Of a stretch of 64,000 bases of DNA, positions 1 to 64,000 are shown piece by piece. The notes beneath the pieces were generated by a model, which was not told where the DNA came from, did no database searches, and worked only from the letters and a program-made list of their open reading frames with translations. The stretch comes from Lingula anatina (taxonomy: Eukaryota; Animalia; Brachiopoda): assembly GCA_051362555.1 (NCBI GenBank), contig CM120644.1:11864567-11928566 (forward strand), read 5' to 3'. Numbering within the stretch: position 1 is the first letter of the stretch; each line of letters starts with the position of its first letter. The position numbers and the translations under genes were made by a program.

Positions 1-3000
1 CTCAGGTGTGCTTTCTGGCAATCTTTAAAGCTGAAATTGGGGGCTTTAATGAAGTGATCCGGGCGCGTTTCCACATTTTTTATGAATGACAGGTGTAGTA
101 AATTGATTTTCATCACTTTTTGGAAAAAATTGGTGACGGGTCATTTTTGGGTGATTTTGAGTGATTTTCGTAAGGTCCGGATATGGCAGTTTTCTTCAAT
201 TTTGGCCAGGTAGGGATGAAAAATTTTTTTCTTCAATATTGTGTCAGGTAAGTGTGTTTGGTCATTTGTTGTGAGGGTAAAGTACTGGAAGAGTGGTTGT
301 GTCATTATTAAGGAAGAAATAGAGCTAAATCTCGCTCCAACCCCCCCTCTCTCCAAATCCTGTTCTCAGGTGTGCTTTCTGGCAATCTTTAAACTCAAAT
401 TTGGGGCTTTAATGAAGTGATCCGGGGCAGTTTCCACATTTTTTATGAGTGACAGGTGTGGTAAATGGATTTTCCTCACTTTTTGGAAAAATTAGTGACA
501 GGTCATTTTTGGGTGATTTTGAGTGATTTTCGTAAGGTCCGGATATGGCAGTTTTCTTCAATTTTGGCCAGGTAGGGATGAAAAATTTTTTTCTTCAATA
601 TTGTGTCAGGTAAGTGTGTTTGGTCATTTGTAGTGAGGGTAGGTACTGAAAGAGTGATTGTGTCATTATTAAGGAAGAAATAGAGCAAAAACTCTCTCCA
701 ACTCCCCCCCTCTCTCCAAATCCTGTTCTCAGGTGTGCTTTTTGACCAATTTTAAAGCTGAAATTGGGGGCTTTAATGAAGTGATCCGGGCGCGTTTCCA
801 CATTTTTATGAATGACAGGTGTGGTAAATTGATTTTCCTCACTTTTTGGAAAAATTGGTGATTGGTCAATTTTGAGTGATTTTGAGTGATTTTCGTAAGG
901 GTCGGATATGGCATTTTTCTTCAATTTTGGCCAGGTAGGGATGAAAAATTTTTTTCTTCAATATTGTTTCAGGTAGGTGTGTTTGGTCATTTGTACTGAG
1001 GGTAAAGTACTGGGAGAGTGGTTGTGTCATTATTAAGGAAGAAATAGAGCTAAATCTCGCTCCAACCCCCCCTCTCTCCAAATCCTGTTCTCAGGTGTGC
1101 TTTCTGGCAATCTTTAAACTCAAATTTGGGGCTTTAATGAAGTGATCCGGGGCAGTTTCCACATTTTTTATGAGTGACAGGTGTGGTAAATGGATTTTCC
1201 TCACTTTTTGGAAAAATTAGTGACAGGTCATTTTTGAGTGATTTTGAGTGATTTTCGTAAGGTCCGGATATGGCAGTTTTCTTCAATTTTGGCCAGGTAG
1301 GGATGAAAAATTTTTTTCTTCAATATTGTGTCAGGTAAGTGTGTTTGGTCATTTGTAATAAGGGTAAAGTACTGGAAGAGTGGTTGTGTCATTATTAAGG
1401 AAGAAATAGAGCAAAAACTCTCTCCACCCCCCCTCTCTCCAAATCCTGTTCTCAGGTGTGCTTTTTGACCAATTTTAAAGCTGAAATTGGGGGCTTTAAT
1501 GAAGTGATCCGGGCGCGTTTCCACATTTTTATGAATGACAGGTGTGGTAAATTGATTTTCATCACTTTTTGGAAAAATTGGTGACGGGTCATTTTTGGGT
1601 GATTTTGAGTGATTTTCGTAAGGTCCGGATATGGCAGTTTTCTTCAATTTTGGCCAGGTAGGGATGAAAAATTTTTTTCTTCAATATCGTGTCAGGTAAG
1701 TGTGTTTGGTCATTTGTAGTGAGGGTAAAGTACTGGAAGAGTGGTTGTGTCATTATTAAGGAAGAAATAGAGCAAAAACTCTCTCCACCCCCCCTCTCTC
1801 CAAATCCTGTTCTCAGGTGTGCTTTTTGACGAATTTTAAAGCTGAAATTGGGGGCTTTAATGAAGTGATCCGGGTGCGTTTCCACATTTTTTATGAATGA
1901 CTGGTGTGGTATATTGATTTTCCTCACTTTTTGGAAAAATTGGTGATGGGTCATTTTTGAGTGATTTTGAGTGATTTTCGTAAGGTCCAGATATGGTAGT
2001 TTTCTTCAATTTTGGCCAGGTAGGGATGAAAAATTTTTTTCTTCAATATTGTGTCAGGTAGGTGTGTTTGGTCATTTGTAATAAGGGTAAAGTACTGGAA
2101 GAGTGGTTGTGTCATTATTAAGGAAGAAATAGAGCAAAAACTCTCTCCACCCCCCCCCCTCTCCAAATCCTGTTCTCAGGTGTGCTTTTTGACCAATTTT
2201 AAAGCTGAAATTGGGGGCTTTAATGAAGTGATCCGGGCGCGTTTCCACATTTTTATGAATGACAGGTGTGATAAATTGATTTTCATCACTTTTTGGAAAA
2301 ATTGGTGATGGGTCATTTTTGGGTGATTTTGAGTGATTTTCGTAAGGTCCGGATATGGCAGTTTTCTTCAATTTTGGCCAGGTAGGGATGAAAAAATTTT
2401 TTCTTCAATATTGTGTCAGGTAAGTGTGTTTGGTCATTTGTAGTGAGGGTAAAGTACTGGAAGAGTGGTTGTGTCATTATTAAGGAAGAAATAGAGCAAA
2501 AACTCTCTCCACCCCCTCCCCCTCCAAATCCTGTTCTCAGGTGTGCTTTCTGGCAATCTTTAAAGCTGAAATTGGGGGCTTTAATGAAGTGATCCGGGCG
2601 CGTTTCCACATTTTTTATGAATGACAGGTGTGGTAAATTGATTTTCCTCACTTTTTGGAAAAATTGGTGACGGGTCATTTTTTGGGTGATTTTGAGTGAT
2701 TTTCGTAAGGTCCGGATATGGCAGTTTTCTTCAATTTTGGCCAGGTAGGGATGAAAAAATTTTTTCTTCAATATTGTGTCAGGTAGGTGTGTTTGGTCAA
2801 TTGTATTGAGGGTAAATTACTGGAAGAGTGGTTGTGTCATTATTAAGGAAGAAATAGAGCAAAAACTCTCTCCACCCAGTCTCTCTCCAAATCCTGTTCT
2901 CAGGTGTGCTCTCTGGCAATCTTTAAAGCTGAAATTGGGGGCTTTAATGAAGTGATCCGGGCGTGTTTCCACATTTTTTATGAATGACAGGTGTGGTAAA

Positions 3001-5958
3001 TTGATTTTCATCACTTTTTGGAAAAATTGGTGATCGGTCATTTTTGGGTGATTTTGAGTGATTTTCGTAAGGTCCGGATATGGCAGTTTTCTTCAATTTT
3101 GGCCAGGTAGGGATGAAAAATTTTTTTCTTCAATATTGTGTCAGGTAAGTGTGTTTGGTCATTTGTTGTGAGGGTAAAGTACTGGAAGAGTGGTTGTGTC
3201 ATTATTAAGGAAGAAATAGAACAAAAACTCTCTCCACCCCACCCCACCCCCCCCCCCTCTCTCCAAATCCTGTTCTCAGGTGTGCTTTTTGGATAATTTT
3301 AAAGCTGAAATTGGGGGCTTTAATGAATGATCCGGGCACGTTTCCACATTTTTTATGAATGACAGGTGTGGTAAATTGTTTTTCATCACTTTTTGGAAAA
3401 AATTGGTGACGGGTCATTTTTGGGTGATTTTGAGTGATTTTCGTAAGGTCCGGATATGGCAGTTTTCTTCAATTTTGGCCAGGTAGGGATGAAAAATTTT
3501 TTTCTTCAATATTGTGTCAGGTAAGTGTGTTTGGTCATTTGTAGTGAGGGTAAAGTACTGGAAGAGTGGTTGTGTCATTATTAAGGAAAAAATAGAGCAA
3601 AAACTCTCTCCACCCCCCCTCTCTCCAAAACTTGTTCTCAGGTGTGCTTTTTGGATAATTTTAAAGCTGAAATTGGGGGCTTTAATGAATTATCCGGGCG
3701 CGTTTCCACATTTTTTATGAATGACAGGTGTGGTAAATTGATTTTCCTCACTTTTTGGAAAAATTGGTGACGGGTCATTTTTGGGTGATTTTGAGTGATT
3801 TTCGTAAGGTCCGGATATGGCAGTTTTCTTCAATTTTGGCCAGATAGGGATGAAAAATTTTTTTCTTCAATATTGTGTCAGGTAAGTGTGTTTGGTCATT
3901 TGTTGTGAGGGTAAAGTACTGGAAGAGTGGTTGTGTCATTATTAAGGAAAAAATAGAGCAAAAACTCTCTCCACCCCCCCTCTCTCCAAAACTTGTTCTC
4001 AGGTGTGCTTTTTGACCAATTTTAAAGCTGAAATTGGGGGCTTTAATGAAGTGATCCGGGCGCGTTTCCACATTTTTATGAATGACAGGTGTGGTAAATT
4101 GATTTTCCTCACTTTTTGGAAAAATTGGTGATTGGTCATTTTTGAGTGATTTTGAGTGATTTTCGTAAGGGTCGGATATGGCAGTTTTCTTCAATTTTGG
4201 CCAGGTAGGGATGAAAAATTTTTTTCTTCAATATTGTTTCAGGTAGGTGTGTTTGGTCATTTGTAGTGAGGGTAAAGTACTGGGAGAGTGGTTGTGTCAT
4301 TATTAAGGAAGAAATAGAGCTAAATCTCGCTCCAACCCCCCCTCTCTCCAAATCCTGTTCTCAGGTGTGCTTTCTGGCAATCTTTAAACTCAAATTTGGG
4401 GCTTTAATGAAGTGATCCGGGGCAGTTTCCACATTTTTTATGAGTGACAGGTGTGGTAAATTGATTTTCATGACTTTTTGGAAAAATTAGTGACAGGTCA
4501 TTTTTGGGTGATTTTGAGTGATTTTAGTAAGGTCTGGATATGGCAGTTTTCTTCAATTTTGGCCAGGTAGGGATGAAAAATATTTTTCTTCAATATTGTG
4601 TCAGGTAGGTGTGTTTGGTCATTTATAGTAAGGGTAAAGTACTGGAAGAGTGGTTGTGTCATCATTAAGGAAGAAATAGAGCTAAATCTCGCTCCAACCC
4701 CCCCCTCTCTCCAAATCCTGTTCTCATGTGTGCTTTCTGGCAATCTTTAAAGCTGAAATTGGGAGCTTTAATGAAGTGATCCAGGCGCATTACCAGATTT
4801 TTTATGAATGACAGGTGTGGTAAATTGATTTTCATCACTTTTTGGAAAAATTGGTGATGGGTCATTTTTGTGTGATTTTGAGTGATTTTTGTAAGATCCA
4901 GATATGGCAGTTTTCTTCAATTTTGGCCAGGAAGGGATGAAAAAAATGTTTTCTTCAATATTGTGTCAGGTAGGTGTGTTTGGTCATTTATAGTAAGGGT
5001 AAAGTACTGGAAGAGTGGTTGTGTCATTATTAAGGAAGAAATAGAGCAAAAACTCTTTCCATCACCCCTTTTTTCCAAATCCTGTTCTCAGGTGTGCTTT
5101 CTGGCAATCTTTAAAGCTGAAATTGGGGGCTTTAATGATGCATACAAAGTCAATTTTTGTCACAAAAACCAACCACATTTCCACATTTTTTATGAATGAC
5201 AGGTGTGGTAAATTGATGTTCATCACTTTTTGGAAAAATTGGTGACGGGTCATTTTTGGGTGATTTTGAGTGATTTTCGTAAGGTCCGAATATGGCAGTT
5301 TTCTTCAATTTTGGCCAGGTAGGGATGAAAAATATTTTTCTTCAATATTGTGTCAGGTAGGTGTGTTTGGTCATTTGTAGTGAGGGTAAAGTACTGGAAG
5401 AGTGGTTGTGTCATTATTAAGGAAGAAATAGAGCAAAAACTCTCTCCACCCCCCCCCCCCCTCTTCAAATCTCGTTCTCAGGTGTGTTTTCTGGCAATCT
5501 TTAAAGCTGAAATTGGGGGCTTTAATGAAGTGATCAGGGCGCGTTTCAGCATTTTTTTGAATGACAGGTGTGGTAAATTGATTTTCATCACTTTTTGGAA
5601 AAATTGGTGACGGGTCATTTTTGGGTGATTTTGAGTGATTTTCGTAAGGTCCGGATATGGCAGTTTTCTTCAATTTTGGCCAGGTAGGGATGAAAAATTT
5701 ATTTCTTCAATATTGTGTCAGGTAGGTGTGTTTGGTCATTTGTAGTGAGGGTAAAATACTCTTTCCATCCCCCTCTTTCCAAATCCTGTTCTCAGGTGTG
5801 CTTTTTGGCAATCTTTAAAGCTGAAATTAGGGACTTTAATGAAGTGATCCGGGCGCGTTTCCACATTTTTTATGAATGACAGGTTTGGTAGATTGATTTT
5901 CGTCACATTTTGGAAAAATCGGAGATGGGTCGATTTTGGGTGATTTTGAGTGATTTTC
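1..5958. repeat. Tandem satellite array, ~362-bp unit, ~16.5 copies (truncated by window start)
   Basis: Anchor CTCAGGTGTG recurs at 1, 365, 728, 1090, 1451, 1812, 2175, 2536, 2899, 3275, 3637, 3998, 4360, 4723 (CTCATG), 5087, 5477 and 5791. Units are near-identical with a variable poly-C tract. The last units diverge (insertion ~5138-5178, ~48-bp deletion ~5757). Confidence 0.98.
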
Positions 5959-6618
5959 ATAATATATTCTAATATCACCTTACATGGCCATAAAACACTA
6001 ACATCTGGACAAAACGACAAAATTTTCGAAATAGTGTCGGATTTCTTAATCAAAAATGTCTGAATCTTCTTCCATTTCTGTTCTGGCGCCTACCACTCTC
6101 TCCTGATGGCCTCTTGCCCCCCCCCCCCCCCCCCCCCCCCCATTATTACCTTTCCCCCATGCCCTGTCCCTCACTCCCCTCGAATGCCACTCATGTCCTC
6201 GTCACTGTCTTTTCCTTGAATATTATTGTTATTATTATTATTAAATTTCAAATGTGAGCATATAATGCCTAGGCGAATTGCCACCTTCATTTATACTGTA
6301 TCAATATTTAACCCTCTTGAGAATAAAGATGTTTAAAAAAAAATCACCTTAAAATTGTCCGGACTTCCTGGACGAATAAATTATCGCGGGGGCTTGGTCT
6401 CTGGTTTTAAGAATTGTCCTGGCGGAAAGAACTGCATTTTCCTAATGCACTATTGATGAATTCATTTAAGGAACGGATATCATAGTAACTAGAAGTTTAT
6501 TTACAGTAATCAGAAAAACAAAAGCAAATAATAGAAAAAGGCTAAGAAAATATTCCATATTAAATGCTAACTATGTATAATTATAAAACATTTTCTATTA
6601 TTACTTTTCATTTCGTAG

Positions 6619-6668
6619 GTTTTCAAGTTTTGTCCCAGAACGGATCTGGTCCACTAATTGGCAAATAG
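6619..6668 (+). CDS. Terminal coding exon of an upstream tandem paralog of the EGF-PAN gene (rest not in window, or an orphan fragment)
   Basis: Acceptor ttttcatttcgtag|GTTTTC. Phase-1 reading (G)FQVLSQNGSGPLIGK* aligns with last exon 14551-14603 (G)FHSLSQNDGWGLHYGK*. Downstream ~6669-6945 aligns with the 3'UTR at ~14604-14965. Confidence 0.7.
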
Positions 6669-7110
6669 GTCGCCCATATCAGAAGTATGACGTCATTCAC
6701 TGATCCCGACGTCTTGAATCCCAAATGGCAGCAGCACAAACGGATATGTAACATTTCTATAACCATTTTGAACGTGAAGATCAAAACAACATGTTTAATA
6801 TGCCGACAAATTCTGCTCAGTATATTATCTATGTGTCTGTAATGCATCTGGTCATATACCTATAGCCACCCTCTGACTCAGCCGCGGCCTTGAGCGTCGC
6901 AGCGCACTTCTCTTGATAACAGCATTAAAGCAAACGTATTATTTTCAAACGTACAATAATGATCCGAAGGACCCAAACACAGTTTTTCTGCGTTTTTTAA
7001 TGTGAAACACTTATCTTGATATTATTGCAATAACATAAATAACAACTGGTAGAGCACAATCTCTTTTTGCCGCTTTGCTAACCACCCTTGACTACACTCC
7101 CTAACTTTAG

Positions 7111-7277
7111 CAGGGGCGAAATTAAGGCGTGAACTGGGTCTTCCGGAAGACGGTGAGATTTTCAAGTTTACATTGACGGGTATCTAATTTTTTCTGTCGG
7201 AAGACGGTAAAAATGGAGGATGGATCAACAATGATAATTTGGAAGACTGTCAGAAAATAACTCTGGATTTGCCCCTG
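7111..7277. mobile_element. Short MITE with CAGGGGC termini
   Basis: CAGGGGCGAAATT...GATTTGCCCCTG inverted ends; flanks ACTTTAG / ACTTTAA (imperfect TSD). Confidence 0.55.
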
Positions 7278-8505
7278 ACTTTAACGCTGAAGGTTGACAG
7301 CGATAATCGCTAATTAGTAAATTGCTGTGAGATAGTGACTTCGTAATTAAATATGATAATATAATGAACAATGGAACGGCTTACGACTAGGGTGGGATCC
7401 ACAATCTTTGCCAGCATTTGATTAAAATTGTCTGTACAGGAAATACGAGCCTCTAATTACGATGTTTCATTGTAAAAAGATATTTTGACTCTTTACTGAA
7501 TAAATTTTACTAAAGTATGTAAACCATGCAAGTAAATTCACTGGCACCAGATTGTTGTATTTATTGTTGTGATCGAGCATACTCTAAAACGGTATTGTTA
7601 GCTGATCAGGTGAGGGAAATCTATTTGAAAGTGATATTTTTCACTTCCAAAAACCACCCCAAAAGTAGCCACCTCCTCGAATTGGCAACGTTATCTGATT
7701 TACGTTTGGTGCGAAAACTTCATTTCATAACATGGCAATATTTAATCCACATTATATAAGAGAATAAGCAAAAAAATCTTAACATATATATCGATCTCTC
7801 TAAAATAAAGCTCAAATTACAAAAGCAGCCACACTGGATATTTTTATAATACCTGTATTTTTTCCAACAAGTTCGTCCCCGTATTGACAGTCTAGTACTG
7901 AGTGTCAAGGCCTACAATGTGGCAATTGCTGTATTATTCTTCACTTTCATGGGCTTACCCTATGAAAATTTTGCCTGTTCATATGTCAGCCTATAAGCTG
8001 GATTGTTTAATAGATAGAGTTCAATGCACGTCTCAAATATTGCGCAATATCTTGTACCCACGGCGCTAGGATTGCTTCATGTGACGGATATGTTGATTAC
8101 TACTAAAATGCTGTAATATGTTATCTTAATTACCATCTTGACTTTTATAGTTTTACAAATTAAGTCTAATTTTCGTTAATAAACACCAACTTTTAAAGGT
8201 ACAGAATGTAAAAACACCCAAGATTTCGGTGTGTATGTGTACTCAAGGACTGTACTACAGAATACACCAACTGAATGCTGTAGCCGCAGTAAGGTTGGCA
8301 GAAGATGGCGAACGAAAGGCTGACGAAATAATTAAAAGATAAAAAATGGACGAAATTACCAGAACAGGGTGTTATTTGCAAATTGCAAATCCCTTTTAAT
8401 GCCAATACTTAAAACTTTGGTTGGATTCTCAGGGTAGGTGTAAACTATTCCATATGTCAAGTGATGTGATAAGAAAGACGCACCTCGATAATTCCTTATA
8501 CACAG

Positions 8506-8512
8506 TATATAA
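8506..8512 (+). promoter_or_regulatory. Candidate TATA box of the EGF-PAN gene
   Basis: TATATAA 44 bp upstream of ATG 8550. Confidence 0.4.
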
Positions 8513-8549
8513 CCACAAGGAAGTGTCACCAAGTTATTGTGTAATAAAG

Positions 8550-11274
8550 ATGGCAAGGAACTGGTATCTCACTGTTTTAGTGCTTGCTGGAATTGGGTCC
8601 TGCTGGTCACAGCCAAATGCTACAGTTAGCGGTAAGTTTTGGAAATATCAGTGTAATTTTTTGCTAAGAGACTTGCGTGCAACTATATATACAAGTTTTG
8701 ACTTTGGCATGGTTGTTTTAGCACAGATGAATGTTAAACCTAGCTAAAAAGTGACTGAAACACAAATGTGATAACTGCTTTGTAACATGATCACGAATTA
8801 TTTAGATAATTGAAAATAATAAACACACATTGAGGACTTACTGATTACGTTTCTGGTTCATGCAGAAAGGATCGATGATTTGACCAAGTGGTAAACTCAC
8901 TAATATTCGCTCGTGATTGCCTTTGCACCAATCAGTGAGCGCCAAAATTCGCCATCACTTAAAGTGTTTTCACTTCGACCTACAAACAATATACAAACCT
9001 ATCAGATTCAAAGTAAGCAGGATTACTAGTTCAAACCCAAGCAGTTAATTATTTGTTCAAACGTTGAATTGTAAAGGAGGCGAACTTTTGGTGGGGAATG
9101 TTCCATTGAAACACTCTTCCAAACGCTTTCGATACCCCGAGGTATTATTTCACTTTTCATCCGTAAAAACGAATGCTTATTGCCATATCTATGCTATCAT
9201 TTCGTTATTCCTCGTCACTGTAATCTCTCTTAACTACTACGTCATTCGATCATTTTTAAAGTAATAGCATTGATATTTAAATGATTTGATGTATATCAAT
9301 TATGAAAATAATATCAACGCACATTGTCATCAATCTCTAGATCTGCTTTGAAAAAATTCTGTTTTGTGTTTTATCGTGTACACGTGGACTGCTTCTGATT
9401 TGTCTTGGGCCAAAATAAACTTATTTTTTGGTCTAAAATTTAACGTCATATTTTTGACTGAAGTACTTATTTATTAAACCTGCCCAACCAATCCTAATAA
9501 ATCCTGAACCACTCTTCACGATCAAAATATAGGCTATCTGTATAACATCTGGCTTTCTCCCGGGGATCGAAGGGCAGAGGGAGCTAGTGGCAAGGGTGAC
9601 CTGAGAAATCGGGGCACTGTTATCAGAAGGACGGGCTTGGGATGACCAATGAAGTAGGAGTGTCTAGATCATTCGAGTGTGCCTGCCAGTCATTTATGTC
9701 TGCCACTCATATGTGCCTGCCACTGTCAATTATGTCAAGGGACTAGTTTACTTGTAACATTTGAAACAGCAGCACTTGAACAACATCTATCACGATATTC
9801 TTTTGAAAACATACGCTTTATTTTATAATAATAACTATTATTTCATTCCTTTATAGACCCATGCTCCAAGTTAACATGCTATAACGGAGGGACATGCGTT
9901 CGGCGTTGGGAAAGTTATGCAACCTGTGTCTGTAAAGGCGGTTACACCGGTACAAACTGTCAATACTCCATGTATAACACGACTCCGTCAAGTAAGAGAA
10001 CGCGCATATTTTACCAATATTAAAAGTTTTCGATTGAAGTGCAAACGAGTTCATTAAAATATAATAGGAATCATGTTATTTTTATTTATTACTTTTATAT
10101 ATTCTTTTATTCTATTTGTTTTGGGGGGTCTAGAATGTTCAAAATTTCGTTTCAGTATCAACAGCAACTTCATTGTTTTCAAAATAAGTGTACCGGTGTC
10201 AGTAGTTTCAGGGCTACCAAAGGTTTTTATAGTAAACACAAGTGCTGGTGAAAATACTCCCAACAATCATTTTCAACTGTATGTAGAGGGGTTTGTTTAC
10301 CACAGAGAAAGGACAGGGACTTATTTCACAAATTTATCAGAATCGACAACAGTGTCGTTCGAAACTACTTTCGACGCGCCAATATTGTGCAAGTAGAAAA
10401 AAATCTCGTTACGACAGACCTAACTGTAGACCATTATAAGGTAATATTAGTAAATGAGGTAACATGGCAGCATAAGTTTGAAGTTAAACAAGTCTTTTTT
10501 TATCCGCAGGCAGGAGGACAACGTATCCGAACTATTGTGCACGCATCCGTTGTCAAAATGGCGGGTCCTGCATGAACAGTGACAGCGGATTCTGGTATTG
10601 CGTGTGCCAACCATTCACTAGTGGAAAGTACTGCGAATATAAAATCGGTATGTAGCTCCTTTCCTACTCATTTCCCCTTCAGACCCGTTTTTATCTTTTG
10701 CTTAAAAAATCAAATTGTTATTGCCCCTATTTACCCCTTCCTTTTTAACATACATTTATCGAATAAACACTAAACAAATCGCGGGGGTTATTAATAGGGC
10801 AAGGAGGTCGATCGTCAACTTTCTGATCGGATCTTGAAAATGTGATTTAAATAACACCCCTCCTTACAGGCACTACCAAGTATTTCAAACGTTTCAATAA
10901 GCTCTTTTACATGTTACCCAAATAAACTCCTTCGATCCCATTTTGCTATAGACAAGCCCAAAGAGACGACAGTGGCGACGCTGTCCCCGGCGATCTGTGG
11001 CGGTATTCAGTGTAAAAACGGGGGCTCATGTCAAGTGACAGACTCGGGATATGCCTATTGCATATGTCAGATACCTTATAACGGGAGATTGTGTGAAAAC
11101 AAAGGTAGATACAGTAGGTGAAGTGTTCCCGATATAGGCTTACCAAATAGTGATAATAATAATGATGATGATAAGAAGAAAACAGTGGAAAATTGCTTTT
11201 ACTACCACTAAATGATAAAAAAGAATTATGAAATAGTAATTAAAAAAAATACTTTATTAATAAATATTGTTTCG

Positions 11275-11320
<46 letters not shown>

Positions 11321-12965
11321 GAAACGGAAAAACTAGATGACGTCACTGGACGACTTTGTTACTTCTTAATTTGCGCCTGTGCAATTGTTTATTTTTAAGC
11401 CAAATAAACACATTTATACATACTTTTTCGTCTCTTTGTTTTCATTTTTTAAATAATAATTTATTTGTCCTGACAGTATTTTCACCTTCACTTTTGAGTA
11501 TATTGCAGCATGCATTGTTAAGGACTTCACTGTTGTTTGCATAATTTGAAAAGTATTTATAAATTTTATATGCACAATCGCCATTTCCATAATTATATTA
11601 TATTATATTATATTATATTATATTATATTATATTATATTATATTATATTATATTATATTATATTATATTTTATTTTATTATATTATATTATATTATATTA
11701 TATTCAAGCCTCAGTCAATTACGCAGAGACGACGACCTGGAGTACGGGTAAGTTTTATCTAAGCAATGCAATAGATTACTCTACTCTAACGGATCGTTTT
11801 ATGTGGTTTCTTTTTCATTTGTAAAAAATGTTCGTTTTGAACAACAAGCATCCAAACTGATGAACGTAAACTTGTAATAGTAGGCCCAAACGTGAAAAAT
11901 TTTTTCTTTCACAGTTGCTACAGTTGCTGCAGTAACGGATACAATCTTAAGTCCCATGTTTTTTTTATCCAGCACCCACCAAATATCCCAACTACTGTGC
12001 CTCCATCTGGTGTCAGAATGGGGGCACGTGTTATAACAGTGATAGCGGATACGGATACTGTGTTTGTCAACCTTCGACCACAGGGAAATACTGTGAATAT
12101 TATTATGGTATGAATATATCCCTATTCCACTTATATAGTTACTTTAGCCCCAATTCTCTTCCCCCTCTCTCTCTGTACGGTATAAGCCGAGATAAGTGAT
12201 TTCTACTTCCTTTAAATATTTACAGTAGGCTATAGTCCCGATTCTGTCTTTCTTTCTCTGCCACAAACATACACAAACCCCCCTCTCTCTCTCATTTTTT
12301 TAAAGAATTTTTATTGCCGGTGGACACGTGTTTGCAACCCACCCCCCACCCCCCTGTAAATCTCAATAACAAATTAAGTAAGGATATGACTAGTTCAATG
12401 AGGCCAGCTTAATTATTTGCAGATTGCAATTTACAACACATTTTTTACAGGACCCGATGGTCAAAAGACAACAACTGTGGCGTCTTTTTACAAATGTAAG
12501 TTAAAATCACCGCATTTTATTTTCATTTTTTAAATTTTTTATTTATTTATTTATTTATTTACTTTAAAAAAAAATAATAATCAGAGAATGTGTATGACGC
12601 AAAGGTAGAGAGATACCTAGCGTTTTAATTTTATCGTTTATATGTTGATTATATTTCGCATTTTTTTATATCGCCAGCCACACCACGATATGACCCATGT
12701 GTATCAAATCCGTGTCTGAATGGGGGAACCTGTAGAACCTACTCGTACGGCTACTCAGATTACTACTGTGCTTGTCCCTCGTACGCCAGCGGACGGAGGT
12801 GTCAGCTTTCAAGTGTCCAAGGTATTGAAAGACACAAAAAGCAATAGATAACCACATGACCAATAAATAAATAAAGATTACTGAAAAATAGTGAGTTGGG
12901 ATTTCAGTAGCTTTCCTTAATTAACAAGGTCTGCCATATCCAAAACCAAATTATTATTATTATTA

Positions 12966-13004
<39 letters not shown>

Positions 13005-14603
13005 TTCAGAGCCGCCATGCAAGTTGCGGTACATTGATCTCAAGTGGGACGACTTGGACAAGTTTGAGAACGTCACAGAAACCATGTGCCAACAGTACTG
13101 TTCTGCAGACGGTCGCTGCCAATATTGGACTTACCACCACTATTGGAATGTGTGAGTTCGTTATTTTAGTTGATAACTGCCAATCCCACGTGTAACTTGG
13201 ACTATTTGCCAATATTGGAATGTATGAGTTCGTCGTTTTAATTGATAAATGTCAAATCCATGTGTAACTACATGTACTTTTGATGTCAAGTAACGACAAT
13301 ATTTTTCACCATAAAGCTTGAGTTTGTTCTAATCTTTTACTGTCTTATTTTTTAAGTCGGTTTAGATCAAAGAGATATAAATCAAATTGTGTTGATTATA
13401 TTCTCAGATGCTGGACTAAGAGCTCAAGCAATCAAAATTCAGAACTTCCGGGACGCATAGAAAATAATTGGTCCGTGGATTCTGGATTCAAAAAATGCCC
13501 TGGCGGTAGGCAATATCTTCTTTTTGTTACCTTTTTTTCTAGACGGTATTTTCAATTTCTTAAGTTGAGCACACTTTACGAATCCAGGGTCCGAATTTCG
13601 AAAGAACAGAAATACTCCTTAAATTGCATGGAACATTCTAATTTAACATCTGGATTGTAATAGAAATGGCGCCCATTCTTGGAAAATGTCAATCTGATAG
13701 AATATACAAATAAATATACACATATCTGTAATTTTCGAAGCATACAATATAGTAAAAATGTAAATGGATGTTTTACAGACTGTGAGTTCAGAGACACAGA
13801 CTTCCCTGGCAATGATTTGGACATTATGGGCGTACCCGTAGATTACGCGAGTTACTCATTAGGTAACGAAGAATGTCAAAGACTCTGTGCCGAGACTGCC
13901 GAGTGCCAATTTTGGAGTCTTTCCTACGTCTCTGGAAGTCGAAGGTAATGCATCAGTAATGTCAATACGTTGAATCAAATAAAGTAATGAATACTATGGA
14001 TGACTGGATATAAATTAACACGTTATATTTATTTGTACCTTATCTATAATTTTTTGATGTTTCCCTATTTTCTTTCCTTTCTTTTGATTTTCTAACCTAC
14101 ATGAATTCAGATTGTCTATATATCTATCTAGCGATTGACTGTCAATACAAAGGGCATATCTGATTTCTGCTCAGTGACTTCTGGGCAAAATTGACTGTTG
14201 TATATTATGGCAAATTAAAAATAATAAAGAACATTTTCTCCTTTCTTCAAGATGCTTTAGAAAGCGCTCTGCTACTGGTTTGCCTAGCCGTGTCACGGAC
14301 AAACCAGGAACCAACTCTGGTTTTAAAAGATGTCCCAACGGTAAGAAATCAGTCCATACAAAGTAAATTGTTTACAGATTTAGCGACTATTTTATCACAT
14401 CTGTTCTTGAATAAACAATCAAAATATATATTACAACATCAATCTCTTTTAATCTTTTAAACAATATAAATGCGATTATCTGGCTGCCTGTAGAGGAATG
14501 CATTGTTAATGAATTATACCTATCATTTTTATATTGCTTATATTTTGTAGGTTTTCACAGTTTGTCACAGAATGATGGTTGGGGCCTACACTATGGCAAA
14601 TAG
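8550..14603 (+). CDS. Secreted protein: signal peptide + 5 EGF-like domains + 2 PAN/apple domains, ~472 aa, 13 exons
   Basis: Exons 8550-8631 (MARNWYLTVLVLAGIGSCWS signal), 9857-9991 (EGF CYNGGTC..CVCKGGYTGTNC), 10510-10647 (EGF), 10952-11104 (EGF), 11709-11747, 11973-12107 (EGF), 12451-12495, 12678-12821 (EGF CVSNPCLNGGTC), 13010-13151 + 13408-13505 (PAN1 CQQYCSADGRCQYWTY..CW), 13779-13944 + 14252-14340 (PAN2 DTDFPGNDL..CQRLCAETAECQFWS..CF), 14551-14603. All introns are GT-AG, phases are consistent, and the total is 1419 nt with no internal stop. Confidence 0.9.
11274..11320. repeat. (TAA)n microsatellite
   Basis: ~15 TAA units. Confidence 0.95.
11592..11704. repeat. (TATTA)n pentanucleotide microsatellite
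   Basis: ~22 TATTA units with a few interruptions, directly upstream of the exon-5 acceptor. Confidence 0.95.
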
Positions 14604-15658
14604 GTCGTCCATATCAGAATTATGACGTCAACCTTGATCCAAACGCCTCGTGTCCCACCATCACAAGTTAATATGTAATATTTCTGTTACTATTTTGGAC
14701 GTGGATTTAAAAACAGCGTGTTTTGTATGCCGAGAATTTCTTCTTAATGTAGTGTTTGTGTCTCAAATGGTATTACGGTCAAAATTAATTGAACCGATCT
14801 TATTTACTAAACAGGGACATTAAATGACTGATTTAATTCTTTCTTATTTTACTAGCAAACACTGTGTCTGGGCATATAGCCATCGCCAGCGTCATTAATC
14901 ACCCTTAGTGCCATCATGTATACTTTCCTCGATACCAACATCAAAGGAAAACTATACTACTTTTTATTCTAAATCGTAAAAAAGTTTACCCTTAGGACCA
15001 AAGATAAAGCTCGAGTTTGATAACAAGCGTAATTCAAAATTTCTCGGTATTTGTGCGTGTTCTGTGCGTTAGTGAATTTTTTTTTTTTTTCATCATTGAC
15101 ATTTCCATGTGTGTCATTAAAGTCCCATTGCCCCGAAGCCTTGTGTAACAAGAAGTTACGTTCTCTGAATGTCTACATTAGCAGGTCATGTAGTAGATAT
15201 TTGTAGATACGCTCTTAGAATAACGTTGTAGGCCATAAAAAATTGACATAAAATATTTTTCCCACCTGCATCAAAAAACAAACACAGAGAATTGTGGTGC
15301 AAGTAATCTTAATCCTTGTGTAAATGAATCAAAAATTATTTAAAAAAGAGAATCTTGGGAAGCTGAGAGAGGTATTTCATTACATCAGTCAAATGTAATT
15401 GGAGCGCTGATAAGAGATTATTATATATATCATAATTAATAAACGCAGTGACAGGTTTTTAATTCCAATACTTATTAATAAAATAAAAGACTCATCTTAA
15501 TTTCTTCGAAGATCCCATAAAATGTATAACTGACCAATAGTAAATACGTTATAAACATGACACATGCTATGATATGATTGCAGTGACGCTATGAGTATAA
15601 TTTGTGGTCTCAGTTCAGCGAAAATATTGCTCGCCTTAAAAGCAATGTCTGATAACAG

Positions 15659-15811
15659 GGGCCGGTTTCATAAAAAGAGCCATAGCATGAAAATGGGTCT
15701 TAACTTTTGTACCAAAAAATGTGGACTGAAGGCTGTATGCCTAGGCTTATATTTGCCCTATAAAACCAACTTTAACTCTTAAGTTACAGGGGATAATTTG
15801 TGAAACCGGCC
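15659..15811. mobile_element. PIF/Harbinger-like MITE
   Basis: Inverted ends GGGCCGGTTTCA...TGAAACCGGCCC with CAG/CTG flanks; a related partial copy starts ~17816. Confidence 0.55.
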
Positions 15812-16588
15812 CTGCGTCACTTACGTATGAGTCAACCTTTCTAGTCAATCAAATGTAGTGCTTATTTAAGTGCAGTCCTCCAACTCACAATCCGTTATCA
15901 AAAGGAGATGAAGTCTTGATATTTACAGTCTGGTCCTACACGTAAAATATCAAAGAACAATTGCTTGAGAGAGCCTCCTTAAAATGATGCACTCATTAAA
16001 GCGATAAGGTACACTGATATAGATGTGAACATGGTAAACTAGCTTCTATGTTCACTTTCTAATGAAGTCAGAGCTGTATTCCTTATTTTAAACGTAAGTG
16101 TGAACACTGATTAATGCTAAATCAAAAGCAAGAAGACTTTTACGAAGCAAAATATTCCACTTAGTTCCACACACGAGATTTCCCTGTATATTTTTGATGA
16201 GTGGCTCCAACGTTTCGTGTAATATTGACCGTTCCTTTTCATCTTTTGAAATTTTTTTTTTAGTTTTGAGATGGTCTTCGTCATTTATTTCATTATACAT
16301 TTATCAGAAGGGGCCGTGTTTTCTTTTCGGTTGTTTCAAAGTTACTTTGCATCTCTGTTATAGTAAAAGTTTTTTCACAACATAAGCTTAGATTGGACTT
16401 ATTTCCGCTGTGGGTTCGGATATCTTTCTCCAACTTTGACTTTAGCTGTTGGCGTAAAGATACTTATATTGTAACTGAGAATATTACACATATGATGGAT
16501 GTTTTATTAGACTTGTAGACTTGGCTCTCTTTTTAAGAGTGAGGGCTTCTTTAAAACATTATAAGTGCGTTTATCTTTGATCGGTCTG

Positions 16589-16711
16589 TCTGTAAAATAA
16601 CAAGTTGGTGGTACTTCTGGTTGCTGGTACTTCGGTTGGTCTGTAATATAACAAGTTGGTGGTACTTCTGGTTGCTGGTACTTCGGTTGGTCTGTAATAT
16701 AACAAGTTGGT
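16589..16711. repeat. 51-bp minisatellite, ~2.4 copies
   Basis: TCTGTAA(T/A)ATAACAAGTTGGTGGTACTTCTGGTTGCTGGTACTTCGGTTGG starting at 16589, 16640 and 16691 (partial). Confidence 0.9.
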
Positions 16712-17594
16712 AGTCGCCTGATGTACATGTACCTCGGATCTGCATTTGGGCAGACTGAAGACAAAACACCCGTACGTTTCTTTCACTAGGTAAACGTACT
16801 CGGCAAAAAATAAAACAATAAAACAATTGTGTGAGTCACGTTAATTTGTTACTTTATATATCGTGTAAGATCACTTTTCGTACATGTATCTTAGTGAGAA
16901 AAAGACGCAGCGCAGCATTTTTTTTTTCTCTCACTCAGGAGCGTTACGGCTGCTACGAGAAAAGGGTGCGTGAACAATTCCAATTATGTATCTAGATATT
17001 TTAGTGGCTAGATTCTTCATATGAAAGCCTCTGCTTTATCTTAGTCTCTGCGGTTAATAATCGAAGTCACGCCAACCCCAGCGGATCTTAAGAGGAACAC
17101 TGTTGTAAATATTTGTTTTTTCAGTTGGTATTTCGCTTTGAGAAAATATAGATAACGTGCGCTGCAAAATGTAAACTATGATTTGCCAGACGAATGAAGT
17201 GCCATTAAAGTGTTTTTACTGTACATTGTGCGTCATCATTTTGAACTTTCTATCTCACACGGAAGTAACTATAAATATAAATAGTTGTTTACAAGTTAAA
17301 GGTGCACACGAATTGGGATAACTCGGGCTGAACGTGTACAGTAACATCAAATTTTGTGATTAGATTCTATCTGTACGCGCTTAACGACTGCGCCACACGG
17401 CAATAATGCATTGCCATAAATCAGCCTAAAGCTGACCATAAAATGGGTTTAATTTGTTGAAAACGCTGTAAGGAAATAAAACTAAGGCCTCTGTTTAGAC
17501 TAGCCTGATTGAACAAAATCAAAGAAAACAGGGGCACATTTTTTTTCTTATGAATTCTTAAGAGTGTGAGTTCTTTTATTCAGAAGTCACTTTG

Positions 17595-17779
17595 CAGGGG
17601 CGGATCCAGGATTATTTGAAGGGGTGTCGTGGATGCGTACCCGACCCTCCTCCCCCCCCCCTTCTTCAGGGTTCAGGATCTGGTGAAGGGCCCGAAAATA
17701 TTTGGCATTTTAGAGGCCCCCTAACACCATCCCCCCTCCCCACACCCACCCCCACCCCCACCCCCTCAATCCGTCACTG
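17595..17779. mobile_element. MITE, CAGGGGCGGATCC family, 5-bp TSD
   Basis: CAGGGGCGGATCC...AATCCGTCACTG; TSD CTTTG/CTTTG; related copy at 61001-61167. Confidence 0.7.
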
Positions 17780-19786
17780 CTTTGTATCATTGTAGATAAA
17801 AAAATGTTGTCAATAGGGGTTGTTTCACAAAAGAGCCAGGAAACTAGCTTGAAGTTTTATATCAGATATTCTGTTCACTTTGACACGCAATAAATCGGTA
17901 GGAGTACAATAAAATGGAACCCTGCGCCTGCTTTACAGGTTCTATATCAGAACTTGGATATAATGACGTTATGTCCAAGAACAGAAGAAACTTAGCTTAT
18001 AACTAAGACCATTACTTACTTAAGCTTTGTAGACTAGCCAGTACTGTAAGTAAACCTTGAACTGAAGTAGACTAAATTTGACGTTTACAATTTAAGACCA
18101 ATTTTTAGAACGAAAAAACTGCCCTTGTGTTTGGACATTCTTTAACCACGTGTGTATCTCCAACTGCCATGATAAGATAAAAAGGGCAGTGGAATGCGCT
18201 TTGATTTCTTAATCAAGCTGCCATCCTTATCTGTCCAATTACTCGGCACTTGTCTTTTTCTCAGTTCCTCTAAACAAAGATACCAGCGTCGCTATAGTAG
18301 CTGCCACTGTGTATACCCTGCATATCGTGTGCCCTCTAATATCTGGGGATTCTAAAATAGCATAAAAATTGAAGTACCAATAATTTTGTGACAGACTACT
18401 AGCGCACCCTGTTGCCAGAGAGTACATGTATCGTGCAACGGGCAGAAGGGCGGCGGGGGTGGGGGCAGGGGGTGGGTATCCAGGGGACACGTAAGCCCCA
18501 CCTGACTTCGAAAGTTCTCCCTTCTGCGTCTTAAAAAAGAAACAAAAGGAAACAAGTTAAAATGATAGAAGGATAGAAGCGAAACATGACAAGCATTTTT
18601 TCATCACTATGGCTTACCTATATCAGTAAAAAAATCTCTGGTAACCGTAGCAAAACACAATTATCATCTCCCCACACCCCTTTCCTCGACCCCCCCCCCC
18701 CCCCCCATCCTCCGCAAAACCCTGTTTCTTACTGTATTTGTATACTAGCATACGTTGACTGGCAGATTTGAGAACGTCAGTTTCCAACTAAACTTTGAGT
18801 GAACCTAAGGGTATATGTAAGGTGATAATATTTCACTGGGGGACATCTGGTGTTTATTGATGTGTTACACAGTAGGCCCTACATGGGACTATAGTGTATC
18901 ACTGGGTCCAAGCCCGTACCAGCTCTCGACGAATGCAGCGTCCTTATATTTCTACACCATAAACGCGTAGTCACACACTAAAATAGGAGTGGAGACAGAA
19001 GCTAACTTATAGCATGAGTAAGAGTGATTCAAAAAAGATATGCGGTTGACCTATATTAAATGGGAAAATAATGCAAATTAAATGACAGGCCAAGTCATGG
19101 CCCGACACACACGACAAAGCACGTGCTCAGCTTCCAGGGTTGCGTGGACGCAGTAAAAGCTTTGTGCTCGCATTTCTGGACGTGAAAGAAAGGGGGTAAC
19201 ATATAAATTTTAATTTGTACCCAAGGTCAAGAATCAACAAAGCTAATGGCCCGAAACCCTAAAGGTCCAGTGGTTCAGCTGATATCTCGCCGTGTGCGCC
19301 GGACGTATTAACCCGCATGGGTGCGCAATAGGTTAACCAAAAAGGAGGAAATAAACTCAAAGGTGACATTCACCAGTGACTTATGACAGAGAGTATTTTT
19401 TTCTATCAAAGAAGAGCATTGAAGATTGCACAGGCACATATGGGCCAAGGGATTTTATAACCGCACAGGAAAAAATCACAAGAAAAGAAGAGCCAGGACT
19501 TTCTGACATAGTTGAAGTTTATAATCTAGACAAAACCACAGTGGATCAAGTGACCATGTTAATGTAAAACGGGAGTATAGATACATATGAAGCGGATATG
19601 AAAACATATTAAAGAAGGACGCATGAATGGTGACCGTTTGTTGGTAAGTTCTCTAGCAAAGCTGTCACCCACGTTCTGAAACATTAACGGACTGTTTTAC
19701 AGGACGTCGGTGGAAGGTTTAAAGGCAGTTATTATTATTTATTTATACATATTTAATAAAAAAAATAATAATTGATTGGCCATTTT

Positions 19787-19838
19787 AAAGGCAATGAATA
19801 TTAACGCATTTAAAAATGCGTTAATATTCATTGCCTTT
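19787..19838. repeat. Perfect inverted repeat (25-bp arms, 2-nt centre)
   Basis: AAAGGCAATGAATATTAACGCATTT-AA-AAATGCGTTAATATTCATTGCCTTT. Confidence 0.9.
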
Positions 19839-22556
19839 CTAGGCTAGCCCCCTATTGTCAAACTACAATGTGAATTACAAATGACACTACCAGTAAGGCT
19901 ATGTCATACTACTTATATTTACAAGATGTCACTGCTAGCTAAGGTCTGCTGGGTAAATGTCTGAAGACACCCCCTCCCTTCTAAGTGTAGAAACGACAAT
20001 AAACTAATTTTACATACCCAGTTTAGCGCTACACAGTAACAACATACTCTTATCTGGTCATTGAGAGGTCCTAAGGTCAGACATGAGCCTGTGTTTTTGA
20101 AAAAGTTTGATAAGCTTGGCAGCATCAGACAATCTCAGGATCCATAAGAATGTTGGGATTTCAAAATGGGCCGTCCAAAATTAAATCATTTATGGTATGA
20201 TTGAGTGGGAGAGGGAGCTTTCCATAACACTTAGAAATCTACCACAAAACAAATGGAGCCTTTAAAAACACTAAACGTAAACAGCTCCAGGATCAAAAGA
20301 AATTTAATTTTTTTCTTTTTATATACTTTATATATGAATTTGTGTTTTTTTTTTTTTTTTTTTTTCATTACACAGCTTTTTTTATCAAAAAAATTAGTTG
20401 TGGTCTTTGGCAACATCCCTTTACTGTACATCTACATCCGTTTTTAAGACGGCTGGCCGACTTAACTCAGGATCAAAACTGTATTAAAAATCACGGAATT
20501 TGACGTTAAAGCGGATAAGGCTCGTGTCAGTTAATGTTATTGCGACATTTTTTTAATTCGCTTTCACAATTTCGTTGCCCTCTGTTTGGGTGTATGTTGA
20601 TTAATTACCCGTGTCGAGTGCGAGGAGGGGGTGCGTTTAGGTGATTCTCTTACATACTGGACAGGGTCTTACGTTGTCAAGGTGCAATGGTGTAGGTTTT
20701 ATCGATCGCCTTTAAGTAAATTGATCTTAAGAGGACCTTAGAGAAACCGATATCACAGCTGTGACAAAAAAGGATTCAACTAAGTCGATGCCGGTAATGA
20801 AATATGAAAAGGGGATTGTGGAATAGATTCATTTATAAAATAGATAGCTCTACTTATAAAATGTGTCCACCATCATCATCGTGTAATGAAAAAATCTATG
20901 CTCATTCTTTAATCTTATATGAGTTTTATTCACACTGTGAAGATAATTACTAACTCATGTGTTACATGACAGATAATTAGATACATGATTACCAGGCATA
21001 ACATGTATTATTTTATTTAAATTAAGATCTCGGGGATTTTAATAAAGATATCTGAACATTTAACTCCATTAAAACCTCGCAATGCCGCCATTCAGCTTAA
21101 AAAATGGTGTCTGATAAACTAACTTAAGGCTAACGATGAGTTGTCGTGTACAGCATTACTTTCATTGCTACGACAGTATTTCTAAATAATATAATATTTA
21201 GATACTAACATCATTAGTTTAAAGATCACAACGCAGAATGATGACTGTGATTACAAGATGAAAAACCCGATTTTTAGTTACATAAATTTACAGACTAATA
21301 TCATCTTATTTTCTAGTATACCATACAAATTGAGTAATACTGAGGAATCGTGAAATTAAGAAAAAAAACGTCAGCTTAGAGTACGGTGCAGATGTAATAA
21401 AATTATAAACTGTTAGCATGTCGCAGATACACGTCCCACAAAGTACATCAGGTGCGTCTCGATTATGTACCGCTTAGATCATTTTAAGAAACCTCAGGAA
21501 TGCTTCTCGTAATCGTAATTTACCGTTTGCAATTATAATTACAGTGCTTATGGCGTATAAAAGTGGGCTATTAGGAACATGCATACTAATAGAAATGCCG
21601 TCAGTCCTCATTGATATGTGTGAAATGTTAATCGAACAAAATCTAACCGCAGGGCAAAAATATTGGTCTGACAAAGGCAAGTCATAAATGTCTGCATAAA
21701 ACACGGGCGTGGTAGGCTAAAAGAAAAAAAAATGACAATGTCAAAAAAAGGGGAAAAAAGAAGAAATTGAGTACAGTGTGATTTATGCGGTATTTGAGTG
21801 AGTCTACGGAAAATATTTCATTTTAAATTGCATTTGGACACTTGGGCGTTGATTTATTACAGATTTACTGTAAGTAGTATTTCTCAAAATGTGACGACCT
21901 CAAAGTGTGCATGCTGCTGTTGTAGTAAATATTAAAGACTGACAATGAAATCAAGTGAACGCCAAAGCATATACCAGCTGCAGTTGGCAACTGCAGCATT
22001 TTTAAGACTGTAAACTTCAAAAACAAAGTCGCTGAGTTATAACGATATGGTCTAGTGATGAATACGTGACTTAAACTATGTAAGTTACCGTAACAGCAAC
22101 ATGCTTCGAGCAATCTAACATGAGTCATTCCGTAGTGCTTTAGAGAGCATATTAAGTGGGCGAATCATTGTCGCAAAATACCCCATTATGGAGATTTTAA
22201 TCGAAATTTTAATGAATGGGGTTAAGATGATGTGGTATATTAAGCAAGATGTAGGCGTTTCGCCTAATTCCGTCCACATACTGATGTGAGAGAAAAAATG
22301 GTCCTCTGATTTTTTAGTCCTATTTTATTCCTTTCTTTTATCGGTTGTTATGTATTTTGTTTTGTATTTGCATTTAATTATGTATATATATTAAATACGT
22401 TGTTTATGAGCAGGTTTTCTCACAGCACATTTTGTTCTTTTCAGGCACTGAGATGAATCAATGACAAAAGTGAAACCACAACATACTGCAATGCAGCACA
22501 ACTGATATACTGCACAACCGTCTCAACTGTCGCAATTTCGAAAACCGCCACAACAG

Positions 22557-25283
22557 ATGCACACCAGTTACCTCGGCAAAATGAATTCGTTGTATTTTCT
22601 CATTCCGTTATGCATTTCATGGAAGTTAGTTTCCTCCTTGAATTCATGGGATTTACTTCCTCCGCCTCCGCCAAATTTGGGGGATCCTGTTGAATTTTAC
22701 AACGCCACGGACGTTTGTAGCGGTGCCTTGCAAAAGAACATCGTCATGACAAATGCCCTAAAATGCGACCGGTCGTACTCCTGTCAGAGACGATGCGGGG
22801 CGGTTGCATCACAGGGAGAAGACTGCTCTTGTGACGAAGTGTGCAAAACATATGGTGACTGTTGCTACGACTACGACAGCATCTGTCAGTCCAACTCCCG
22901 CGTGATCAGAATCATGCCGGTCATTTCCGCGGTGCCCATTTGTGTTGAAACTTCACAAGATGAATTTGTGTTATTTCTGGGTGAGGGCTGTTTGCCGCAT
23001 TGGCAAGGCACTGACATGGAGGCAAAGTGTCTCTCACACAGCACTACCTTATCGAATAAGATCCCCGTCACTGACGTCACAAACCAACTGCACTACACCA
23101 ACATTTTCTGTGCCAAGTGTAATGACGTCACAGACTACCGATTCTGGAATGCGTCTTACGAATGTTCAAAAGAACTTGAAGTTCTTAAAAACATCACAGA
23201 TCCCTTAGAGATATTGAAACAGCGATCGTGTTATTTTAAACTGCATTTTCCACCGGATGTGACTAAGAGACATTGTCAGGCTGGGGGAACAGAGAACAGA
23301 TGTCCCCCAAATAACACGTGTACGACACAGATACAAGAGGCGTGCAAAAAGTACAAAAATGTCGTCGATGTGCAGGGGAAGGAGTACCAAAATGAATACT
23401 GCGCTATTTGCCATGGTAAAAACGTGACAGACATGACCTGCCCTGCAAAAATTTTGTTCCCTTTCATACCCCCAATACATTCTGTTGTATCCGGAAGTAC
23501 TGATGTAGAAATCTCTGGAAGCAACAACAGGCCCTCACTCGGTTCTTTCTCGTTCTCAATAGTCATGGATTTTACTCAAGATGCAGAAGTTCAAGTCGGA
23601 GTCGGCTCAGGCAGAGATGACGACGTCACAATGTGTACGTTGGACGAGGTGACGTCATCATGTATCCCATCCCAATGCCGAAAGGATTATATTCTTAAGG
23701 ATGGCGCATGCGTCCTTGGTGTCTTAGTCTACGACGTGCATGTGAATACACTGTGGGAACCGAAAGCAACGAGCGATCCGCTTTCGATATTTATAACGGA
23801 CGATTTTCAGCTAAAGAATTATGGACAGATACTCACGAATTTAATAGGTGAAATGTATGGGGAGGCAGTATATGGTTTCGTCACTTTCGGGGCTGCTCGC
23901 AAACAGAAAGAATCCTTCCTGATTCATAATGACTTTAAATTGCAATTTAACAAAACCGTTGAAGCCGATGAAATTAAGGAAGAATGGATCAATGTGACGC
24001 GAACTGAAAGATTTAGATCTGTTCTTGGACAATTTGTGACATTAGTTAACTCAACAATTTCGTTGTCGCTCTATCATGATCCTTATGAATTAGGTGATAT
24101 GATGAATGTCACCAACACAAGTGACCAGGTGTTGCACATTGCCGAAACTGATTGTGAACGCGTACGTTTCGATAGCTACGACACGACCGAAAATGGGAAT
24201 ATTATACTGCTGCCTTCAATGACGATTGTAAATGAATCCGATGTATTGTACGATAATAATGGATCTATTCTAGTCTGTCGAAATTTGCTCAATTTCACGG
24301 TCGGTTCAAATTCACAGGATAACCTAAGAGGAGACGATTCAAAGGAAGCACTAGGAATTCTGACGATCGTCTGCATTGCCATTTCTCTCGTCTGTTTACT
24401 CATACGAATTGCACTACAGCCGTTTGTTGCATTATTTCAAACTTTCCCAGGAAAACTTCAACTATCTCTCTGTCTCTCTCTAGTATTGTGGAAAGTTTTC
24501 TTCCTAGCTCGACCATTTGCCAGTTTAAGTGGCGACGTCAGCGCGTGCATCGCGGTGGCTGCGTTATTCCACTGGAGCCTACTGGCCTCATTTTTCTGGA
24601 TGAACGTCATTGCTATTGATTTGTGGAAGACCTTTAGGCGTACGTCATCGTTACAAATCTCGGCAGAATCCAACAAAACTATCTTTGGGTATGTCTGCTA
24701 TGCAACATTATTGCCAGGCGGAATTGTTGCTCTTTGTCTGGTTTTGGACTACGTCGACATAGATTCTCAGTTTCAACCGCATTACTCGGGGCCTGCCTGT
24801 TACATTAGCAATATCTACCCGCTTGTCTTGTTTCTCGTGGCCCCTATCGGAGTTATTCTTATTGTGAATATCGTTCTTTTTGCCATGATCGCAAGGTCAA
24901 TACACATCGCCATTTCTGAGGCGGGAAAACTGAAGGCAAAAAGAAACAAACACACTTTTCTTATTTATGTGAGACTTTTTGCTCTGATGGGAACAACGTG
25001 GCTATTTGGCTTCCTTTCCGGAGGACTCGGTGTCATCGCGTTGAACTTTATCTTCGTTATTTTAACAACTTTGGACGGCTTATTTATATTCATAGCCGTC
25101 GTCTGCTCAAGGCGGGTGTGGCGGGATCTTCGAGACCGGAAGATAATAACTAGGTCGAGCACGCGCACTTTGACACTTAGCTCAAGTAATAAGCTTCCGC
25201 CGACACCAAAATCTCCCACTCCATCGGAGAGCAATTCCTTGAAATTCTCACTAAAACAAGACACAAGTTTAAGTCGGCTTTAA
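22557..25283 (+). CDS. Family-B (Methuselah/adhesion-like) GPCR with N-terminal somatomedin-B domain, paralog 1; intronless CDS
   Basis: 908-aa ORF. Signal peptide (MNSLYFLIPLCISWKLVSS from 22581), SMB motif SCQRRC..CSCDEVCKTYGDCCYDYDSIC, Cys-rich YTNIFCAKCN and YQNEYCAICH motifs. Seven hydrophobic helices with family-B motifs (FHWSLLASFFWMNVIAIDLW, LMGTTWLFGF). A 5'UTR acceptor lies at 22444. Confidence 0.93.
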   Translation: MHTSYLGKMNSLYFLIPLCISWKLVSSLNSWDLLPPPPPNLGDPVEFYNATDVCSGALQKNIVMTNALKCDRSYSCQRRCGAVASQGEDCSCDEVCKTYGDCCYDYDSICQSNSRVIRIMPVISAVPICVETSQDEFVLFLGEGCLPHWQGTDMEAKCLSHSTTLSNKIPVTDVTNQLHYTNIFCAKCNDVTDYRFWNASYECSKELEVLKNITDPLEILKQRSCYFKLHFPPDVTKRHCQAGGTENRCPPNNTCTTQIQEACKKYKNVVDVQGKEYQNEYCAICHGKNVTDMTCPAKILFPFIPPIHSVVSGSTDVEISGSNNRPSLGSFSFSIVMDFTQDAEVQVGVGSGRDDDVTMCTLDEVTSSCIPSQCRKDYILKDGACVLGVLVYDVHVNTLWEPKATSDPLSIFITDDFQLKNYGQILTNLIGEMYGEAVYGFVTFGAARKQKESFLIHNDFKLQFNKTVEADEIKEEWINVTRTERFRSVLGQFVTLVNSTISLSLYHDPYELGDMMNVTNTSDQVLHIAETDCERVRFDSYDTTENGNIILLPSMTIVNESDVLYDNNGSILVCRNLLNFTVGSNSQDNLRGDDSKEALGILTIVCIAISLVCLLIRIALQPFVALFQTFPGKLQLSLCLSLVLWKVFFLARPFASLSGDVSACIAVAALFHWSLLASFFWMNVIAIDLWKTFRRTSSLQISAESNKTIFGYVCYATLLPGGIVALCLVLDYVDIDSQFQPHYSGPACYISNIYPLVLFLVAPIGVILIVNIVLFAMIARSIHIAISEAGKLKAKRNKHTFLIYVRLFALMGTTWLFGFLSGGLGVIALNFIFVILTTLDGLFIFIAVVCSRRVWRDLRDRKIITRSSTRTLTLSSSNKLPPTPKSPTPSESNSLKFSLKQDTSLSRL

Positions 25284-25359
25284 ATGTAACATTGCTCAAA
25301 ATATGCTGTTTTTCTATCAGTTTTAAGCTCTACAGAAAATGATGTTTATGATGATGATG

Positions 25360-25404
<45 letters not shown>
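25360..25404. repeat. (ATT)n microsatellite in GPCR1 3' region
   Basis: ~15 ATT units preceded by (ATG)n. Confidence 0.9.
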
Positions 25405-25407
<3 letters not shown>

Positions 25408-26010
25408 CTTTTAATTGAGATAACATACAGGTACTTTCTTTTAAAACTGAACAATTGCTCTTTGTACTGGGGGGGGGGATATTTTTGTATACAGCTCTAT
25501 ATGGATATTTATACCTTATAACATTTTATTTTACATTTCCGGTGATATCTCATGTATTTCTCCGTGTACACGTATTCCGTAAATATGTACATGAATGACA
25601 GCACTAGTATCATCATCATATCGACCGCAGTCGAGTGTTAGTATACCGATATGTGCATTTACTATTACCAGTCATATGTTTGACCTTTTTTGCCAACTAA
25701 GCTTTGAAAGCTTAACGCAACATAAACATTTTAACACAGCGGTTGTTGGTGAAACCTGACCAATGCTACATAGTCTAACAATGTAGAACAAATGTAAATT
25801 CATTTAAAAAGTGCCAAATCCAATTGCGTAACATGGATAATGGACTTCTGCGCCCGACAATAGTGTGTGTGCCGTGCTCTGTTATTTTACAGTATACCGT
25901 TTATGTATCTTAATCCATGTAGTTTTTAATTATTGGTGTTACTAAACCAAAAAATGTATATAATGAATAAAGTACTGAATGATCATAAGTCTTTGTTTTT
26001 CTCTCCAATC

Positions 26011-26055
<45 letters not shown>

Positions 26056-26297
26056 TTAGAAGAGGGCCTTTAATTGTTTGTTACGTAATGTCCATTGCAT
26101 TGGCCTTACTTTTAATAAAATGTGCTTTCTCCCCTTACTGTCGTCTGTTACAAATCAATAATTATCTAGATAAAACTATTTGATAAAATTACTAAGCAAA
26201 TAAATAAATACAATTGCTGCAAAATCAGTTTTCAAAAGTCAAATAGATGAATAAAATCTGATGGTTAAAAGATAATATATCTTAGCCTTGTCGAGCA

Positions 26298-26980
26298 GAA
26301 TTGTGTGGCGGAAAAGTAAGGAGAAAACTCAGAAATGATACCGTTCCCAGTATAGTCGACTTTTCGGAGTACAAACATTTGATAGTATGCCTAAATGCCA
26401 GAGCAGTGCCAACGGGAGTCGCCCCTGGAGGAAGAGCGCTTTTTCATCTTTTTCCGGAAATGGAAATTGCATTGTGGGTAGGGGAGCCCTGCTACGTCGA
26501 AACACTTACAGCGGTACTTAAAACCATGGCTGGGTTTACGTGCTTTTTGTCCTGCTACTACAATAACAGTAAGCGAGATCGACACATGAGGTTTAATAAG
26601 TTCCCAACAAACCCGTTAGAATGAATAATATGGTAGAAAGAAAGGAAAATATAGCAAGTTTGGATCAAAAGCAGGGCACCGCGTTTGCGCTGAACATTTC
26701 GAAGGCGGGAAGAAAAACTATAATATTAGGAGATCAACGGTGCTTTAATAAAAAACAGAAATGCTTAGTTAAACAACGGATAAAACGAACTATCGGCAAA
26801 TAGAACTCGGGGTAAAAAAAAAATTGTAAAGATTTGAAGAAAAAATTGAAGAATAGGTCGGGGCCTAAAAATTAAGAAAAGACTTCAAGCATGAGATTAT
26901 GGAAAAAGAAAGTAAAAGCTTTGAAGTTTTACACGGGGATTCTACTTACAAAAAATTCAAGAACTTTCACGACTTTTTGT
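26298..26980 (+). mobile_element. Decayed THAP-domain transposase remnants (ISL2EU/Harbinger-type DDE_Tnp_4-like)
   Basis: 26526: MAGFTCFLSCYYNNSKRDRHMRFNKFP, then frameshifted GHRVCAEHFEGGKK (THAP C..HF), then LKFYTGI/TYKKFKNFHDFL near 26921. A separate THAP C-terminal piece, RKLRNDTVPSIVDF, lies at ~26319-26363. Stops and frameshifts are present. Confidence 0.7.
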
Positions 26981-28701
26981 GTAACAACAAAGAGAAGGTT
27001 TGAAAAGTTTTGTATGTAATATCCTTTTTGTGTGTGTTTTATTGATAAGTGATCATTTTAAATGGTGTAGGCCCATCACAGGTTTTAGTCTCTAATAACC
27101 CTTAGCAGGGTGGGTTCTATTTTTTTTAACGTGAGACGTTAATAAAATTTTTATTATTATGTATTCAGTCCCGTATACGTATTACTGATTTGTACAAACG
27201 GGGCTTATATTATCAAGATCAACAGAGACATACGAAGAAGAAAGTACATCGGCTCTTGTTGAACGCGTTATCGGCGAAATAAAAAGTTATTTATTTCTGA
27301 ACTCAATGACAAGAGAATTGGAAAATTCAATGGGCATATTTTTACAAAAAATGCAGAAAAGCCTTTCTGTAAGCTACATGTACATAATAAATGTATGGTA
27401 AAGACAAAATGGATAATAAACATAATCCAACAACGTATTTGTAAAGTAATACAAATATGCTTAGTATTAAAGTAGGCCTACGTATATTTAACTGTCTTAG
27501 ATAGTTGAAAAGTATGAAATGTGTGGGAAACACTTTATTTGAATGTTTTAATTGTCTGTGATTGAAAACGATGAAAATACGCATAAAAACATTTAAAAAT
27601 CAAATAATTTGGGCTCTTGCTGTAATTTTGTTTTTGTTTCAGATTGACAAAATTTTCATACTTGTCAGACCGAAAGGCTGACATTTTTTACCTGTCGTAA
27701 ATTTTGTGCATATACTAGAGTAAGACACGGTAAACTTTAATTATCGTCTGGGAAAGAGTCGAGAATTCCTGTCTCACCTATTTAACACTTAAAAGGTTTT
27801 AATTACAGAGGAAAGGTCGTAGTTGTGGCCGCCCGCCTTACCGAACAATTGAACAAGTAACACCCGATGCCTTATCAGGTACCAAACGATTTAATCAGTT
27901 CACCGACGAACGATCTGCGTGTCAGTTTTACCTGTATACACAGTAGTTACGAGTCAAATAATGCAGGAAATCTTTTCATTTTATCACTTTAAAAATCTCT
28001 TAAGATATCCTTCAAACAAGACATAAAAATCGTAATGAATTGACACTGCCGGTACATGAGGTGATATCGCCACAGCTTGCATACAACATGTACAAAATTG
28101 TGAAGACGTAGGCCTGCGCACCTGTCCACACTCTTGAAAGCTGTGTACGAGTCTACTGGCTATTTTGATTTTATATATAAAAAAATAACGAGTCTCTTTA
28201 TTATCGGAAGCATTTAAAAGAACTCCGTAGCTTTAGTTCGTCATCACTATTGAAAGTGCAGCCAAGGCTCGGACGCTTAGGTGAAGTCTAGTTGTAAAGC
28301 GCATCGTATTTAAACTGAGAAAGAAAATATTTAATTGCTTGATTCTCCGTCCAAATAGCTGTTTCTTGCCTACAGTTTACGCATTTCTGTGCTTCAGCCA
28401 CCTTTTTAGTTTGACAGAAAGCAATGCACGCTTCATACGACCTTTTTATATGCGCACCTTGTACATCATCTACACCTAGCATTGCCATGCTGGAAACAGC
28501 AGAGGACCACCATGACCCCTGTGGCGCGCGGTTCCTGTCATGCGCACTTCGTATTTCCGCAAAAGATGAAAAAGGTTAATAGGAAGTGTGTATATTTTTA
28601 AGCTGTCATGTTATACACCGTGCAATGTACATAATGGTGCTCCAACTACAACGCTAATCCACCCTGAGCTTAAGAGATAACTTGAAACAAGCCTCTACAT
28701 C

Positions 28702-28835
28702 CAGGCCCGTAGCCAGCAAATTTTTCTGAAAAAGTGGACCTGCTATAATGAAACAGTTGTGTACATAGATCAAATTGTACCCAGAATGGACCTTTTTCTT
28801 AAAAAGGGGGGGGGGGGGGGGGTTCTTTCTGGCCC
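28702..28835. mobile_element. Truncated copy of the CAGGCCCGTAGCC MITE family
   Basis: Shares CAGGCCCGTAGCC, GAAAAAGTGGACC and the following sequence with the full copy at 50145-50317. Confidence 0.6.
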
Positions 28836-30084
28836 AATAAACTAGGTCAAGACGAATCTGGTCAGAGGTGCCCTTACCTGACCTCTAAGCGTCATTTACA
28901 TGTTATTATGCAACAAACCTGTTGCTAACAAGAAGTTCTGGTGTATATAATAGGGCCGACTAGTTCTCCAATAGGAACAAAGGTTAGTATGAACCCATTG
29001 TTTGGCTTGGTGACTATTATCTGGCTATACAAAAGGCAACGTTTATGTGAAATACGCAACATATAGGTAAGTACACGAAAGGCTTTTGCATGGGTAGTGA
29101 GAGTGTACCAGTGCGGGTGTTGCCAGCAGGTAGCGATACAACTACACAGATATAGAGGGAACGATAATCTGGACGGCCGATTGAGGCAAAGATACCTATC
29201 GGATAACTTGATTGGATTTAACTTTGGTTTGGAGACTGCTCACGCGTATCGAAAAGAACACCGTAAGTTGTATCCTCATCATCCACTGATGGACTAATGC
29301 ATATGCCCCCCCCCCCCCAAATGTAGCTTACAGTTACAAGCCCACATGTAGCTTACAGTTACATGAACATTGGACAAGAAGCCGACCACATGGCACATCA
29401 AACAACATGTACGTATCTATGTATATACTGATCATGACATGCAAAGGTAGGATACGCAGTTCAGGATACTGTGGACATCTTTTTTTTTTGTCTGAACCTG
29501 CCTCAGAAAAATTCATTGTACTAATGTCATATTTTTTTCTAAATTTTGTCTCAGTCGTAAGGAATAGTGAATATCAATCTATTCAAGACATATGAGCAAG
29601 GTTGAATTTTGAATTTCAGAAAATATTTGTGCCACGAAAGATTCTGCACAATCTAGTCTCGACTACTTACCGGGTATTTATTAAATTGTCATTAATGATA
29701 ATGATGATTTTATTTTAGTCTTCTAATACACAAGAAGTGTAGTTTTCACTACACTTTTTGTGTATATTGGAAGACCCTATGAGAATAGTCTGAACAGTCT
29801 AATATAAGAATGTTGATGTCAAGCCATACACCGGTTGCGATAACGATCAGGCGACGTATCACTGAGAACAAAGGCGACATAGACGCATTTGCATCCGCTT
29901 CATTTTCACCTAATTAGTGGCTCAACAGCCCGTGAGACGATAAGTGCGATAAGTGCCACAATAAAATGATAAGCGGTACATTCAGTAAGGTGTGTGTTGG
30001 GGGGGGGGGGGGGTAAACCATATGTCACACACACGCCTCCATTTTTGAAGCAATCTACCATCGACTATTTATCACAGCGTCCTG

Positions 30085-32910
30085 TTGTTTTTTCTATTTC
30101 AGAAACATTCAACGATGAGGCTTTTTAGCACTACCAGCATATCCGGGCACCTGTCACGCTGTTCAAAACTCTTTTGGTTAGCGCAATACAAAAACAGAAA
30201 TACAATGAATGCAATTTACTTACTGGTTCAAGTGTGCCTAGTTTGGAGACCAGTTTCATCTTCACACTCGATGTTCCCGCCTGAACAGGACTGGTCCTCT
30301 GTTCCAGATCTCGACCCACGTCAGCCTGGATATGTGGATGATATCTACCCGAGCAGTATTGACCTATGCAACGGCTCTGTAGAAGCGGAGGCGGTCATAA
30401 GGAATGCACGGAAATGCTCGCGATTGGACTCCTGTTCTCAACGATGCGGGGAGGCAGCTCATGGTGGTGACGACTGTTCTTGTGACTCCAACTGCTTAGT
30501 TTACGGTGACTGTTGTTACGACTACGGCGACCAGTGCCAGTCTAATTCTAATGTGACCAGGATTATCCCAGCGATTGCGGCCGTTCCAGTCTGCGTTAGG
30601 ACATCGGAATATGAGTTCGGGTTAGTCTTGGGGAAAGGGTGCTCGGCACAGTGGAAGGGGACTGAGATGGAGAAAAAATGCTTTGCAAACAGCAGTGTCG
30701 TAACACACGTTATTCCCGTCACTGACCTCACAAACCAACTCCACTACGCAAACATGTTCTGCGCAAGGTGTAATGACGTCACAAATTATACTTTTTGGAG
30801 CGCCTCCTTTATTTGTCAGAACGACAGTGATTTTGTTGCCAACGTCACAGACCCTTTACTGGCGTTCGAACATAATTTGTGTGACTTAGTCCTACATGTA
30901 TCTGAAATGAGACGCTGTATTTCCAGCGAAGTAGTTGTTGACTGTCAACCAGAAAGCAGTTGTTCAACACAGATACGAGATGCATGCAAGACGTACAAAA
31001 ACATCGTTCAGTCCCATGATAAGGCATACCAGAACGAATACTGCGCTACATGCAATGATGAAAACTTAATAAGTATGCATTGTCCACGGGGCGGCGATTT
31101 TTTACCTGACATTACCTATGAAATTATTAGTCCCGGTAACTCTGAGGATTTGACAGGGAGTAACAGGCCGTCTTTTGGTTCTTTCTCGTTCTCGATTGTC
31201 ATGGACTTCAGTAAAGATTCGGAGGTGCAAGTTGGAGTCCGTGCCGAAGGGACAGATGAAGTCACAAAATGCACACTGGACGGGATGACTTCATCTTGCA
31301 TTCCATCCCAGTGCCGGAAGGACTATGTTCTTATTGACGGCACGTGCGTCCTAGGTGTCGTATTGTACGACGTGGATATTTACACCTACTGGAAAACAAA
31401 TGTTGGTTTTCAAGATTTTCCATCTAATACTGAACTGAATTATTTTGGACATACGCTTAGTTATTTCGTAGCCGGTCTTTATGGAGAAAAAGTGCGAGGT
31501 GCAGTCACTTTTGAAGTGGTTCGTAAAGGGTGGGGTTCGTTTCAGGTGCAAAACGGATTTAAACTGCAGTTTGACGAAACTGTCGATCTTAGAAAGACTG
31601 AGGAGGAATGGAGAAAAGAAACACGAAATGAATCATTCAGAAATATTCTTGCATACTACGTGGATTTTGTCAACTCCACAATTTCTCTATCGCTCTATTA
31701 CGATCCGTATTTGTTAGATGAAGCTTTGACTAGGGAAAAAGCCATCGACGAAGTGTTGATCATTGCTGAAACAGATTGTGAGCGCATACGTTTCGATAGT
31801 TACAACACGACAGAAAATGGAAGTATTGTCCTCTTACCCTCAATGACAATGATTAATGAATCCGATGCATACTACGAAACGGATGGATCGATTCTTGTCT
31901 GCCTAGATGTGCTTAATTTTACGGTGGTCGGTTCAAATTGGGAGGACGAAACTGTCGCAGACGATTCAAAGAAGGCGCTGGGAATCTTGACGATCGTCTG
32001 TACTGTTATTTCCCTTCTTTGCTTGCTCATACGCATAGCTTTGCAACCGTTTGCACGCCCGTTTCAAACTTTCCCAGGAAAACTTCAACTGTGCCTTTGT
32101 TGCTCTTTGGTCATGTGGAAAATGTTCTTCTTAGCTCGACCATTTGCCAGATCAAGTGGTAACGCCAGCGTGTGCATCGCGGTGGCTGTGTTATTCCACT
32201 GGAGCTTGCTGACCTCATTTTTCTGGATGAACGTCATCGCTGTTGACTTGTGGAAGACTTTCAGAAGCACCGCGGCTTTGAAAGTTTCGGCAGAGGCCAA
32301 CAAGACTATCCTCGGTTATGCCTGCTACGCGACTTTCCTCCCGGGCGGAATTGTTGCAGTTTGTCTTGTTCTGGATTACATTGACATAGATCCCCAGTTT
32401 AAGCCGAACTACCAAGGCCCCGCCTGCTACATAAGTAATATCTACCCACTCGTCTTGTTTTTAGTGGCCCCAATCGGCGTCGTACTTATTGTAAATATCA
32501 TCCTTTATGCGATGATTGCAAAGTCCATACACGCTGCTTTATCTACGTCTCTAAAACTCAATATGAGAAAGAACAAACACTCTTTTGTAACTTATCTGAG
32601 GCTCTTTGCGCTGATGGGGACGACCTGGATATTCGGATTTCTGTCTGGAGGACTTGGCATTCTTGCTTTGGAATATATCTTCGTGATTCTAACAACCCTG
32701 GATGGCTTGTTTATTTTCATAGCCGTCGTCTGCTCTAGGCGGGTTTGGGAGGAACTTCGACACTGGACGTGTGCCACGAGATTAAGCACGCCTAAAGTGA
32801 CGCAGAGCTCCAGCAGCGCGTATACCTGTTCCGCAACCCCAACATCTTCAAGTACGGCAGAGACCCTGCGATCTTCAACTAACTGTGGCACAGAAATAAG
32901 TCAAGTTTGA
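30085..32910 (+). CDS. Family-B (Methuselah/adhesion-like) GPCR with somatomedin-B domain, paralog 2; intronless CDS, likely start ~30205 (MNAIYLLVQVCLVWRPVSS)
   Basis: 941-codon ORF colinear with paralog 1 (SMB CSCDSNCLVYGDCCYDY, YANMFCARCN, 7TM nearly identical). Splice acceptor tttctatttcag at 30102 precedes the true ATG. Confidence 0.93.
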   Translation: MFFLFQKHSTMRLFSTTSISGHLSRCSKLFWLAQYKNRNTMNAIYLLVQVCLVWRPVSSSHSMFPPEQDWSSVPDLDPRQPGYVDDIYPSSIDLCNGSVEAEAVIRNARKCSRLDSCSQRCGEAAHGGDDCSCDSNCLVYGDCCYDYGDQCQSNSNVTRIIPAIAAVPVCVRTSEYEFGLVLGKGCSAQWKGTEMEKKCFANSSVVTHVIPVTDLTNQLHYANMFCARCNDVTNYTFWSASFICQNDSDFVANVTDPLLAFEHNLCDLVLHVSEMRRCISSEVVVDCQPESSCSTQIRDACKTYKNIVQSHDKAYQNEYCATCNDENLISMHCPRGGDFLPDITYEIISPGNSEDLTGSNRPSFGSFSFSIVMDFSKDSEVQVGVRAEGTDEVTKCTLDGMTSSCIPSQCRKDYVLIDGTCVLGVVLYDVDIYTYWKTNVGFQDFPSNTELNYFGHTLSYFVAGLYGEKVRGAVTFEVVRKGWGSFQVQNGFKLQFDETVDLRKTEEEWRKETRNESFRNILAYYVDFVNSTISLSLYYDPYLLDEALTREKAIDEVLIIAETDCERIRFDSYNTTENGSIVLLPSMTMINESDAYYETDGSILVCLDVLNFTVVGSNWEDETVADDSKKALGILTIVCTVISLLCLLIRIALQPFARPFQTFPGKLQLCLCCSLVMWKMFFLARPFARSSGNASVCIAVAVLFHWSLLTSFFWMNVIAVDLWKTFRSTAALKVSAEANKTILGYACYATFLPGGIVAVCLVLDYIDIDPQFKPNYQGPACYISNIYPLVLFLVAPIGVVLIVNIILYAMIAKSIHAALSTSLKLNMRKNKHSFVTYLRLFALMGTTWIFGFLSGGLGILALEYIFVILTTLDGLFIFIAVVCSRRVWEELRHWTCATRLSTPKVTQSSSSAYTCSATPTSSSTAETLRSSTNCGTEISQV

Positions 32911-33958
32911 CTGAGATACCACATAAGTCATTAGACAAACAGTTTACCTCGTTCGTCTGTCGAACAAATTTAACGTGTTGGCAAACTCGATATATAGTGA
33001 GATAATCTGAACGATGTTGACGAAGCAATGCATTTTATACCCATAGGCGAAGTTTTATTTTGAGAGCTTAAGGGAAAGAGGAGGGGTTTACATTAAGTAA
33101 AAATGGAAATATTGAATGTATATTTAGTAAATCAGGCCATAGAATGTTCGAAAATACTGGAATACTGTCATAAGAAATTTTGTGGCTTAATGCAGAGGAA
33201 CTGTTCGTTTTTTATACAATTTACGTTCTGAACATTTTTTTTCTTTTATCATTGTATGCATGTATTGTACTTTAAAATAGTGTTTAAAATAAAGCATAGA
33301 TGCCTTTTACGGTTTGAAATTTTTCGGACCTCATTTAATTGAAAATTGCATGTGTGCGACCACGCACACGCACATCTGACTTTCCACACGTCATCTTCAC
33401 ACATTTGATTTTTCAATAATTAATTCAAACTTTCAATAATTGTTTTACATTTATCGAACTGTATTTCGGGTACGCCCCCCCCTTCCCCACACACACACAC
33501 ACATCTGCTTGCCTCCCATAACATTTGCACAAATTTGATTGCCAAAAGACTGGTATGCAGTGTTTCCTAATTTTGCTTTTATTTTATAAATATTCACGCA
33601 AATATTTTGCATAAAATATCCAAAAGGAAAAAAAAATATCTTAGCAAATTTTGTGATAAAAAACTAAATAATAAAGTTTATTTGAGGAGGTTTGATGGAA
33701 TACTAAAAGCATAAGCGGATGAATAGGGCAAACGAGTAGAATGGCAAAATAAAAACCAAAAAAGTATGAATAAAATTAATAAAGGATGATCATATTTATT
33801 AGTGCAGGGATAAACGTGTTATGAATTCAAAATCCATTCCAGGTTCTTTGATGCTAAACTTGGTGTATTTCATTAAAAACCATCAGACCATAGCGGTAAA
33901 TGTGCATCTTAACGCGTGAAAGTACTTTGCGCATTTTAAATGTCCACCCTTTTTTTAA

Positions 33959-34283
33959 AGAGACACTCCATGAATGAATCGAATGATAAAAAGCAAAGTG
34001 AGTCGCTGCTACACATAAAAGTTCATGTACATCACACATGTTGACCGGTAAACTGAATCATTATTTTAAACATTTACAATACGAGAGCCCATATTGCTCC
34101 ATAGATCAAATCAAATAAATTGAAGCGATGTACGTTTTCTCCTTATAGGTGATTTTTTTACTCAGAGGTGGTACTTTAATGCTTGCAGTGGGATATTTGT
34201 AGAAAGAATTATTAATGCAAGTGAACTGCGTGATTAAAAAAAGAAGACACTTTGAAAAAAAATGAAAGGTGTGCACTGTCTCT
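33959..34283. mobile_element. Kolobok-like MITE (TTAA TSD)
   Basis: TTAA|AGAGACACTCCA...TGCACTGTCTCT|TTAA. Confidence 0.6.
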
Positions 34284-34940
34284 TTAAGCATTTCCTTACC
34301 AAAGCAGATTTGCACACGGTTAATGGATGCTTGAGCGCTCGTTAATTCTCTTTGGTGAAAACATTATGTGGGCAGGTGATACAATATTTAACCAAGATGG
34401 CGGCGTTAAAAGTTTCATGAACTTAATTCGACATCCCAATATGTTCGCCCGCCGGTAACAGAACCTCGTATTTTAAGTGTATCTAAGGGAACCGAGTGAT
34501 TCCAAAGCATGCCAGCCACGAGGAAATGATCTGACGTATGAAGAGTTGCACAATAGCTATCAAATCAGTTTTTGAGTGTGGTTGGCACAGACACAGAGTG
34601 AAGAATCATTGATTTCGCACCCTGGAACTGCTTACTGTACTAGTCGAAGAAAATTAACCGTATTTGACATCACGCATTTAAATCAAGAGGCATGGAGGAT
34701 TCGCAAATGATATCAAGTGAGACCGTAGCTTTACTTGGATGATTCACACGTGTTTCACACATTTGCAAGATGGAGGATTTCAGTGGACGAGGCACCCTCT
34801 GCAGATACATTAAATAATACATAAGATAATTATGGACTCGAAACCTACATTTTACGTTCGCTGGGGAACGCAGTAAGTAAGCTCTAGAATGTGAGGTACA
34901 TGTAAACAGAGTCTATTCATGAAAACCATAGGCCTATAAT

Positions 34941-36989
34941 ATGCGTCTTTCACAAATGTTTATGTTTGCTTTGGGGTTTTATGTTGGTCTGATGGTCTTC
35001 ACGTTCTTCTCGGCTGTACCGCACAATCTAAATCCATCAAAGAGGAACCGGAATTATGAGGAATATGTGTTGAATCGAAACTCTGAAGACAGGCTTTTCA
35101 AACGGATGTCAGATGACAGCCACTACGTGGCGCCACTAGCCGATAGGGTGGATTTCAATGACGAGCAACACCATGACGGTAAGCCACGTGTTCGAAGGTT
35201 TTACGGCGTGTTTGTCACTGATATTATTGTGTTTAAAGTATAGTGTAGTAAGCATGGGGACAATGACAGCGATTTTGTGGGAGCACCCCTGGGTCGGATG
35301 ATATTTTTTGTAAATGCTTAGCTCACTACTGAAAATAAGCTTTCTACGAGCTTGAATACTAGTGAATGTCCGATGTTTAACAGTAAGTGGCGTACATGTA
35401 GGCCCATGTGTGTTTAGGGTTTGGCAAGTATGGCGTTTGTACCGGGGGCTCTTAAAAACGTGTCACCGATTAATTTTTTCCAAGTTTTTAGTACCTAATG
35501 TTCCTGTCAGGGTCGCAACACTTAATGAAAGGAACTACATGTGGGCGCTGTGTTGTAAGCACACACCCTCAACCATCGCTTGCGTATGCTCAACACCAGC
35601 ATCACGTCATGGAATTCATATCTCTTTCAGATGATGACACAGTAGCCAGAGAACTCTATCAAAAAGTTCGTGTATTATGCTGGGTGAAAACATCCACGGG
35701 GGAGATGGACACTAAAATCAGGGTGGCTAGGGATACGTGGGGGAAAAGATGTAACGTGTTCCTTATCCTTAATGTCGCTGACGTCAACGGAACGATGTCT
35801 GTGTCTGTCATTGACGTCAGTAAACCAGGCAGGAATCGTATTCCAGAGACAAAGGGGATACACGGTGATCGTGTCTTTAAGAGGAGGTTAGCAGGAACAC
35901 TAGACAATGATTCTTCTGTTCGTATGAATCAAATGGAATATAAATTAAAACTGCTTAACCCTGCTGTAGCTGTTAAAGGTGGAAACACTATAATGGACAG
36001 AAAACAAAATGGTTATTCAAATGTACAAAAGAAAAACCGAAACACTGGCCAAGTAGAGCGAAGGCATCGATATGATGGTCAGAAGGGCAAACCAGAAGGT
36101 GTAGCTGTCAGTGTGTCAGAAAAAGGAGGACAACTGGTCCCCAAACTATACCATGCGTATGCTTTCATCTATAAGAACTATTTCAAAGATGCCGACTGGT
36201 TTATCAACACTGATGACGACACTTACGTCATCGTAGAAAACCTACGTCACTTCCTGTCATCCAAAAACTCTAGTCACCCTGTGTATTTTGGGTACCATTC
36301 GAAAGCGTTTTTAGAACAGGGATATTTCAGCGGAGAAGGTGGTTATATTTTTAGCAAGGAAACGTTGCGCAGGCTGGTAATAATTGGCGGGAAACAACAA
36401 CAAAGTTGCCACCAGAATGGCGGAGAAATGGAGTTTGAAATGTGCCTCTCACAGTTAGGTGTCGACTCCGGCGACTCTAGGGATGAGTTAGGCAGAACCA
36501 GGTTCCACTACTTCCCGCCCCACATGCATTTTAGCGGGATTTATCCTGCGTGGTACAGAAAGCTCAGCCGGGAAAAACAGAGAAAAGTTGGTTGACATCT
36601 TATGTTCTCTGTCTCACTTTTCATGCTGATTTATTTACTTTATTTTATTACATTTTGTGTTTCATTTGCCCTTACTTTAGATCATCCACAAAATAAATAA
36701 AAAGATTTGTTAATCAATCAGTAAATCAATAAATTGATAAATAAATATCGATTCCCTCGTAAATTTAACCCAGGTGCGATACTGTAAGTTTCCTATCGAT
36801 CATTTTTTTAGGTATATCGTTCATCTATTTCATATCAATAATATTAATTTTCATTTACAGGGAATCGATTCAATTAGCGACCATGCTGTCAGTTTCAATA
36901 CCATGAGTCCAAACAACATGTGGGCAATGGAATACTACCTATATCACCTTAGGCCATATGGAATAGTGGCTTTATTCAAAAGAGAATAA
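34941..36989 (+). CDS. C1GALT1-like: Core 1 beta-1,3-galactosyltransferase (T-synthase, GT31)-like protein, divergent; ~440 aa, 3 exons
   Basis: Exons 34941-35178 (N-terminal TM anchor), 35631-36586 and 36861-36989; GT-AG, phases 1 and 0. Motifs KVRVLCWVKT, TWGKRCN, DADWFINTDDDTYVIVENLRHFL, PVYFG, GDSRDELGRTRFH and MEYYLYHLRPYG match the C1GALT1 family. Confidence 0.88.
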
Positions 36990-37726
36990 AGTGCAGACAT
37001 AACAGACATTAATTTCACTGTCAGATCAAGGATGTTGCTAAGCGGAGGGCACAGAGGACCAAAATTTGTCTAGGGTTGCCAAGAATTAGTCAGTGAACGA
37101 GGAAAGTAGACGATGATATGAATATATAGTGTATAGAAAAAACGACAGTTTTCTTCTGTCGTTTCGATTGTTATGCTGTTTTTTTTTTTTTGTTTTTTTG
37201 TTTTTTTTTTTTGGGGGGGGGGGCGGGGGGGGGGTGGAGGAAGAAGTGGAGAAGAGAGGTGATGTGGGTACCTCCGAAGTAAAGGTAGGGGCACTGGCCC
37301 GCTGTAATCCACCCAGCTCGCATGGACCTGGAGTATTGCCACGGGCAAGCAGTATGTAGGTGACGTCTATTAAAATGGGGCGGGAACTCCTTTAATGGGG
37401 GAACACACTGTCTAATCCAGGCTATTATTAAGATGTTAAATTGAAAGTCCTTGCACATGGTCCCTCGCCCTCCCCTTTCTTTCCCTCTCAAGCAGAAAAG
37501 AAAAAAAGAAAAAGGAATGGTGCAACTTGCCTAGGGTCGTTTGCATCACGTATATGAACTCACTTCTTTGGTCTGCAGTGCATTATGTAAATCCTTCTGT
37601 GAAGGAACGGACTGATGAGTCAGTCATTCCTGGTGTAGAACGGAGGAGTGGGGAGGGGAGGGGAGAGAGAGAGGGAGAGCTCCCCCGATGCGGCTTTGTT
37701 GAATGACAGTTTCCCTGCGTTTCATC

Positions 37727-37799
37727 GCCTCTGTAGCTCAGTGGTTAGAGCACTGGTCTCGTAAACCAGGGGTCGTGAGTTCGAATCTCACCCGAGGCT
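37727..37799 (+). tRNA. tRNA-Thr (anticodon CGT)
   Basis: GCCTCTG TAGCTCAGTGGTTAGAGC A CTGGT-CTCGTAA-ACCAG GGGTC GTGAG-TTCGAAT-CTCAC CCGAGGC T. Full cloverleaf with A and B boxes and one U-C mismatch in the acceptor stem, followed by a T5 Pol III terminator. Confidence 0.93.
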
Positions 37800-40311
37800 T
37801 TTTGTTTTGCCTTTGTAACGTTGAATTGTAGCCTTTTCGAATGAAATTTATTAATTTGGGCATGTAAATCTCCAATTTTTTCAGTGTGTGGCAGCGTGCT
37901 ACAAATGAAAAAGCACTGCACTGTTGTATTGCTGTCAACAAACACAAACTTGTCGCAACTACTACATTTCACTCATGCGATTATTTTTCATCTATGTACA
38001 TAAAGAGTCCCGCGCCCTTTTGGCTGTCAAGTTACTACCATGGTGTGGTACGGTAGTTCACAAATGAAGAAAGAAAACAAATTGCTACTCCGAGAGGAGA
38101 TACAAATGTGCCCCAGATAGCCGCCAGGTATGGCGCATCTCGTTAGACCGAGTTACAGAAGGATGGATGACACTAGTGATGCCGCCTATAAATTACCACG
38201 AAGTGGAGGCCCGCATAAGACTTGTGTTAGGGACGACAGGTGTATTTTATGCTGTTAAACCGTGCAGCGAATTAACTTTGCATTGGTCGTGCAGCTTGCA
38301 GGATGAGGTAAACAAGATAACTGTTCAAAGAAGACCTCATGCTACATGAATAAATATCAGGGTTAAAATCCACGATCACATATTACGGAGGCGAGAGAAA
38401 TACAAAACTTTGCAGGAATGGAGATTATGGAGATTTGTTGTGGATATATTGTTTCACGGAAAAACATCGGCATAAGAAGAAGGAAGCACCACTCTTTGAG
38501 AACTCATTTAGTTTTGAAATGTAAAACAATACCAAACATTAGCCATAATTGTTAACTTAAAGAACGACTTTGTAAATTTGTTATTGTACCTTTTTTTTCG
38601 GCATTAAAAAAACAAGAATAGTTGCTCCATTTTTATCGTCAAATCTTTCACAATATGTTTTCTAGTGACCACAGTGCTCTGAGGGAACATACAATCTTTA
38701 ATTTCAAAAAGAAAAAAATAATTCAATTTCTATGGTCTTTGCTTTTTGCACTCAATACATTTTTGCATTTAACTTTGCTTTTTGCATTTGTATTTATTCC
38801 TTTAGAATTGACATCGTAGTTGCATTTAATCATATATGGTGTGTTAAAAAAACATTCATATTCAAGTACAGAAAATGGAACTAGGAAGAATTTAGAAATC
38901 TCTAATCACCCTTTTAATTGCTGTTCTCATTAAGGCCATTACAACGCGATTAATCATAAAAACACCCATGACAAAAAAGAACAACGACAAATATCAGTCG
39001 TTCATTCAAAATAAAAATTTCTTTATAATAGATAAAATTGTGCATATCAATAAATAATTACAAGACACCCATTTTACCATTGTGTTAGTAAATGATACAT
39101 GACCCCTACCCTAATTAAGTTACAGGTAATAGTTTAAAATATAAATGGCGTATTAAACTGTCTTGAACCGCAACACAAGGGGCTGATTCAGGCTGTATGT
39201 ATATATATTTTTAATCTTAGAGTCATGAACTTGTCCCATGAAGGGGGTCTGGGGACAATCCAATTTAAGATAGTTCAGCAGAAAACATGACTACGGCGAT
39301 GATTTGCCCTTTCTGATCAAAGGGAGACGCTTCCTGATCACATGACATTTGAGGTGGTTACGTTTGAGAGGCAGATTATACCTCCACGTGAATTTTTACA
39401 TTAAATGCAGAGAGGGACAATGAAAAGAATCTGCTGCGGTTTTTTTTTTCTTTTTTGATGTCATGAAAATGTTTCCTTGTTTTATTCGTGATGAATTGGA
39501 TAGCCTGAATCCGCCCCTTGCAACTAGTGCCCTCTAACCTGAGCTTTTCAACGTATAAACAACGCTCCAACATTGGACCCCTTACAAGAGGTTATTTTTA
39601 TAAATAAACAACATCATTAAAATACTCTTCTATCGGTTAAAATGAAAGGTATATCAAAATCCGTATAGATGAACTAAAGTTCGAGCATATCTAATTATTT
39701 TTCTCTCAGACTTTTATCACTAAAACTCTCATTACCCTCCCTAAGTGCGATCTAAGGCAGAGAGGATATCAAGTGTGACGCGTGAAAAATGGTTACAGTA
39801 AATTCCCAAAATAAAAACAACCGCCTTGAGTAAAATGGACCCTTTGCTTTTTGGTCTTCCCCGGAGCTCTTAATGACAAAAAGGACCTAGTAGAGAGCAT
39901 ATCGAGGGCATATTTGTCAATGTCGACCACGTCTCTGACATGAAAATTACGCGTTTGTCACATTTACCTTTTTGTTTATGTTGAATTTAGTAGAACGAGT
40001 TAACTAACTAGTGTACGACTTTTGTGTATATTAAACAATGATAAAATTTAGGAAAGTCTGACATGTTTCTTGATAATAAACGCACCACCACCATTGTTAG
40101 TGATCAAAAATTAAATTTGTCATACAAATAATCTATCAGTTCCAATGATAAAGTGCAAAGTTAGTCTAAATAGAATACAGTGGGCCCTCAGGCCACTTAA
40201 GTCTTGCTTGTTTCGTGATGGCAATTCTTTTGTAGCTTTAAGTTTCCAAAAGTGTTTTCATGAAATCTGCCACATGGCCCGTCGCTGTCCGTATTTTGCC
40301 ATAGATCCGTA

Positions 40312-43300
40312 TTATTTTCGTTTCCTCATGCACAGTTCCTGACACCTGCTCTGGAACGACGTTGGTAGTCGACGGCAGTTGCTCAGGCATGATAAAGGCT
40401 GTGGATTGTCCGTGAAAACGAACATGGGCAATGTCTGAAAGGGAAAAAAGTAACACTCGATCTAAATTTCCATTTATATGTGGTAATGATTTACTTCGTT
40501 GAAGTCAAAAAGATAAAATAGATTTTTATTGACCTGTTGTATACGTCAAACCAAAGTATCCATAAGTAAATTGTATCGAAAAGGGGTTGTTCAATTCTAT
40601 AAATTCGCAAGAATTTCGCAACAATTTGACTAATGACATCATAGGCCGCATTCACATCGAGTTGAGCCATGGCTCTACAAAGCCACGACCTAAATATGGC
40701 GGACGTACATGAAAGGAAAACCGCCTAACCTTTTAATAGTCTCTCCGCCTTTCACACGCCTCCCCATGTGTCGTCCCAATGGAGCCGAGATTTAATGACT
40801 GTACCCCCGCAGGGACGACGCACGGGGAGGCGTGTGAGAGGCGTAGAGACTATTAAAAGATAAGGCGGTTTTCCTTTCATGTACGTCCGCCATATTTAGA
40901 TCGTGGCTTTGTAGAGCCATGGCTCAACTCGATGTGAATGCGGCCACAGTCTCATTAATCATCTCTTTTGCAATTCGGACGAAACGTGGCAAGATTTACA
41001 AAAATAGTCTACCAGAATTGCTAGGCTACATGTTCTGTCATGTAATGATGATTTCAATAGTTTTATCTATACACGTTACAGTTTAGTCTTCAGACGGCAT
41101 AATGGTGTAACGGTACGTAGCTCTTACCGAAGCAGTTGTGGTGGTCGTGGCCGGGGTAGTAGTAGTGGTCGCGGTGGATGGCGTACTTGGCGCCGTGATG
41201 GGCGCCTGAGTGGGCCGGAACGCTAAAATTAAAATATATAAGGTACAGAAATAAATACTATTGCAATATGTTGAATTTTCTTTTTTTTTTTATTTATTCA
41301 TTTATTTATTTATTGGCATTAATTATAATTTAAATTATTTTTCTTGTATTGTCATTGGAAGAATTATACAAAAATTCATTTTAAGTTGAAATTCACTGTA
41401 GTGATATATGAATAAAAAGACCTGTAATACGAGGTTCACTGCTCTGAGCATTTACGATGAGAAAATAATAATAATAATAATAATAAAATTAATACTCACG
41501 GACATTTGGGTTACCACCTGTGCAAAGACAAAACAATCAATTGATTACCGTATAAGGTATACAGAATATCACTAAGACTATGATAAAAAAAATACCCTGA
41601 AGATTGTTCCATGCACATGTAGAACAGACACTGTGACACCGTTTTTAAGACGGCTAGGTCTGTTATTTTTTTTTCAACAAGTTAATGTTCAAAACAATGA
41701 CAAATGATTGTCCAAGCCACCGCCAGAAATTTGTACTGATGCACTCTTACTGAACTAGTAGTAACATAAAATAAAATGTTTAAAAGAGAAAACAAACACT
41801 AATAACAAACACTAAAAGCGTTCTGAGATTATATTGTGTAATACATCAATGCAGCAAAAGTTCTCGTAATACTTTTCTTGTAAAATATTGTTCTTTTCCG
41901 GCGATTAGTATTTTCTTCAAAATTGAATCAAAACTTCCAATTAGCAATATCAGACATATAGAAATATTTACAAATGTCGTATATTTTGCAGGTAACCTGA
42001 ATAGGTTCAAGGTCACCTCCATGGGACTTTTCCGCTAAAATAGATTTTCATGGGGAAAAGGGCCATTTTTCTCTACTCACAAACTATTACTTGACCCGTC
42101 CCTGTATTTGGATTCGATGTTTTAATCCACTTTTAATTTGACTGACCAGCCATTATAACGACATCTGCCATCACGCGCAATGCCTCGTTTTCACACAAGA
42201 AAATGTTTTGTATCGTGCCCCATTGTCTTGTATAATACAGACATTGCAAGCTGGCAATGGCTACAGCATGGGGGAACATAAGGTACTAACGACACAAGCT
42301 ACGCTTCAGATAAACATTATCTACACGGTTTTTTGTCTTTAGAGTCTGAATTTGGCAATATAAGAAGCTTTACAAGACATGCATATGACTGTGTGGGATT
42401 TACCATACGTGCAGAGAACCTCTAAATATTAACTTTGTCGGAAAAATCCCATGGAGTGTCCCTTTAATCATTGGATTTATAACTGGATGTTACTTGTTGT
42501 TCACATGAAGCGTTACGTTCAATTTTTCCTTCAGTTTATTCGTATTCAACACAGAAACTGTGGTATTTTGTGCTGATATCTCAGAAAGTGTGCAAGTACT
42601 TACCGAAAAACGGAGGGACTGAAAATAAAAATTATACAAATAGTTTTAGTGAGTACTTTTTTGTTTCGAATAAAATTAACAAATAACATTCATATTTTGC
42701 AGTAAACTAGAGTCACAAATCGTTGGACGAATAAAGTAACACCTTTTGATGATACTGATTGATACCTGCAATACACATTTCACAATTTTCTATTATGGCA
42801 ATATACAAACTTTAGTATTTCTCTTGATTTAAATGGTATGAAAATGTATTTGGCCTGCGCACCAAGGTTAAAACTGTCTATACACACTTACATACCTAAT
42901 ACCTAAATGCTGTGAATAATAATACATCAAAGGATATGTTGATGTGGGTTAAGGGAAGGAACGATGAAACGAAAGGTCATGAAAAAATAAAAGATGATAA
43001 CACAAGCATGACTATGATATGCACACACATTACTATGTTTTTACATACATACACACATACATACATACATACATACATACTTGGTCAAAAAGATCCGACC
43101 TTTAGTCCTAAGTACTCTTGGTTACAAATGACCATGTGGCAGCTATTGACCGTTTTAAATAAGGTTTTTGAATTCCACAGGTTGAGAAAAGCTAAAATAC
43201 CGGTGAAATTATCCATATTTTGCATCATTTATTCCAATTAAGAACTTGCACCTCCTCAAATATGGTTTTCCACAATGATTTACATTGAAGTAAAAATGGC

Positions 43301-46300
43301 CAAAAAATTCAGAAGACGCCACCGAATGTCATCAATCTTATCCACCATTAGCAGTTTGTGCTCTTTAGACTGAATGAACAATTAAAAAAAAACATGGGTA
43401 TGAAATACACCTCAAACGTGGATGGACCCAGACCCTTACAAACAATCTTCCAAGAGAAATCTCACAACATGCCTTGGGGCTCTCTCTGAGACCTGTGGTC
43501 GTGACCTATTTACCCGACATCTCACTCCATTTGCAAGATGTGACTTCATAAACGATTACAGACCACCCCATGATAACGCGTTTGCTCCCTTTTCTCGTCT
43601 GGTGATTGATTTTTTGCAGAAACGCAATATTCTGAGGAGGGAACAACCATATTTGAGCTTGAATGCAAACCCCATTGCCCAGCAAACACAGAACATTATT
43701 ATAAGGTTACTATAACGTTTTACGCTTTGAGGATTCATGTTGGTTCACCATATAGATCTTGATAAAAATAGAAGTGTATATATTGATGCACCTTGAAAGA
43801 TCTACATTATAGTTGTTAAATACAATCCGAGCTTTCGGCCCCTGGGCCTTCTTCGGGGATTACCCAGGGGCCGAAAGCTCGGATTGTATATAACAACTAT
43901 AGTGTAGATCTTTCAAGGTGCATCAATATATACACTTCTATAACCTTTTACATGACCGAAAAATGTAACGCCAACATTATGGTAACGTTATAAAACCCTA
44001 TGTGTTTGCTGGGTCAGTACCTGAGCGATGATTTGGATTGTGCGATGCAAAGAACCATTCCCCTTATTATCTGAAACAACTTCTCTTCAGGAGAAATGGG
44101 GCAATATCCCACAAAACAGACCCGTAGCCATTGCTGGAGGCATGTGGCGCCGTCTACAGGGGATACACATGTAAGTGCAGTACTCCGTAAAACAGGCTAA
44201 TAGACACGTGGATTATATAGAATACCTTCTGATGATTGTTGTGTAAAGATTTGATGACATTCCGTGGCGTCTTTTTACACTTGAGGGGATGCAAGTTCTG
44301 GATATGTATAGAATATAGTTATTTGCACCGGTATTTTAGCTTTTGTTAACCGTTAAGTCATGTTAAATTTGGTACTTGGAATAGTAAAACGCTATTCGAA
44401 ACGGTTAAGAGCTGTCATGCAATCATTTGTAAACAAAAGTACATAGGACTAACGGTGGGACAACCTGGAACAAGAGTGTATATACATACACACACACATA
44501 GCCTACATACATACATACATAAATACATACATACAAACATACATACATACATACATACATAGCCTACATACATACATACATAAATACATACATACAAACA
44601 TACATACATACATACATACATAGCCTACATACATAGCCTACATACATACATAGCCTACATACCAAAATTGCAAAAATAAACTTACCTCCAGGTGGAACAG
44701 GAAAAGGTACTGGTGGCAGGACTTTTAAGAAAAAAGAACATTTTAGATAACTTAATTCAATTCAAGTGTATTCTCAGTTAAACGGAGAGCCCGAATGTGG
44801 CAACTAAACAACTGCTTGAAATACAGTAATAACGCAGATTCTACAAATGACCGTTAAAAAGATACTTCAAAATACTTTTAGGAGTAAGAATATTAATATT
44901 ACAAATACTCGAAAATTGTGTACCAAAAACGTTTTTACAAGTTTTTTTGCATTTGCCTTGCACTCACCAGGGAAGCCAGGGATGCCAGGGAAGCCGGGGA
45001 GACCAGGGATGACGGGAAGCGCTGGATTTATCATAAATAATACAACATCACTAATATGTTTCAAAATGCACTTTTTCTTTTTTTTATCTTTTTTTTTTTC
45101 AATTTCATGTTACACCCACTTCAAATTCGTTAAGTACTAGATGAGGTATATTACAGTGTACATCTACGATCATTTTACAATAATACTTACTCGATGCTAT
45201 CGGTTCTTTTATTTCAACTTACCTGGTTGCGTCATATTGAGGTTAACTAAAAGGTAACGAAAGGCAGAAAGCATTAAAATTATGCGTTATACAAACGTCT
45301 CGTGAAATTGGAGCATTTACCCCTCTTTATTGAGTAAGTTAATTTTTAAAGAAAATACAATATTGAAATCATTATTTTTTGTTTAATGTTTTACCAGATT
45401 TTAATGAAATTGTGATACTTACTTATTGCCTGCGACAATGCAGTTACTGTAAATAGAAAATAAAAATTGAAATAAGAATAACAATGGTTGCACGTGGAAT
45501 TATAATGTGCGTTGTCCAATAACGTTGCAAAAAACGTTGACCAAACGTTGCATATTAATTTGCTAAAATCTGACGTAGATCACAAAGCGCCAACACTGAT
45601 TTCACGATCAGCTTATATTAAAAAGATTTTGTTGATTTAATGTTGAAGAGGGACTAAGTTGAAGTACCGACATATAATCAAAAGCTGGAGTTAAATTCCA
45701 TAACCTTGCATCAAACCAGCAGAATGGCAAAATTTTGCTTTACGTGCTCCAAAAAGATGTTTCCTCTGTCGTAAATGAGCATAAATTCAGACATGGGAAA
45801 AAACATACCCTCTTCCAAGACCTCAGATTAATGATGTCCACTTTTCTCTTTAAGAATGGAGAAATGTCCACAAGTTAACTAGAGACATATGTGTGAATAT
45901 CTAGCGCAAAATCTATCTGTGGCCCTGGTAGAGATAAGGAAAAACTTTTGGAGATAATGAAGGTCTGGAGGGTTCCCTTAGTCTATGTTTACATGTGATT
46001 CATTTTTATGTATTGTATTTCACCTAAACCTTGCTGGTCCAAAAGACCAGCGATATCTATTTTTTTCTGGTCCTCTGGCATTTCAAACAGCCATGAAATG
46101 TCGGACAGGCAGTTTCCCCATGTCTGATAAATTGGGCACTGATTCAACATTTAATCTACAATTTTATGCCAGCTGGTATGACACTGATGTCCACAACAAA
46201 AAAAAAATAAAACTCTCAGTTTTTTAACCTTCCTTCTATATATTGGATGATAAAACAGATACTCAACAATATAACTGGACTAGGAAAGTGCAAATTAAAG

Positions 46301-49300
46301 AAACTTTCTATTCAAAAAGTTAGTATTTCGATGAGTACTTGAGCAGTGCGCCCGTGAGACTGAATACAACATAATAAGTTGATTGAATCATTACTTACGT
46401 GGAGCAATTACGTTACCGCCAGTGACTGGAAAAGAAAGTTTTATGGTTACAAATTGAACACGTATTTTTTTCGGCAGATCGTAGGCCCTACCTATATTTC
46501 ATCTGTCTCAATGCAAATGAAAGCGGTTGAATTGTGCGATAAAACGATAATTTTCAAAAACAATCAAAACGACCAGAAGGACGTAAAACGGGAATAATGG
46601 AGACAGAAATATCAGCGAAAATTTTGATTAAAAATACATTTTATCACATAAAAGACATGAACAGAATAAATTACACTATCTAACATTAATAAACATAATC
46701 TTGGTTTGTACGTTGTTTCTACTTACGCAACGCTTGCACCAAGTTGACTGAAATAAAGGGGAAAAACTCACTTGAAATCAGATCAGGCAACCACAAAAAT
46801 GACTGAAACCGACCTAGCTGTAATAATCCTTTAAATGACTTACATGTACATTACGAATGTTGAATAGCAAGGGAGGGCACCACTTTCCCTGATGCGAGCA
46901 TACCCACATCAATATTTCATATGTTATAAATGTTTGTCACAAGAATCAAGGGGTTGAAACAAACTTTCAGCTGAGATATGCTTGTACTTTAATAATTCCC
47001 AATAATTGAATACAAACAAAATACTAAAGACTACAGAAACGGAATCTGACAAAATTTCTTGCCATTCTAAAAACGTATTAACTGATGAATTTACTAATAA
47101 TATTTTTAAAAACGTGGACAACTTACTGAGAGGCGCTATTATGGGATTGTTGGCTGAAAATAAATTAATAAAAAGTAATTATATTTGACATAAAAACCAA
47201 AGAAATATAAGACTAAAAAATGTTCATAATCCAAAATTGTAAAATGGAGTCTTGGTTCTCATTTGAACATTCTGTTGTACATATACTGTACTGATTCAAT
47301 TTTTTGGCCTTTAAATCAACTCTCGATTTTCTCAATGCATTTTGTGAAAGAGGTGTGATCGGAAAGGTCGTCACAGGAATAGGAGCCCGGTGAAAAGAGA
47401 CCGAGTACCGAGTTCGAGCTTCATTAGATTCACACAGGTCACGGTTAGAGTAACGAGGGTGGGTCGAAATCTAGGACGAGGCTCACCTGTACAATATCAA
47501 CGGGAAACCTACCCCATATCAAGCTATATCACAGGGTAATCTCTCGTACATATATCACGGAGGGTCCACATGATTAAGGTTTAGCAGAAGAGTCGGGGTC
47601 AGTTTTTGTGAACAAAACCACCTGACAACGGTTCCTCAGTGTACGCCGATAACAGACATTCGAATGCAAGAACAAATACTAAATAACCAGTTTAAAGTAT
47701 CAAGGCATAAAAACGCAATATTGTTTTCCGGAAAATAGAAGCAAAAGATAGATAAAAACCCCTGTGCAAAGGGGAGACAATTCAGTGTATTCTTCTGTGT
47801 TTGTGTGTGTGTGTGTGAGAGAGAGAGAGAGTAGTGATACATACGCATAGCAATAGCAGCCTGCAACAATTGGCTGAGGATGGCTGAAATGTAATATAAG
47901 TAAAAAATAGAAATAAGTGCCTAATCTTTATAACAAGGCGATGATCGTAATGGCAGGCTACAATAATATGATGTCAAATTCGAATTATGAAGTAGGTCGA
48001 ATAACCTTAGCATGGCCCATAGAATATTACAACGGTAACATAAAAATATAGCATTGGTCTTAATGAACTCGTACAAATCAAAGGGCGATATGTGATAATG
48101 ATATATGATGGTAAATGTTATATTTCTTCTGAAAGATTTATTGCAAGGCCTAATTATAGACATACACACATACATTAACGCGTAGTCTTATCTGTCAAAT
48201 TAAAAGGAAAAACCGGTATTTCAAAATACAATACAAGTTAATGAAATATCTCACGATAAATGTTATATTTTAATCCGATATTAATAGGATTTACTAATGC
48301 AGCTTAATAACAGTAGCATAGTTTGTCTTACCTTGCAAAGCGGCTGTCAGAACAGTTCCGCCAGTTCCAGTTCCTGGAACTTAAACGAAAAAAAAAACAT
48401 TCGATCAACTATTTTCTTAGGCTAAGAAAATTAAATAATATAAACTAGTAATAGTTATCTTTTACGTCCATCGCCTATTTATATCATTCTCATTTACACA
48501 TAGAGGCTTCAATTTTTCTTCAAAGTATAAGACTGACACATAAGTGAGCTGGAAGCCATTTCACAACCTCACTACGGAATTCATTACTTGTAATAAAATT
48601 GCTTATGCGATGATTGGGCGAGAAGAATAGAATTCCCAGCACCTAAGACCCCATTCAGATAGACATATCGTATTAGTTGGGTCCCTCCAACTCTGAGGGG
48701 GATTTTTGCTAGGTGCAATCAGTGGAATCAGCTTAATTGTCTAACGTGCTTCCTCTTGCAGCCAGGGGGTATTTATGCCGAGCGCACACGGAAGTTAACT
48801 ACGTAATTAAAAAACTAAAACAAGCCAATTAAATAAACTAGGTCATGTACAACCTACCTAAATGTTCCCTAAGGAGCCTAACACTTATCCCCTACATTAT
48901 GCTACCTACAGACATAACTAGAATTATGTTATTTGAATAAATTATGTATTAAAAGATAGGTGGATTTAGATCATGAAAAAGGTTCTATAGGCTTTTCCGG
49001 ATATGAATCACATCCATGAAACCACGTGCTATCAAGCACGTGTTTATTTCCGCATAAATAGTCAACCCTCTTAACGCTATCCTTACGTACCTGGACATGT
49101 GGTCAGCTTGACATGGTTGACATTAGCGTTCGCAACGAGCATGCCACACGCAGTTGCTGCCGTATGGAAGTAACAGGTAGTCGTTCTGAAAGGATATAAG
49201 ATTAAATATAATATCTATGAGAAATGAATGAAGAAGCGACGAGACAGACCCGTGCTCGAAAATAATGCCTAAGGGGTATTTTAACCCTTTATCATCACCC

Positions 49301-52300
49301 AGATGCCGAAAATAGGTTTTTCCTGCATCTGATTATTGAATAATGCATCCATCTTTGTGCTGATTTAAAACAATAAAAAACCCTCTAAAATATAAAATAT
49401 CGTCGTTTAAATTTCTCATTGCAGTGTATAAGCGTGGGGAATTGAAAGCTTTAATCGTCAATTTAACATCTTTCTATTTTGAGGTGAGATAGCAATCGGT
49501 ATGGGGCGTAATTGCATCCCTAAACAAGATTTTATCACGAAATGTAGCAGAGTTGTATGGGCTACTATCCCGTGCCATCAGTTTGGCTTAAATTTTTTTA
49601 TTATGGAGTTATGAGCCCCTAATTACAGATTTTCGCTAAACAAAGGCATTATTCTGCTTTATCAACGATAAAATCTGAACTAAGACTTTTAAGAAAAATC
49701 GCTGACAGGGTTTTGGGGTAGTAAAAGGTGTCATTAAACAGGCGTTGAAACGAAGATGAAATATGTGTAAATGTTAATTAATTTAGTCACTGAACACTGG
49801 AGATTTATCTATTACCCAAAAGAATGTATGTAAGGCAGTAAATAAGGGTGACAATATGATTAATACGTCTTGTTTTCCGGTATGCATTGGAGGAATGAAT
49901 AAACAAGCCAAAGGTGAAATAAGGGTAAAGAATCGGAACCCGCCTCCCCTTCCCCACTCCACCCCAATTCTACAAGAAAATGGTGGATTAAGAATAGATG
50001 TGTTTCCACAAAACAGACAACGGCCTAACACTGATTCAAACAACGGCATTTTCCACGGCCGCCTAGGTATTGAATGCTTTATTTGTTCTAATAATCTAAT
50101 TTGACAAATGGTATAATTGGTTTGCCGATTGAAAGTAGAAAAATCAGGCCCGTAGCCAACAATTGCAATTTCAAAAGGGGGGTTCTTTTTCCGAAAAAGT
50201 GGACCTTTTACAATGAATCCTTAGTGCACACAGATCAAAATTTACCCAGATTAGATCTTTTCCTGACGAAAAGGGCGGTTCTTTCGAACCCCCCCCCTCC
50301 CTCCGGCTACGGGCCTGAAAATATACCTTGAGGCTGGGTACGTGGTGAAAGAATAGCACATCTGTATTTATATACTTGATCTTGCAATTTGACAATTCAA
50401 GGAATTTGTTGACCCATCGTGGTGCAAATTGAACACAACATTAAGTGAGTATCAGAATGTTGCTGAAAAAACTGTTCTCTTTGTCAAACAGATACTCGCA
50501 TTATGATATGAACCCACGCCGTTGTGCTACACGGGCACATCAACCATAAAAAATTATGTCTGCAGTCTTTATACATGCAGATCAACAAATCACGGCAACA
50601 TCGCAGTGTTAATGGAATCGATTGTTCCAAACCACACTATAATCATCAATAAGACAATACTTCACTAAGTTATAACTTTACTTACGCAGTGTCGAAGTCA
50701 ATGGCAAAACAGTTACCATTCCCGCCACAGTTCATGGTGCACATCGCCTGAGTCGTCACTCCCGGTTGTTCAGTTCCTCCCAATATTTGCATACCGTTGT
50801 TTGTAGAGACCACCGCAGTACCTGTTTGTGATTTTTAAAAAGCGATTAAAGACGGTTTATTTAGTAATTTTACTGTTTTATTTACTGATAGAAACACATA
50901 TTTCTTCGAATCGATTTACTTTCCTATATACAGTGCCGCCGGAATGTCCCCTTACTTACCCTCCGGGTCGCTGCGGGTTGTACGGACGGCCTGGCTCGGT
51001 AACTATGGAAATAACATTGTCATCCATACGCTGTTTGGTTTCTGTTAACAATAGTTCCATACCCTGCCCGTCGTGCAATTATCGTGACAAACTTTCTGCT
51101 AACAAAAGAGCCTAACCCTAGCTCGCTGAGATAAAGATCGAAGGTGAGCGTGGTCGCAATTAAGTGTTCGTCCAAGCGTTAATTGACCTTTAATGCGCGG
51201 TGGCTTCACTCTACTTTGATCACTCTACTCTGATACGGAGATTTTAAGTATAAGAACTTGCCAACAGTGATTTTGCTTTACCAAAAAGATTCGGTGGTGA
51301 CAGCAATTTTCGTGTACATTGTAGCTATGAATTGATTGAATTTACATAGAGTTTAATAAATGAATTTATGAATTTATTAAAGTTCAAATAAAACACTACT
51401 CGTACTTGAACATGTAATACACTGATTTATTAGGCTTCAAACTGTCTTTGCTATATATATATTATTAACAAGATTGAAATTTATTTTTATAGTATGTCCT
51501 TATATTTCTATTAGCTTTGTTCATAGACGAAATGCATTTTTTCCAAAAAGACTTGTCAGTTGTTTCAGTGATAAATATTTTGTTAGCCATATCTTTAATA
51601 TAGTTCTGTCTATATTTGCATATAGGATCTCTCCCATCTACACCCGTAACATTTCTGTCCTTTCGTATTCGTTCATCAATCGTAAACAACCTTCCCATCA
51701 ACTGAACGCAAAAGTTGCCTGGGGAACTGGCCCGTTGTCGAATTTCGAATATTTCTTTATTTGACAAGGCGACGGGTGGCCGGCCGAAAGACTGATTCCT
51801 TGATTCTGTAGGACAAAAAGCATCGAAAGAAATTAATTTATAAAGCTGGATTACAATCTCTCGGGCTAACTTCACTGGTTGGCACGTGTCATTTCACATT
51901 AATTAACAATCAGTTCAGGTTAGCTTTATTCATGCTGGGTAAACACAGTGATTAAGCCCTGACTATTACATAATCACTACTGTGTGACACGCGTCGTCTA
52001 AAATTAATGTTAACATTGCGATGACGCTCTTCAATCCAAACTAATCAATTGCACATAATTCTAAATCAACTGACACGTGTCAACAGGATTGTTTGTGTAT
52101 CTGGTCTTCCTAAATGGCCAATAAATGTTTTGTATAATATGACATGTTTATGTCACTGATTTCTGTGCCATCGTGTCACCTGCCACCTGCCAAGTGAACG
52201 GTATAAATCGACACTCAGATTTTCCAGAATTCCAAGATGCCTCTTAGCGATTACGTGCGTCTGCGTTTCATCGCCCTCCGAGAACAAGGGGTGCGAATTA

Positions 52301-53255
52301 AAAACATAACCGCACAAATGGAAAATGAAGACCATAAAGTGTCGCGACAAGCCATTTACTATGTGTTAAAGAAATACGACGAAGAGAAGGTCGTGCATCA
52401 GGCTACTAAACTAGCAACACATGTAATAAAGGTAATGAGACATTGATATTTATTTGATGTATTAGCTATTTATAATTTTCCATTTTAACTACGCTTTTGT
52501 TGATCGTGACTTACTATCATCAAATAAAATTGTTATACGTGTTTTAAAACTAAGCCTGATTTGTTCTTCAGAGTTTTGTTCTAATATTCGACTTGCCTTT
52601 ACTCGAGTCTTCTGTTGCAGTTGATACATAACCCGGTATTGTTTGCTCGTGTCGATAGCAGTCTCTTTGCATCAGCTATAATAGAAACCTTACGTGAGGC
52701 AATTAAGAAGGGGCAGACCGTGTTCGTTGAACCGACTAATTTGGGTGTCCGATAAGGATTGCTTGGGGATTCCCTACCCTGTAATTATCATATGGCCTCT
52801 ATTGTTCGACCATATGGGGCAGGGTTGGGAAACCATACGGCCATTTGGTAAGGGGACATTCCGGCGGCATGTTCATTTGTCTTTTTTTATGTATTCACTT
52901 CATGCCATCCTTCAAGTACTTAAATTTTTTCATGAATAACTTTTTATTTTACTGTTCATGATGCATAACTTTTCTTTTTTGACTATTATACTTAATCCTT
53001 TCAATTTTGGTATCAATGATTTTTTGTTTTACAACACTTTCATTTTTTTTATTCGACCCTACTTCCCATATTTTTACATTTAAAAGGTTTTATTTCTTCG
53101 TTGACTTCGCACATCTCTGTTCAATTAAAATATCTCTCTCTTTCTCATCATTCCATGAAAAATGCGCTGTACCTACCTTGTGACGTCACATCCCTCACAG
53201 CGAGCAACAACCCGACGCTAAGTAAAGCCCAAAGTGAATTACGATAAGCAGCCAT
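40312..53255 (-). CDS. Secreted protein: signal peptide + PAN/apple-like domain + micro-exon-encoded Pro/Gly/hydrophobic linker + Thr-rich tract + C-terminal twin CX3C; ~264 aa, 14 exons
   Basis: Minus-strand exons: 53255-53177 (MAAYRNSLWALLSVGLLLAVRDVTSQ), 50821-50686 + 49185-49091 (CTMNCGGNGNCFAIDFDTATTTCYFH..CP), 48379-48332, 46747-46727, 46425-46399, 45446-45423, 45246-45223, 45021-44968, 44721-44686, 42618-42604, 41517-41500, 41222-41128 (PSTATTTTTPATTTTTAS), 40434-40312 (CLSNCRRLPTSFQSRCQELCMRKRK*). All introns are GT-AG and the 795-nt total is open throughout. Confidence 0.82.
40644..40945. mobile_element. Foldback PIF/Harbinger-like MITE (~130-bp arms)
   Basis: GGCCGCATTCACATCGAGTTGAGCCATGG...CCATGGCTCAACTCGATGTGAATGCGGCC; same family as 57390-57935; lies in the last intron of the minus-strand gene. 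Confidence 0.85.
42010..42463. mobile_element. Kolobok-like MITE
   Basis: TTCA|AGGTCACCTCCATGGGACTTTTCCG ... CGGAAAAATCCCATGGAGTGTCCCT|TTAA imperfect TIRs. Confidence 0.6.
43769..43940. mobile_element. Near-perfect 172-bp hairpin, probable Penelope-like pLTR inversion
   Basis: 78-bp arms with 2 mismatches and a 16-nt loop; contains a minimal hammerhead motif on the minus strand. Confidence 0.65.
43824..43861 (-). ncRNA. Minimal type-I hammerhead ribozyme motif (Penelope-type) with core variant CCGAAGA
   Basis: Minus strand AATCC-CCGAAGA-A-GGCC(CAGG)GGCC-GAA-AGCT-C-GGATT: stem I AATCC/GGATT, stem II GGCC/GGCC, palindromic AGCT at stem III. Confidence 0.6.
44482..44662. repeat. Compound (CATA)n microsatellite with a 56-bp higher-order repeat
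   Basis: CATA arrays interrupted by TAGCC and TAAA; the block at ~44500-44560 is repeated at ~44560-44620. Confidence 0.9.
50145..50317. mobile_element. MITE, CAGGCCCGTAGCC family, 5-bp TSD
   Basis: CAGGCCCGTAGCC...GGCTACGGGCCTG perfect 13-bp TIR; TSD AAAAT/AAAAT. Confidence 0.8.
51465..51805 (-). CDS. BEN-domain exon (probably transposon-derived) inside intron 1 of the PAN micro-exon gene
   Basis: SSPGNFCVQLMGRLFTIDER..NVTGVDGRDPICKYRQNYIK..FWKKCISSMNKANR fits the BEN pattern. Acceptor gctttttgtcctacag before 51805, stop at 51465, AATAAA at 51431-51426. Confidence 0.65.
52237..52446 (+). mobile_element. Helix-turn-helix N-terminus of a Tc1/IS630-like transposase (fragment)
   Basis: MPLSDYVRLRFIALREQGVRIKNITAQMENEDHKVSRQAIYYVLKKY resembles the paired-like HTH; TATAAA at 52202. 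No catalytic domain follows. Confidence 0.55.
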
Positions 53256-54056
53256 GTTCACAGATATCACCGAAACTTCAAAAAACCGAAGGTAAAACAC
53301 CTTAATCACAACAATGTGCCTTTTGTCTCTTTCTTTCTCTTAATCCTTTAGTTCCCTCTCGGCCTCCGCGAGAGCGTTCGACTGTGTCTTGCAGGTCCAG
53401 ACACTAAAGAACCTTCTGATCTTCGCGTTGCACCCAAAGTGTTTTGAAGTGATACGATCCCACTTTTATGCAGTTTCACGTTTCAATTTCGGGGCTAGTA
53501 TAATAAAACGGTGTGGCCCCGGTAATGGATATGCTTCTGATTAAGGTGATATCTACCCATTTTTAATTGCAAACCTTTGAGCTCTGCCTCTTTTTATGGT
53601 TCCTTGGCAGCGTCGTAGGCCCTTCGTTATTGCTTTGCTACCTCAGGGCAATACTTCTGTCCACTGTAACACGTTCTATTTCCTTTCTATGTAAATGGAA
53701 AAGGACGTCTTAGTTGCCCAGGGTGACACTTAAATTTTAATTACGGAAGCGACCCAAGACTTGCATTTTCAATCACTAGCTCATAAAAAGTTAATGGTTT
53801 TCTTATAAAGCTTATGGGCCGACTTCTACAAACATGTATTTGTTACAAGGTGTCGAAGTCAACTTGGTTATGCGTTACTTCAACGTATGGATCAATTGGA
53901 GCATACTATTTTGTTTAGAATGTTTATTTTAAAAATAGCTAGCTGTTAGTTACGTTTCCAGTCACAAATTTGACTTAAAGACATATCTTTTAAACAGTGG
54001 CATGTTAAAAGAAGCTTTCACTAGGTGTCTTGTCCAATGGCTTTTTCTTTTACCTA

Positions 54057-54089
<33 letters not shown>

Positions 54090-54512
54090 GGAATCTATGT
54101 GTTTCTTCGTTCATTTTTCTGCCTATGGTGACTCTCAGGGGACTTAAGTGTCAACATAAAAAAGACAACGCTTTTGAGTCACGTGTACTGCATTTTGATG
54201 GGAAACATTATAAACATTGGTTACCTTTTTATGTGCGTGGCAGTGATCTCAGCACAATTCTATAGTAAAGATACCTTACCGTTGGATTTATCTGGGGAAA
54301 AGTTTATTCATATTTTCGTTTATCGATTCGACCAGTTAAAAGACGCAGAGGTCACGCATGTCACCTTTGGACTTAATTCACATACATGTCGCAGGAAACA
54401 GGAAATGTCCGCCTGCGTCATGACCAGATGTCGGACGCCTTTTGTCAGTCGAAATCGAATCCATCTAATTACATTTGTAAACTGCAGAATTTTAGGTTTA
54501 CATTGTTAACTT

Positions 54513-55140
54513 ATGATTATATTCCTTCAGCACCTTAAGCGTGCAGGCCTTACAACTGATGACCTAGTAACTTATTACCAGACGGTCATAAGGCCAGTTT
54601 TGGAATATGCTGCCCCTGTCTGGCACTTTGGATTAACAAATGAATTGAATGCCTTAGTAGAAAAGTCTCAAGAAAGAGCTCTTAAGATAATTTATCCTGA
54701 ACTTGAATATGACGCTGCTTGTGAACATAGTAAACTTGAACTACTGAGTGAAAGACGGATCAATGCATGCAAAAAATTGTTTATTAGTATATCAAATGAA
54801 CCGGATCATAGACTGTATTATCTCTTGCAACCAAAACACAATGCTAAATTAATCATTGAGGGAACAGGAAACTTTTAAAAGACCAAAAATAAACCAAACG
54901 ATCAATGAGTGACTTTTTAACAAGTGCCATATACAAGTTTCAGAATTAACTGATAGACCTTTATTCTTTTTTTTAACCTTGCATTTTAGATATTTTGTTT
55001 TAAATTTGCTTACATATGTCTTTTAATATCCCTTTGTTCTTACTTACTAATGGTTTTATCCGACTGTGATGCAATGATTGTAATTATCCAACCCTCGGGT
55101 TGCAAATTTGGTAATAATAATAATAATAATAAATAATAAA
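54513..55140 (+). mobile_element. 5'-truncated non-LTR retrotransposon (L2/CR1 group) 3' end
   Basis: LKRAGLTTDDLVTYYQTVIRPVLEYAAPVWH..VEKSQERALKII (post-RT region), 3' stem-loop CAACCCTCGGGTTG and (TAA)n tail. Confidence 0.85.
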
Positions 55141-55766
55141 TTAGTTAATGAATTAGTTATATTAAAGATTCGGGTAGCCTGAAGATGAATATGGTGTATA
55201 CGGCGTATAGACGGATGACTTGTGTTTAATTACTAGACAGATTTGATAGATGCAATTAAACAGGCACTAAAGTAAAATTGCTACAAATGCGCGGAGGGTA
55301 TTTTAGTGTGCTACTGCTATCAATATAAGTGAATTTCCGGTGCAAAAGCATCTTGGACAGCGTTTTTTTAAACTTATGACTAGGGTCCAAGATAGGATCC
55401 TAGCTCATGACAGCCGCACAATGAAGAGGTAGCATAATAATTTATAAATCACACTTCACAACTGATAACCAACCGACACAACTGATTATACATGTGTCTA
55501 AAACATAAAATGTTCAAATCAGCTATTTTGTCGTTGCTTGTAAAAGATATCCAAATTCAATATGGAGCAATATGGTAATTCCTACAGGGATCACTGGCAT
55601 TGAAATGGTCAAGGTTCTTGTAAACCAGTCCAGGTACAGTGGTTTGCGTGAATGAAGAAGATAAAATTTGTGGCGGGCAATAAGGTAATGTTGTCAAAAC
55701 GCGATTTTATTTCGATTCTCTGGAGATTAATAATTCACCCCGCTGTCTTCATAGTGGTGTGCTGTT

Positions 55767-55801
<35 letters not shown>

Positions 55802-56336
55802 TGGACATCACATCTTCCCGCTCGATAATCCAAGTATTAGAATTATGCATAGTATGTCCTTACTGTATGACAAATAGTCTAAATTGTTCACAAATTCCAA
55901 TGACTTTTATGGCCGTCTAAAAGGGCCCGGCGGCCCAAGGGAATGGGTTCTGAATAATGAATCTTTGGTGCGCGGTCGGAAACGGCCTCGGTAAAAAAAT
56001 TATAATTTTTATCACGGAGCGTCGAGTGGCACATTAACAATATACACAGGTTAGAAAAATGTTAATTTTAATTAAACAATGTAAATACATATTAACTTCT
56101 CATTTATAAGCACTTTGCATGGATAAAGTTTCGATATGGGTCTTTATGACGGTGAAACAAGATCAAATTCTCAAGTTCAAGGTCGTTGTATTCACAACTG
56201 AAATAGTCATGTCAGCGGAGAATGCACTGCATCAGGTCAAATACTTTAAAAGATAAAAATTATTTTCTTCTTAGTTATCAAAGTTTTGATTGATCTCTGA
56301 AAATTGAGTCTGGTCAGTCCTCCTGATGTACGTGTA

Positions 56337-56690
56337 TAACCTAATTAGCCAATTAGGACGCAATCAGAACAAGTTCATCATTGGACTAACCTAATTAGCC
56401 AATTAGGACGCATTCAGAACAAGTTCATCATTGGACTAACCTAATTAGCCAATTAGGACGCATTCAGAACAAGTTCATCATTGGACTAACCTAATTAGCC
56501 AATTAGGACGCATTCAGAACAAGTTCATCATTGGACTAACCTAATTAGCCAATTAGGGCGCATTCAGAACAAGTTCATCATTGGACTAACCTAATTAGCC
56601 AATTAGGGCGCATTCAGAACAAGTTCATCATTGGACTAACCTAATTAGCCAATTAGGGCGCATTCAGAACAAGTTCATCCGTGGACTAAC
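56337..56690. repeat. 50-bp minisatellite, 7 copies
   Basis: TAACCTAATTAGCCAATTAGG(A/G)CGCATTCAGAACAAGTTCATCATTGGAC at 56337, 56387 ... 56637. Confidence 0.97.
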
Positions 56691-57216
56691 AGATCAAAAA
56701 TGACCGTGAACTAACAGATCAAATAAGCGTAGGTGAAAAACTTTGTTTAGGGCCTTCTTTATAAAGATCTAACCCTCATGCTTCTAACCCGTGACTTCGC
56801 GCTGGCCCAGGAGGTATTGACCATTACAATATATCTGTGTTTATTATCTGCCTTGTCATATATATTTCTTATCTTAGTATATTCGTAAAACTTTTTGTTG
56901 CTTCGTACAACGGTATAACCTCATTCTATCCAGGAAAAAGAGAAAATATATTTCAACCCTTTACCCCCAAGACCTGGTAACTATGCAAGTAAAAACTAGC
57001 GGTCGTCGTCAACCCTACTTTCTCGCACCGGTACATACTGTTCATACGGAAAGCTGTGAGTTCGAACCCGTGGAAATGGATAAATTACCCTTTGCTTAAA
57101 CAAGTCAATAGACCCTTTTAATCTTTTTGATTACAAGACAGTATTTCGAACGCTCGAAGAATCTAAGTTTGTTTACAGTACGTCCAGGCCTTATAAATAG
57201 ATTAGGCGTTTACTAA

Positions 57217-57382
57217 CACTACACGCAGATATTTAACACTAACGCCCATATTAACTACCAAACCCACGGATTAACCAACACACCGTTCAATTATTTAGCA
57301 CCAACAAAGCGATAACTAGCATTCATCCGCTCTGGTAGTGCTGTTTAATATGGGTGTTGGTGCTAAAATATCTGCGGTAGTG
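57217..57382. mobile_element. MITE with CACTAC termini and 7-bp TSD
   Basis: CACTACACGCAGATATTT...AAATATCTGCGGTAGTG; TTACTAA on both sides (57210-57216 and 57383-57389). Confidence 0.75.
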
Positions 57383-57389
57383 TTACTAA

Positions 57390-57935
57390 GAGCGCATTCT
57401 CAACGAATTAAGCCAGGCTTTACAAAGCCGGTGACCTAAAAATGGCGGACGTACATGAAAGAAAAACCGCCTAATCTTTTAATAGTCTCTCCGCCTCTCA
57501 CACGCCTCCCCACACGTCGTCCCTGCGGGGTACAGTAATTAAATCTCGGCTCCGAACATTAATATTTCCGTGAATATCTCTGGTGATATTATCTCCGTAG
57601 ATAGTCGATTCATTGCTGCTCTACGGGCCAAATTATTCCTTTTTCGTCTCTGTTTTCAAAGATAATAGAACAGAAGAGCTTTTTTCCTTCGATCGCCTTC
57701 AGCCGCCATGCTTTCTTCACCACGAGTTTAACTGATGAGCATGCGCACTTAATATTTCTCAGGTAGCTTCCGCATGGCGAACGGAGCCGAGATTTAATTA
57801 CTGTACCCCGCAGGGACGACAAGTGGGGAGGCGGAGAGACTATTAAAAGATTAGGCGGTTTTTCTTTCATGTACCTCCGCCATTTTTAGGTCACCGGCTT
57901 TGTAAAGCCTGGCTTAATTCGTTGAGAATGCGCAC
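57390..57935. mobile_element. PIF/Harbinger-like non-autonomous element (~165-bp TIRs)
   Basis: GAGCGCATTCTCAACGAATTAAGCC...GGCTTAATTCGTTGAGAATGCGCAC; TAA/TTA flanks; arms homologous to 40644-40945. Confidence 0.85.
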
Positions 57936-58505
57936 TTAGTAAACGCCTTATCCGTTTATAAGGCCTGACGTCCAACTGACGTGACCCTAAACGCGTTTTG
58001 CAGAAAAATGTACTCCTCATCGCCTTAAAATTGCATTTTCCACCTTCTTATAAAGACTCATGTCAACGCCCTTATTTTAAACGGAATTACTAGTAATTCA
58101 GTGGATTTACCTCGCTTGCATATACTGTATATTGCGAGATACATGTAAACTTTGTGGGTAGACCATTAAGACTTTACCAAGGGAGGTCAGTCTGTCTTAA
58201 AGGTAAATGCCCCCCAAATTGTAAGGCGTTGATCAATTTTTCTATATCGAACGCTAGGTTCGCGTTGGGTAATATCTGAATATTAATTGCGTCTTTTTAC
58301 TGTTCATTCCATTAATGTCAACAAAACGTTAAGGAGCGTTCGAATGAGATCGAAGTGTATTTGCAGTTAGATATCGATCGTTGCTTTATTCCCCTGTGAG
58401 GTCCTTGAGGAGTGAACGTTTGGATGTTTGCTGGACAGTGCTCAATTTTAAACCTTTAAAAATTCAAGATATCAGCGCCCAATATTTGTTGTAAAACTAA
58501 GCACA

Positions 58506-58839
58506 ATGAATGCGCGAGTCATCGTCCTCGTGTGCTTCATCGGTTTGTCGCTTCATCGAGTCGTCTCAACTGGCGATTCGAGCGCAAAAAGCAACCGCTT
58601 TCTCTTCTCGGCAACAGGATTAGCCAGCGGGACCTCTCTGTCTGTTCTGAAGGACTCCGAGGCATCCAGTTTGACTGACTGTACCCGGCAATGTTCTGAA
58701 AACCATGAACTGTGTTCGGTTTCGGCGATCGCCAGCGGCCAGGGAGTTCGTCAGTGTATTACCTACAGTAACACCCGAGTGGTTGGAACAGTGGGAGAGG
58801 TGGCGGCAAACTGGACTGTGGCAGAAAATTTCACTGATG

Positions 58840-58881
<42 letters not shown>

Positions 58882-60172
58882 CAAACGTATATATCTATAT
58901 ACATACATGTATCTTTATATACAAAAACCTGTATGGTACAGTCATCCAAATAATTCTATGTGTCAAGTTGAAACAAAGTATACGTATAGGTATACATATA
59001 GGTACATGTATTTATGTACTTTTTAAAATGTATTGAATCGTTTGAAACAAATAACTTCTCCGTGGCAGTCTCTTTTGGGTTGGTCAGACTTTGCAAAACA
59101 CCATTTTAAATTTTATGATGTAACAGCATCAAATACCTTTTTCATCAAACATAAAACGATGTTTAATATTTTCCAGGGTGATGCCTTGACAAAATGGTCC
59201 TATGCTTTAGGTAAGTCAAGACAAGTGCTCGTTAAAACCTGCGTCCAATTTTTATTTTTAGTGGGTGAGGCAAAAAATGATTACTGGACATGGCCGGCAG
59301 AAGGGCCACCAAAGATATTTCGTTTGAAATTGGCCTAATCTGATGTTGTTGACCCCCAAAAAAAATTAGTCCGTGAAAAGTATCACTGTTCAACTGCGTT
59401 TGTATTTACAATTCACCCCTGTTGTCGGGAATTTTAAGTAAGAAAATTACAATTTGGACTCTTCAGCACGAAGAAGAATCCTGATTTGTCACGATTACAA
59501 CTGAAATTTGAGATTAAGTATCAGTTTGATAATAAGGTTGGTAAGGGGTCATCTATTTTATCATCGTTTTCACAAGTTTACAAAGCTCACGCTGAGGGGG
59601 GGTCAATGCCCTCCGTAACCTTTAGAAAAATAGTAAAAATAATGATCCAAATTGCTGTCAGAGGTCATCGTTTTTAGCATATCACCTTGTACTCTCTTAA
59701 AGAGTGGAGGAGAGGTCTGGGAAAAGCCTACAATTTGTACACTTGTGGAAATGCAAAAAATTGAAGACACCTAAAGTGGAGAGTTCTTTCAAGACCTTTG
59801 AACCAAAATTTCAGACAATACCCCACCCCCCACCCCTGTCTCACCCGACTAACAACATACAGCATACACAACATACACCCGACGTACAGCATTGATGGAG
59901 TGTAATCTTTTAACCTTATTATCAATATAATCCATTTCAGACTGTAGTGAGTTGTACTCCCGCGGTTTCACCACGGACGGGCAATACTTGATCCGCCCGG
60001 ACCCCTCGCAGCCTGTGGTGAAGGTTTGGTGTGATATGACAGACTCCCCGGGAGGCTGGACGGTGTTCTTTAAACGTTACGATGACTCTGTGAATTTTCA
60101 CTCACACAACTGGGCGGGTGAGTGCAAACGTGCTGTGTCACCTTTACAGTTTCCTTCCCTTTTTCACTCTCT

Positions 60173-60229
<57 letters not shown>

Positions 60230-60325
60230 ATTTAAATATGCATGTATAAATCATCTGTTTCTTTGTATAGGCCTTTGTATATGGTGAGTCTGCTTTGTTT
60301 TTCATATGTGTGTCTGTGTGTGGGC

Positions 60326-60367
<42 letters not shown>

Positions 60368-60816
60368 ATCAATATTCTGTGTTCCGTTGTCTAGGCTACA
60401 AAGCGGGTTTCGGCGACGCGAGCGGTGAGTACTTCATCGGCTTGGAGACGCTGCACGGCCTCACGCAGCTTGCCACTACTACACTTAAGGTGGATTTGTG
60501 GGGAAACAACAACGCGTTCAAGTATGCGGAGTACAGCTCATTTGCCGTGGGCGCAGGTAAGACGTTACTTCCATAAAATAGACAATAAACCTATATCATA
60601 AACTATGTACTACTATATGATATGTTAGTGTAATGTTCCCTGTAAAAAGATGAGTAAATAAGATTAAAGGGGAGGGGGTTGAAAGTTGAAGGTTGAAAGT
60701 TTATATTAATCACAAACTATATACTGCGATATGATATGCGAGTTTAATGTTCCATATATGAAGATTGGTAAATTAGATTGCTTGAAAAGTGTAGGGGGTG
60801 AGAGGGACACTCACAT

Positions 60817-60847
<31 letters not shown>

Positions 60848-63500
60848 TCTATTAACAGAGAACACCAATTACTTGCTGACCATCTCGGGATATCAGGCCA
60901 CGTCTACCGTCCAAGACGAGCTGGTGAACGAGGCCAATGGCATGGGCTGGACCACCTCTGACAGTGATAACGACAATTGGGGTAGGCACCCGTCCTTTAA
61001 CAATGGCGGAATTAGAGGGGGTGTCGAGGGGATCCTGACACCCCCCCCCCTTCGATTTCTGAAAAAAAATCAAACCAATGGTCCCCTCTTGAAATTAGAA
61101 TTTTGACTGGGAGGGGCGGCTTCGCATCCACGGACCCCCCCTTCAAATAATTCTGGATCCGCCCCTGTTTAAGGATATGTCACCATTTGCCCAAAACTTC
61201 TTATTTACTGCCTTACATACATTATTTCGGGTAGTAGGTAAATCTTCAGTGTTCAGTGACTAAATTAATTAACATTTACACACATGTCATCTTATGGGTG
61301 ACGTCATAATTGCAAGTTTGGTATCCGGATGATAACAAAGGGTTACAATACCCTTAATCGTTTATTTAAACAGCAAATTTTTGTTTTTCTTCGGGATCAA
61401 AATTTAAGATATTTCTTCCGATTTTATAAACCACTATATTTTTAATATTTGTTTGTCCCAATGACTGTAAAATTATTTTTGGACATTAATTTTTACCGTC
61501 AGAAAATGATTTCTAAAAAATATTTTCTGATTCAATGAATACGTGTTCATAAAGCTAGCAGTCAACCCAGGCCATTGTTTTTGTGAGTTTTTACTTATTC
61601 ATTATATGTTCAATATCAAACAGTGCAAGTGTCCTGGATCTATATATATATCTATATAATCCATATCATGAATAACACGTGAATTGTTCTGGTTATTGAC
61701 TATGGGTTTTCAGTTATTTGTCAGGCCGATCGACCAACACGAAGTCCAAACGTCAAGTATTTGTGTTGTTTTACCAATCAATGACTTTAATTAATTATGC
61801 CCTTTATCTGTTGTGATAAACGAAGAAATGAAGGTCATAATGTAGAAATAGCAATCCATTAGTTGATGGAATCGACAACTTCAGGTAAAGAATCAGAGCA
61901 TGTTTTCAACTTCCCATGGAAACATGAGGCTATGACTTTGCGTAATGTTTGCTTGCCTTGAACAGCGCAACGTCCTGATTGATATCGTCTACCGGTGACA
62001 TAACCGTCTTCATTTGTAACTAAGAACATTACATTGTTTATTATATTTTTGTATATTTGTATAATTATACATATATTGGGGGAAGGGGGGGCCGCTGCCG
62101 CTGTTCGCTGGGGGAGCGAACACTCCCCCCCCTCCCCCCTCCCCCCCCCCCCCAAAAAAAAAAAAAAAACAATTAGAAGAGAATTATGACGTTTTTAAAA
62201 GAAAAATCATTTTGAAAAAAATCGATTTTCAATAGTTTTACATATAAAATATCAACAGGACGTTAGCTGAGAGTGGTATAAATTGTCAAATCGCTTTTAT
62301 CCGGGAGATTCGGTTACCCGTACGAGGTTCGTTCTGTACCCAGAAGACTACCAGATTATCCGGGAGAGTTGACATGTATGATGCCCTTCCATGTAGCTTA
62401 TCATTGTATCGACCATTTTATCTTTTTTAGGGGGCAACTGTGCCACCCAGCGACAGGGAGGTTGGTGGTGGAATGGATGTGGCGGGGCGCACATGTTTGG
62501 TCCATTTAATATAGGTGAGCGAAGGAATGTGTATTGCGGCGGTTGAGATTCCCGTTGAACATGTGCGATTGCGTTATTTATATAGTGATTGTGGTAGTTG
62601 AGATTCTAAACGGAGACTGTGATGGCTGCAATGTGCATTTTTTAAAAACTTTTGTGTTACTCGTATCCATTGCATCTACCCGTCTGACCTGTTTAAGAAT
62701 AATGTGGCAGACAGCGTACCAGTTCATTTGTAGAATGAGGCAGATTGAATATCCTTAAATATGCTGAACAAGTAAATCTACATGATCAGGTGCCATGCTG
62801 TGGTGATATACTGTATGAAAAAAACTACAGGATATGAGAATGGTGTTTTGATTTTTCTCCTAGCCTTTGTTTCATATTTTATTGATTAATTCAGAGGCAG
62901 TGTCAATATAAATAGTTCACTGCATTTACTAGATTTATTAAACGGATAACAACTCCTCATATGAAATTCAGAATTCTACATTAAATGCAGTGTAAACAAC
63001 ACTTAGAAATACGGCGGTTATCGCAATCATTCTGAAATCTGAGCTCGCCATCGGACCACGTGGACCTTCATAGATGGCTCCCCTACCTTCTGTAAAGATA
63101 TCAAAAGACATTATTACAGAAACATACCTTTTTCAAATTAAAAAAAAAACACATCTACTAACTTTAATTGTAAAAACGGAATCTTTAACCATTGTGAAAT
63201 TGTCTTTTACCCCGAAAAATCCGTTTAATGGCGCTTTTCCTGCCAAATTGAAGAGTTGTTATCCATTCAAATGACAGCTGTCTATTATATTTTCATATCC
63301 AACTCGTCTTTTATAATGATAATACAAAAACATTGCGTTTAATTCACTTTTAAGTATCTTTGATTTGCACGTTATTATCTTTGAAATATTTGCCTCCAGG
63401 TGTTGATGCCGTAGATGGAAACTTCTATTGGAGAGGTTTCTATGGCAACAATTACGTGGGACTGCAGGCCGGTACCATGAAAATAAGAAGAGATGTGTAA
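58506..63500 (+). CDS. Fibrinogen-related protein (FReD) with N-terminal PAN/apple domain, secreted; ~338 aa, 7 exons
   Basis: Exons 58506-58841 (signal; SLTDCTRQCSENHELC PAN), 59177-59210, 59941-60117 (DCSEL..VWCDMTDSPGGWTVF), 60395-60556 (YKAGFGDASGEYFIGLE), 60859-60981 (NGMGWTTSDSDND), 62431-62514 (NCATQRQGGWWWNGC), 63400-63500 (MKIRRDV*). All introns are GT-AG and the 1017-nt total is open. Confidence 0.92.
61001..61167. mobile_element. MITE, CAGGGGCGGATCC family, 5-bp TSD
   Basis: CAATGGCGGAATT...GGATCCGCCCCTG; TSD TTTAA/TTTAA; inserted 19 nt after the FReD exon-5 donor. Confidence 0.75.
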
Positions 63501-64000
63501 TGACGTCACTTCCTGCCGGTGAAATTAGTCGGCTCAAGACAATTACTTATGACTTGACATTCAAACATTCAAGGCAGTGTTCAAATGATTGATTTTGACT
63601 ACTTGTGATCTTGTGTCCCCGTCCTGAAGCCGTTGATTTTGCAATTATATTATTTAAATCATGTTTTTTATATAAACTTAAATGTCAATTTTACCCCAAT
63701 TTCACCAAAATCCTCTCACTCCAAAGATGGTCTAAACATTCGAACTTTTACTATTACTTGGTCTACACCAGTTTAAGATTAAGCCATACCAGACCTACTC
63801 CACTGAAATAAAGTCCCTGTTGCTCTAAAACATTGGCTGATTTCATTAAATAACACTAGACCATTTCTGTTTTATCTTGGGTCAAAGTACCCGTAGACTA
63901 AGGCCCCATTCTCTTAGACTGCATTCCCACAGATTTAGATCGATCCATCTGGATCAACCTAACTCCCTGGGGGTTCACGCTAAATTGCTGTCAGCCGAGC

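What the first reader, a model, noticed from the sequence alone, without database searches (positions are those of the whole stretch)
41500..48379. Nine consecutive symmetric phase-1 micro-exons in a secreted PAN protein (MEG-like architecture outside flatworms)
Seen: between the PAN domain and the Thr-rich exon there are nine exons of 48, 21, 27, 24, 24, 54, 36, 15 and 18 nt. All are multiples of 3 and phase 1/1, with strong GT(A/G)AG donors, spread over ~7 kb. They encode VPGTGTGGTVLTAALQ, VNLVQAL, LTGGNVIAP, LTALSQAI, INLNMTQP, ALPVIPGLPGFPGIPGFP, VLPPVPFPVPPG, VPPFF and GGNPNV. Known: schistosome micro-exon genes (MEGs) combine a signal peptide with runs of symmetric micro-exons and diversify secreted proteins by exon skipping. 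Inference: any subset could be skipped in frame (up to 2^9 combinations), giving a variable-length linker. The ORF track does not show this gene, and gene finders would likely miss it.
Basis: partly seen in the sequence, partly recalled or inferred. Interest (0 to 1): 0.85.

Follow-up and report, generated by a model that had tools for sequence, protein, structure and literature searches.

The report
Lingula eleven-micro-exon secreted protein gene
A gene of the lamp shell Lingula, for a likely secreted protein, has a run of eleven tiny in-frame exons; RNA reads show nine of them joined in order with no skipping seen, so it likely makes one fixed water-repelling linker rather than the variable protein pool known from parasitic flatworms.

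Summary
All are multiples of three and phase 1/1. The 16-exon model matches Lingula anatina RefSeq XP_013417860.1 at 285 of 286 residues, so gene finders did not miss it; its name (BCL-6 corepressor-like) is wrong. RNA reads from 7 of 9 runs place nine micro-exons in order: about 40 joint observations fit inclusion, no skipping joint was listed, 5 reads are ambiguous. Depth is low, so rare skipping stays open. A diverged lineage keeps exon sizes in the helical part, with conservative changes, and shows two lengths of the Gly-x-Pro tract. The protein is an orphan: signal peptide, weak PAN-like domain, three predicted amphipathic helices, Pro/Gly tract, Thr tract, two-CxxxC tail. It meets a published operational definition of micro-exon genes but not the schistosome hallmarks (39% of coding sequence; no skipping seen). 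Tropoelastin and SmVAL6 are closer in design. This scan noted similar runs in other animals' genomes (unchecked). Function is inferred only.

The parts
53177..53255 (-). Exon 1 (coding part): ATG and signal-peptide-like 26 residues; ends in phase 1
   Evidence: joint to exon 2 in 3 reads of X7; matches XP_013417860.1
50686..50821 (-). Exon 2, first part of PAN-like domain (136 nt, phase 1/2)
   Evidence: 100% match to XP_013417860.1; Pfam PAN_1 E 0.0022, below cut-off
49091..49185 (-). Exon 3, second part of PAN-like domain (95 nt, phase 2/1)
   Evidence: RefSeq protein; no joint listed in reads
48332..48379 (-). Micro-exon 1 (48 nt); one residue differs from RefSeq (T in the window, P at 112)
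   Evidence: RefSeq only, no joint listed in reads
47845..47883 (-).
   Evidence: RefSeq only, no joint listed in reads
47127..47153 (-).
   Evidence: reads in X7, X8, X9
46727..46747 (-). Micro-exon 4 (21 nt)
   Evidence: its 21 letters (4 changed) lie between the neighbours in 5 X9 reads (table 5c)
46399..46425 (-). Micro-exon 5 (27 nt)
45423..45446 (-). Micro-exon 6 (24 nt)
   Evidence: joints on both sides (7 and 13 reads)
45223..45246 (-). Micro-exon 7 (24 nt), carries the only N-x-T sequon
   Evidence: its letters lie between the neighbours in 11 X9 reads; sequon at 169
44968..45021 (-). Micro-exon 8 (54 nt), 9-nt Gly-x-Pro repeats
   Evidence: tract length varies in the diverged lineage
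44686..44721 (-). Micro-exon 9 (36 nt), Pro-rich
   Evidence: joint to micro-exon 8 in 9 reads
42604..42618 (-). Micro-exon 10 (15 nt)
   Evidence: its letters lie between the neighbours in X1 (2 reads) and X7 (3 reads)
41500..41517 (-). Micro-exon 11 (18 nt)
   Evidence: same 5 reads
41128..41222 (-). Thr-rich exon (95 nt, phase 1/0)
   Evidence: RefSeq; almost no reads laid in 4 runs
40312..40434 (-). Last coding exon: C-x3-C-x10-C-x3-C and basic tail, stop
   Evidence: predicted helical hairpin 259-285 with pLDDT about 85
39700..40311 (-). Likely 3' untranslated region (end not fixed)
   Evidence: depth about 13 in oligo-dT run X7 over 39700-40160 with many differences; none in X1, X2, X4

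Best explanation
This is an expressed 16-exon Lingula gene whose eleven symmetric phase-1 micro-exons are likely spliced in constitutively, giving one main 286-residue, likely secreted protein that probably serves as a self-associating, sugar-coated component of an extracellular matrix, coat or mucus. Shown: exon structure, match to the RefSeq protein, in-order joining of nine micro-exons in reads, a charge-free 112-residue micro-exon product. Predicted: signal peptide, PAN-like head, three related amphipathic helices each split over two or three micro-exons, a disordered Pro/Gly tract, an O-glycosylated Thr tract, a disulfide-held helical hairpin tail. Inferred mechanism: the PAN-like head binds a protein or glycan partner, the uncharged helices and Pro/Gly tract pack with other copies, and the basic Cys tail anchors or cross-links. 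The symmetry is inferred to be the trace of how the linker grew (exon duplication inside a phase-1 intron keeps the frame); variation arises mainly between alleles and lineages, not by skipping.
For: Model equals XP_013417860.1 at 285 of 286 residues with all 11 exons; the cluster has 1 member and no shorter isoform turned up among 7990 and 486 candidates of 157-501 aa. Reads: micro-exons 3-4-5 in 6 reads, 5-6 in 7, 6-7-8 in 13, 8-9 in 9, 9-10-11 in 5; 0 skipping joints among the 8 + 8 joint rows listed. In the diverged runs X7-X9, micro-exons 4, 7 and 10 keep their sizes, the 7 amino-acid changes in micro-exons 3-7 are all like-for-like (I-L, N-T, L-F, V-I, I-V, N-T, M-L; read by hand), the sequon stays, dN/dS about 0.58. 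Helices 111-131, 138-149, 155-171 cross exon borders, so single skips would cut helices. 0 charged residues in 112, Pro+Gly 55% in micro-exons 8-11. No strong transmembrane stretch (best 19-residue hydropathy 1.66).
Against: Depth is low (6-30% of each run read; mates not independent; joints under 3 reads per run are not listed): 0 of 13 still allows 21% skipping, 0 of 5 allows 45%. Micro-exons 1 and 2 and the Thr exon have no listed joint. Two tract lengths 9 nt apart occur within single runs. Tissues and stages of the runs are unknown. No functional evidence at all: no homolog, no fold match, structure model pLDDT 47.6, not found in two shell-proteome supplements. dN/dS is not significantly below 1 (p 0.47).
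Confidence: 0.55

Rival explanations
1. A MEG-like diversity generator: the micro-exons are skipped in combinations, in some tissue or stage, giving a pool of secreted variants.
For: All 11 symmetric, no join makes a stop; meets the operational MEG definition; 5 ambiguous X7 reads would be a skip of micro-exons 4+5; two tract lengths within a run could be an optional 9-nt exon; tropoelastin and SmVAL6 do skip such exons.
Against: No skipping joint listed; a true 3-to-6 skip in X7 should have given a two-letter row in table 5c as the 5-to-6 joint did in X9, and none is listed, which points to more than 40 letters between (inference); one RefSeq record; 39% micro-exon share; no paralogs found.
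Confidence: 0.15
2. Constitutive exons, but the protein is a secreted recognition or defence protein (lectin-like PAN head on a stalk, cationic CxxxC hairpin tail) rather than a structural one.
For: PAN-like head; basic tail with two CxxxC in a predicted hairpin (likeness to plant alpha-hairpinins is recalled, not tested); low expression in whole runs; fairly fast protein change between lineages; a fibrinogen-domain gene lies next door.
Against: dN/dS under 1; no paralog family found; linker is hydrophobic and Pro/Gly-rich like structural proteins; neighbourhood in animals is weak evidence.
Confidence: 0.2
3. The hydrophobic helices insert into or lie on a membrane, tethering the PAN-like head to a cell surface (for example gamete or epithelial surface).
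For: 70 uncharged residues with three helices; many weak VIA-align rows are membrane helix bundles (Z 4.5-6.8).
Against: Helices are short and amphipathic with Gln/Asn/Ser faces; Z values are in the range the tool calls common for helical bundles; a sequon and Thr tract follow, which fit a fully exported chain.
Confidence: 0.1

Closest known systems
[quoted passage not shown] 2010 not held; described from PMC4350168 (passages), PMC4015677 (passages), bioRxiv 2023.06.21.545858 (first third), bioRxiv 2020.04.08.031872 (passages and section 9)
   Same: Signal peptide, run of more than ten symmetric micro-exons of 15-54 nt, introns 0.2-2 kb, orphan secreted product, fast sequence change.
   Different: Micro-exons make 39% of the coding sequence (22% if 36 nt or less) against 'most', up to 75%; no skipping seen; has folded-domain exons at both ends; free-living host; no family or sequence kinship found; dN/dS about 0.6.
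Schistosoma mansoni SmVAL6 (PMC4015677, PMC4350168; passages)
   Same: Ordinary exons for a conserved extracellular-type domain followed by a run of small symmetric exons.
   Different: SmVAL6 has at least 5 skipped isoforms and a VAL domain; here a PAN-like domain and no isoform seen.
Vertebrate tropoelastin (bioRxiv 2024.12.03.626628; passages)
   Same: Secreted low-complexity protein with phase 1:1 exon borders and hydrophobic Pro/Gly/Val exons.
   Different: No lysine cross-linking exons (0 charged residues in the micro-exon block); only the middle block is phase 1:1; much shorter; tropoelastin is widely skipped; no sequence kinship.
RefSeq XP_013417860.1 / UniRef100_A0A1S3K5F4, 'BCL-6 corepressor-like protein 1' of Lingula anatina
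   Same: The same gene: 285 of 286 residues.
   Different: The name is unsupported (only PAN_1 hits in Pfam at E up to 10; signal-peptide-like start); 0 papers hold either accession.

Membership tests
Micro-exon gene, operational definition (bioRxiv 2020.04.08.031872) | At least 7 exons, at least half under 70 nt and divisible by 3, run of at least 4 | tested here: met
   16 coding exons, 11 micro-exons, one run of 11
Schistosome-type MEG | Run of symmetric micro-exons | tested here: met
   11 of 11 multiples of 3, phase 1/1
Schistosome-type MEG | Signal peptide | tested here: met
   by inspection of exon 1 (basic start, 13 hydrophobic residues, small-residue end); no signal-peptide predictor was run
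Schistosome-type MEG | Most of the coding region (up to 75%) in micro-exons | tested here: not met
   333 of 858 nt = 39%; 192 nt = 22% for exons of 36 nt or less
Schistosome-type MEG | Frequent isoforms by exon skipping | tested here: not met
   0 skipping joints listed against about 40 inclusion observations in 7 of 9 runs; one protein record
Schistosome-type MEG | Rare or tissue-restricted skipping | tested here: inconclusive
   low depth, 3-read listing threshold, 5 ambiguous reads, micro-exons 1-2 without listed joints
Schistosome-type MEG | Mature region dN/dS near or above 1 | tested here: inconclusive
   0.58 from 7 and 4 changes over 41 codons, p 0.47
Schistosome-type MEG | Multi-gene family / kinship to flatworm MEGs | tested here: inconclusive
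   only self found in 3 word-based searches; no genome held; HMMER search never ran
PAN/apple domain (PF00024) | Pfam score above cut-off | tested here: not met
   18.3 bits against 21.4, E 0.0022, residues 43-83
PAN/apple domain (PF00024) | C-x3-C-x5-C ... C core and PAN fold | tested here: inconclusive
   Cys 54, 58, 64, 76, 85, 102 (pattern recalled); Atlas best 0.80, 10 of 10 named hits in the PAN clan, a lead only; own model too poor there
Tropoelastin | Lysine cross-linking domains alternating with hydrophobic domains | tested here: not met
   no Lys or other charge in residues 104-215
BCOR/BCORL1 | Nuclear protein with ankyrin and PUFD domains (recalled) | tested here: not met
   Pfam gives PAN_1 only; 286 aa with signal-peptide-like start
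Lingula shell matrix proteins | Listed in a shell proteome | tested here: inconclusive
   no hit for accession, name or peptide in the supplement of PMC13425148; the one PAN_1 row seen in PMC4595640 is a 446-aa protein (2 of 3 places shown); the protein has only two tryptic peptides of 7-8 residues, so it is easy to miss

The most novel reading that the evidence does not exclude
A free-living brachiopod has independently evolved a MEG-like gene in which a PAN-like binding head sits on a linker whose helices and Gly-x-Pro repeats are tuned by regulated micro-exon skipping (micro-exons 4+5, an optional 9-nt exon) in a tissue or stage not well sampled here, on top of high allelic variation; this would separate the MEG design from parasitism and immune evasion.
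Probability: 0.15. Interest if true: 0.7.

Novelty: new member of a known kind. Interest (0 to 1): 0.4.

Why it matters
It is a verified run of eleven symmetric micro-exons in a free-living lophotrochozoan, where one paper read here says MEGs appear restricted to flatworms (PMC4350168). It shows that the architecture alone does not imply isoform diversification, a caution for operational MEG counts. It gives a compact test case for how constitutive 15-27-nt exons are spliced, and corrects a misnamed orphan secreted protein that may be part of the Lingula extracellular toolkit. If skipping were found, interest would rise markedly.

Tried and rejected
No genome is held, so paralogs and other micro-exon genes could not be counted. 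No indexed RNA holder was listed; 9 same-label raw-read runs were offered, 7 laid, X5 and X6 not. X4 gave almost no depth on the micro-exons, X2 and X3 too few reads for a listed joint. Loose-end tables were filled by repeats in both lays. Three homolog searches found only the RefSeq protein. The HMMER search of representatives never ran. PDB sequence search: one Thr-rich chance hit, E 1.3. Foldseek: 0 matches at E 0.001; VIA-align best Z 6.8 at rmsd 12, generic helix bundles. Atlas on residues 100-286: no usable hit. The dN/dS of 0.46 was dropped because the Gly-x-Pro tract is not colinear between lineages; one search uses micro-exons 3-7 only. My first reading of the 21/30-letter inserts as misalignment was rejected by depth arithmetic. 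Five further strict candidates (48191, 45847, 44654, 43543, 41798) were rejected: three have stops, none is in RefSeq, and reads join across the other two. A candidate at 51003-50961 (43 nt) was rejected by eye: not a multiple of 3, absent from RefSeq, and reads join exon 1 to exon 2 directly. Literature searches: accessions 0 papers; Lingula with micro-exon terms, no Lingula paper among 20 of 190 listed; casein/SCPP comparison gave only listings and is not used. bioRxiv supplements are closed and were not seen; they are unlikely to bear on this gene.
Full report
Observation. It also holds two more of the same type, 47883-47845 (39 nt) and 47153-47127 (27 nt). The run is 48, 39, 27, 21, 27, 24, 24, 54, 36, 15, 18 nt, all phase 1/1, with introns of 176-2067 nt. 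A strict splice-site scan found 18 short candidates in this span, 12 symmetric and open, against 0 on the opposite strand and a mean of 1.1 (max 5) in 300 simulations. The scan rules were set after seeing the exons, so this is a favourable test; the RefSeq and RNA evidence below does not depend on it.

The gene. Exon 2 alone, searched against longer proteins, gave one hit at 100%: XP_013417860.1 of Lingula anatina, 286 aa, named BCL-6 corepressor-like protein 1. A 16-exon model from the window (ATG 53255, stop 40312) matches it at 285 of 286 residues and needs all eleven micro-exons. So the gene is already annotated, and the name is unsupported: Pfam gives only PAN_1, E 0.0022, below cut-off. 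That RefSeq has 15- and 18-nt exons right suggests it was built on transcripts (inference). The cluster has one member, and two searches over 157-501 aa (7990 and 486 candidates) returned only this record: no skipped isoform and no relative is on record there.

RNA. Seven of nine offered runs were laid, 6-30% of each. Joints listed: exon 1 to 2 (3 reads, X7); micro-exon 3 to 5 with the 21 letters of micro-exon 4 between (X8 1, X9 5); 5 to 6 (X8 1, X9 6); 6 to 8 with micro-exon 7 between (X7 2, X8 1, X9 10, plus 2 more in table 5c); 8 to 9 (X7 4, X8 3, X9 2); 9 to 11 with micro-exon 10 between (X1 2, X7 3). That is about 40 observations of in-order inclusion over nine micro-exons; mates are counted apart and one read can show two joints. 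The other joint rows (5 of 8, 3 of 8) lie in repeats or poly-A/T. No skipping joint and no direct 49091-to-41222 joint was listed. Limits: joints under 3 reads per run are hidden; 0 of 13 still allows 21% skipping and 0 of 5 allows 45%; micro-exons 1 and 2 and the Thr exon have no listed joint. A true skip would leave two letters between and should appear in table 5c as the 5-to-6 joint does for X9; it does not, so more than 40 letters (micro-exons 4+5 in a further allele) is the likelier reading. This is inference about the tool's output, about 85%.

Variation. Runs X7-X9 come from a lineage that differs clearly from the window, while the two X1 reads match it at micro-exon 10. Micro-exons 4, 7 and 10 keep their sizes. 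In micro-exons 3-7 I read 7 amino-acid changes and 4 silent ones by hand; all seven are like-for-like, the N-x-T sequon is kept, and dN/dS is 0.58, not significantly below 1. Only reads at least 88% alike were laid, so divergence is a lower bound, and a paralog cannot be fully excluded. The Gly-x-Pro tract is 9 or 18 nt longer than in the window, both lengths within X7 (2 and 2 reads, depth arithmetic). Repeat-number alleles are the simpler reading since the tract is a 9-nt repeat; an optional 9-nt exon in that lineage is not excluded.

Protein. Residues 1-26 look like a signal peptide (by inspection). 27-103 has six cysteines and is PAN-like (Pfam weak; Atlas 0.80 with 10 of 10 named hits in the clan, a lead only). 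The micro-exons give residues 104-215 with no charged residue; the single-sequence model (mean pLDDT 47.6) puts helices at 111-131, 138-149, 155-171, with high hydrophobic moment and related wording (IAPL..L.QA twice). Each helix spans two or three exons. Micro-exons 8-11 are 55% Pro+Gly. A Thr tract follows, then C-x3-C-x10-C-x3-C with a basic end, predicted as a helical hairpin at pLDDT about 85. No fold or PDB match was found.

How it likely works. Shown: one in-order spliced transcript. Inferred: an exported glycoprotein in which a PAN-like head binds a partner, an uncharged helical and Pro/Gly linker packs with other copies, and the Cys tail anchors or cross-links, as a matrix, coat or mucus component (0.55). 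The symmetry is best read as the trace of frame-safe exon duplication; at nucleotide level no clear duplicate pair remains, so this step is inferred from the protein repeat. Rivals: recognition or defence protein (0.2), regulated skipping as in MEGs (0.15), membrane-tethered (0.1).

Comparison. By the rule used for tapeworm MEGs (at least 7 exons, half micro, run of 4) this is a micro-exon gene. By the schistosome picture (most of the coding region, up to 75%, and skipped isoforms) it is not: 39% and no skipping seen. SmVAL6 (domain plus small-exon run) and tropoelastin (phase 1:1 borders, hydrophobic Pro/Gly exons) are close in design but do skip. It is not filed as a MEG-family member. Earlier notes of this scan report symmetric micro-exon runs in Trichoplax, cephalopods and sharks (81 findings in at least 32 genomes; unchecked), which suggests the design is not rare outside flatworms. 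It was not found in two Lingula shell-proteome supplements, weak evidence given its few tryptic peptides.

Verdict. Real, larger than reported, already annotated under a wrong name, apparently constitutive. New member of a known kind; interest 0.4.

Noticed in passing
window 1-5760: Tandem array of a 362-nt unit, 15.8 copies, 92% matches, with strong strand skew; satellite-like.
   Followed up: no
window 22506-25283 (+) and 30049-32910 (+): Two long single-ORF paralogs with Somatomedin B and 7tm_2 domains: a tandem pair of adhesion/secretin-type receptors, apparently almost intronless.
   Followed up: partly
window 34932-36595 (+): Fringe-like glycosyltransferase ORF (resembles core-1 galactosyltransferases, recalled) with an unusual inserted-looking middle stretch.
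   Followed up: partly
window 58452-61100 (+): Fibrinogen C-terminal domain gene with a signal-like start and a Cys-containing first exon, divergent from the micro-exon gene.
   Followed up: partly
window 37727-37799 (+): tRNA-Thr(CGT).
   Followed up: no
window 52147-53068: Inside intron 1, reads of X1 and X2 reach depth 80-150 on one strand only, with many differences and loose ends: probably a repeat expressed from other loci.
   Followed up: no
window 40630-40950, 57400-57920: Related inverted-repeat elements (MITE-like, by eye) in the last intron and upstream; the first is covered by reads in all four runs.
   Followed up: no
window 56337-56690: Tandem array of a 50-nt unit, 7.1 copies, 98% matches.
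   Followed up: no
window 8400-17000 (+): Another multi-exon gene with a signal-like start near 8550 and a 51-nt Pro/Thr repeat at 16581-16711; no Pfam hit for the one ORF tested.
   Followed up: partly
window 41128-41222: The Thr-rich exon had almost no laid reads in four runs although the exon before it did; divergence, repeat masking or another 3' end could explain it.
   Followed up: no
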